Below are positions 1 to 64,000 of a stretch of 64,000 nucleotides of DNA, in pieces. The stretch comes from Scenedesmus sp. PABB004 (lineage: Eukaryota), in the NCBI GenBank assembly GCA_014905635.1, contig JABVCE010000033.1, positions 1 through 64,000 on the forward strand, given 5' to 3'. Position numbers and translations under genes: made by a program. Numbering within the stretch: the first letter of the stretch is position 1; every line of letters begins with the position of its first letter. The notes under the pieces were generated by a model. The model searched no databases and was not told the DNA's origin. It worked only from the letters and a program-made list of their open reading frames with translations.

Positions 1-3000
1 TGCGCCGTTTCCCCTGCCCCCGCCCCTGCGGAGCGGAGGTGCGCGGCTCCAACAGGCTGCCCGGCCACGGGGCTGCGCCGCCGAGGTCGGCGCCGGCGGG
101 CCGCGCCGCGCCGCGGGCCGCGCGGCCGCCCGCGCGCGCGCCGCTCGCCGGCGCCGCGGCGCGGCGATGCCGTGCGCCGTTTCCCCTGCCCCCGCCGCCC
201 TGCGGAGCGGAGGTGCGCGGCTCCAACAGGCTGCCCGGCCACGGGCTGCGCCGCCGAGGTGCGCCCGGCGCGGCCCGCGCCGCGCCGCGGGCCGCGCGCC
301 GCGCCCGGCGCGCGCCGCTCGCCGGCGCCGCGGCGCGGCGATGCCGTGCGCCGTTTCCCCTGCCCCGCCGCCCCTGCGGAGCGGAGGTGCGCGGCTCCAA
401 CAGGCTGCCCGGCCACGGGCTGCGCCCGCCGAGGTGCGCCGCCGGGCCGCGCCGCGCCGCGGGCGCCGCGCGCCGCTGCGCGCGCGCCGCTCGCCGGCGC
501 CGCGGCGCGGCGATGCCGTGCGCCGTTTCCCCTGCCCCGCCGCCCCTGCGGAGCGGAGGTGCGCGGCTCCAACAGGCTGCCCGGCCACGGGCTGCGCGCC
601 GAGGTCGCGCCGCCGGCGGCCGCGCCGCGCCGCGGGCCGCGCGCCCGCACCGCGCCGCGCCGCTCGCCGGCGCCGCGGCGCGGCGCTGCCGTGCGCCGTT
701 TCCCCTGCCCCCGCCGCCCCTGCGGAGCGGAGGTGCGCGGCTCCAACAGGCTGCCCGGCCACGGGCTGCGCCGCCGAGGTGCGCCGCGCGCCGGCGCGCC
801 GCGCCGCGGGCCGCGCGCCGCCCGCGCGCGCGCCGCTCGCCGGCGCCGCGGCGCGGCGATGCCGTGCGCCGTTTCCCCTGCCCCGCCGCCCCTGCGGAGC
901 GGAGGTGCGCGGCTCCAACAGGCTGCCCGGCCACGGGGCTGCGCCGCCGAGGTGCGCCGCCGGCGGCCGCGCCGCGCCGCGGGCCGCGCGCCGCCCGCGC
1001 GCGCGCCGCTCGCCGGCGCCGCGGCGCGGCGATGGCCGTGCGCCGTTTCCCCTGCCCCGCCGCCCCTGCGGAGCGGAGGGTGCGCGGCTCCAACAGGCTG
1101 CCCGGCCACGGGCTGCGCCGCCGAGGTGGCCGCCGGCGGCCGCGCCGCGCCGCGGGCCGCGCGCCGCCCGCGGCGCGCGCCGCTCGCCGGCGCCGCGGCG
1201 CGCGATGCCGTGCGCCGTTTCCCCTGCCCCGCCGCCCCTGCGGAGCGGAGGTGCGCCGGCTCCAACAGGCTGCCCGGCCACGGGCTGCGCGCCGAGCGGT
1301 GCGCCGCCGGCGCCGCGCCGCGCCGCGGCCGCGCGCCGCCCCGCTGCGCGCGCCCGCTCGCCGGCGCCGCGGCGCGGCGATGCCGTGCGCCGTTTCCCCT
1401 GCCCCGCCGCCCCTGCGGAGCGGAGGTGCGCGGCTCCAACAGGCTGCCCGGCCACGGGCTGCGCCGCCGAGGTGCGCCGCCGGCGGCCGCGCCGCGCCGC
1501 GGGCCGCGCGCCGCCGCGCGCGCGCGCCGCTCGCCGGCGCCGCGGCGCGGCGATGCCGTGCGCCGTTTCCCCTGCCCCGCCGCCCCTGCGGAGCGGAGGT
1601 GCGCGGCTCCAACAGGCTGCCCGGCCACGGGCTGCGCCGCCGAGGTGCGCCGCCGGCGGCCGCGCCGCGCCGCGGGCCGCGCGCCGCCCGCGCGCGCGCC
1701 GCTCGCCGGCGCCGCGGCGCGGCGATGCCGTGCGCCGTTTCCCCTGCCCCGCCGCCCCTGCGGAGCGGAGGTGCGCGGCTCCAACAGGCTGCCCGGCCAC
1801 GGGCTGCGCCGCCGAGGTCGCCGCCGGCGGCCGCGCCGCGCCGCGGGCCGCGCGCCGCCCGCGCGCGCGCCGCTCGCCGGCGCCGCGGCGCGGCGATGCC
1901 GTGCGCCGTTTCCCCTGCCCCGCCGCCCCTGCGGAGCGGAGGTGCGCGGCTCCAACAGGCTGCCCGCCACGGGCTGCGCCGCCGAGGTCGGCCGCCGGCG
2001 GCCGCGCCGCGCCGCGGGCCGCGCGCCGCCGCCGCGCGCGCCGCTCGCCGGCGCCGCGGCGCGGCGCATGCCGTGCGCCGTTTCCCCTGCCCCGCCGCCC
2101 CTGCGGAGCGGAGGTGCGCGGCTCCAACAGGCTGCCCGGCCACGGGCTGCGCCGCCGAGGTGCGCCGCCGGCGGCCGCGCCGCGCCGCGGGCCGCGCGCC
2201 GCCCGCGCGCGCGCCGCTCGCCGGCGCCGCGGCGCGGCGATGCCGTGCGCCGTTTCCCCTGCCCCGCCGCCCCTGCGGAGCGGAGGTGCGCGGCTCCAAC
2301 AGGCTGCCCGGCCACGGGCTGCGCCGCCGAGGTGCGCCGCCGGCGGCCGCGCCGCGCCGCGGGCCGCGCGCCGCCCGCGCGCGCGCCGCTCGCCGGCGCC
2401 GCGGCGCGGCGATGCCGTGCGCCGTTTCCCCTGCCCCGCCGCCCCTGCGGAGCGGAGGTGCGCGGCTCCAACAGGCTGCCCGGCCACGGGCTGCGCCGCC
2501 GAGGTCGGCCGCCGGCGGCCGCGCCGCGCCGCGGGCCGCGCGCCGCCCGCGCGCGCGCCGCTCGCCGGCGCCGCGGCGCGGCGATGCCGTGCGCCGTTTC
2601 CCCTGCCCCGCCGCCCCTGCGGAGCGGAGGTGCGCGGCTCCAACAGGCTGCCCGGCCACGGGCTGCGCCGCCGAGGTGCGCCGCCGGCGGCCGCGCCGCG
2701 CCGCGGGCCGCGCGCCGCCCGCGCGCGCGCGCGCTCGCGCGCCGCGGCGCGGCGATGCCGTGCGCCGTTTCCCCTGCCCCGCCGCCCCTGCGGAGCGGAG
2801 GTGCGCGGCTCCAACAGGCTGCCCGGCCACGGGCTGCGCCGCCGAGGTGCGCCGCCGGCGGCCGCGCCGCGCCGCGGGCCGCGCGCCGCCCGCGCGCGCG
2901 CCGCTCGCCGGCGCCGCGGCGCGGCGATGCCGTGCGCCGTTTCCCCTGCCCCGCCGCCCCTGCGGAGCGGAGGTGCGCGGCTCCAACAGGCTGCCCGGCC

Positions 3001-6000
3001 ACGGGCTGCGCCGCCGAGGTGCGCCGCCGGCGGCCGCGCCGCGCCGCGGGCCGCGCGCCGCCCGCGCGCGCGCCGCTCGCCGGCGCCGCGGCGCGGCGAT
3101 GCCGTGCGCCGTTTCCCCTGCCCCGCCGCCCCTGCGGAGCGGAGGTGCGCGGCTCCAACAGGCTGCCCGGCCACGGGCTGCGCCGCCGAGGTGCGCCGCC
3201 GGCGGCCGCGCCGCGCCGCGGGCCGCGCGCCGCCGCGCGCGCGCCGCTCGCCGGCGCCGCGGCGCGGCGATGCCGTGCGCCGTTTCCCCTGCCCCGCCGC
3301 CCCTGCGGAGCGGAGGTGCGCGGCTCCAACAGGCTGCCCGGCCACGGGCTGCGCCGCCGAGGTGCGCCGCCGGCGGCCGCGCCGCGCCGCGGGCCGCGCG
3401 CCGCCCGCGCGCGCGCCGCTCGCCGGCGCCGCGGCGCGGCGATGCCGTGCGCCGTTTCCCCTGCCCCGCCGCCCCTGCGGAGCGGAGGTGCGCGGCTCCA
3501 ACAGGCTGCCCGGCCACGGGCTGCGCCGCCGAGGTGCGCCGCCGGCGGCCGCGCCGCGCCGCGGGCCGCGCGCCGCCCGCGCGCGCGCCGCTCGCCGGCG
3601 CCGCGGCGCGGCGATGCCGTGCGCCGTTTCCCCTGCCCCGCCGCCCCTGCGGAGCGGAGGTGCGCGGCTCCAACAGGCTGCCCGGCCACGGGCTGCGCCG
3701 CCGAGGTGCGCCGCCGGCGGCCGCGCCGCGCCGCGGGCCGCGCGCCGCCCGCCGCGCGGCGCGCTCGCCGGCGCCGCGCCGGCGCGGCGATGCCGTGCGC
3801 CGTTTCCCCTGCCCCGCCGCCCCTGCGGAGCGGAGGTGCGCGGCTCCAACAGGCTGCCCGGCCACGGGCTGCGCCGCCGAGGTGCGCCGCCGGCGGCCGC
3901 GCCGCGCCGCGGGCGCGCGCCGCCCCGCGCGCGCCGCTCGCCGGCGCCGCGGCGCGGCGATGCCGTGCGCCGTTTCCCCTGCCCGCCGCCCCTGCGGAGC
4001 GGAGGTGCGCGGCTCCAACAGGCTGCCCGGCCACGGGCTGCGCCGCCGAGGTGCGCCGCCGGCGGCCGCGCCGCGCCGCGGGCCGCGCGCCGCCCGCGCG
4101 CGCGCCGCTCGCCGGCGCCGCGGCGCGGCGATGCCGTGCGCCGTTTCCCCTGCCCCGCCGCCCCTGCGGAGCGGAGGTGCGCGGCTCCAACAGGCTGCCC
4201 GGCCACGGGCTGCGCCGCCGAGGTGCGCCGCCGGCGGCCGCGCCGCGCCGCGGGCCGCGCGCCGCCCGCGCGCGCGCCGCTCGCCGGCGCCGCGGCGCGG
4301 CGATGCCGTGCGCCGTTTCCCCTGCCCCGCCGCCCCTGCGGAGCGGAGGTGCGCGGCTCCAACAGGCTGCCCGGCCACGGGCTGCGCCGCCGAGGTGCGC
4401 CGCCGGCGGCCGCGCCGCGCCGCGGGCCGCGCGCCGCCCGCGCGCGCGCCGCTCGCCGGCGCCGCGGCGCGGCGATGCCGTGCGCCGTTTCCCCTGCCCC
4501 GCCGCCCCTGCGGAGCGGAGGTGCGCGGCTCCAACAGGCTGCCCGGCCACGGGCTGCGCGCCGAGGTGCGCCGCCGGCGGCCGCGCCGCGCCGCGGGCCG
4601 CGCGCCGCCCGCGCGCGCGCCGCTCGCCGGCGCCGCGGCGCGGCGATGCCGTGCGCCGTTTCCCCTGCCCCGCCGCCCCTGCGGAGCGGAGGTGCGCGGC
4701 TCCAACAGGCTGCCCGGCCACGGGCTGCGCCGCCGAGGTGCGCCGCCGGCGGCCGCGCCGCGCCGCGGGCCGCGCGCCGCCGCGCGCGCGCCGCTCGCCG
4801 GCGCCGCGGCGCGGCGATGCCGTGCGCCGTTTCCCCTGCCCCGCCGCCCCTGCGGAGCGGAGGTGCGCGGCTCCAACAGGCTGCCCGGCCACGGGCTGCG
4901 CCGCCGAGGTGCGCCGCCGGCGGCCGCGCCGCGCCGCGGGCCGCGCGCCGCCCGCGCGCGCGCCGCTCGCCGGCGCCGCGGCGCGGCGATGCCGTGCGCC
5001 GTTTCCCCTGCCCCGCCGCCCCTGCGGAGCGGAGGTGCGCGGCTCCAACAGGCTGCCCGGCCACGGGCTGCGCCGCCGAGGTGCGCCGCCGGCGGCCGCG
5101 CCGCGCCGCGGGCCGCGCGCCGCCCGCGCGCGCGCCGCTCGCCGGCGCCGCGGCGCGGCGATGCCGTGCGCCGTTTCCCCTGCCCCGCCGCCCCTGCGGA
5201 GCGGAGGTGCGCGGCTCCAACAGGCTGCCCGGCCACGGGCTGCGCCGCCGAGGTGGCCGCCGGCGGCCGCGCCGCGCCGCGGGCCGCGCGCCGCCCGCGC
5301 GCGCGCCGCTCGCCGGCGCCGCGGCGCGGCGATGCCGTGCGCCGTTTCCCCTGCCCCGCCGCCCCTGCGGAGCGGAGGTGCGCGGCTCCAACAGGCTGCC
5401 CGGCCACGGGCTGCGCCGCCGAGGTGCGCCGCCGGCGGCCGCGCCGCGCCGCGGGCCGCGCGCCGCCCGCGCGCGCGCCGCTCGCCGGCGCCGCGGCGCG
5501 GCGATGCCGTGCGCCGTTTCCCCTGCCCCGCCGCCCCTGCGGAGCGGAGGTGCGCGGCTCCAACAGGCTGCCCGGCCACGGGCTGCGCCGCCGAGGTGCG
5601 CCGCCGGCGGCCGCGCCGCGCCGCGGGCCGCGCGCCGCCCGCGCGCGCGCCGCTCGCCGGCGCCGCGGCGCGGCGATGCCGTGCGCCGTTTCCCCTGCCC
5701 CGCCGCCCCTGCGGAGCGGAGGTGCGCGGCTCCAACAGGCTGCCCGGCCACGGGCTGCGCCGCCGAGGTGCGCCGCCGCGCCGCGCCGCGCCGCGGCCGC
5801 GCGCCGCCCGCGCGCGCGCCGCTCGCCGGCGCCGCGGCGCGGCGATGCCGTGCGCCGTTTCCCCTGCCCCGCCGCCCCTGCGGAGCGGAGGTGCGCGGCT
5901 CCAACAGGCTGCCCGGCCACGGGCTGCGCCGCCGAGGTGCGCCGCCGGCGGCCGCGCCGCGCCGCGGGCCGCGCGCCGCCCGCGCGCGCGCCGCTCGCCG

Positions 6001-6261
6001 GCGCCGCGGCGCGGCGATGCCGTGCGCCGTTTCCCCTGCCCCGCCGCCCCTGCGGAGCGGAGGTGCGCGGCTCCAACAGGCTGCCCGGCCACGGGCTGCG
6101 CCGCCGAGGTGCGCCGCCGGCGGCCGCGCCGCGCCGCGGGCCGCGCGCCGCCCGCGCGCGCGCCGCTCGCCGGCGCCGCGGCGCGGCGATGCCGTGCGCC
6201 GTTTCCCCTGCCCCGCCGCCCCTGCGGAGCGGAGGTGCGCGGCTCCGACAGGCTGCCCGGC
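1..6261. repeat. 172-bp GC-rich tandem satellite, block 1 (~36 copies, runs off the window start)
   Basis: The marker CTCCAACAGG recurs every 172 nt (e.g. 2981/3153, 4871/5043). A consensus unit has 21 A/T in 172 nt (~88% GC). The first ~1.5 kb of copies carry more indels. Confidence 0.98.
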
Positions 6262-7023
6262 GGCGGCGCAGCGCGGCGGCTAGCTGCAGGGGCCGGGGGG
6301 GTCCGCGGCCGGGCTTGCTGCGACCCCGGCTGGCTGCGTGTCGCGCCTCTTCTGCAGCGTGCAAGGTTTTTTTTTTTTTTTAGCGTGCAAGGTTGGGCGG
6401 TGTCCGCCCGTGCCGCGGGGCTGGTGTCTGCGTGTTGGTCGTCGCGCGGCGAGGGGGCTGCTGCCGATGGGGCCGGCCCCTGGCGCCGCCGGCGTGTTTG
6501 GCGGCTGCACGCGCTCCGTGCGCGCGGTTTGGCGTGCTGCCTGCCGGTGGGGGCGGCTTTCTCATCGGTGCGCGGCTTTCTCAGGGGTTTTTGCAGCAAA
6601 GCCAACTGTTGCCCCCTGGTGTGTGCGTGTGTCGTCGCGCGGCGCGGGGGCTGATGCCGCTGAGGCCGGCCCCTGCCGCCGCCAGCGTGGATGGCGTTTG
6701 CGCGTGATCTCTGCGCGGAGGCTTGGGGCCGGTGCACCTCGCTGCACCGATGCCCGGTGCGGCTCGCCGCACCGGAAGGGGGGTGTGCGGCCTGATCTGC
6801 TGCTGCCCCTTTGATTGCGGGGCATCACCTGGTCTCCTTGGGCGCCCGTTGGGCGTTGGCCTCTGGCTGTGCCGTTGGGTGATGTGTGTGCCCCCTCTCG
6901 GGGGGCGCCGGGGCGCGGTTTTTCACGAGGGGTTGCTGCGCTCTTCCCGTTGGAGCTTTTTTCAGTGGGCTGCCCCTGGGCCTCGGTCCTTGTCTGGTCA
7001 CTCATTGTAACAAAAAAAAAAAA
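6262..7023 (+). mobile_element. Non-coding poly(A)-tailed retroposon (SINE-like or 5'-truncated LINE 3' end), copy 1
   Basis: Ends in TGTAA (7006-7010) + C + poly(A). Flanked by the 14-bp duplication ACAGGCTGCCCGGC (6248-6261 and 7024-7037) derived from the satellite unit. Has an internal diverged ~95-bp direct repeat (6421.. vs 6616..). Confidence 0.85.
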
Positions 7024-8238
7024 ACAGGCTGCCCGGCCACGGGCTGCGCCGCCGAGGTGCGCCGCCGGCGGCCGCGCCGCGCCGCGGGCCGCGCGCCGCC
7101 CGCGCGCGCGCCGCTCGCCGGCGCCGCGGCGCGGCGATGCCGTGCGCCGTTTCCCCTGCCCCGCCGCCCCTGCGGAGCGGAGGTGCGCGGCTCCAACAGG
7201 CTGCCCGGCCACGGGCTGCGCCGCCGAGGTGCGCCGCCGGCGGCCGCGCCGCGCCGCGGGCCGCGCGCCGCCCGCGCGCGCGCCGCTCGCCGGCGCCGCG
7301 GCGCGGCGATGCCGTGCGCCGTTTCCCCTGCCCCGCCGCCCCTGCGGAGCGGAGGTGCGCGGCTCCGACAGGCTGCCCGGCCACGGGCTGCGCCGCCGAG
7401 GTGCGCCGCCGGCGGCCGCGCCGCGCCGCGGGCCGCGCGCCGCCCGCGCGCGCGCCGCTCGCCGGCGCCGCGGCGCGGCGATGCCGTGCGCCGTTTCCCC
7501 TGCCCCGCCGCCCCTGCGGAGCGGAGGTGCGCGGCTCCAACAGGCTGCCCGGCCACGGGCTGCGCCGCCGAGGTGCGCCGCCGGCGGCCGCGCCGCGCCG
7601 CGGGCCGCGCGCCGCCGCGCGCGCGCCGCTCGCCGGCGCCGCGGCGCGGCGATGCCGTGCGCCGTATCCCTGCCCCGCCGCCCCGCGGAGCGGAGGTGCG
7701 CGGCTCCAACAGGCTGCCCGGCCACGGGCTGCGCCGCCGAGGTGCGCCGCCGGCGGCCGCGCCGCGCCGCGGCCGCGCGCCGCCCGCGCGCGCGCGCCGC
7801 TCGCCGGCGCCGCGGCGCGGCGATGCCGTGCGCCGTTTCCCCTGCCCCGCCGCCCCTGCGGAGCGGAGGTGCGCGGCTCCAACAGGCTGCCCGGCCACGG
7901 GCTGCGCCGCCGAGGTGCGCCGCCGGCGGCCGCGCCGCGCCGCGGGCCGCGCGCCGCCCGCGCGCGCGCCGCTCGCCGGCGCCGCGGCGCGGCGATGCCG
8001 TGCGCCGTTTCCCCTGCCCCGCCGCCCCTGCGGAGCGGAGGTGCGCGGCTCCAACAGGCTGCCCGGCCACGGGCTGCGCCGCCGAGGTGCGCCGCCGGCG
8101 GCCGCGCCGCGCCGCGGGCCGCGCGCCGCCCGCGCGCGCGCCGCTCGCCGGCGCCGCGGCGCGGCGATGCCGTGCGCCGTTTCCCCTGCCCCGCCGCCCC
8201 TGCGGAGCGGAGGTGCGCGGCTCCGACAGGCTGCCCGC
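7024..8238. repeat. 172-bp satellite, block 2 (~7 copies)
   Basis: Same unit as block 1. Contains CTCCGAC variant units at ~7363 and ~8221. Confidence 0.97.
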
Positions 8239-9000
8239 GGCGGCGCAGCGCGGCGGCTAGCTGCAGGGGCCGGGGGGGTCCGCGGCCGGGCTTGCTGCGA
8301 CCCCGGCTGGCTGCGTGTCGCGCCTCTTCTGCAGCGTGCAAGGTTTTTTTTTTTTTTAGCGTGCAAGGTTGGGCGGTGTCCGCCCGTGCCGCGGGGCTGG
8401 TGTCTGCGTGTTGGTCGTCGCGCGGCGAGGGGGCTGCTGCCGATGGGGCCGGCCCCTGGCGCCGCCGGCGTGTTTGGCGGCTGCACGCGCTCCGTGCGCG
8501 GCGGTTTGGCGTGCTGCCTGCCCGGTGGGGCGGCTTTCTCATCGGTGCGCGGCTTTCTCAGGGGTTTTTGCAGCAAAGCCAACTGTTGCCCCCTGGTGTG
8601 TGCGTGTGTCGTCGCGCGGCGCGGGGGCTGATGCCGCTGAGGCCGGCCCCTGCCGCCGCCAGCGTGGATGGCGTTTGCGCGTGATCTCTGCGCGGAGGCT
8701 TGGGGCCGGTGCACCTCGCTGCACCGATGCCCGGTGCGGCTCGCCGCACCGGAAGGGGGGTGTGCGGCCTGATCTGCTGCTGCCCCTTTGATTGCGGGGC
8801 ATCACCTGGTCTCCTTGGGCGCCCGTTGGGCGTTGGCCTCTGGCTGTGCCGTTGGGTGATGTGTGTGCCCCCTCTCGGGGGGCGCCGGGGCGCGGTTTTT
8901 CACGAGGGGTTGCTGCGCTCTTCCCGTTGGAGCTTTTTTCAGTGGGCTGCCCCTGGGCCTCGGTCCTTGTCTGGTCACTCATTGTAACAAAAAAAAAAAA
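8239..9000 (+). mobile_element. Retroposon copy 2, near-identical to copy 1
   Basis: Same sequence and same junctions in the satellite unit, offset by 1977 nt (TGTAA at 8983 vs 7006). Confidence 0.85.
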
Positions 9001-10433
9001 ACAGGCTGCCCGGCCACGGGCTGCGCCGCCGAGGTGCGCCGCCGGCGGCCGCGCCGCGCCGCGGGCCGCGCGCCGCCGCGCGCGCGCGCCGCTCGCCGCC
9101 GCCGCGGCGGCGATGCCGTGCGCCGTTTCCCTGCCCCGCCGCCCCTGCGGAGCGGAGGTGCGCGGCTCCAACAGGCTGCCCGGCCACGGGCTGCGCCGCC
9201 GAGGTGCGCCGCCGGCGGCCGCGCCGCGCCGCGGGCCGCGCGCCGCCCGCGCGCGCGCCGCTCGCCGGCGCCGCGGCGCGGCGATGCCGTGCGCCGTTTC
9301 CCCTGCCCCGCCGCCCCTGCGGAGCGGAGGTGCGCGGCTCCGACAGGCTGCCCGGCCACGGGCTGCGCCGCCGAGGTGCGCCGCCGGCGGCCGCGCCGCG
9401 CCGCGGGCCGCGCGCCGCCCGCGCGCGCGCCGCTCGCCGGCGCCGCGGCGCGGCGATGCCGTGCGCCGTTTCCCCTGCCCCGCCGCCCCTGCGGAGCGGA
9501 GGTGCGCGGCTCCAACAGGCTGCCCGGCCACGGGCTGCGCCGCCGAGGTGCGCCGCCGGCGGCCGCGCCGCGCCGCGGGCCGCGCGCCGCCCGCGCGCGC
9601 GCCGCTCGCCGGCGCCGCGGCGCGGCGATGCCGTGCGCCGTATCCCCTGCCCCGCCGCCCCCGCGGAGCGGAGGTGCGCGGCTCCAACAGGCTGCCCGGC
9701 CACGGGCTGCGCCGCCGAGGTGCGCCGCCGGCGGCCGCGCCGCGCCGCGGGCCGCGCGCCGCCCGCGCGCGCGCCGCTCGCCGGCGCCGCGGCGCGGCGA
9801 TGCCGTGCGCCGTATCCCCTGCCCCGCCGCCCCTGCGGAGCGGAGGTGCGCGGCTCCAACAGGCTGCCCGGCCACGGGCTGCGCCGCCGAGGTGCGCCGC
9901 CGGCGGCCGCGCCGCGCCGCGGGCCGCGCGCCGCCCGCGCGCGCGCCGCTCGCCGGCGCCGCGGCGCGGCGATGCCGTGCGCCGTATCCCCTGCCCCGCC
10001 GCCCCCGCGGAGCGGAGGTGCGCGGCTCCAACAGGCTGCCCGGCCACGGGCTGCGCCGCCGAGGTGCGCCGCCGGCGGCCGCGCCGCGCCGCGGGCCGCG
10101 CGCCGCCCGCCGGCGCCGCGGCGCGGCGATGCCGTGCGCCGTATCCCCTGCCCCGCCGCCCCCGCGGAGCGGAGGTGCGCGGCTCCAACAGGCTGCCCGG
10201 CCACGGGCTGCGCCGCCGAGGTGCGCCGCCGGCGGCCGCGCCGCGCCGCGGGCCGCGCGCCGCCCGCGCGCGCGCCGCTCGCCGGCGCCGCGGCGCGGCG
10301 ATGCCGTGCGCCGTATCCCCTGCCCCGCCGCCCCTGCGGAGCGGAGGTGCGCGGCTCCAACAGGCTGCCCGGCCACGGGCTGCGCCGCCGAGGTGCGCCG
10401 CGCGCGCTGCTCGCCGGCGCCGCGGCGCGGCGC
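9001..10433. repeat. 172-bp satellite, block 3 (~8 copies, degenerate final unit)
   Basis: Same unit. Distal copies share GTATCCCC in place of GTTTCCCC. One unit near 10110 has an internal deletion. Confidence 0.96.
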
Positions 10434-10460
10434 TGTGTCATGCCTCTTGCGCGGGGGATA

Positions 10461-10849
10461 TATTTTTATTTTTTTTTGTTACAAGGGGTGACCAGACAAG
10501 GACCGAGGCCCAGGGGCAGCCCATTGAAGCTTTTTTCCCATTGAAGCTTTTTTCAATGGGCTGCCCCTGGGCCTCGGTCCTTGTCTGGTCACCCCTTGTA
10601 ACAAAAAAAAAAACATTGAAAAAAGCTCCAATGGGAAGAGCGCAGCAACCCCTCGTGAAAAACCGCGCCCCGGCGCCCCCCGAGAGGGGGCACACACATC
10701 ACCCAACGGCAAAGCCAGAGGCCAACGCCCAACGGGCGCCCAAGGAGACCAGGTGATGCCCCGCAATCAAATGGGCGGCAGCAGATCAGGCCGCACACCC
10801 CCCTTCCGGTGCGGCGAGCCGCACCGGGCATCGGTGCAGCGAGGTGCAC
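10461..10849 (-). mobile_element. 5'-truncated antisense retroposon copy containing a nested sense copy
   Basis: Reverse complement of ~6732-7023 with a T-rich tail at 10461-10477. Flanked by (C)TTGCGCGGGGGATA at 10446-10460 and 10849-10863. A sense 3' fragment with its own poly(A) (~10546-10613) lies between two CATTGAA motifs. Confidence 0.85.
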
Positions 10850-10876
10850 TTGCGCGGGGGATAGCGGGGTGCTACT

Positions 10877-10934
10877 TGTTTTTGTTTTTGTTTTGTTACA
10901 AGGGGTGACCAGACAAGGACCGAGGCCCAGGGGC
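10877..10934 (-). mobile_element. Very short antisense retroposon 3' fragment
   Basis: A T/G tail followed by TTACAAGGGGTGACCAGACAAGGACCGAGGCCCAGGGGC. Flanked by AGCGGGGTGCTACT (10863-10876) and AGCGAGGTGCTACT (10935-10948). Confidence 0.8.
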
Positions 10935-11042
10935 AGCGAGGTGCTACTGCGGCACAGAGATTACTTGCCGGCCCGGTCCTGCCCCATCTCTGCGCCCTTG
11001 CTCGTGTGCAACCGGCGCCACCGGCAGGCAGGGCAGGCGCGG

Positions 11043-12619
11043 TCAAGCGCGCTCGACCTTGCCCACCGCCGCAGCCGCCGCTGCAGCGGCGGCCTCGGCC
11101 GCGGCGCGCGCCTCCTCCTTCTCGCGCGTCAGGCGCTCGTTCTCGCGCTCCATCGCCGCCAGGCGCGCCTTCATCTCAGCCATCTCGCGCTCACGCGCCG
11201 CCTCGCGCTCGCGCTGCTCCTCAAGCTGCCGCGCCTGCTCGCACTCGCGGCGCCGCTGCTCCTCGAGCTCGCGCCGCAGGCGCTCCTCGCGCGCCACATC
11301 GCGCGCCGCGTCGGCGGCGCGCGCCTGCTCCAGCCGCTCCTGCAGCTCGGCCACCTGCCGCAGGCGCCCCACCAGCTCGCCCTGCTCCGCCAGCCACGCC
11401 TGCGCGTCGGCGGCGCACACGCCCAGCGCGGCGCGAAACGCCAGGAACGGCCGGCGCGGCGCGCCGGCGGCGCCCTTGGTCGCCTTGTGCTCGGCCGCCA
11501 TGCTGAGCAGCATGTCCCGGTCGGCGGCCAGGCCCTCGAGCCACCGCTGCGTGGCAGCCACAAACGCCTCGACGGCGCCGTCCACGCCCTCCGCGCCCTT
11601 GCTCAGCTCGAGCGACAGGCCGGCCAGCGCGCCCGCCGGCAGTGCGCGCGCGAGCGCCAGGCCGGTCTCGAGCTGCGGGCGCGCGGCGTGGCGCGGGGGG
11701 CACAGAGCGGGCCGGTTGCGGCCGGTCGGCGCAAGGGGGCGCGCCGCCGCGTTGGCCGGCCGCGCGCACGCGGCTGCCGCCGCGCAGCCCCCCCCCTCCT
11801 CCCCTCATCTCCCACGCCGCCCCCACATCACGCACCTCGCCCATCGCAGCCGCCACGGCCCCCAGCACTGTCTCGCCGCCGCTGGGGTGTGCCGCGCTGC
11901 TGCCCGCCGCCGCGCCGCGCGCCGAGCCGCTGCTGCCGGCCGCGGCGGGGGCGCGGCGCGCCGCCGCGGCGCGCGTCTGCCTCGTGGCGGCGCCGTCGCC
12001 GCCGCTGTCACCGCCGTCGCCGGCGCCGGCGGCGGCGTCGGCGGCCGTGCCGCCCTGATTGACGGGGATGCCCGCGGCGCGGGCCTGCGGCTGGGGCCCC
12101 GTCGCCGGCGGCTTGCCGGGCGCCTCCGCCCGCACCGGCAGCTCCGGCATGCTCACGCGGCCGCGCTTGCCCGCCGCGGGCGCGGGGTCGTCGCTGGCCG
12201 TGCCGCCGCCGCCTGGCGCCTCCAGCGCGTCGGCGGACAGCCGGCGCTTGGGCGGGCCGCGGCCCACCGTGAGCAAGGGCGCCGCGCCCGCCATGGCCGT
12301 CGCCGCGTCCAGGCTGCTGGCGATGCCCAGGGCCTGCGGCGGCGGCGCGGGCACGCGCGCGCGCCGGCGTGGGCGGGCGGGCGCCGGCCGCGCAGCGCTG
12401 CGCGCGGCGGGGCGCCCGCCCCCGGCTCACCTGCCGCACGGCGGGCAAGTCGATGAAGCCACGCGCCGCGTGCATGTACTGCGCGCAGCGCAGCGGCACC
12501 TGCATCTTGCCGGGCCACCACACGTGCGCGTGGCGCATGCGTTCGTTCGTTGCCAGCGGGCGGTCCTCCTCCACGGCGCGCACGCCCCGCGCCAGCAGCA
12601 TGTCCGCTGCGGCGGCGGC

Positions 12620-12671
<52 letters not shown>

Positions 12672-13443
12672 TCAGCCCACGAAGCGGCGGCGCCCGCCGG
12701 CGCGCGCGCTGTGCGTGGTGCGTCACCCGTGATGTCGGGCCTGCCCGTGGCCGGCGCGATCCACCCGGCCAGGCCCTCCAGCACCTTGTGCTCCTTGCCG
12801 TGCTCCACGGGCACAAAGCCGCCGGGCTGCGGCGAGCGGTCGGCGGGTCGGCGGGCGCGGCGGGCGCGGCGGGCGCGCGGCGGCCGGGGCGGCCGCCGCC
12901 GCGCCCCCTCACCAGGCCCCGCCAGCGGTCCTCGTCGTGCTCGTCGGCGGACTCGGCCTCCTCCCCCGACCCGCTGGCCGCGCGGCTGGCGGGTCGGGGG
13001 AGGCGCGGCGCGCTCTGCAGCCTGGCGCCGGCGCCCAGCAGCTGCGGCAGCCGCGCCGCGTCGTCCGCCACCTGGCGCTTGATGAACCGCAGCACGGCGG
13101 GGCAGTTCTCCACGCTGCCGCCGTGCCCCGGCACCGTGTAGTACCTGCGCCGCGCGCGGCGGGCGCGTCGGCCGCCGACCAGCACCGGGGCACCGCCGCG
13201 GCTGCGTGCGTCCGCCGCTCCCGCCGCCGCTCTCCCGCTCCCGTCGCCGCTCTCGCGTGCGCCCGGCGGTCTCGCGCACGTGTTGGGGTTGTTTGGCCGC
13301 TTCTCCGCGCGGTAGCCGAGCGCCTTGAGGGCGTCGTGGTCGAGCTCGACGCCCAGCTCGCGGCGCAGCGCCGAGGAGAGGCGCGACATTTGGATCTCCA
13401 GCACGTCCGGCGCCGTGCTCTTGCGCGGAACGCCCGTGGCCAT
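11043..13443 (-). CDS. Spliced hypothetical protein with two degenerate MBD-like motifs and a C-terminal coiled coil
   Basis: Exons: MATGVPRKSTAPDVLEIQMSRL...LGYRAEKRPNNPNT|YYTVPGHGGSVENCPAVLRFI, then GVRAVEEDR...YMHAARGFIDLPAVRQ|ALG, then an E/R/A-rich coiled coil ending at TGA 11043. The MBD assignment is by eye only. Confidence 0.7.
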
Positions 13444-13671
13444 CGTGCGGGGATCGGGCAGATCGCAGCGCGCGCGGAGGGCGGCGGACGCTGCCGCTGC
13501 TGCTGCGCGCCGCCGCTGCTGCCGCTGCCACTGCTGACGCGCGCTGCGGTCCCTGGCGTGCGCGTGGAGGGTGGGAGGGGGGGGGCGGCGGCGCGCTGGG
13601 AGCACCTGACGCCCGGGGCGCCGGGGTACAAGGGTGCGCTCGCCGAGACGCCGGCGTCGCGCCGCAGGCCG

Positions 13672-16202
13672 TTACTCTCGCGCTGCGAGGTCCAGCCGCG
13701 CCATAAAGCCGAGCAGGTCCCCCAGCTCGCCCGCCGGCTCCCGCACCACCTCCCCCAGCGCCGGCGCGGCCGCCGGCTCCGGCGCGGGGCGCTGCGCCGC
13801 CGCCGCGGCGGCGCCGGCAGCCTTGGCGTCGCGCCACTCTGCGGCGAGGCGGGCCATGAGCTCCCGGTGGGGCGTGCCCGGCGGCAGGCCCGCCCGCGCC
13901 GCGCCGTAGCGGGCCTTGACAAACTGCGCAAACGCATTGCCCGGCGCGGCGCCGCCACCGCCGGGCGTGCCGGGCGCGCCGCCGCCCACGAGCCGGCCGT
14001 CGCGGCTGCGGCGGCCGCCGCGCGGGGCGGGCGCCGTGAGCGCGCGCAGGCGTGGGCGCAGGTGCAGGCGCGGGCGCGCGCCCGGCGCGCACCTGAAGCG
14101 TCCGAGGAAGAGCAGGCGCCCGCTGCAGCGGCTGCACACGTGCTTGGCGGGGTCGATGCTGCGCTTGTGGCGGTGGTACTGCTTGCCGCAGCTGCGCAGC
14201 GCCCGCGGCGGCGGCGGCGGCGGCGGCGCGCTGTGCTCGGCGGCGCGCGGCGCGCGGCGGCGCAGACCCAAGGCGCACGGCGGCCAGCGCGCGCCGCGCG
14301 GGGGGCGGGGGCCCTGCTCCCACGCGCCGCGCCTGTGGTTGGCGCACTGCCAGCGGAAGGGCGCGTGCACGTCGTACGCGTGGCAGGTGGTGACCTTGAT
14401 GCCCGGCACCGCCGCCTCGAAGCGCGACGCCCACGCCCAGAACGCTGGCCCGTGGTGCTGCCTGAACTCACGGCTGACCGCCCACGCTGCGACGTGGCAC
14501 ATCTCGTGCGCCAGCGTGCTCCGCAGCCGCGCCTCGCTGTCCAGCACCTGCCCGGCGGCCCCGCGAGGCTGGGCGGGCGCGGCGGCACGGGGCCGCCGCG
14601 CCGGGCCCGCGCCCAGCCGCCCCCGCGCCCAGCCGCCCCGAGGTCTCCCCCCCCCCCCCCGCGCGCCGCACCTTGGTGGACAGCTCCAGCCGCACCGGCA
14701 CGCGCTCCGCGGGGTGCGCCTTGGCGGCGTTGGCGCTGCCGTCGTCAACCACCTGCCCCGCTGTGCTCGTGAGGCGCGCGTTCCACACCAGCGGCACGGC
14801 CGGCAGCGCGCCGCCAAACACCTGCGCAGACGGGCGGCCCCGCCGGCGGACGGGCCGCGCGGTCGCACGGGCGCCCCGCCCCGGCCACGCAGGCGCCGAC
14901 GCGCGTGCCCCGCCGCCGCAGCCGCGCGTCGCTGCCCACCTGCGCGTTCCACTGGTCGTACAGGCTCTGCGACAGCTGCACCCGCGCGCGCGCAAACGCG
15001 CGGCTGCTGGGCGCCTTGGCCGGCGCCGTCGCGGCGCCGTCGGGCGCCTGCCGCCGGCCGCCGCGCCCCGCGCCCGCCTCGCCGACGCAGGCCCCGGGCG
15101 TGCCGCCCACGCCGCGGCCGGGCAGCAGGTGCGGCTTGAGCATCGGCGGGCTCAGCGGCGAGGCAAACGGCAGCTGCCGCGCCCCGGGCAGCACGCAGCT
15201 CCACGGCGTGGCGGCGGCGCCCCAGCCGCCGGGCGTGCGGCCGGGCGGCGTGACTGGGACGCCCTGCGGCGAGCCAAAGTCGTACGGGTCGACGGCCGGC
15301 GGCCGCTGCTGCTGCTGCTCCTCGTCCCGATGCTGCCAAGCGCCGAGGGGCTGCGCCAGGCGGCGCCGCCGCCGCGCCACAAGGCTGCTGCCTGGCGTGA
15401 CGCGCCGCGCGCTGCCCGCGGGAGGCGAGCTGCCGCGGCTGGCGGCCCAGCTGCCGGCGTCGCTGCCGTCTTCGCTGGAGCTGCCGGCGCCGCGGCGGTC
15501 GTCGCCGCTCGCGGCGCGCGCCGGCGCTGGCGCGCGCTGCCTGCGCCGCGTGAACGTGAGCGGCTCCTCGTCACCGCCCGAGTCATCGCCGCCACTGTCG
15601 CCGCCCCCGCGCGCCGCAGCAGGGGCTGCCGCGGCCTGCGGCGCAGCGGCCTGCGCCTGGTGGCCGGCGGCGGGGTCGCTCCGCGCCGGTGCGAGGCCCG
15701 GCGGCGCGCCCCCGCTCAAGGGCGAGAGCGCGGCCTGGCTGCCGCTGCCCGGCGCGCTGCCCTTGGCAGCGGTGCGCAGCCAGGGCGTGAAGGGGTCGCC
15801 CACGTCCAGTGCAGCGGCCGGCGCCGCTGCGGGCGTCGCCGGCGAGCCAGCGCCGCCCGCCGCGCCGGGGCTGGCTGCGCCGCTGCCGCGTGCGCCCTGC
15901 GCCGCTGCCACGGGCGACTGCTGATCCTGCTGGTGGTGGTGCTGCTGCTTCTGCTGCTGATGCTGGTGGTGCTGCTCTTGCTGCTGCTGCGCCTGCAGCA
16001 CGCCAGGGCCGGCGGGGGCCGGCGCGGGCGACGGCAGCTGCTGCTTCGGCGGAGTCGATGCCGCCGCGTTTTCTTTGCCGCCATGCCGCCCGTCGTCGTC
16101 AGGGGCGTCAAAGTCGAGCGCCCGGTGCTTGGCTGGCCGCTGGCGCGCCACGGAGCGCGAGAAGGTCAGCAGCACCTCGTCGTCGTCGCTGCTGCTCGCC
16201 AT
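13672..16202 (-). CDS. GCNA: GCNA/ACRC-type SprT metalloprotease (disordered N-terminus, HExxH, zinc ribbon, HMG-box-like C-terminus)
   Basis: VFGGALPAVPLVWNARLTSTAGQ; LELSTK|VLDSEARLRSTLAHEMCHVAAW; HGPAFWAWA; CHAYDVHAPFRWQC..SCGKQYHRHKRSIDPAKHVCSRCSGRL; NAFAQFVKARYG..HRELMARLAAEW. Confidence 0.88.
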
Positions 16203-17208
16203 GGCCGCTGCCGTGTGCGGCTGCGCTGCGGGTCAGCTGCGGCAACCTGCCGGTGCCGATAGGCCGACTGGTCGCCGGGTGAGCAGCTGCTGTTGACAGC
16301 GAGCGACCAGCTGCTTGCGTTTCACGCGTCAACCGCCGCCGCCTCAACCGCCGCCGCCGCAACCGCCGCGCTGCAGCAGTGTCCCCTACCCGGACAAATC
16401 AGGTTCATGAGTGCTGTGGTGCAGCGGCCAGCACCATCCGAGCCGCTCAGTGGGCACTCACGAGCGAGCGAGCGGCGAGAGAAGCCGAGCGAGCGTCAAC
16501 GCCGGGGTTCCACCGCCCCGTGATTGACCTGGGCACACACCGCATAACCGCTCTGACCACACACACACAGCAATGCACGGCGCCGGCAGGACGCAGCAGC
16601 ACGCGCCTGGTCAGACAGAGCCCCATGGGCGCAGCGTGATGCGCCACTAACAAGGTGGTTCGAGTCGGCAGTGCGCACTTTGGAATGCGTGGGCCACCGG
16701 CGCTGCCGGCAGCGGTTGATGACAGAGAGGGCGGCGCCCAACTGAGTGCAGTGCTCTCAACAGGTCTAAGCTCAAGCTGGCCGAGCCCCCGCCGCGTGCG
16801 TTGCGCTCGTGCCGGCAGTGCCCCTTTGCTGGCATCGCCGCGCAGCATGCGCGCGTTTCATTAGCCGCGCGACCGCGCAGGCGCCAGCACTGATATGCAC
16901 CCTGGTGCCGCCCAGCGCCAAAGGCGGCCTGCCGGCCGCGAGTGCCGCGCGGCTGCTGGCATGCCGGCGCGCGGGCACAGCACGCCCGCCAGTCCGCTCG
17001 ACATGCACCCCTGCACGCACGTAGGTGATCGCAGCCTCGCAGCGCTGGCATGCCCCCCCCCCACCCCCCACCTCAGAGATTGTGCCGCTTTTGAGTTTGG
17101 CGGGGTTCCGCCGTTCACACCAAGCACGCACCGATCACACAGGATCAGCACCAGACTGGCCCCATCTGGCCGCATGGTCAACGCCCCCCGCCACATGGTC
17201 AACATGCC

Positions 17209-20770
<3,562 letters not shown>

Positions 20771-21181
20771 CTCTGTCACGACGCCCACACGTGGGCCATT
20801 CTGCGCCGGCTGCTGGCGGGCGGCGGTCCGCCTGCTGCTGCGGGCGGGCGCGACGCACGCCGAGCGGGGCGCGGCCCTGGTGGGAGGTCGACCGGGCGCG
20901 GCGAGCACGACAATGCCGGCGACAGGCGGCGAGCGGCGGCCGGGAGGCCAAACGCGCGCGCTCTGCGAATTAACCAGCCCGCTCGCCGGGCGCAATGCCC
21001 GCGATCCGCCCCGTGCATCGCGCCTTGCGACCGGCGGCCACTCGGCGAGCGCGGGGCAGGACGGGCCCGCGCTGCCAAGGCCTTTGCCCGCGCCTCATCG
21101 CCGGCGCCCGCTGACGTCCAGCGACACCGCCGCCGCCCTCCCCCGCAGCCGCCGCTGCGCCCGCCAGCCTGCGCGGCCGGC

Positions 21182-23633
21182 TCAGAGGCCACCGCCGCCG
21201 GCGTCCCCGGGCGCGCCGGGCGGCTGGCGCGGCTGCTGCAGGAGCACGGCCGCCGCCGGGAGGGCGCGGCGGCCCTTGACGACCACGTCGCCCACGCCCA
21301 TCCAGGCTGCGACCTCGTCCGCCAGGGCGCCCACGGAGTCCGCCCCGCCGCTGGACCCGGCCTGCCGGCGCGGCGCGGGCGCGGCGTCGGTCGCCGCGGC
21401 AGCCCGCGCGGCCGCGGCGCCGCCCGCCACGCGGGCAGCCCCCCCGCCGCCGCCGCCGCCGCCGCCCACCTGGCCGCTGAGCATGCTCGCCATGTCGCTC
21501 ACGCCCTTGCTGAGGTCGCCCAGCGGCCCCGACGCGCCCACACCCATCTGGTTCGCCATGTCCGCTAGCCTGCCTGCGCGCGGGGCGGGGCCCCCCGGCG
21601 ACCGGCGGCGGTGTCAGAGCCGCTGCCACGGCGGCGGCGCACGGCTGCGGGCCCCGACGAGCCGCCCGGCGCGCCCGTGGCGCCGCGCGCGGCCGCCGCA
21701 CCCAGCATCTGCCCGCCCGTCGCGGCGGCCTGGTTGGCAACCTGCTGCAGCTCGGGCGGGAGCTCGCCGAGCACCGTCGCCATCGGCCGCACGTGGCCGC
21801 CGTCGAGCGTGCGCAGGCTGAGGTCGAGCCGCGCGCTCACGGCGGCGCTGGACTGCAGGAGCGCCGCGAGCGCGAGGCTGTCGTCGATGGTGTCGTCCCT
21901 GAACTTGAGCACCAGGTTGCGGGGGACGCCTGCCGGCCACGGCGGGGGCGCGCGCGCGCGGGCGTCACGGGCGGGGCCGCCATGGGCGGGAGAGACGCGC
22001 GCGCGCGCGTCTGCGGCGCGCGGGGCGAGCAGCCTCTTCGCCTCCCCTCTGTCTCCCCGCGCAGCCGGCGCACCGTAGTAGCTTCGCAGCAGCGTCGCGG
22101 CCTCGTCGGGCGTCGGGCTGAACTCCTGGCGCCCCTGGCTGACGTCGAGCATGATGGGTGTCAGCTGGTCCACCAGCGGCAGCAGCTGCTTCACCAGCCC
22201 CGGCGACACGCCGCGCAGCACGTCGTTCACGCTCTCCAGCCCAGACCTGCGGCGGCGCGGGCGCGCGCGGCGCTCGGCGACGGCCCCGTCGCGGCGCGCG
22301 CCGGCGCGGGCGCGGCGCCCCCGCCCCCGCGGCGCGCGCCTGAGCGGCGACGTGGCGAGCTGCTCCAGCAGCGGCCCGAGCGCGCGCGCGGAGGGCGCGA
22401 GGAAGGGTGAGAGGAAGGGAATGGCGTCGGTGGCGGGGCGGTTGTTGTAGCTCATCAGAACGTTGCCCTCCCGCTGCGCGGCCGCACGGCAGGCAGGCGC
22501 GGCGCGGGTGGCGGCGGGCGGGCGGGCGGCGGCGCGGCGGTCGACCGTGGGCGCGCCGCGGGGCGCAGGGCGCGCGCGGCGCGCGGGGCACGGCGCGCGG
22601 GTGCAGGGCCTGGCGCCGCACGTTGACCGCGTATCGCGCGCTGATGATCATGTGCAGCAGCGCGCCCATGCTGTGCCCGACGCCAAACACGGGCAGCGCG
22701 CCGAGCTCGGCCTGCGGCGCGCGGCGCGGTGGGCGCGCGCCGGGCGCAGCGGCGGCGCCGACGCGGGGCGGCGGCGCCGACGCGGGGCGGCGGCGCCGGC
22801 GCGGGGCGCGGGGCGCGGGCGGGCGGCCCGCGCGCAGTGCTGCGTCTGCAGCCGCACCGCGAGCGCGCGCGACGCTCGATCGTACTTGTACTGCACCTCA
22901 TCCGCGCAGCGCAGCTGGTCAAAGCTGGTCGCAAAGGGCGTCGCCACGACCTGCAGGGCCGCCGCGGCGGCGGCCGCTCGCCGGGGCGCGCTGCCAGCGG
23001 CGGCGCGCCGCCAGCGGCGGCGCGGGCGGCGGCGCGCGCCGCACCAGCGCGCCGCGTGCGGCCAGAGCCTCGAGGAAAGGCCGGTAGCTGAGCTGCGGCG
23101 CGGCGCCCACAAACGCGCCTCCGACAAAGTGCACGACCGCCTCGGGGGCCACGCCCGCTGCGCCCCAGGGCGGCGGCGACGGCGCGCGTGTGAGCGGCGC
23201 CGCGTTTGCGGCGGCGGGCCGCCCGGCCGCGCGGGCGCGCGCGCACCCGGCGGCTTGAGCACCCAGCAGCCCTCCACCTCCTGCCAGTCGTCGCCGAGCG
23301 GGCCCTGCCCGAACGAGCGCGCCAGCGCCGCCTCGAGCGACCCAAAGATGCTGCGCGCGGGGGCGCGCGGGGCGGGGGCGCGTGGGCGGCCCACGCGGGG
23401 CAGTTGGCGAGCGCAGCGCGCGCAGCGGAGCGCTCCCCCCACCTGGGCGCCAGCAGCGCGGCCGAGCTCGATCCCGGCCTGCTGCCGCCGCCGGCGCCGG
23501 GCTGCTGCGGCGGGTCGGGCTGCGCGGCCGCGGGCGGCGCCACGACACGTGCGCGCCGCGGCCGCGGGCGCTGTGGCGCCGCCGCCAGTCGGGCTGCGCC
23601 TGCACGTGCACAGCGGCGCGGCGGCGGGCGCAT
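21182..23633 (-). CDS. DUF1350-family alpha/beta-hydrolase-like protein, probably plastid-targeted
   Basis: WQEVEGCWVLKPP, AVVHFVGGAFVGAAPQLSYRPFLEALA, VVATPFATSFD, LPVFGVGHSMGALLH (GHSxG elbow), NVLMSYNNRPA, RNLVLKFRDDTIDDS, TLDGGHVRPM. Confidence 0.88.
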
Positions 23634-24170
23634 CAGGCCCGGCGCCCTGGGAGCACGCAGCGGCACCGCGCATGCATGCGTGAGCGGCGGCAGCGCCCCC
23701 GTCCGCGCGCGCTGGCAGCAGCGCCGGCGCCGCGCCTCTCACCCTGCGGCCCCTGGCCGGCGCGCAGGCGGCACCCCGAGCTGCTGGCGGCCGCCACGGA
23801 GCGCATGGCGGGCGCCCCTGGTGGCGGCGGCGCGGCGAGAGCGGCGGGCGCAGCGCTGCTGCTTGTTAGGGTGCGGTGTGCCGTGGCTGGCGGCGGCAGC
23901 GCTTGATCGCGGCGCTGGAGTGGCTGGGCAAGCGCCCGCACCGACAATTGAGCCCGGCGGCGGCGTGCCGGCGGGACGACGCCCGTGCTGGCGGCGGGGC
24001 TCAGCGAGGGCTCTGCGCCCGTGCCCGGCTTGTGTTCGCGCCGATCGCGGCACAGGCGACGCGCGTACGTGACTCTCACACACGCACAGGCGGCGGGGGC
24101 TGGGCGCGCATCCCGTCGCGCGGCCGGCCGCTGCAGGCGCGGCGCCCAGCCACCTGCGGACGCCGCAGTC

Positions 24171-27067
24171 ATGCGGGCAGGCACGACGCCCATGCACCGG
24201 GCGCCCGCCGTGGCGCGCCCGCTGCGTGCGCGGCTCGCGGCGCGCGTGGCAGCCACTCCCGCCTGCGGTGGCCCCTGGCGGCCTGTGCGCGGGCCTGTGC
24301 GCGCCGCAGCGGGTCCCGTCGCCAGCAGCGCGCCCTGGGACGCCCGTGGCAGCGGCGGCGGCGCCGACGGCGCCGCGCGCGGCGGCGACGGCAGCGCCGA
24401 CGGCAGCGGCGGCCCGGCGTGGGGCCCCGCCGACTACGGCTCCGCTTGGGACGCCGCCCCGGGCTCGCCCTGGCCGGCCAACCCCGACTGGGGCGAGGCG
24501 CAGGTGCCGGGCGACTGGGGCCAGCCCGACGCGGTGCGCGGCGGCGGCGGGGTGCAGCAGCCGCCGCGGCCGGAGCCGCGCGCGGCGGGCGGCTTTGCCG
24601 CGGACGGCGGCGGCTTCGCCGAGGGCCGGGGCACCAATGGCGCAGCGGCGCCGGCGGGCCAGGCCGCGTACGGCGACGCCTTCTACGGCCAGCAGGCGCA
24701 GCAGCAGCCGGGCGCGTGGCCCTTTGCCGACACGGCCTCGCCGGCGCCCGAGGACCGGGCGGCGCAGCAGCCGCCGCACGAGGTCGCCCCGTCTGACATC
24801 ACCCTGATCGGCCGGCGCGACGCGGTGCGGCGCCGGGCCCGCCGCGCGGCCGCGGCCGCGCCCCGCCGCTCGCCCCGCCGCTCACCCCGCCGCTCACCTC
24901 GCCGCTCACCCCCGCCGCCGCAGGACGCGATGCTGCCGCTGTCGCCCTCGAACGACCAGGCGCGCTACTACCAGCCCCGCACGCTGTCCGAGTGAGCACG
25001 CGCGCACGCCGCCGCCCCCTCCGCCGCGGCGGCGCCCGGCCTGCCGCGCGCCGCGCCGCCCACGCGCCCTCCCCCCTCCCTGCCGCCGCCTTGGTCCTCC
25101 GCCGCCCAGGCGCGTCATCCAGGTGCTGGGCTCGTTTGGCGTGAGCGTGGTGCTCAGCAAGAGCGCGGTGCTGGCGGGGCCGGCGCTGCTGTACCCCGTC
25201 TGGGGGCCCTGGATCCGCGCCGGCCTGCGCAACATGCAGGTGGGGCGCGGGCCCTCGCAGGCGGCGCCGCGGCGCGCGCAGCGCCCGGTTGCGCCCGCAG
25301 CGGCGCCCCGGCCTCCCCCTCGCGCCCTCCTCTCGCGCCGACGCGTGCGCGCCGCCGCGCCCCCCGCCCCCTCCCCCTTCCTCCTCTCTGTCGTGCAGCT
25401 GTACCTGCGCCAGTTCCAGTGCGTCGGCCTGTGGCGCGCCGAGGTGCTGGGCGTGGCGCGGCACACCGTGCCCTACGCCTACCGCGCAGCAGACGCCGCG
25501 GGCGACACGCTCACCGTCACGCTCGGCGACCCCTGGCCGGGCGGCGCGCGCACCGAGCTGACCTTCCCGTACCAGCCCGGGTGCGCGGGCGCCCCTCGCG
25601 CACGACCGCCCGCCGCCCGCGCTGCCGCCCGCGCGGCTGCCCGCGCCGCTCAGCCCGGGCGCCGCCGCTCACGTCCGCCCCCCGCGCCTGTCCCGCACCT
25701 CCCCGCACCTCCCTCACCTCCCTCCCTCCCTCCCTCCCGCGCGCGGGGCGTGCAGGTGCGAGGACATCGTGGAGGGCGAGCCCGCGGAGCTGCTCGTGCT
25801 GGGCGCCGACGAGCGGCTGTCGTCGTTCAAGGTCGTGCGTGAGCTGTACCTCCCTCAGAGCGGCATGTGGCTCGCCGAGTATCCCTTCCTCGACCGCGAC
25901 GCCTTCCTCGACGTCTCGCTCGCCATCGAGCGCGGCCGCCAGGCCGGCGGCGGCGGCGGGCCCGGCGGCTGGGTCGAGCTCGGCGCGCGGCACGGCGCAG
26001 GCAGCGCGCCGCCGCCAGCCTACGCGCCGCCGGCGGGCAGCGCGTACGACAGCGGCGCGGCCGCGGCGGCGTGGGGCGCGCCGGCCGGCGGCGGCTACGG
26101 CGGCGGCTACGGCGCCGCAGAGTGGGTCGTGCCGGGCGGCGCTGCAGCCGGCAGCGCGGCGAGCGGCAGCAGTGGGGCCGGCGCCGCAGCGGCGGCGCCG
26201 GCGGGCGCCGCAGCGAGCAGCGCTCTGTACAACAACGGCGACGCGGCGCCCAGCAGCAGCAACGGCGGCGGCGGCGGCGGCGGCGGAGCCAGCAGCAGCG
26301 GCGTTGGTGCCGGCGCCGGCGCCTTCCTGGCAGACCCGGTCGTGAGCGCGGCGAGCGGCCTGGTGGGCGAGCTGAGCGGCGTGGCGAGCCAGGTCACGGG
26401 CGCGGCGAGCAGCGTCGCGTCCGACGTCGCCTCGGGCGTCGCCGCCGGCGTCGCTGCCGGCCTGGGCTGGCTCGGCAGCGGCAGCGCGGCCGCGGCCGGC
26501 GGCGGCGACGGCGGCAGCGACGCGGCGATCATGCCAGACGTCATCATTGACAGCGCGGGCGCCTGGTTGCCCGGCGGCGGCTACGCCGGCTACCCCTACG
26601 GCGGCGGCGGCTACGCGCCAGGGCCCTACGGCGCCGGCGGCTGGCCCGCGGGGCCGGCGCCGCCGGGCGGCGGCGGCGGGCAGTTTGGCGCGCCGTTTGC
26701 CGACACCGGCTTTACGGGCATGTACACGCGCGACGCGGCGGGCGCGGGCGCGGGCCGCTACGCGGGCGCGTACGCGCCGCCGGGGGCCTGGCCGGGGCCG
26801 GCCTTTGGCGGCGGCGGCGGCGCGGCAGGGTGGGGCGGCTACGCGCCGCCGGCGGCGGCGGCCGCCGGCTACCAGCAGCAGCAGCAGTGGCCGCAGCCGG
26901 AGCAGTGGCCGGAGCAGTGGCCGCAGCAGCAGCCGCAGCAGCAGCAGCAGCAGCAGCAGCCGGAGCAGCAGCAGCAGCCGACGCAGTGGCCGCCGGTCGT
27001 GGACGGCGGCGCGTGGACGGCGGCGGGCGGCGCGGCGGGTGCCGGCAGCGGCAGCGGCCTCGCGTGA
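24171..27067 (+). CDS. Conserved cyanobacterial-type plastid membrane protein of unknown function, with Gly/Ala-rich extensions
   Basis: Transit-like N-terminus, then MLPLSPSNDQARYY, YPVWGPWIRAGLRN, GLWRAEVL, TLGD, GEPAELLVLGADERL and LYLPQSGMWLAEYPFLDRDAF, recalling a cyanobacterial/plant conserved family. TGTAA at 27195. Confidence 0.7.
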
Positions 27068-27194
27068 GCCCTGCGGCACGCACAGCCGCAGGGCTTTTGG
27101 CGTGTCCCACCTGTATTCATGTATGTGCTGCCGCGGGGTGAGGTTTTGAGGCCGCCGCGTCCCGCGTTTGCGCCGTGTGCCCTCTCGCGCAGAG

Positions 27195-27199
27195 TGTAA
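27195..27199 (+). promoter_or_regulatory. TGTAA chlorophyte poly(A) signal
   Basis: Located 128 nt after the stop codon of the 24171-27067 gene. Confidence 0.6.
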
Positions 27200-27351
27200 C
27201 CCGGTGCCATCGTGTCCTCCTCCTCCCCAGGAGCCGCCACAGCGCGCGCATCGACGAGGCGCAGACGCGCGCCGTTGACCGGGCTTGCGCCTGCTTCCCC
27301 CTTGCGCCTGCTGCCCCCCCTGCGCCTGCGCAGCGAGACCATCGCTCCATC

Positions 27352-29192
27352 ATGGCGCCGGGGCGGGCAGCCGGCGGCGCGTTGGGGCGCCTGCTGGCCA
27401 TCGCGGGCGCGCTGCTGCTGGCGGCGGCGCCGCGCCGCGCGGGCGGCGTGGCCTTCGACCCCTGCGCTGCCATCACGCCCATCAGACGAGTGCGTGAACT
27501 GCGTCAGCGCGCGCGCAGAAGCTGCGGACGCGCCGCGTGCGCGCGCCGTGACCGCGTGCGCTGCTGCGCGCTGCACGCGCCCGCCGCCTCCAGACGGAGC
27601 CGTTCCGGGTCGGCCTGGTGTTCTGGCCGGGAGGCCTGGATTCGGACTGGGGCGCTCTGCAGCCGTGCGACCCCGCGGTGCAGGCCAACCTGGTGCGCCG
27701 CGCCGCCGCGCGCGTTCACGCCGCGCGCAGTAGTCGCCGATCGCGCGCCGACCCCACGCGACGCCGTCGCCGCCGCTGCGCGCCGCCAGACGGCGGCGGG
27801 CGCGATGTTTGCGTCCTACAACGTGCGCGCAGACCGGCTGACGGTGCTGAAGACCTCCTTCCCCGAGGAGCTCATGCTCACCGGCCGCGCGCCCGCCGGC
27901 GCGGCCAAGGTCATCTCGGTCGTGGCGTTCCGGTGCGGCGTCAGGGCCGCCCGCGCCAGCGCCAGCGCTAGCAGCGGCAGCGGCGGTGCGCGGCCCCCGG
28001 CCCGCGGCCGGGCTGACTGCGGCTCCGCCGCCGCCCCTCGCCGCCGCGCCTACCTGCGCCCGCAGAAACAACGTGCGCTCCGACGTGCGTTACATTGCCA
28101 GCTTTGACCCGGGCGTGACGTTCGGGACGGGCTTCGTGTCCAGCCTCGCGCTGCTGGCCAAGTTTGGTGCGGCGCGCCTGCGCGCGAGGTGCCGCGGGCC
28201 GGCGCGCCGGCGCGGCAGGCGCGGTCACCGCTCGCCGCTCGCCGCCGGCGTTGCCCCCCCCCCTTTCCCTTTTGGGCGCAGAGCTGGGGTCGCTGCGGTA
28301 CCTGCAGTTCTTCAACCTCACCTGCAACGACTGCGGGGGCCGCACCAGCGCGCGCTGCATTAACAGCACCAGCTGCGCGCAGGACTACAGCGAGTGCACC
28401 TGCGTCACCCGCACCGGCGGCGTCAGCGCCGGCGCCGGCGGCGGCGGCACCAACGGCACTGGCAGCGGCAGCGTCACCAACGGCAGCGACGCCGCCGGCA
28501 ACAGCTCAGCGCCGGGCGCGCGGCGGCTGCTGCAAGACCCGGCGCCGGACGGCGGCAACGCCACCGACGCGGGCAACAGCAGCACCAACACAACCGACAA
28601 CGCGACTGAAACGCCGCAGCTGGGCGTGGGCGAGGTGCCCGGCGCGGCGGCCTGCAACTACGCCAACTTCTCATAGTGCGCGGTCGCGGTGGGGGTTGAG
28701 GGCTGCGGCGGCTCGCTGGCCAGGCTGGTGGTGGCGGCGCGCGCGCGCGCGCGCGCAGCGCGCGGGTTGGGGCTGACGCGCGGCCCGCGCCGCGCCGGCG
28801 CGGCAGCTGCGCGACGGGCATCAACCTGGCGTTTGAGGGCGTCGACGCGAGCAGCGCCGCGTTCAGCACGGGCGCGCAGATCCGCAAGCTCAACAGCTTC
28901 AGCCTCGTCGCGCTCTACTTCACGGCGAAGCAAAAGTTCTTCCAAGTGGTGCGGCGCCGCACGCCCCGCCGCGCCCGCGCGTGTGCGCGCCGCCCGCGCG
29001 CGCGCACCGCCGGCGCGCGCGCACCGCCGGCGCGCCCACGCCGCGCCCACGCGCCGCGCGCAGACCGATCTGTTTGAGTCCAAGGCCGGTGAGTACTGGG
29101 GCAACTTTGGGGCGGTGCAGGGCGACATCCAGGCCGCGTACAGCGGCAACGCCGAGGCCTACACCGACTCTGTCAGCAGCGGCCTCGGCTGA
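27352..29192 (+). CDS. Secreted Cys-rich protein, plant Expp1-like
   Basis: Signal peptide, then FDPCA, LQPCDP, VVAFR, VSSLALLAKF|ELGSLRYLQFFNLTCNDC..CINSTSCA, CATGINLAFEGVD, LNSFSLVALY. The motif order matches my recollection of plant Expp1-type proteins. Confidence 0.72.
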
Positions 29193-29740
29193 GGCGGCGA
29201 CGCTGCGGGTGCCGCGTGCTGCACGCGTGCTGCGCACGTGCTGGTCGGCTGTCGGACGGGCTCCAGGAACGAGCTGTGAAACAATGACGCTGGCGCCCGC
29301 CCCGCGCGCTATGCAGCCCGAGGGCGCGGCCGCGCCGTGCCCGCCGCCCGCGTGCACAGCATGGTGCGGCCGCGAGCGCGCCGGCAGCCCACGCACGACT
29401 CTCACACGCCCGAGCCGTTGGAGCAGTGGTGTTACACCGGTGCCGTCGCAGCACCCGGTCGCGCTCGCTGGCTGCATTCGCGCGCGGCGCACGACTCTGC
29501 GGCAGATGGCAGGGCGCACGGGCGCCACAACGCAGTAGCAACGCACATTCCTCAGTTCGGGCGGCGCTCTCAACAACCGACGCAGGAATACAGTGACGGG
29601 GCGGCATGCAGCTCCTGCAGCAAAGGGGACACGGCGCGGCGCTGCGCCGCGCGCCGCGCGGCGGCCAGCCCGCCGGCGCACCGGCGGGCGGGCGCGCCGC
29701 AGCGGTCGCGCGGGTGGGGAGGTGGGGGGGAGGCCGGGGC

Positions 29741-30435
29741 TCAGTGAACGTAGATGCACTCGCGCACGCGCCACTGGCGGGGACAAACCAGCTCCACCTC
29801 CTCCGGCGAAAACGCGGGGGAACAGGGCACAGCCCCCGCGCCCGCCTCGCCCAGGCCGGCCTCGTCGGCCAGGCCGTCGGCCCAGCTGGAGCCGGCCTCG
29901 GTGGCGAGCGCCGCGGCGGGGCCCGCGGCCAGGCCGCTCGCGAGCGCGAGGCCGGTCAGCAGGGCGGGCAGCGGCAGCGCCCAGCCCTCGCCGCCGGCGC
30001 CGCCCTCATCGCCGCCCCAGCGCCTGAACGCGGGGCCGCTTGGGCCGACGGGGCCGTCGCCGCCGCCTGCGGGTCAGGGCGGGGCGCGGGTGCGCGTGGG
30101 CGGGGCCGGGGGCACCACCGCAGGGGGCACCACCGCAGGACGGCGCGCGGCGCGGCGCGCGGCGCGGCGCGGCGCAGCCCACACGGCGCGCAGCCGGCGC
30201 CCGCCCCCCGCGGAGCTGCTCGAGGGCCCGGGCGCAGCCCGCCGAGCGCGCGTCCCGCGCCGCCAGCCGAGCTCTCGCGGCTCACACCTGTTGAGCCGAG
30301 CGCGCAGCAGGCGCTCTCGGCGCGGCGCTTGGACAGGTTGAGCAGCGCCACGCGCTTGCGGGGCGCCTTGACGTTGGCGGAGCGCCGGTAGGGGCTGGCC
30401 AGGGCGCCGGAGCGCGACACGGAGGAGGCGAGCAT
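29741..30435 (-). CDS. Small hypothetical protein with an organelle transit peptide and one hydrophobic segment
   Basis: MLASSVSRSGALASPYRRSANVKAPRKRVALL...; last exon GGDGPVGPSG..WALPLPALLTGLALASGLAAG..EVELVCPRQWRVRECIYVH*. Minus-strand TGTAA at 29432-29436. Confidence 0.6.
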
Positions 30436-30847
30436 GCCGCGAGGGGGCGTGTGAGCGGCTCGGGCTGTGTCGTGCGGGGGCTGGCGGTGCGTGGGATTGC
30501 TGTTGCGCGGTGCGGAGTGTGTGTGGGCGGGGTGCGGCGGCAGCGGGCAGCTCGAAAGTGAGTCCCGGAGACGTGCCGCGCGGACGCCGTTCCACATCCG
30601 CGTCCCGTGTCGGTTGGTCGCGACCAACCTTGGTCGTGCCCAACCTCAGCCGGAACCCGCCCGACGGGCGCAACGGCGAGCCACGCAGGGGCACGACAGC
30701 CCCGCGCGCAGGGAGAAGCCTGGGCGGCAGCGCCGGCCGCACGAGCAGCGGCGCGCGCGCGGCCCGCGCCGCAGCAGCAACAACGATCCACCACCGCCCC
30801 CTGATGCTCCCCTCTCGTGCGTTTGGTCCGCCCGCCCGCGGCCGGCC

Positions 30848-31055
30848 CTAGCTGACCACGCAGCGGCAGCGCGGCTGCGGGCCCTCGCCCTCCTCGTGCA
30901 CCAGCGCGTCGTCCAGGCTGTGCGCCACCGAGCCCGGGCCGCCGCCACCGTGCGCGCCGCCGCCCAGGCCCGTGAAGCCCGAGCCCTGGCTCAGCGCGCT
31001 GCGCGACGCGGGCGGCCCGACCGACATGCTGCCGCATGTGCTGCCCGCGCCGCCG

Positions 31056-31087
<32 letters not shown>

Positions 31088-33501
31088 CGAGTGCGGCGGC
31101 GTGGCCCGGAACGGCGACCCGCCGCCGCGCCCGCCGCTGTGCGCGCTGGACGGCGAGCCGCCGCTGGGCGAGGGCGGGTCGGGGGCGTAGGCTGCATCAA
31201 AGTAGACCGACGCGCCGGAGGTGGCCGACAGCCTGTGCACGCGCGGCGGCGCGCCCGGCCGGCGTGGGCGCGGACGGGGCTGCGCGGGGCTGCGCGGGGC
31301 TGCGCGGGGCGCGGGCCCCCGCGCCCCCGCGTGCGAGCGCGCGCGCTCCCGCCGCACCTGGACGCCGCCGACATGGGCGTCGCCCAGCCGTCCGCGTCGC
31401 TCGAGGCCGCAGAGGCGCGGCGCAGGCGGTCGCTGCTGACGCGCAGCCACTGCCAGCTGCCGCTGCCGCTGTGCCGCCCGTGCGGCGCCTGCAGGTGCGC
31501 GCCGCCGCCGCCGCTGCTGGCGCCGTGCCCGTGGCCGTTGGCGGTCGCCGCCGGGGCCTGCAGCACGATCGGCGGCTGCGCGCGGCGGCAGCGGCGGCAG
31601 CGGGCGGGTCGCGCCGCGCAGGGGCAGGAGCCGAGGGCAGGCCGCGGCCCCTGGCGCGCCGCGCCGCGCTGCCGCGCGCGCCGCCCCCGCCGTGCCTGAG
31701 TGCTGCGCGGGTGCGCCGCGAGGGCGGCGCTGTCTGCATCCATCTTGTCCAGCCAGCTCTGCCGCACGGCGTCATAGTCGAGCGCCCCACCGAGGAAGGT
31801 CGGCACCAGCTCGCGCCCAAACTCTGTCAACAGCGCTTGCTGTTCGGGCGGCGGCGCGGCGCGGCGAGGGGCTGGGCGTGTGCGCGCCGCCCGCGCAGGG
31901 CGCGCGGCGGGCCGGCCCCCCGCGCCCGCGCGCGCGCGCGCCGCTGTGCACCTGCATGGCCTTGCCGCCGCTGAGGACGTGCACCTTGTCGCGCGTGCCC
32001 TGCGCGACCGCCAGCGCGGCGGCGACCCCGGCTGAGCGGCGGCTGAACGGCGGCGCCCACTGTCGTTCCCTGCCTCCCTCCCTCCCTGCCTCCCTGCCTC
32101 CCGCCGGCGCCGCCGCGCCTTGTCGACAAAGGGCGCAACGAGGCGCCAGATCGCGGTGAAGGTCGCGCCCGCGTTTGCGATGTAGATCGCCTCCGCGCAC
32201 TCGGGGTAGTTGTCGCTGTCCATGGCCGTGATGAGCCGGAACAGCTGGACCACACAGCATTCAAGGGGGGCAGGGGGGAGGGCGAGGCGTCAAGGGAGGA
32301 GCGCGAGGCGCGCGGGGGCGTGCGAGGGAGTGGGAGGGAGGGCGGGGCGCGGCGGCGCGCGAGGCGCGCTGCAGCGCGGCGGCGGCGCACCCGCTGCGCA
32401 AAGCCGGTGAGCGCGGTGAGCGTGAGGCCCTGCGCGTCCATGATGCTCACGATGCGGTCGACCGTGTGCCCCGCCACCGCCGACGCCTCGGGCAGCACCA
32501 CCTGCGCGGCGCGCGCGCGCGCGGCGCGCGTTGCTGGCGGCCGCCGGCCCGCGCCCAGCCCAGCCCGCACGCCGCGCGCTGCGAGCCCGGGCCCCCCGCG
32601 GGCGCGGGGCGCCCTGCACACTCCGCTCGCGCGCCCCGTCTCAGCCCCGTCCCCCCTCTCATCGGCCCCCGGTCCGCGCCTGAGCCATAAACTCCATCTC
32701 GCGCAGGTGGTACGCCAGAAGGACGTCGTCCGACACGCCCTCGCGCTCCATGCGCTTGCCGTCCAGCTTGCCCAGCCGCTCCACAAACACCGGCCGGCGC
32801 TGCGCCGCGGCGGCGGCGGCGGCCGGCTCGGCTGCCGGCGCTGCTAGCTCCCAGCAGCGGCGGCGGCAGCTGCGGCGGGGCGCGGCGCACCTCGCGGTCG
32901 TGCCCGATGTAGCTGCTCGGCCGGCACGCGCGCACGAGCGACACCAGCCGCGCGTCGAGCGGCTGCTCCAGCGCGGCGTCGGCGCCGACCTGGGCGCGCC
33001 ACGCGAGCGACTCTGCGGCCGCGGCGGCGGCGGCGGCGGCGGCGTTGCGGTGTGTGTGTGTGTGTGTGTTGGGGGGGGGGGGGGCGCCGCGCGCGCCGCG
33101 CGCGCCGCGCGCGCCGCAGCAGCAGCAGCAGCGGCAGCAGCGGCACACGCACTCTCCAGCATCGCCGCCGCCGCGTCGACCGAGTACTTGCGCGCGCGCA
33201 GGAAGCGGAAGAGCGTGGCGTCGACGTCCCCAGCCACGATCAGGGCGTGCGGCAGAGCCACGGCGCGCGCGGCGAGGCGCGCCTTGAGCTCGGCGAGCGC
33301 GTGAGCGTGCTCCTGCGGCGCAGCGCCGCCGAGCAGTTGGCGGGCGCGCCGCGGCGGCGCGATCGCGCGCCCACGCGGCCTGCGCCCCCGCCACGGCACC
33401 TGGTCGAGGTCCAGGTGCGTCTTGCGCACGGCGGGGCCCCGCGAGGAAAAGCGCCGGCCCAGTGCGGACGGCGACTGCGGCGGCGCCGCCGGCGGCGCCA
33501 T
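30848..33501 (-). CDS. SEC14-like CRAL-TRIO lipid-binding protein
   Basis: DATLFRFLRARKYSVDAAAAML, SLAWR, GHDRE|RRPVFVERLGKLD, SIMDAQGL, DSDNYPECAEAIYIANA, IWRLVAPFVDK|GTRDKVHVL, VPTFLGG. Confidence 0.93.
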
Positions 33502-33840
33502 GCCGGCGCGCGCGCTGTCTTGCAGCGGGTCGCGGCGCGCGCTGGGACGCCGGGCGCGCGGGAGGGCGGGCTGTGGAGCGCGCGCGGCCGCCGCGGGCGG
33601 CGTGGGGCGTCGCATCATCAACCGAGGGCCGAGCGCTGGGTTTTGCGAAGCCCGCGCTCGCCTCTGTTGAGGCCACGCGTGCACACGCCGATCGTCGTCG
33701 TCCCGGCAGACGCTGCACTGCTCGCTGCTGCACAGCCCAGCTCCATCGCCGCACGCTCTCTCGCCCAGCGCGCCCGCTGCGGCCAATTGCGGCGCCGCCC
33801 TCGAGTGCGCTCGTCGTCCTTGACGCAACCGCGCGCCGGC

Positions 33841-34777
33841 ATGGCCATGCCACGCGCGCTGCTGGCGCCCGGCAGCAGCAGCAGGCTGGCCGCGCCCCTG
33901 CCCGCCCGCCGCGCCTGTACCGTCGCCCACGGTGAGGCACAGCGCGTGCCCCCAACGCCCGCAACGCGCCGGCGCGCCGGGGCAGCACCGCGGCAGCGCG
34001 GCGCCAGCGCGCGGGCGTGTGGCCGCCGCTGCTGCCGCGGCGCCGCGCCCGCGCCGCGGCCACGCCCGCCCCGCACCCGCGCCGCCCCGCAGGCCTGCGC
34101 CTCGCCGCCGCCGGCCGGGGGGCAGTGGCCGCGCCGCTGCGGCAGGCGCGCGGCGCGGCGGCGCCGGCGCCGGCGCCCCGCAGCCGCGGCGTGGCCGCGC
34201 GCGCCGCGCCGCCGGGCGACGGCGAGCCCGCGCCGCCGGGCGAGCGGGCGGTGGTGTACAACAAGGAGTTTGGGTACAGCCGCAAGGACGTGCTCATCAT
34301 CATCGTCGCGCTCATCGGCGCGGGCGTGCTGATGTATGAGGGCCTGCAGGCCGCCGGCATGGACGCGGGCATGGCCGGCAACTGGGTCCAGCTCACCATC
34401 TTCCTCGGAATCTGCGTCGGCTGGGTCTCAACCTACCTCTGGCGCGTCGCGAACAAGGTGCGCCGCGCCGCGCGGCGGCGCCGCCGCCCTGCGACCCGCC
34501 TGCGCGCGACGCCGCGCCGCACCGCTCCGCGCGGCCGCGCCGTGCCGACCCCGCCCCGCCCGTGCCGCGCCCCTGCGCCTCGACTCTGCCCCAGAAAATG
34601 ACGTACGCCCAGCAGCTGCAGATGTACGAGGAGGCGGTGATGTCGAAGCGGCTGGAGGAGATGACGGAGGCGGAGCTGACGCAGCTGCTGACAGAGGTCG
34701 AGGCCGACCGGGAGAAGCTCGCGGCGACAAAGGCGGCGCTCGCGCGGCAGCAGCAGCAGAGCCGCGGCGCGCCGTGA
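33841..34777 (+). CDS. DUF3007-family plastid membrane protein
   Basis: Transit peptide, then YNKEFGYSRKDVLII..GMDAGMAGNWVQ..VGWVSTYLWRVANK|KMTYAQQLQMYEEAVMSKRLEEMTEAEL. Confidence 0.88.
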
Positions 34778-34942
34778 CGCGGGCGGCGGGCGGCGGCGAA
34801 CGGCGGCGAGCAGCGGGCGCAGGGTTGTGTGTGCAGTGGGGGCGGCGCGCGAGGGGCGCGGCAGCCGGTTGCAACGCCCCCCGACGTGCGCGGCCGCAGC
34901 GATTGGCGCGTGCGCCTCCGATCCCCGACGCCGCTGCCGCGT

Positions 34943-37111
34943 CTACCGCGCGGCGGCGGCGCGCCCGCGCGCGCGGTCCCACAGCCCTGGCGCCGCCGCG
35001 ACCGCGCCGTCGAGCAGGTAAGCGCTGTTGCGCTCCCCGCACGCGGGCAGGTCGTAGCCATAGTTGCACATGACGCCCACGCTCCGGGCCAGCCCCGCGG
35101 CGCTGAGGTCGGCCCTGCGCGGCGCGCGCCCGGCGCGCGGCCGGCGTGGCGGCCGCGGCGCGGCTGGTCAGCCGGCCCGGCGCGCGCCAGCCCAGCACGC
35201 GGCGCGCGCGCGCGCGTGCGGGCCACAGCACGCACCGCGCGTGGACGGCGAGCAGCATCGCCCCGTTCTTCAGGTGGAAGTGCTGCACCGGGTCGAGCGC
35301 CGCCCCGCGCCGCTTCTGCGTGAGCAGGTACACCAGCCCCAGGCGCGCCAGCAGGCCCTGCAGCGCGGCCGCGTGCGGCGCCGGCAGCGCCAGCCAGGCG
35401 TCCGCCTCCAGCAGCTCCAGCAGCGCCGCGGCGGTGGCGCCGCCGCCGTTGCCCGCGTCTGCTGCGCCCGCGGCGCCGTCGCCGGCGCTCGGCGGCGGCG
35501 CCGCGCGGCCGAGCGCCGCCAGCGCGGCGCGCGTCGCCGCGGCCTCCTGCGGCTGCAGCAGGCTGCCCGGCTGCTGCGGCGCGCCGAGCGCCGCGGCGGC
35601 GACCTCCGCCGCCGCGCAGGCCCCGCCGCCCGCCTCCTGCCGCAGCGCGGCGACGAGCCACGCGCGGAAGCCCGGCATTGGCGAGAGCGTGACGAGGCGC
35701 GTCAGCCCCGGCAGCTCCGCCTGCAGGGCCTGGGCGGCCCGCACGATCAGGAAATGGCCCAGGTCCACGCCGCCCAGGCCCGGCTGGCCCGCAGAGATGC
35801 TGTAAAAGCACGCGACGCTCCCGGGCGGCCCGCCGCCGGCGTTGCTGGCGGCGCCGCCTGGCTGCTGCTGCTGCTGCTGCTCCTGCGGCGGCTGCGGTGC
35901 GAGCACCTCGTCCATGGTGGCGGGCACGTGGTCCATGATGGCCGTGTGGAGCACCACGAGCGGCTGCTCGGGCAGGCTGGGGTGGAAAAAGGCAAAGACA
36001 CGCCTGCAGCCCAGCCGCCCAGCGGCGGGGCAGCGCCAGGCTCGCCGGTCAGGCCCGCCCTGCCAGCGGCGCGCGGCCGCGCGGCGCGGCGCCGGCCCGC
36101 CCCGCAGGGGCTCGGGCGGCGCGGCAGCCCACCTGTCGGACTGCTGCAGGCGGCGCTTGAGCTGCTGCACGTGCTGCATCACGTGCACCGCCTCGGCAGC
36201 CATCACGCGCTCCTGCCGGCGGGGCAGGGCGAGCTGTGGGCGCGGCTGCGAGCGCGGCACGGCGGGCCCCCCTCCAGCCGCGGCCGCGGCGCCGCGCGGC
36301 GCGCAGCTACCAGCAGCGCGCCCGGGGTGGCCTCCCACGTGATGCGCTGCAGGCGCAGCAGGCCGACGTTGAACCAGCGCGCCAGCGCGCCCCTGTGCAG
36401 CAATGGCGACAGGCGTCGACGGCGTCGGCGCGCGAGCGGCGACGCGCCCGCCGCCGGGCCGGGCCGGGCCGGGCCGAGCCGGGCGCGCGCGGCGCACCGC
36501 AGGTGCTGCGCCAGGCCGCGCAGCGCGGCGCCGTGCTCGAGGCCCGGCTGCTCCGCGAGCAGCGCCAGCAAGTCGCCGCGCAGGCGCACGAGGAAGGCGA
36601 TGCCGTCGGGGTGCTGCGCGAGCGGGAGCAGCAGCTGCAGGTACAGCGGCTGCGCCGCGCTCGCGAGCCGGTCCGCGAGGCGGAGCTGCAGCTCCGGCCC
36701 GCCGTCGCGCCGCCGCGCCGCCCAGAGCGCCGCCGCGTCGTCGACCGCGCGCGGCTGCACGCCAAACTCGCACGCGAGCAGCGCAAACAGGGCGCGGCGC
36801 TGCTCCGCGCTGCGCGCGAGGCGACGATACGCCGTCATGAACAGCGCCGGCACTGCGTCGGGGACGAGCCCGCCCGCGCCCTCGGCGCGGTGCACCGCGA
36901 TCGCGTCCGACACCAGCGCGCGCAGCTCGCGCGTCGACTCGGCGCTCCCCGCTGGGGGCCCGGGCGGCGGCGCCGCCGCCGGGGTTTCGAGCAGCGACGA
37001 CCACTTCTCGATCAGCTGCGCCGAGCTGATGCCGCGCCGCGCGGCGGCGGCGGCGGCGGCGGCAGTGGCATGCGCCGCCGGGCGCGCCGCCGCCAGCGCG
37101 GCGGCCAGCAT
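34943..37111 (-). CDS. MLYCD: Malonyl-CoA decarboxylase
   Basis: GIAFLVRLRGDLL, WFNVGLLRLQRITWEATPGALL, EAVH, RRVFAFFHPSLPEQPLVVL, FYSISAGQPGLGGVDLGHFLI, TLSPMPGFRAWL, LDPVQHFHLKNGA, ADLSAAGLARSVGVMCNYGY. Confidence 0.95.
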
Positions 37112-37462
37112 GGCCGGCGGCGGCGCCCGTCGGCAGAGCAGCGGCGGCAGCGGGCGGCGGCGGAGCAGCGGCGGGCGCCGGGAGGAGCGCACGGCTCGGC
37201 GGCTGGTTGGTCTGGGAGTGACGGCGGACCGGGGGCGGGCTTCCTGCTCCGGGTTGATGGCCCAGCGCACGTCGCGCGCTCGAAAAAGTGACGGCAGCTG
37301 TCGGCGCCGCGCCGGCGCCCTCCCCGCCGCACCCATGATCAGGCGCCATTGTCTCCCCTCGCCTGACGCACGGCCGCAGCGCGACCGCGCTGCCGCGAGA
37401 GCATGCCGCTGCGCGCGCCGCCGACGCCGCTGCTCGCCGCCCGGTCGTGAGGCGCCGCCGCC

Positions 37463-40400
37463 ATGGAGGGTGCGTGCGGGCGGGGCGCTGGCGCTCGGAG
37501 GGGCTCGCATGGGCACAGGCGCGACGCCGCCGCGCCGCGCAGGCTCCGCCGCGCAGCAGCAGGCGGGCGTGGCGGTCGTGCTCGCGGCCGCGGCCGGCGG
37601 CGCTCAGCAGGCGGCGGTGCTGCCGCCGGACGTCAAGACCTACGCCGGCCTGCTCGACTTTGCGCGCCGCACCTTCAACCAGCCCGACCAGGTCGGTGCG
37701 CGCGCGGCGAGCGGCGGCCGCGACTGCGGCGCGCCGGCTGCCCCACGCGCGCGGCCTGCCGCGCCCCGCTCGCAGGAGCTGGCGTTCACGGACGGCCAGC
37801 GCGACATCAGCGGCGACCAGGATGTCGTGGCGCTGGCGCCCGGGCAGCGCGTGCTCGTGCGGCCGGCGCGGGCGCACGACGCCGGCGGCGTGTTCAAGGC
37901 GCGCCGCCGCCGCCGCCGCCGCCCAGCCCCCCTGCTGCCCTGCCGCAGCCGCAGTCGCCGCGCTACCGCCGCGCCTGACGCTCCCCGCACCCTGGCGCGC
38001 GCAGGAGCGCATCAGCTTCAACCCGCACCCCAAGACGCTGACCATGGCGGGCGACTACGAGTACTTCGCGGCCCAGGGGCACCACCCGCTCGCGTTTGCG
38101 CTGGCCGAGCTCGTCGACAACGCGCTGCGCGCGACCAAGGGCGGCGGCGCGGCCGCGCCGCGCCGCATCACGGTGCAGCTCGTGACGGACGCGCGCGGCG
38201 GCGCGGGCATGGTCGCGGTCTCGGACAACGGCAGCGGCATGACCGTCGCCGAGCTGAACAGCTGGGCGGTCATGAACCTGTCGATGGAGGACCGCGGCCT
38301 GCTGCCGCCGACCACCGACGAGCCCAAGGGTGCGCGCGCGGCCGCAACAACAGCGCGCGCCCGTCCCGCCTGCGAGCCGGGCGCCGCCGCCGCCCGCGCC
38401 TCCCCACGCCGCCTGCCCACGCCTGCCCACCCCGCCGCTGCCGCCGCCGCCGCCGCTGGCGGCTCGCGCGCCGCAGCCGGCAGCCGCTACCTGAGCAGCG
38501 ACATCTCCTACTTTGGCGTCGGCTCCAAGAACGCGGCCTTCTACCTCGGCCGCACCGTCAAGGTCGTCACCAAGACCGCAGACTCGGACTACGTGCACGA
38601 GCTCTGCATCCAGGGTGGGCCGCCCCGCCGCCGCCGCAGCCGCAGCAGCAGCAGCGCGCCGGCGCGCCACGCCTCGGCCGCCGCCGCGCCGCCGCGCCGC
38701 CGCCGCCGCCGCCGAGTCGCCTGCCGCCGCCCGCCGCGCAGCGGCCGAGCTAGAGCGGCGCTACTGCGAGGGCCAGGCGGTGTATGAGGAGGACATGCTT
38801 CACCGCACGCCCGGCGACGCGTGCAGCATGGCGCCCGCGGAGCGCGCGTTCCCGCAGCCGCAGCAGATGCTCGCGGCGGAGGTGCGCGGCCGCGCGGCGC
38901 GCGGCCGCCGGCGCCGCTGGCCGCCGCTGGCTGCTGACTGCCGCGGCCGCCCCGCAGGCAGCGTCCGGCGGCGAGGGCGGCGGTGGTGCGGCCAGCTTCA
39001 CGCGCGTGCTGATCTACGACCTCAAGCCCGACGTGCTGGCGCAGCTGTGCGACGAGGACGAGGGCGCGGGCGTGCTGCGCGACCTGGCGCACCTGTACCA
39101 CTACTACCTGCACGCCGCGGGGGGCAACGCCTTCACGTGCGGGGGCTGGCACGGGGGCGCTGCGGCGCTGCAGCGCTCACGCGGGGCGGCAGCCCGGCCC
39201 AGGCTCAGACGCGCGCGCCGCCGCCGCCGCCGCCGCCGCCGCGGCGCAGCACGTCGCACGCGTCGCAGCTGCCCAACGGCGAGCGCGTGCCGGACATCCG
39301 CGTGGAGCGCTGGCAGGGCAGCGCGGGTGTGTGGGCGCGCAGCCTGGTCGAGGTGGACGACGACCTGGAGAGCCGCTACCTCGCGGCGCAGCGCGCGAGC
39401 ATGGAGTTTGTGCTCAGCGTGCCCAACCACGGTGCGGCGCGGCGACGCCGCCGAGGGTCGACCCCCGGCCGCCGCCGACCCGCATTCCCGGTGCTGCGCC
39501 GCCGCGCCGCTGCGCGCAGGCAAGGTCGAGGGCGTGCTGTGGTACTTTCCTTATGAGAACGACCAGGAGACGGTGCCGCTCGACGCGCACACCATGGGCC
39601 GCATGCTCCTCACCGCCAACCGCGACGGCGCCGGCGGCGCGACGCAGACGCACCGCGGCGGCGCCGGCGGCGCCAGCGCGGCGCCGCACACGCAGCTCGG
39701 CGCGCCGAGCCACCAGCAGCAGCTCGCGGCGTGGCAGTCGCAGCGCGGCGCGGGCACGCAGGCCGGCAAGGGCAGCGGGCAGGACCTCGACGCGGAGCAG
39801 GACGCGGGTGCGCGCACGCGCGCGCGCAGCGGCAGCGCCTGCCGCCGCAGCGCCGCCCGGCAGCGCCCGCCTGACCCCACCTGCCGCTGCAGGCTACGCG
39901 GCGCTGCTGGCGGCGTGCCCCACGTTTGAAGCCTTCTGGCAGGGCCGGCTCATCCCGGGCGCGTGCGTGGACACGCTGCCCTTCATCCGCGCCGTGCGCA
40001 GCAAGCGCACCGCCGCCGCGCGCGACCTGCTGCCGGACGAGGCCTTCGCGCGCATCAGGTGCGGTGGTGGGGGCAGCGGCGCCGGGGACGGCGTCGTCTG
40101 TCGGTCGGTCGCCGAGGCGCCTCTGCGCCGCGGCCGCCGCGCTCAGCCTGTGGCCGCGCCGCCGCGCCGCCGCGCCCGCGCAGGGGCGCGCTGTTCTTTG
40201 GCCCCGGCTTCCGTGTGACGCGCAACAAGCTGACGTTCCGCGACAACCTGGCGCTGCTGCTCGAGGGCGCGAGCCCGACCGACCGCCACCTCGAGCGGCG
40301 GTTCAAGGACTGGCTCGTCAACTGCCACCGCACGCTCGACCGCAGCGTGCGCTTCGAGGTCCTCTGCAGCCAGTCGGTGCAGGTGCGGCCGCGGGGCGGC

Positions 40401-43400
40401 GGCGGCGGCGGCGCCCGCGGCAGCCTCGTGGCGCGCGCCCTCTCACCGCCGCGCCCGGGCCGCTGCCGCCGCCGCCGCCGCAGTCGCTGGCGCGCAAGCA
40501 CCTGGGCGTCGACGTGACCGTGTTTGAGCGCGTGCACGACGGCCTGCAGACCATCAGCAAGGGCGACGTCGTGCGGCTCAACACCAAGCCGGCGGTGCTG
40601 GGGCGCGTGAGTGCCACGCGCCGCCAGCCCGGCTGTTGGCGCAGGCGCCGCCGCCGCCTCCCTGCTGCCGCCGCAGTGCGCCGCCCACGCGCGCCGCCGC
40701 CGCTGCCTGCCTCGGTGCGCAGGTCGTGCACTTCAGCATCCCCCAGGTGGTGCAGGCCGAGGGCTGCTACTCGGGGGGCCGCGTCACCGTCACGGCGCTG
40801 CCGCAGGAGCTGCTCGGCGCCGACAACCTGCACACCTGGCCGCTGCGCCGCCTGGAGGGCCTGGTCAGCAGCGAGGAGCTGGCGGACCACGTGTCGCGCG
40901 AGCTCGCCAAGGTGCGCGGGGGCGGGCCGGCAAGCGGCGGCCGCCGCACGCGCCCCACAGCGCGCCCCTCACCCCCCCCCCCTCCCCTGCCGCGCCGCAG
41001 CTGCCGGCGACGCTGCGCTTCGAGCCGCTGCGCCTCGCCACCGGCAGCGTGGTGAGCCTGCCCGCGGGCAGCAGCCTGCCGGAGACAAGCGTCGCGGTGG
41101 TCAACGGCCTCGGCGCCAAGGTGGTCAAGGCCCTGCTCGGGGGCAGCCGCGAGGCGCTGCGCGTGGTGAGCGCGCGCGCGCGGCAGCGCGGCGCGGCGCG
41201 CGGCGCGGCGCGCGGCGCGCCACGCGACCAGGCCGGCAGGCCGGCGCTGCCGGGCGGCGGCGGCGCCGACCGCACCGCCGCCGCCGCCGGCGCTGCGCTG
41301 CGCGTGCAGTCACAAACGCTGTACTACCTCGGCCCAGCCGGCACGGCGCGCAAGCGCACCGCCGCGGCCGCCGGCCAGCCCTCGGGCGGGGGCGGCAGCG
41401 GTGGCCAGGCGGACATCGCCACGGCGGCGGCGCCGCCGGCCGACGACGCCGCCGGCAAGCGCGGCCGGCCGCGCGGCAAGCGCCGGCGCAAGGGCGCCGG
41501 CGCGGCAGAGGCGGGCGACGCGGAGAAGGAGAATGAGCTGCCCGCGGCCACAATGGCAGAGCCGGGCGCTGAGGGCGGCGGCAAGGTGGTGGAGGCGGCG
41601 GCGGAGCCGGCAGAGGTGCGTGCGGTGCCAGGCCCGGCGGGCGCGGCGGCGCGCGGCGGCCTCGGGCGCCGCCCGCCACGCTGCCGCGCGCCGCCGCGCG
41701 CAGGCGGACGAGGTGCCGGAGGGCGAGGTGCTGCTGACCGCTGAGAACAGGAGCCCCAACCACGACACGTTCCAGTTCCAGCGCATCACCGGCGGCCTCA
41801 CGTGGTGCGTTGCGTTGCGCCGCCGCGCCGCGCCGGCTTGCGCGCGGGCGCGGCAGCGCTCACACGCCCCCTTCCGCCCCGCCCGCCTGCGCAGCGCGGG
41901 CTGCTACGTGCTGCAGTACAGCCTTCTGCCCGAGCTGCCAGGCGGGCGCACGCTGCGGCTGAGCATCGACCTGCAGGTCACGCCCGCCGCGCCGGTCGCG
42001 TTTGACATACGGGTGCGGCGCCGCCGCTGGCGCCCCCAGCTGGAGCTGCCAGCTGCTGCCCTCGCGGCCGCCGCCAGCCCGCACACTTGACTGCACGCTC
42101 GCACGCCCGCGCCGACCGCCCGCCGCCCGCGCCGCGCCGCGCCGCCGGGGCAGGGCGAGGGACGCGCGATCGCGCTGAGCAAGGCGGTGATGCTGGGCGA
42201 GGCGCTGCCGCCGCTGCGGCTCGCGCTGGTCGACGCGCACGGCAACATGGTGCCCGGCGGCGGCGGCGCGTGGACGGAGCGGCCGGTGCAGCTGCAGGTG
42301 CTCGCTGGCGGCGCGCCCGGCGGCGGCGCGGTGCTGCAGGAGCTGTCGGTGTCGGCGGACATGGTGCGCGCACGGCCTGGGGCGCAGACGCGCGGCCAGG
42401 CACCGCACGCGCGCATCCGACAGCACCCCATGGCACCCTGCTGAGCCCGCCGCCGGCCGGCGCGCGCGCCCCTGCCCTGCCCTGCGCAGGAGGAGGCGCA
42501 GGACGAGCTGCTGCTCACCCGCCTGCGCATCATGGGCCCGCCGGCGCCAGCCGCGGGCGGCGCCGGAATGCGGCTCTTCCGGCCGCACCCGCCGCCGGAG
42601 GCCGACCGCACGGCCAGCGGCGCGGCGCCGGGCCAGCGCGGCGCGGGCAGCGGGCCGCCGGTGAGCCTGCCCATCGTGCGCGCGGTGGACGTGTTCCTTG
42701 CGGCGCACGTGGAGGGGCTGGCGCCGCAGGTGGGCCACGGCGCAGGGTGCCGGCCGCTGCAGCGGCGAGGGGGCCGGGCTGCGCGGCCGTGCCGCTCACG
42801 CGCCGCGCGCCGCGGCAGGGCTTCCCCCTGCGCCTGGCGCCCGGCGCGCCGCACTCGGTCCGGCTGCTGGCGGGGCACCCCTTTGTCGGCGGCGCCGAGG
42901 CGGAGGAGGGCGCCGCCGCGCTGATGACGCAGCTCCCCGCGCCGGGGCAGGCGCTCGCGGCGGCGGAGGCGATGAGCGGCGAGGCGCTGCCCTCGTTCAA
43001 GGTGCGGCGCTTGGCACCAGGCGCGCGGCGATGTGGCAGCGCTCGCGCCGCGCAGGTGCAAACCCAACGCCGCGGCGGCGCAGGTGCAAACCCTGGACGT
43101 CTGGGGCAACGCGACCTGCCCCAGCGACGAGCTGCCGTTTGAGGTCGCGCTGCAGTGCGACGCGGCCGACCCTGCGGCCTGCAGCTTTGGCGTGGACGAC
43201 AGGTGCGCTCGGGCGCGGCCTGCGCGGGCGCCGCGTGCCCCGCCTCGGCTGCCGCAGCCGCGCCGGGTCGGCGCCACGCTCGCCAAACGGGCCGCCCGCC
43301 GCGCCTGCATCATCCACCCTTCTCCCCGTAGGGGCGTGGCGGTGGTGAGCGGCGTCTCGGTGTACCGCCAGGACGCCAAGGCCGAGGCTGAGGGCGAGGC

Positions 43401-46400
43401 CGCCGCGTCGCCGCCCGCCGACGCGGAGCTGAGCCAGCGCCACGCGCTCCTGCTGTGGCCGGCGTGCGCCGCGGTCGAGGCGGCGCCGCTCGTGGCGGCG
43501 CTGGAGGTGGCGAGCCCGCAGCAGCAGCTCGCGCTGGAGCTGCTCGTGCAGCCGAGCACGCGGCCGGCGGAGCTCATCATGACCTATCAGGGCGAGGTGG
43601 GTGCAGGGGGCGGGCAGGCGGGGCGGCAGGCAGGAGGCAGGGCCAGGCGGGGAGCACGCAAGGGCCCAGCGTGCGGCAGCGGCGGCGGCGAGCTGGCCCC
43701 GCCGCGCCGCGCCGTGCAGGAGCTGGGGCGGCGCACGCAGGAGGGCGCCGAGGGCGGCGAGCCTGACCTCGTCTGGCAGCTCGCGGGCGTGGAGGCGGGC
43801 AGCCGCGTGGAGGGCCTCGCCGTGCGCTGCGTTGACGAGGTCGGCCGCCCCGCCGCCGGCGGCGTGCGCGGCAAGATGCAGGTGGGGCGCATCCCCGACG
43901 CGGGCCGCGGCGCGCCGCGCCGGGGCTGCCCCCGGCACAGCGCCCGCCGCCCCTCACGCGCCGCCGCGGGCGCGCGCAGGTGTCGTGGGCCAAGGGCGCC
44001 AAGAAGGCGCTGCTGGGCGGCGACGACATCCGGCTGCCGCCGCTGCAGGCGCCCGACGCGGTGGGGCCGGCGGTGCCATTCTGGGTGCGCTTCATTGGCG
44101 ACCCCAAGGAGTGGCCGGGTGCGCGACGCGGGCGCGCCGCGCACGCGCGGCGCACGCGCGGCGCTGGCGCTGCCAGCGCTGGTGCTGGTGCTGCTGTGCC
44201 GCGGCGTGCGGCAGGGGCGGGCTCGCGCGCCGGCGCCCCAAGTCTCCTCACAACCCGCGCCCCTGCCTCCTCCCCAAACGTAAACGGCCAGGCGTGTCGC
44301 TGGACATCCAGTTTGAGGTGTCGGTCGCGCCCGGCCCCCCCGCGTCGTGGAGCGTCGCCATCGTCGACTACGCGCGCGGCGCGGCCGCGGCGGCCGCCGC
44401 GGCGGCGGGCCGCGCCACGGGCGCCGAGCGCCCGGGCGGCGACGACCTGAGCGCCATCCCCTGCGGCCAGCCCTTTTACCTGGAGATTGAGGCCCTGGAC
44501 GCATGCCACAACCGGTGCGGCGCCAGGCTGCCGGCGCTGAGCTTGCCCAGGCAGCGCGCGAGCCGCCTTGCCGCGCCCAGAGGGCTGAGCTTGGCGCGGG
44601 GGCTGAGCCTAGCGCGGCGCGCCGCGCAGGTGCTGCTTCGCGAGCGCCGAGGCGCGCCCGCGCCCAGTCGTGCTGGCCGAGGCGGTCGACCCCGAGGCGG
44701 CGCTGGCGCTCGAGCCCGACGCGTGGCAGCACAAGTGGGACAACACGCAGGCCGGCGGCGACGTGTGCCTGTTCAAGCTCTGGCTCAAGGGCCCGCCGGG
44801 GCCGGTCAAGCTGTTCGTGCGGTGCGCCGGGCGGGGCGCGCTTGCCCCCGGCGCGCGCGCGCGCGCCCCCCAGCCCGCTGCGCCCCGCCCGCTCAGCCGG
44901 CCCGGCCCCGCGCGCCCGCGCCCGCCGCCGCCTCCGCGGCAGGGACGACGCAGGCGAGGACGGCGCGTCGCTGCTGGTGCCGGACGAGCTCAGCGTGGAC
45001 CTGCTGCCCGGCCCGCCCGCCGCGCTGGTCGCCGACTGCCCGCCGCAGCTCGCGTGCGGCACGCGCGGCCTGGTGGAGAGCCTGCCGGTGCGGGCGGTCG
45101 ACGCGCACGGCAACCTGGCGGAGAGCGCGACGTTTGAGGTGCGGGTCGGGGGGCACGGAGGGCCGCGGGGCGCGCCCAGCTGGCGGCAGGCGGCGGCCGG
45201 CTCAGCCGCCGCGTCGCGCCGCGCCGCGCCGCGCCGCGCCGCAGGTCGCGCTGCAGGGCAGCGCGTTCAACGCCGACGGCAGCGCCGCTGCGCGCGTGAG
45301 CGCGGCCGGCAGCAACCGGCTCAAGCTGCGTGGCGGGCTGGGCGCGTTCAAGGCGGTGCGGCTGCAGGCGCCCGCGGAGGGTGTGTACAAGCTGGCCGTG
45401 TCGAGCGTCTCGCGCAAGGTCGCGGTGCAGGAGGCGACCGTGCTCGTCCAGGTGCGCAGCCGGCACGCGCGCGTGCCGCGCGCGTGGCGGCAGGCCTGTG
45501 CAGGCCCCCGCTGACCGCATGCGCGCCCACGCTGGCGTGCCGCAGGTGGCGCAGCAGAACTTTGTGGTCGGCCTGGAGCTGCTGCCCGCGAGCCTGCCGG
45601 GCGAGGCCGGCGGCGCGGCGGGCGCGGGGCTGCAGGTGCTGGTGGCGCTGGACACCGAGGACCGCGCGCCGCTGCCCTGGGAGGCGGTGGCCGACGGGCT
45701 CACGCTCTGCCTCGCGCCGCCCGGCGGCGAGGCCGGCGGCAAGGCCAAGGGCGGCAAGGGCGGGGCGGGCGCGGGCCGGCGCGCCGACGCGGTCGTGCTC
45801 TCCCCGGAGCGGCTGTTCGACCCGGCCGCCGACGAGGCCGCGGGTCTGGGCGCGGCGGTTGCGGAGGCCGCCGCGGCCGCGGCGCCGCGCGGCTGCGTCG
45901 TTGTGTTTGCCACGCCCCCGCTCACCGCGGCGGGGCAGTACACGCTGACGGCCGAGTACGCCGAGCGCCGGCCCGCGCTGCTGCCGGGGCTGAGCAAGCA
46001 GGAGCTCTGCCTGCGCAGCACCTCGGCGCAGCTTGCCGTCGCGGCGGGCCCGGTCGCCGCCGCGGCGCTGCAGGCGGGCGGCGCCGACGCCGAGGCGCTC
46101 GCGGTCAGCAACGGCAAGGACGCCGGCTCGCGGTGCGGCGCACCGCGCTGCGGCCCGCGCGGCGCCACGGCTCCCGGGGCTGCCAGGCCGCTCACGCCCC
46201 TCGCCCGCCCGCGCCGTGCTGTGCAGGCGGCTGCTGCGCAACGCGGTGGTGCAGCTGCAGGACGACCACGGCAACGCCACGCCCATCGCGGACGTGCCCG
46301 TGCGCTGGCGGCTGCTCGCCGCCGACGCGGGCAGCCGCGACGACGGCGCCGAGGCGCCGCAGCTCGTGTGCGCGGCGGGCGAGCTGCAGCTGGCGAGCGA

Positions 46401-49004
46401 CGAGCGTGGGCGAGCCTTCTTCGGTGATGTCAGCGTTGAGGCCGGCACCGGCCGCATGGTGCGAACGCACGCGCATCGGCGAGGCGCTGGGGCTTGCTCG
46501 CGCCGCCGCCGCCGGCGCAGGCGCCGGCCCCGCCCCTCCGAGGCCCGCGCTGACCCGCCCCGCCCTGCGCGCCTGCCCCGCGCGCCGCAGCCCGCCGGCG
46601 CGGGGCGCGCGCTGGACTGCGTGCTGGAGGCGCAGGTGCTGCTGCCGCGCGCCAAGAGCAGGCGCAGCAGCAGCCCTGGCTCGAGCTGGGTCACCGTGTG
46701 GACGCGGCCGGTGGTCTTTGCCGACGACGCGGCCCGCATCCGCCAGCTGCAGGTCGGCGCGCCCGCACGGGCGGGAATGCGCGCGCGACGGCCGGCGGCC
46801 GGCGCTGACGCCCGTCGTCTGCGCCGCCTGCCCTGCCCGCGCGGCGCGCTGCCTCTGACGCAGGCCCTGCAGGAGCAGAAGGAGGAGCTGCAGCAGCGCC
46901 TCGCCGCGGTCGCGGAGGGCGTGGCCGACGTGCAGCAGCGCGTGGACGCGGCGACGCGGGAGCACGCGGCGGCGGCCAAGGCGGCGGCAAAGCAGCTCGA
47001 CACGCTGCGCGTCGCGCTGCGGCGGCCGGAGCTGGAGCTGCCGCAGGACGCGCGCGAGGCGGCGGCGGCGCTGCAGACGATCAAGGCCGCGGCGGCCGAG
47101 CAGCCCGAGAAGTGCGCCGCCGCAGCAGCAGCGCGCGCGCCGCGCGCGCCGCGCCAGCCCCCCGCGCGCCCACGCGCCCACGCGCCGCGCTCCGCCGCCG
47201 CCGCCGCCGCCGCAGGCCGCAGCTGTCGGGGCGCTACGGCGGCAGCCGGCAGAGCATGACGCTGTCGATCGCCCGGCTGCTGCAGAGCGGCGACGCCGAC
47301 CTGGTGGGCGTGTTTGCGCAGCTGGGCTACGTCGACGAGCCCCGCCTCAGCGCGGTGCTCGCCGCGAGCTACTGCGCCGCGCTGCAGGTGTGGACGGGCG
47401 CCCGCCGCGCAGGCCCTCCTCGCGGGCCTCCGCGCTCCCGGCGCCCGGCGCCCCTGCCGCCCAGCCCGGCGCGCGCGCGCGGGCAGGCGCCGAGTCGCCG
47501 GCGCGCGTGCCCCGCCGCGCCTTGCCGCAGGTGATGGTGGTGCGGTCGTACGAGGCCATCGCGCGGCTGCGCGGCGCGGCCAAGGCGGGGGGCATGGCGG
47601 TGCCCTCGATGCTCTCCTACAGCCTCATCCAGGCGCGCCGCGCGCGCAGCACGCACAGCACGCACAGCACAGCACGCGCAGCGCGGCCCATCCCTCGGCC
47701 GGGCGCCCTTCCTCGCACGCCCTGGGCTGACGCGCCGGCGTCGCGCCGCCCCGCCCCCGCCGTGCGCGGCAGGAGTACACGTCTGAGAGCGGCCCCTTTG
47801 GCGGCGACACCGTGATGCGCGGCGTGACGCCGCTCGCGCGGCGCCTGCTCGAGGACGCCTGCCTCGGCACCGATGACCCGCTGCCCATCCCGCTCCCGCA
47901 TACGCGCCAGCTCTGCCTGCTCCGCAGCCGCAGCCGCGACGGTGCGCCGCGGGCGCACGGGGGAGGCGCGTGAATCGGCTCGCCGCGCGCCCGCCCGCGC
48001 GCGCTCATGCACGCTCACGGCCGCCCGCCGCCGCTGCGCAGGCCAGGGCCTGCCGCGCGGGCTGGCTGCGGAGGAGTGGCCGCCCGGGTGCCTCGGCTAC
48101 GCGGTCAACCTGGTGCGCCCCGCGCTGCCGGGCACGCGCAAGGGCCTCATGTACGCGCAGGTGCGTGTGCGCGCACGCGCGCACGCGGCGGCGGCGGCGG
48201 AGCCGGCGCGCCAAGCAGCAGCCGGGCCAGGCTGGGCGTGCCCACGCGCCTGCCGCCGCCGCCGCAGATGGGGCGCACGCTGGTGTTTGAGACCATCAAG
48301 CAGGCGGCCGAGTACAGGCGCGCGCGCACCGGCAGCCGCCATCCCCCCGCCGGCGCGCGCCCCGCGCCTCGCCTCCCGACCCTGCTCGCCCCTCCCCCGC
48401 GGCCGCGCCCTCCTCACCACCCGCCGCCCGCGCGCGCAGGCAGTGGGTGGTGCAGACGCTGCGCGGCACGACCGCGGACATCGTCACGCTGGACGAGGGC
48501 AAGCTCAGCGGGCGCGGCGTCGTGGTGGGCAGCAACTTCCGCGTCCTGCCCGTGTCAGACGCGCCGTTCCGCTTCGGCACCATCCCGCCCGGCCAGCAGG
48601 CTGCGAGCCAGGCGTCGCCGTCGCAGTGCGCGGCGGCGGCGGACGCGCTCGCCGACGCGCTGGACGCGCAGCGCGCCGCCGCGGACGAGCTCGCGGCGGC
48701 GACGGCGGCGGCCGCCGCGCCGGAGCACGCGGCGGCGGAGGCGCGGTTCGAGGAGATGCAGCTGCAGCTGGCGGAGCTGCGGCAGCAGCTGCGGCAGCAG
48801 CAGCGCGCCGCGGAGGGCGAGGGCGGCAAGCGCGCCGGCAGGGCGACGCAGGCGCGGCTGACGCAGGCGCGGCCCACGACGACGCAGGCGGGCGGCGAGC
48901 GCGAGGAGGCGGGCGGCGAGCGCGTGGTGGACCTCACCGGCGACGACTGCGGCGGCGGCGGCGGCGAGGGCCGCACGCAGCGCAGCAAGCGCAGGCGCGC
49001 GTGA
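37463..49004 (+). CDS. SMCHD1: SMCHD1-like protein: UBL-like N-terminus, GHKL ATPase, long Ig-like linker, coiled coil and SMC hinge; many exons
   Basis: [127 protein letters not shown]. Hinge: VGVFAQLGYVDE, GYAVNLV, MGRTLVFETIKQAAEYR, IVTLDEGKLSGRG. Confidence 0.92.
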
Positions 49005-49171
49005 GCGGCGGCGGGGGCGGGGCGGGGCCAATCTGTTCATGCGGGTCAAGTGCTGGGTTAACGTGTTCACCCCTCCCCCCAGCGAGGCCCTGCTCGCTCG
49101 TGCCCGGCACGTTCTCCCGCGCGCGCCAGCGAGCAGGAGAGCAGCCGCCGAGCTGTCCGGCGGCGTCCGCG

Positions 49172-51381
49172 TCAGCCGTAGCACCGGATAGGGTCTGCGC
49201 GCGGCGAGGCAGTGGCGGCGCCGGCAGCGTCTGTCTGAGCGCGCCGCGCCGCCGCCGCCGCCGCCGCCGGCGGCGCGCCCCCGCCCCATCCACCCGCAGC
49301 CCCAGCGCGCGCACCGTTGCAGCCCTTGGACGCGTCCTGGGCCTGCCCGAAGCGGCCGCCGCGTGCGAGGTACTGCTGGTGGTAGGGCTCTGCGGCGCTG
49401 TACCCGCTGACCGGCTCCAGCTCGGTCACGACCTTCACGCCCGGCATGGCCGCCCGCTTCTCCTCCAGGAACCTGAACCGCAGTGGGGGCGTGTGGGTGT
49501 GGGTGGGTGTGGGTGGGTGTGGGTGGGTGTGGGTGGAGGGGGGGGGGGGGGGGGGGCACGCGAGGCGCGTGCGTGCGTGCGGGCGCGAGGCGGCGCGGCG
49601 CCCGCGCCCGCGCGTCACGCACTTGCCCGCCTCCTCGAGCTGCTCCGGCGAGTGGGTGTAGATGCCCGCGCGGTACTGCGGGCGGGCGGGCGGGCGCGCG
49701 CGGGCGCGGCAGGGTCGGCGGGCGGGCGGGCGGCGGCGGCCCGCCGCGCCGCGCGGCGCGCGCCGGCCGCAGCCCCGCCGCGCCTGCGTGCCGACGTCCG
49801 CGCCCTGCTTGTTGAGGCTGGTCGGGTCGTGGGAGCCCCAGAAGACGTCCAACAGCTCGCGGTAGGAGACCTGGCCCGGGTCGTACGTCACCTGCACGAC
49901 CTCGGTGTGGCCCGTGGTGCCGCTGCAGACGTCCTCGTAGCTCGGGTTCTTGACCTTGCCCTGGCTGAAGCCCACCTCAGTCGACACCACGCCCGGCACG
50001 CGCTGCGCGGACGCGCGCGGCGCGGCGTCGCGTCGCGGCGCGGGCGGGCGCGGCCGTACGCCGCCGGTGCCGCCGGTGCCGCCGCCGCCGCAAGTACCGC
50101 CCCGCCGCGTCGCTCCCCGCGCCCGCCGCGCACCATGAAGCGAAGCTCGGGCCCCAGAAGCACCCGGAGCCTGCGACGGCACGCACGCGTCAGGGCGGCG
50201 GCCAGCAGCGGCGCCGCCTGCGCGCGCCCCGCGGCCCGCCGCGCGCGCACCAAACGTGGCTTGGCCAGCGCGTCGGCCGCCGCGAGCGACACCAGCTCCA
50301 CGTCTGGCGCGCGGCGCGACGAGCGGCGACGCGGCGTGAGGTGCGCACACCGGGCGGCCGCCGCCCCCAGCAGCACGCGCGCCGCGCGCCCCGCGCCATC
50401 CCCGCGCGCGCACCAAACGTCAGGTGCTTGCCCGCCAGCTCGTGGTTGAGGTCGAGCGTGACCTGCTCGTCGCCCATGTCCGTCACGGTCGCGGGCAGCC
50501 CGTTGCTGAGCATCACGCGGTCGCCGAGCGCGAGGCCCTCGGGCGCCTTGGCGCGGGGGATGGTGATGATGTACTCGGGGTTGACCTGGCCGGACGGCGG
50601 CGGTCAAACCGCAGTCAAACGCGGCCGGGCGCCGCGCGGCTGCTGGTGCACGGCGGCGGCGGCGCACCTGGCCGTACGCGTCCTCCGGCGCCACCCGGAC
50701 CTTGTTGGTCTCCCCGACCTTGAGCCCCGTCACGGCGGTGTCAAAACCCTTGATCACCTGCGCGCGCGCGCAGGGGCGGCCGGGCTCGCGCGCGGGCGCG
50801 CGCCGCCGCGCGCGCCGCTCGCGCCTGCGGCGCACGGCTGCACTCCGACCTTGCCGCCGCCGACGTTGAACTCCAGCGGCTGCCGGCCCTCCTTGCGGCT
50901 GGTGTCAAACACGGTGCCGTCGTCCAGGGTGCCGGTGTAGTGGACGGTGACAAAATCGCCCGCCTTGGCAGCGGCGGCCGCAGCCGCCACGGAGACGCGC
51001 CGCGCGCCCGCGTGGCGGCGGCCTGCCAGCGGCGCCGCGGCGGGGCGCGCGCCCGCGCTGCGGCTGGGGTGGTCGTGGGATGAGGGGTGGCGGTGGTGGG
51101 GGGGGGCGGCGGTCGGCGGCGGCGGCGGCGGCAGCAGCGGCAGCGGCCGTCGGCGCGCCGCCGCTCGTCGCTGGCGCGGCCCGGCTGGCCGGCTTGTGGC
51201 TCAGGGCGCCCGCCTCTCAGCAGGACGCGACCGCTCAACGGCGTGGGCACCGCGGCCAACGGGCTGGGCAGCAGCAGCCACACGCGAGTGCTGCACAGGG
51301 GCAGCAGCCACGCGCAAGTGCCATGCGCATTCGCGAGCGCGCCAGTCCCCCGCACCTGAGCGCACGCCGAGCAAGCTGCAT
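49172..51381 (-). CDS. Organelle-targeted fusion of a SlyD/FkpB-type FKBP PPIase (with insert-in-flap domain) and methionine sulfoxide reductase A; two apparent 1-nt deletions in the assembly
   Basis: [68 protein letters not shown]. Msr[73 protein letters not shown]. Start codon uncertain. Confidence 0.88.
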
Positions 51382-52917
51382 GGCCTCCTCCGCGGCGGCA
51401 GCGACGGCAGTCGGCGCCGAGCGCGCACGGGGGCGGCGGGCGAGCGCTGCAGGGGCCGCTCGCGCGGAGGCTGCGTGGCCAGGCGCGGAGACTCGCCCGG
51501 CAGGCTCTGTGCGAGGAAGGTCTGCGCCGTCGGCGCAGGCAAGCCGCGAGCGCACGTGGGTGTTACTGCGCGCGCCTCCTCGACCGCCACGCGCACACGG
51601 CCACCTTCACAAAAAGCCTGTACACCTCCGCCGCACCCCTGCTGGCCATCAAATCGAATCAGATCAAACCGCCGCTGTGCAAAGATCGCGCACGCGCCGC
51701 GGGGCCGCGCCCTCGTCGTCCGAGGGGCGCGCCGCCGCCGCGCCGCCGCGCACGCACGCCGCGCCGCCACACACACACCGCCACGCAGTACCCCCCCCCC
51801 CCTGCGGCGCCCTTGCGGCACCGCACGCACACGCACGCACGCACACGCAGCAGTCTGGGCTGAGAGCACGCGACCCTGAGAGAGAGGGCACGCACACCAG
51901 CCCTTGCGCGGCGCAGCACGCACGCAGCACGGCCGGCGCGCTCGCGCTCGCACGCGCACGCGTGAGCCAAGCGCCGCACATGGGCGGGCGCGGGCGCACA
52001 AGGCGCCGCGCGCGCCGCCACGGTTGCCTGTTCGGGGCTGGGCCTCAATCGCCGCCGCGCCTTGCGCGGCGCGGCGGCACGGCGCGCCGCCGACCCCCAC
52101 TCTATGATTGCGTTGCAGGCACCAGGCACCGGGCGCGCACACGCTGGGTGCCGACGGATGCGCACACACACCGGCGGCGCAGGCAAGCAAGCAGCAAGCA
52201 AGAGACAAACGGGAACAAGAAGGCATGCGATCCTCTGGGCCAAAAAACAGGCGCAAAGCAGCGCCACGACCAAAGAGGCAGCACTGCGTGCCGCGCACGT
52301 CACTCACGTGGCCACGGCGGCGCGCGCCGACCGCGGCTCGCGCACGGCAAAAGTGCTGCTAGCGACCGCCCGGGGCAGCGTCGGGGGGCGCCCGGGAGCG
52401 CCGCCGCCGCCCCGCCCCGGCTCTTCTTCGCCACCGCCTCTCTCCCTTGGGTTTCTTGTCTTGTCCCGCCGCCCGCCCTCTCCCTTTCTTCGCCCGTCTT
52501 CTTCGGGGGCGCCCCCGCGCCCACCCTGGTGCGCCGCCGGGCCCGCCTGCGCGTGGGGCGTAGGCCGCCGTGTGGCCGGCGGCCGCGCCGGCGCCCACAG
52601 ACGCAGGCGCCGCGTTTGATTCGCAAGTCTTCGGGGCGGGGCGAGCAGCGCCACACACGCACGCCGGCGACGACAGTGCCATGGCCGAGGCAGCAGGCAG
52701 CGCCACAGCGAGGAGAACGGATGCTACACAGGCGGCAACGCAGAAGGTTGGTGATGTACAGGCGAGTGAGGCGCCGGGCCGCTCGGGCCCGCGCCACGCC
52801 AGGCAGCGACGCATCAGGGCACCACCGGGGTCAGGCAGAGGCCCCGTTGCGCGCGGGGCGGCAGGCGCTGCCCCGGCACGCAGCAGCAGCGCGGCGCGCG
52901 GCGGGCGCGCCCGGCCG

Positions 52918-55900
52918 TCAGCGCGCGGCGGCCGCGGACGGCTGGCCCTTGGCCTGCTGCGCCTTGGGCGCGCGCAGCACGACCCAGCCCGGCTCGCTCG
53001 CGGAGCGCTCCAGCAGCTCGCGGTCGCGGGCGCGCGCGCGCCGCGCCGGCCGCCGCCGGCCGCGCGGCTGAAGTGGCTGACCGCCGCCCGCGCCGCCTTG
53101 GTCACGGGGCACTCGTGCCCCGGCGGCGCGAGCGAGCGCAGCAGCTCCACCAGCTCCGCCAGCCCGCCCAGCAGCGCCGTGAGCGGGCAGGCGCTGCCGC
53201 GCCGCTCGTCCGCGTGCTGCCCGCCCATGCGCAGCTGGCGCAGCTGGCGCAGCGCGCGCAGCGGCGACGGCAGCGCCTGGCCGCCGCCCGCGCCGCCGGC
53301 GTCGCTACCCGAGTCGCTGCCGCGCCGCACCCGCACGGGCGTGCACGCCTGCCCCGGCTCCTGGCCGCGCGCCTGCGCGTCGCACGCCGCTGCGGAGGTG
53401 CCCGGCGCGGCGGCGCCGCCGCCGGCGCACGCGCCACCGGGCGGCGGCGCGCCGCCGCCGCCGGGCGCGCTGCCGGCGGTGGCGGTGGCGGCGCTGCCGC
53501 TGCCGCCGCGCGCCGCGACGAGGGGCAGGTGGTTGCCGCTGACGTCGAGCGTGTCGAGGCGCTGCAGGCGCGACAGCCCAGCGGGCAGGCGCTTCAGGTG
53601 GTTGGCCGCGAGCGAGAGGCTCGTCAGCCGCGTGAGCGCCCACAGCCCGCCGGCCTCGGGCAGCGCGGCGAGCTGGTTGCGGCTGAGGTCAAGCGACACG
53701 AGGCGCGACAGGCCCCCGACGCTCGCCGGCAGCGCTGCGAGCTGGTTGTCGGGCAGGGACAGCACCCGCAGCCGGCTCGCCGCGCCGGCGCCGGGCGCGG
53801 CGCCGGCCGGCGCCGCGGGCGAGGGCGCCGCGCGCGCGGGCGCCGCGGGCGCGGCGCGCGGGCCGCGCCGCAGCAGCACGCCCATGCCGGCCGCCAGCTC
53901 CTCGTCCGTCGCCGGCTCCTCCTCCGCCGCGCGCTGCGGCGCCGCGCCGCGCGGCTGCTGCAGCGGCGGCTCGCCGCCGCCGCCGGCGGGCGGGAGCTCC
54001 GGCAGGGCGCGCAGCATGTTCTCGCCCGCCCACAGCTCCTCGAGCGCCGGCAGCGCCCACAACGGCGCGGGGAGGGCGTCCAGGTAGTTGCCGCTCGCGC
54101 GCAGCACGCGCAGCGCGCGCAGGCCCGCCACGCCGTCGGGCAGGCGGCGCAGGCGGTTGTCGCTCACGTCCAGGGCCGTCAGCCCCGCCGGCAGGCCCAG
54201 GCGGGGCGCGGCGGGCAGGTCGGCGACGTAGTTCCCCGCCACGCTCAGCGCGCGCAGGCGCCGCAGCCGGCCGAGCCAGGGCGGCAGGGCGCGGAGCTCG
54301 CAGCCCGCGAGCGTGAGCGCCGTGAGCGCGCCGCAGCCGCCGAGCGCCGCGAGCGCGGCGTCGGGGCCGTGCGGCGCGCGGCGCGCCATGGCCGTGCACG
54401 CGATGGCCACGGACGAGAGCCGCGGCAGGCCCGCGAGGCCGCGCGGCAGCAGCGGCACGCCCAGGCCCGAGACCGTGAGCACCTCGAGCGCGGTGCAGCG
54501 GCCGAGCGCGGGGCTCAGCGCCTCGAGCGCCGGCGCGCCGAGCACGCGCGAGCCGCCGCCGCGCCCCGCCGCCAGCACGAGGCGCCGCAGCGACGCGCAG
54601 CCGGAGAGCCACGCGCCGGCGGCGCCGAGCCCCGTCGGGTCCGCGCCCGGCGTGGGGGCCAGCAGGCTGGCGCCGGCGGCCAGGCGCTGGCTGCAGGTCG
54701 TCCAGACGAGGCTCGTGAGGTGCCCCGCCAGCGGCGCGGCGTCGGCGGGCGTCAGGCGGTCCTCGGGCGCGACGGAGGTCTCGGGTTCCACCCTGCGCGC
54801 GCGCCGGGCAGGCATGGAGCGTCAGGCACAGCGCGCGGCCGGGGCCGCCAGTGGCGCGGGCCGCACAGCGGCCCGCGCGGGCCGCCCGGGGCCGCACAGC
54901 GCGCGGCCGGGGCCGCCTGGCTGCCGCTGTCGGCCCGTGCCCCCCCCCAGCAGGCGCGGCGCGCACCGTGCCAGCTCCAGCTCCTCCACCTCCAGCTCCC
55001 GCAGCTGCGTGCAGGCCGCCAGCAGGCGCGCGAGCGCGCGCGCGTCCCAGCCCGCCGCCTGGCGCAGCGCGAGGCGCTGCAGCCGGCCGAGCAGGCCGCC
55101 CGCCGCGAGCAGCGTCAGCGCGCGCAGGTCCAGATCGCCGGGGCCCAGCTCGAGGCAGGTCAGGGCGCGCAGCTCCGCGAGCGGCGCGAGCGCGTCGGCG
55201 CCGCGCACGCTGCCGGCCAGGCGCAGGCGGCGCAGCTGCGCGAGCGCGCCCAGCCGCGCCGGCAGGTGCAGCTGCGGGTCGGCGACCAGCACCACCTCCG
55301 GCTCGGGCGTGCCCTCGTAGCTGCGCCGCCGGAACGGCGGCGCGCCGCCCGCGCCGTCGGGCCCGTGCGGCGGCGCCGCCCCGGCGGCTGCCGGGTGCGG
55401 CGCGATGCTCCAGGCCACGTCGAGCGCGGTCAGGGCCGTGAGCGCGCACACCGCGTCCGGGAGCGCGAGGCTGTACACGTGCGTGATGGTCACGCCGCCG
55501 TCGCAGTCGGCTGGCGGCGGCGCGCCGGGCCAGGCGTCGCCGCCGGCGCCGCCGCCGGGCGGGGCCACGTGCGTGCGCACGCCGCGCACCGCGAGCAGCG
55601 AGCCGCTCAGGCGCAGGTCGCGCAGGCGCGCGAGCGCCGGCAGGTCGCGCCAGACGCGCAGCGCCGCCAGCGGCGCCGCCGGCGGGCGCGCCTCGGCCGG
55701 CCAGCGCGCGCGCGCCCACGAGAGCAGCGGCGACACCGGCGCCGCCGCTGCTGAGGTGGCGGCGGCGCGCACCTCCACCACGCCGTCGGCCGCGCCGTCG
55801 GGGTGGGCCCCGCCGTCGGCCAGGGCGCCCAGGAGGCCGCCCAGCGGCGCCGGGCCGCCCGCGGCGCCGGGGCTGGCGCCGCACTCGCCGGCGAGTGCGC

Positions 55901-56273
55901 GCGCGCCCCCCGGCGCCCGCGCCGGCGGCTGGGCGCCGCAGGGCGCCTCGCAGCGCCCCGATCCCGGCCCGGGGAGGCCATCGGGCGGCCCGCCGGCCAG
56001 CGGCAGCGCGCGGGCGTCCAGCGCGGCCAGGCCGGGCGCCACCGCCCTGAGCGGCCCGTGGCCTGGCAGCCCGCCGGCCGGCCAGGCGCGCAGGTGAAGG
56101 GCCTCCAGCGAGCAGGCGAGGCCTCTTCGCCAAGACGAGCACGTAGCGCGAGCAGAGGCGACCGAGCTGCTCTCGGCGCCCCCCAGCGCCCGGCCGAGCA
56201 GCTCCGGCGGCAGTGCCGCCCAGCCGACATGCTGGGCGATGGCCACCGACGTGCTGGCCCCATCGCCCGCCAT
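52918..56273 (-). CDS. F-box-like / leucine-rich repeat protein
   Basis: N-terminal WAALPPELLGRAL..ARATCSSWRR. Many LxxLxLxxNxLxxLP repeats (LTALDVSDNRLRRLP, LVSLDLSRNQLAALP, LTSLSLAANHLKRLP). Confidence 0.88.
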
Positions 56274-57169
56274 ACCTCGCGCGCCGCGACGGCCTGGGCG
56301 TGGGCCAAGCAGGCGTGCGCGGCTTCTCCAATCAAACTGGCCGCGCCTCCCTCCGCTGCGGGCCCAATCGCGAGCCGGGCCCGGTCTCGAGCTGACGCTA
56401 GCGCTGGGTAGTGGCGGTGCGGCGCGCCCGCGCGATCGGAGCGCGCCGGGCGGGGAGACTCGAGCGGGCGCGGGAGCGCGGCAGTGCTCGTTTGAGCCCT
56501 GGGGCCACCGACAGGCCGCGGCGCGCAGCGCTTCGAGACCGCTGGCGACCGCTCAGAGCCTGGGGTCTGAGCAGGGGGTTCCCGCCGCCGCCGCGCGCGC
56601 GCGGGTGCCGCCGAGCCGCGCCCTCCGAGAAGCTGCCCGCCGCCGCGCCGCATGCGCCGCGGGCGGGTCGTGCGCGGCGCGGGCAGTTGCACAGCGCGCC
56701 AGTGGGCAGCACCGGCAGCCACCGCCGCCGCGCCGCGGCCGCCGGCAGCGCGCGCCGCGCCCGCCGCGCTCTCCGCGCTCTCCGCGCTCTCCGCGCGCCG
56801 GCCGCGCGGCAGGTGCTCGTGGTGCCGAAACGCACACCAGCCGCATCTCGCGGCATCCACGCATGCTGCGGCGCAGCCCGCGGCGCAGGAAGGGCTCGGG
56901 AGTGAGTGACCACCGCCGCCGTCGTCTTGGCGGATTTGTTGCAAGGCCCAATTCCTCCTGCCGCCCTCGCTCGTGCGCGCTGCCGCGCCACGCCGTGATC
57001 TACCGCCCCGCCCACCCCTCTGCGGTCCTGCGCGCTGGTCGGACGGCAAGCGCCTCGCTGCAGCCCTGCACGCGCCCAGGGACCGCCTGCCTTGCTCGCC
57101 GGCTGAGCGCAAGGGCACAGAGCTCAGCCGGCACAGGGCAGAGCGCAGCCGTTGCGAGGCAGCAGCGCG

Positions 57170-60100
57170 ATGGCGGACTCGAAAGCAGCGATGCCGGACC
57201 GGCAGGCGCGCCCCGCGCCGGCTGGGGGCTCCCAAGCCGCCTGATCGCGGTCCCGGGGCCTGCCGACACCGGCGGCGGCGCCCGCTGCCCGCCGCCGCAC
57301 GCGCCGCGGCCGGTGCCGCCGGTGCCGCCGCTGCTGTCGCTGCCAGGGCTGCCAGGGCGCGCCCGCAGCGCCGGCGGAGCACCTGCTCCTGCCGCCGCCG
57401 CTGAACCCCCTCCCCCGCGCCGCGCCGCATCGCAGGCGTCGCTGCGCTCGGCGTCGTTCGCGCACATGCCGCGCGGCATGAGCGCCGCGGCGTTCGGGCA
57501 CCTCAAGACGGCCGAGAAGAAGCTGCTGGCGCGCGTGCTGTCACTCAACATCGCCCTCATGCTCGTGAACTACCTGGACAGGTGGGACACACAGCAGAAG
57601 AGCACGCCGGGCGCCGCACAGCGCGCGGACGCGCCGGACGCGCGGCGCCAGTACGGCGCGGCGCGGCACAGCGCGGCGCGGCGCGGCACGGCGCGCCGAG
57701 CCGCCGCCGTCCCGCGCGCCCCGCACGCCCCGCGCGCCGCGCACACGTGCAGGACCAACCTGAGCTTTGCGTCGGTGCAGCTGAACCGCGACATCGGGCT
57801 GAGCAAGTCTGACTACGGCCTCGGCGCGGGTGCGTGCGGCCGCGCCCAGCCGGGCGGCCGCGCGGCCGGGCCGCGCCGCGCAGCGCGCCGCGCGCCCCGG
57901 GGCCCGCCGCCGCCGCCGCCGACGGCGCCGCGCGCCGTCGCCGCGCCCGCCGCTCGCCCGCCCCCCCCCCCCCCCCCCCCGGCCGCCGCTGGTGTCTCCT
58001 GCAGGGCTGTTCTTTGCGGCGTACGCGAGCATGCAGGTCCCCGCCAACATGGTGATGACCAAGATAGGCGGCCCCATCTGGCTCGGCACCATCGCGCTGC
58101 TCTGGGGCGTCGTGGCGACCTGCTTCGCGGCCATCCGCAACGTCCACACCTTCCTCGCGCTCAGGCACGGACGGCGGGCGGGCCCCCCTCGGCGGGCGAC
58201 GGCGCCGTGCGGCAGCGGCCCCGCAGCGCGGCGTGCGCGGCCGCCCGTCAACGCCCGCGCCCGCCGCCCGCCGCCTGCCAGGTTCCTGCTCGGCCTGTTT
58301 GAGGCGGGCGCGCTGCCGGGCATGTGGGCCTATCTGTCCCACTTCTACTCCAAGCCGCGCCTCACGCTGCCGCTCGGGTGCGCGCCGCGGCGCGCGGGGC
58401 GCCCGCAGCACGCGCAGCGCGCGCGCAGCGCCCCGCCCCGGCGCGGCGGCGTCGCGCCGCCTCGGCCTCGTCTGCCCCTCGCGCTGCGCCCGCCTCACGC
58501 ACGCGTGCGCCCGCCTCAACACGCGCGCACGCGTGTGTTGCCCGCCTCACACACACGCGTGCCCACCTCACACGCGCAGGTACCTCATGGGCGCCCTGAT
58601 CGTGAGCCAGGCCATCGGCGCGCCCCTGGCCGCGGGGCTCATGGCGCTCGACGGCCGGGGCGGCCTGCAGGGCTGGCAGTGGTGAGCCGCGCGCAGCTGG
58701 GAGCCGCAGCGGCCGCGGCCTCGGGGCGCGGCGCGCGCCGCGCTCGCCGCTGCCGCCGCCGCCGCTGCCGCCGCGCCCTGACCAGCCCCGCCGCGCCCCG
58801 GCCGCCCCGCGCCGCCGCGCCTCGCCCCCAGGCTGTTCGTCGTGGAGGGCGTGATGGCGGTCATTGTCGCCGTCTGCATCCTCGCCTTCCTCCCGCGCGA
58901 CATCGACGCCGTGAAGGGCCTCACGCCCGACGAGCGCGCCGCGCTGCACGAGGCGATGTCGGCGAGCCCCAAGCCCGTCGGCAGCGCGCGCGCCGCGCTG
59001 CGCGGCGCGGTGACCAACCCGGCTGTGTTTGTGGGCGGCGCGATCAAGTTCTTCAGGGACGTCGCATTCTACGGCATCACCTACTGGTGGGGAGGGCGCG
59101 GGAGAGGGTTTAGGGAGGGAGAGGGTTTAGAGAGAGGGAGAGGGCTTTGAAGGAGGGAGAGGGAGAGGGGGAGCTGCTGCGCAGCGCTGCGCAGCGCTGC
59201 GCAGCCGCCGCGGCGGCCGGGCCGGCGCGCCGGCACAGGGGCGCGGCGGCGACGCCGCCGACGCGCGCGCGGCCGCCTCTCCGGCCAGCCCGGCCCGCCC
59301 GCGCTCCCTCGCCGCGCCGCCCGCGCTCACATGCGTGCGCACCGCGCGTCCCTGCAGGATGCCGCTGGTCATCGAGACCATGCTGCCCAACACCGACCCG
59401 CACACGCGTGGCCTCTACTCAATCCTGCTGACCGCGGTGCCGTTTGTCTCGAGCGCGGTCGTGCAGTTTTTCACGTCGTGGCACTCCCAGCGCGCCAACG
59501 AGCGCCGCCTGCACCTCGCCGCGTCGTGGGCGCTCGGCGTCGCGTGCCTCGCGCTGCTCCCGGTCGCGCAGATGCGCGGGTCGTCGGGCGGCGCGTTTGC
59601 GCTGCTCGTCATCGGCGTCGTCGGCGTGTTTGGCGTCGAGGGCATCTCCGTCGCCTTCTACCTGGCCCTCATGGTGCGGCGACCAGACGAAGCACATGGT
59701 TTCGTTTGTTTGTTTGTTTGTTTGTTTGTTTGTTTGTTTGTTTGTTTGTTTGTTTGTTTGTTTGTTTGTTTGTTTGTTTGTGTGTTTGTTTGTTTGTTCA
59801 AGGGTTGGCGGGGCCCACACACGCGGGCACAGCCCCGCGCGCCGCCCACGCGCGCGCGCCGCCGCCGTCCCGCGCCGCCGTGCGCCGCAGGGCGGCGAGA
59901 AGGGCGCCGGCATCTCCATCATCAACGCCATCGGCGCGCTCGGCGGCTTCGTGGGCCCCTACGTGATCGGCGCGCTCACCCAGGCGTCGGGCAACTACTA
60001 CGGCGCGATGTGGATGCTCGCCGCGTTCCTCGCTGTCGCCGTCGCGGGCACGGGTGCGCCCCCGGCGCCCCCGGCGCGGCCCCCCGCCCGCGCCGCGCGC

Positions 60101-60415
60101 CGCCGCGCGCCGCCCGCCGCGCCGCCCACGCGCCCGCCGCCGCCGCCGCCGCGGCGCGCAGTCATCGTGCGCGAGTCGTGGGCGGCCAAGTTCAGCCTGC
60201 GGCCGGGGCAGAAGCCCCACCCCGAGCGCGTCGCGTCGGGGCGCATCCCGTCCGTGTTTGCCGACGGCTGCATGGCGGCGGCCATGGTCGGCTACCTGCC
60301 AGAGGAGGAGGAGGAGGACGAGGACGAGGAGCAGGGGCCGCCGCGCGGCGCCGAGGCCGGCGGCGCGGGCGTGGAGCTCGCGGCGGGCGCCAAGGAGCCG
60401 GCGGCCAAGCCATAA
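57170..60415 (+). CDS. MFS transporter, anion:cation symporter type (TtuB/Dal5-like organic acid or nicotinate transporter)
   Basis: NYLDR|TNLSFA, YGLGAG|LFFAAY..QVPAN, LR|FLLGLFEAGALPG, LDGRGGLQGWQW|LFVVEG, GISIINAIGALGGFVGPYVIG. Confidence 0.92.
59703..59798. repeat. (TTTG)n microsatellite in an MFS intron
   Basis: Directly visible, about 24 units. Confidence 0.95.
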
Positions 60416-60654
60416 CGGGCACCGAGGGCGCGCGAGAACGAGGGGGTTGCTGCTCTGGCTCCGCACCGCCGGCGCCGCCGCCTGCGGGCCGCGCGGCGAC
60501 GCGTGCGCGCTCTGATGCTGAACTGTTGGCGACTGCTGATCCTGATGCTGCACTGCCCGTACGCACTGTGCATTCGTGCGGGCCTGCGCCGCCAGCTGTC
60601 TGTCTGTCCAGTTGAAGCTGACACCCCACCCATTCTGCAAAACCGCCCCCCCCC

Positions 60655-60744
60655 CTCCACCCGGTCACGCGCCGCCTGAGTGACTGGCGCCTGCCGGAGC
60701 TCCACCCGGTCACGCGCCGCCTGAGTGACTGGCGCCTGCCGGAG
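60655..60744. repeat. Perfect 45-bp tandem duplication between the convergent MFS and GNAT genes
   Basis: CTCCACCCGGTCACGCGCCGCCTGAGTGACTGGCGCCTGCCGGAG occurs twice (60655-60699 and 60700-60744). Confidence 0.95.
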
Positions 60745-61013
60745 CCTGCATTGCCTTTACCGCCGGAGGGGCGGTCCGCCCGGGGGCCGCCTGCCAGCCG
60801 CGGCGCTTGCGCAGCGCGCGCGCTCAACCCATCAACGCGCCAGGCCGACGCCGCCAGCTTGCGCGATCTGCGCGCGGGACCGCCGGCGCGCCGCCTGGCC
60901 AGCCACACGCGACCATTCAGCACACACACCTCTCTTCTCGCCACAGCCCCCTCTCCCTGCTGCCTGCCTGCTTTGGTACACCGCCACCCGCGGCCAGCGC
61001 AGGCGCGCCGCGC

Positions 61014-62341
61014 TCACGCCGGCCAGCGCTCCGCGCCGACCGCGCCCCGGCCGCTGCCGCCGTCGCCGCGGCCGTCCGCGCCGGGCAGCGGGTGCGCGAG
61101 CAGCCCCGGCCCTGACAGCTGCTTCGTCAGCATCACGCGGCGCTGCCGCCCCGTGCGCCCCTTCTCAGCGTCCTCGCGCCACAGCGGGTCCTGCGGGCGG
61201 GGCGCGCGTGTGAGCAGCCAACAGCCGCGCGGGCAGGCAGCGCGCGGCGGCGCCGGCTCCAGCGGCCGCGCGCGCACCTCCCACTCCGTCTGCTCGAAGC
61301 CCCACGCCTCGTACAGCCTGCGCCGGGCGGCAGTTGCGGCGGCGGGTCGGGCGCCGCGCCGCGCCGCGCGGCGCACGCTGGCCGGCCGGCGCGCCGCCTG
61401 CTGCGGGCCCCGCGCCGCCCCGCCCCGCCCCCCGCGCACCGCATCGCGGGCTCAAAGTATTTGTACGCCAGCAGCAGCGCCAGCTGCGGGCTCGCGTCGA
61501 GCTCCACCAGCGCGGCGCGGATGGCCGCACGCATGAGCAGGTGCGAGACGCCGCGCCGCCGCAGCGGCGGCGCGACGGCCATGTTGGTGATCATTGCAAA
61601 CGGCGTGCCGCGCGCGACGCCCGCCGCGGCGGCGATGGTCGACGACGCCGCCATGAGCGTGACGTTGACCACGCCCACCGCGCGCTGGACGGCGCGGGCG
61701 CGCGGCGGCGGGCGGTGGGCAGCGGGCGGGGGGCAGCGCGCAGCGGGGCCGGCGCGGGCGCAGGCGTGAGGCGCGGCACGGCGCGGCGCGGCACACCTGC
61801 TCCGCGCCCTGCTGTCGCCGCCGCTGCTGCTGCTGCTGCTGCTGCCGCTGCTCCCCCTCCGCCTCCAGCTGCCCCTCCTCGCCCGCGAGCGCCACGATGG
61901 TGGCGTGGCCGCGGCCCGGGCCCATGTGCAGGCCCATCGTCTGCGCCGCGCTGCGCAGGCGGTAGGCGTTGAACGCCACAGCGTCGGCGAGCGCGTTGTG
62001 CGGGGCGGGCGCGTAGAAGGTCTCGGCCACGAGGTCGTTGCCCTGCGCGCGGCCGGGGCGGCGGCGGGCGTGGGCAGGCCGGGCCGGGGACGGGCGCCGC
62101 GCCGCGCCGCGCACGCGTGCTGACGCCCGCGCTGCCAGGCCAGGCACCGCGGGCGGACCTGCAGCACGCGCTGCAGGTCCTCGGGCCCCGACAGCGTGAC
62201 GATGGTCTGCGTGGTGACCAGCGGCAGCGCGCGCGAGCACGACGCGGCTGTGCAGCGCGGCGCGAGAGCTGCGCGGCGCCGCCGCTGCCACCGAGCGGGC
62301 GCCGCCGCGGCTTGCCGCCGCGGGAGCGCGGTCCGCTGCAT
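61014..62341 (-). CDS. GNAT-family acetyltransferase, probably plastid-targeted
   Basis: Transit-like N-terminus; [22 protein letters not shown] (acetyl-CoA motif A); [11 protein letters not shown]. Confidence 0.88.
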
Positions 62342-62726
62342 GCTGCCGTGGCCGTGGTCAGGAGCGGAGCTGCGGCACCGGGGGGCCTGCGCTGGGCGTG
62401 GGAGGGCTCGGCGGGCGCGGGCGCGGCAGCGGCGCTGCTGCCCGGCGGCGATGCTGCGCGCGCAAGCTCGGCCCGCGCGCCCTTCCGCGGCTGTGGAGCG
62501 TGACCGGGCAGCGCGTGAGGGGGCGCCATGGACACGGGGGCGAGTTTTTGGCACGCGAGGCGGGCATAACACCCTTCGAGGCCCCGCCGCGCGCCGCTGC
62601 GCCGCCCAGTCGCCCCGCGCCCCGCCCACGCCGTGCTCGCACCGCCCCTCACGTCCCGGTACCCTGCGTCCCGCCCGGCGGCCGCTGCTCTCGCCGCGCG
62701 GCGGCCGCCTGCCCCCGCCCGGCGCG

Positions 62727-63780
<1,054 letters not shown>

Positions 63781-63990
63781 TAGGCAGGCCCCCGACAGCG
63801 ACAGCGGCAGGAGCAGCGTAGCTAGGCCCGTGTGTGGATCGTGTGCATGTGTGTGACGCGCCGGGCGCGGCGCTGCAAAGCCCCCGACGCGCCGCCGGCT
63901 TTTCGCGACATGCCGGCGCATGCGCGCGGGCGGCTGCCCCCTTTGTACCCCTGACGCGCTCCCCTCTCTCTCCTTTTGTACCAACCCGAG

Positions 63991-63995
63991 TGTAA
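63991..63995 (+). promoter_or_regulatory. TGTAA poly(A) signal candidate for the E2 gene
   Basis: First TGTAA I see downstream of the stop at 63640. Confidence 0.55.
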
Positions 63996-64000
63996 AGTTG

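Follow-up and report, generated by a model that had tools for sequence, protein, structure and literature searches.

A gene encoding an FKBP-MsrA fusion protein

The stretch of DNA analysed here (the window, 64,000 nucleotides) covers positions 1 to 64,000 of contig JABVCE010000033.1 of Scenedesmus sp. PABB004, and on its minus strand it contains a gene in which an FKBP domain of the insert-in-flap type is joined to a methionine sulfoxide reductase (MsrA). This fusion is real, conserved and widespread in algae; it is not new, the family having already been named and automatically annotated, and the function of the domain pairing is apparently undescribed so far. The gene is assigned by sequence comparison as the single-copy orthologue of Chlamydomonas MSRA4 (Cre01.g012150 / CHLRE_01g012150). 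The window copy itself is merely one more member of the family, with a sequence problem.

Gene modelling on the window gave a ten-exon nuclear gene that runs from an ATG at 51381 to a TGA at 49172, all boundaries of its introns (eight GT-AG and one GC-AG) being canonical and its exons adding up to 1039 nt as assembled. Exon 1 (51356-51381) carries the start codon and the first eight residues of a probable organelle transit peptide, and resembles the N-termini of the Tetradesmus and Raphidocelis proteins. Exon 2 (50850-51057) encodes the remainder of the Ala/Arg-rich leader and the first half of the FKBP domain (HYTG, FD) and exon 3 (50668-50757) the FKBP core (VIKGF to AYG), both recognised as FKBP_C by Pfam above the cut-off (E 6.5e-10 and 1e-6). 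The insert-in-flap chaperone domain, placed between the flap tyrosine and the final FKBP strand, and a DLNHELAG motif lie in exon 4 (50414-50585). Exon 5 (50251-50303, 53 nt) holds the final FKBP strand, a short linker and the first MsrA strand, and exon 6 (50134-50170, 37 nt) the catalytic GCFWG motif; each of these two is one base short. Exon 7 (49784-50002) contains the MsrA core (SYEDVC, GHTEVV, HDPT), with a Pfam PMSR match of E 8e-31 and 107.8 bits, and is followed by the GC-AG intron. The YRAGIY motif is in exon 8 (49623-49675), the EPYHQQYL motif and the first C-terminal cysteine in exon 9 (49315-49472), where PMSR is also matched, and DPIRCYG with the second C-terminal cysteine and the stop codon in exon 10 (49172-49194).

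The first 40 residues include 17 Ala and 7 Arg and no Asp or Glu. This composition, together with the automatic "chloroplast" term on Chlamydomonas MSRA4, is the basis on which the leader is considered probably a transit peptide directing the protein to the plastid, the mitochondrion being a possible alternative. The GC donor of intron 7 (AG/GCGCG at 49783) is found in the same form at 63083, within an intact ubiquitin-conjugating gene (62728-63640), and such donors are apparently ordinary for this genome.

Genomic neighbourhood

The GC content of the window is 71-88%, reaching about 88% over the start of the contig (1-6000); a simple repeat, hexamer-like, lies near 17.3 kb (17250-17470). Tail to tail with the fusion gene lies a gene of about 36 exons on the plus strand (38002-48993), with an N-terminal GHKL ATPase and a coiled-coil end, which we take to resemble SMCHD1/SMC-hinge proteins. 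Pfam identified a SprT-like protease (about 14100-15000), a DUF3007 protein (34251-34760), a malonyl-CoA decarboxylase (35000-36900) and the ubiquitin-conjugating enzyme mentioned above, and an MFS-type transporter (57430-60397) and a CRAL-TRIO-like gene (31700-33230) were recognised by eye only. These six neighbours have no functional link to the fusion gene. On the minus strand, at the 3' end of a leucine-rich repeat (LRR) gene found by Pfam, there is an apparent frame switch without a good intron (53080-52920), one frame entering UTR-like DNA and the other reaching a TGA near 52920; this may be another one-base gap, the third in the area, at a distance of 2.8 kb from the fusion gene.

Two one-base gaps in the assembled copy

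In the canonical splice product the reading frame is lost after ADALAK and GCFWG, which is encoded in exon 6 yet out of frame as assembled, is never read; the uncorrected frame meets a premature TGA in exon 7, at about 49979-49977 by hand count. When an N was scored at every position against the orthologues, the first gap was placed at 50257-50266 (best fit 50260-50258) and the second at 50148-50152, directly after GCFWG, both on the minus strand, and an independent search with a coding model put the deletions at 50259 and 50140. One N added to exon 5 and one to exon 6 give a model of 346 aa that is 77.9% identical to the Tetradesmus obliquus fusion and 60.5% to Chlamydomonas MSRA4. An earlier note on this DNA had read DVELVSL through A-K-A-T-F/GSGCFWG as a single frame, which does not hold, exons 5 and 6 each being one base short. 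Its claim that a 53-nt exon joins the FKBP end to the MsrA start survives in part: the exon at 50303-50251 is real and leaves no room for a second gene start between the domains, where the note had seen no promoter or second transit peptide, but the supposed absence of a stop fails because the frame is broken as assembled.

Rescue through other splice sites was considered and rejected. An enumeration of splice paths over the gaps left 2770 of 8236 open; among the paths listed none with GT donors only keeps GCFWG, and those that do keep it need weak GC donors. Skipping of exon 6 or retention of intron 5 would be in frame, with the catalytic cysteine lost either way. No unusual hairpin structure was seen at the gaps (z -0.42), and among the contig pieces listed from one DNA run none spans either gap.

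The two gaps are probably consensus errors of the assembly rather than the marks of a dead allele. The other possibility, that the window copy is truly broken and is a recent null allele giving only the FKBP half with a short nonsense tail, seems to us less probable but deserves real weight, this judgement concerning the state of the copy independently of any mechanism. Two frameshifts fall within about 110 bases of each other, whereas 11 control genes, with 13.4 kb of coding sequence modelled, were in frame throughout, in a run whose setting also overlooked the target's own two gaps, and a coding-model frameshift search of the control genes made only two calls, both at exon ends. Measured by these control genes, a pair of gaps within a single gene is out of the ordinary for the assembly. 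Three apparent gaps in control genes were boundary mistakes. Among 14 neighbouring genes of the window the frameshift search made 11 calls, confined to 4 genes and for the most part in pairs or at the ends of exons; these were judged artefacts from their sequence context alone. A null allele would also agree with two odd substitutions adjoining the gaps, Ala to Ser before GCFWG and Tyr to Phe at 208, each found in 0 of 68 orthologues, and with the presence in the genome of two other MsrA genes, unfused and modelled in frame (C1:4742300-4745500 and C16:513400-515000), the region itself being single-copy with no second copy in the 40 Mb, 80-contig assembly.

Against a null allele, the rest of the gene shows no decay. 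The window model departs from the family in just 1 of 111 conserved columns (0-9 in orthologues, median 1), and this is the Tyr to Phe at 208, where mouse MsrA also has Phe; third-position GC is 94% and the splice sites are intact; and over exons 7-10 the identity to Tetradesmus equals or nearly equals that of Enallax (62 of 73 vs 63, and 43 of 53 vs 43). Moreover, each gap is the loss of a single base within or next to a short run of G/C, which is the usual long-read error, and the candidate frame switch in the LRR gene lies 2.8 kb away.

The FKBP half

The FKBP half of the window protein can be classed from its sequence as insert-in-flap, of SlyD type but not SlyD proper. The FKBP half of the orthologue, including the part corresponding to exon 4 (79% identical between the two), aligns end to end with a FKBP12-SlyD-insert chimera (5I7P) and with an archaeal protein (1IX5), and its scores against the NCBIfam models of SlyD (PRK10737, 54.1 with a cut-off of 174) and SlpA (PRK15095, 61.6 with a cut-off of 125) are below threshold. 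The isomerase residues Tyr, Phe, Asp, Phe, Val, Ile, Phe, Tyr and Phe are all present in the window model, the positions scored being, as we assume, those of the FKBP12 active site.

This is not so in the whole family. Among non-redundant fused FKBP halves the isomerase site is intact in 63 and decayed in 35, the former including green algae and dinoflagellates and the latter many stramenopile-type homologues, with brown-algal and chrysophyte copies among them. The first active-site Tyr is kept in 6 of 35 decayed vs 62 of 63 intact halves and the second in 4 of 35 vs 59 of 63, and the last Phe is mostly gone in the decayed set. The insert positions of these same decayed halves remain largely occupied by their Gly (33/35), Val (29/35) and Pro (26/35), and the Asp and Asn of the Asp-x-Asn motif are found in all 35. 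In two decayed proteins of chrysophyte type Pfam did not detect FKBP_C at all, so that this half is overlooked in such copies; the model of one decayed protein (pLDDT 88.1) nonetheless matches SlyD and FKBP26 structures with E about 4e-9. No isomerase half joined to MsrA without the insert was seen among the 429 proteins compared, the fused set being one for which a detectable insert was required. Since the isomerase site has decayed while the insert persists, client binding rather than isomerisation is indicated as the reason for the fusion; the contrast is suggestive rather than proof, and partly circular, because the decayed and intact groups were separated by score with the same profiles. 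The idea that the isomerase aids refolding is thereby weakened, the site having decayed in many lineages, although it is intact in the window copy.

The MsrA half and the junction

The second half of the protein is identified as a plant-type MsrA, the orthologue scoring 196.9 against TIGR00401 (cut-off 108.1) and the window gene containing the GHxEVV, QYR and HQQY motifs and the C-terminal resolving cysteines. In MsrA, reduction of methionine-S-sulfoxide is the work of the cysteine in GCFWG, which is then resolved by the C-terminal cysteines and recharged by thioredoxin. The GCFWG cysteine is present in 218 of 227 fused relatives, and of the 193 complete ones 123 have the C-x5-C end and 189 the last cysteine. 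In five fused proteins with a strong isomerase half (P0174, P0176, P0177, P0294, P0301) the catalytic cysteine is replaced by Ser, Pro, Arg or Asn, and these are possibly reductase-dead paralogues.

The junction is tight. From the LAG motif to GCFW there are 25 residues in 143 of the 212 fused relatives in which the spacer could be measured and 32 in 34 more, and a hand count gives 25 in the window model. In the AlphaFold model of the Tetradesmus protein (pLDDT 87.0, pTM 0.76, and pLDDT 97 over residues 161-180) the final FKBP strand (158-168) and the first MsrA strand (173-180) are separated by four residues. The FKBP half of this model matches SlyD, SlpA and FKBP26 structures, and the MsrA half matches poplar MsrA (2J89), which is both the top Foldseek match and the best solved relative, with E 6.5e-67 over residues 174-341.

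Distribution of the fusion

The claim that the two domains form a single polypeptide is borne out by orthologues, including complete transcriptome ORFs, that carry both, and fused orthologues proved to be present across chlorophytes and beyond. With exon 4 as query, 8 proteins were retained among 53 candidates, 4 of them with both domains; with the Tetradesmus obliquus protein (residues 35-200) as query, FKBP_C and PMSR occurred together in 75 of the 120 matches listed, the fused ones spanning Chlorophyceae, Trebouxiophyceae and Pedinophyceae. Complete ORFs of 341-342 aa come from transcriptomes of Tetradesmus deserticola and Enallax costatus, and further transcriptome-derived fusions from Dunaliella tertiolecta and Chlamydomonas leiostraca. 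A dinoflagellate copy used as query added Effrenium, Polykrikos and Yihiella, the brown algae Scytosiphon and Pylaiella, and one chrysophyte. In Atlas clusters grouped by commonest phylum the share with FKBP_C was 93% for Chlorophyta, 25% for Bacillariophyta and 10% for Haptophyta, the Haptophyta cluster (score 0.88) being a lead only. By sub-domain profiles 227 of the 429 proteins compared are fused, near-copies counted. Some fused proteins carry leaders of red-algal look, for which Atlas gave no confirmation, and Mesostigma viride has a stand-alone FKBP of the insert-in-flap type.

Outside eukaryotes the fusion was not encountered: none of the 80 loci kept among the matches listed had an FKBP part, in a scan that favours MsrA, and a long Nitrospirales match was a spurious extension rather than a prokaryotic fusion. 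A junction pattern with spacers of 22-31 residues gave five genome matches with no fusion among them and no match in viral sequences, and the exact 39-base window pattern was found in no metagenome contig. The exon 4 query returned six metagenome loci, and all five examined were prokaryote-type stand-alone FKBPs.

In domain trees the MsrA half of the window protein groups with Tetradesmus, Enallax, Raphidocelis and Monoraphidium (support 98) and the FKBP half with Tetradesmus and Enallax (support 96), and in both trees Chlamydomonas MSRA4 and the window copy fall in a common fused green-algal group. Both quick trees need 10-11 changes of fusion state, three of them forced by starred branches, and we therefore claim neither one origin nor several.

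Two other arrangements were noted among the proteins compared. In P0188, of the dinoflagellate-type branch, an insert-in-flap FKBP is followed by a methyltransferase-like domain in place of MsrA. The eukaryotic proteins P0069, P0072, P0080, P0085 and P0090 combine a leader and an insert-in-flap FKBP with a further FKBP-like domain at the C-terminus, and appear from their architecture to be another eukaryotic family of this bacterial-type module.

Chlamydomonas MSRA4 and its expression

The suspicion that the fusion might already be annotated in algal proteomes was justified. The name MSRA4 for CHLRE_01g012150 is used in bioRxiv 10.1101/2021.03.30.437739, in its accessible part, and the portion of the PMC8374494 supplementary table that covers MSRA4 lists protein folding, prolyl isomerase, reductase and chloroplast terms. 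No description of the function of the fusion was met in the literature searched, most subscription papers and some supplements lying outside that search, and the accessible parts of PMC6162775, bioRxiv 10.1101/2021.02.26.433065, PMC3012604, PMC5599023 and PMC8256493 contain no mention of it. Annotation can thus be corrected on two sides, the Chlamydomonas gene having been treated as a plain reductase and its relatives labelled in databases either "peptidylprolyl isomerase" or "MsrA".

According to the accessible parts of the respective papers, MSRA4 protein falls by 39% in heat stress (PMC3186191), and the transcript is lowered under NO (bioRxiv 10.1101/2021.03.30.437739) and in high light (PMC6162775, citing Chang 2014); in wild type the raw counts are flat with rose bengal (78, 87 vs 77, 84; PMC4067076). 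Since MSRA4 declines under three of these stresses (heat, NO and high light), a housekeeping part in quality control suits the data better than repair under stress. The proposal of an oxidative repair module therefore keeps the fusion, while a stress-repair role is weakened by these three responses as far as the sources extend.

Possible role of the fusion

We are tempted to suggest, with the chances about evenly divided, that the insert-in-flap domain serves to keep unfolded organellar clients next to the MsrA reductase. The protein would be nuclear-encoded and probably plastid-targeted, its FKBP domain packed directly against a plant-type MsrA. The insert may bind unfolded or newly imported chains, whose exposed oxidised methionines would be kept adjacent to the reductase; the isomerase site would be secondary, as a help in refolding, and the role may lie in routine quality control during protein biogenesis more than in an emergency response. 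In the accessible text of PMC6162775, yeast Msr enzymes are described as favouring unfolded substrates, and it is suggested that Msr enzymes may join protein-biogenesis complexes. A 2021 review (PMC8076862), in its accessible part, reports cooperation of Helicobacter MsrAB with GroEL and gives the order of holding, reduction and refolding as an open question.

A broader reading, on which we put somewhat less than even confidence, is that algae of both green and red-plastid lineages carry an as yet unrecognised one-chain "holdase-reductase", in which the insert would capture unfolded plastid proteins and feed their oxidised methionines to MsrA, with a dispensable isomerase site and an FKBP half missing from the land-plant enzymes; the bacterial-type insert-in-flap domain would then be one otherwise little noted in eukaryotes. 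If true, the protein would offer a ready-made way to ask whether methionines are repaired during holding, and a conserved single chain in a model alga makes the order of chaperone and Msr action testable by simple domain deletions.

It is rather unlikely that the FKBP half instead serves MsrA itself, as an inbuilt aid to its folding or stability, or that two independent activities merely share a transit peptide and a promoter. Unfused plant-type MsrA is common and works alone, the closest unfused branch to the green-algal fused group contains plant-like proteins (support 91, not starred), and the related FKBP-insert unit of P0188, with its different partner, speaks for a portable module; but the tight spacer and the insert are kept across distant algae even after decay of the isomerase site, and this persistence is more than co-targeting alone would need. 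Equally doubtful is an adaptor role, in which the FKBP-insert half would dock the reductase on one partner (import channel, ribosome exit, chaperonin or signal recognition particle, for example) instead of binding unfolded clients broadly. MSRA4 expression follows growth more than stress in the accessible data, and plastid Msr targets include HSP21, cpSRP54, cpSRP43 and chaperonin 60-beta in the accessible part of PMC6162775; set against this, no candidate partner emerged, and the conserved residues of the insert are the general ones common to bacterial stand-alone proteins. That gene prediction merged two adjacent genes can practically be dismissed, for although the assembled frame breaks near the domain boundary, complete transcriptome ORFs contain both domains and refute it at the family level, the junction is read without interruption in the proteins P0004, P0005 and P0006, and no start codon context or leader precedes MsrA. 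We retain the holding of unfolded clients beside the reductase as the preferred reading.

Comparison with known systems

The nearest counterpart is Chlamydomonas MSRA4, which has the architecture, spacer and C-x5-C end of the window protein at 60.5% identity; the window copy differs in its two one-base gaps as assembled. In the accessible literature MSRA4 has been named, and its expression followed, solely as a reductase, its FKBP half appearing just as automatic terms in a supplementary table. The plastid MSRA4 of poplar and Arabidopsis (2J89) has the same catalytic motifs but lacks the FKBP domain, the match beginning at residue 174.

With bacterial and archaeal SlyD, SlpA/FkpB, MtFKBP17 and FKBP26 the window protein shares the FKBP fold and the chaperone insert. 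SlyD has a histidine-rich metal-binding tail, which is absent here, MsrA following directly after the final strand, and a fusion to a reductase was not found among the prokaryotic insert-in-flap FKBPs in limited scans, whereas the algal protein is fused.

Neisseria PilB, whose architecture we take to be a thioredoxin-MsrA-MsrB fusion and whose structures are among the Foldseek matches of the Tetradesmus model, also provides an Msr with a helper domain in cis; its helper is a reductant and not a chaperone, while that of the algal protein is an FKBP with an insert. In Helicobacter pylori, so far as the accessible source describes it, MsrAB and GroEL bring a chaperone and an Msr to one damaged client, as is proposed for the algal fusion, but there the two are separate proteins in a complex, the chaperone being an ATP-driven foldase, whereas the algal protein is one chain.
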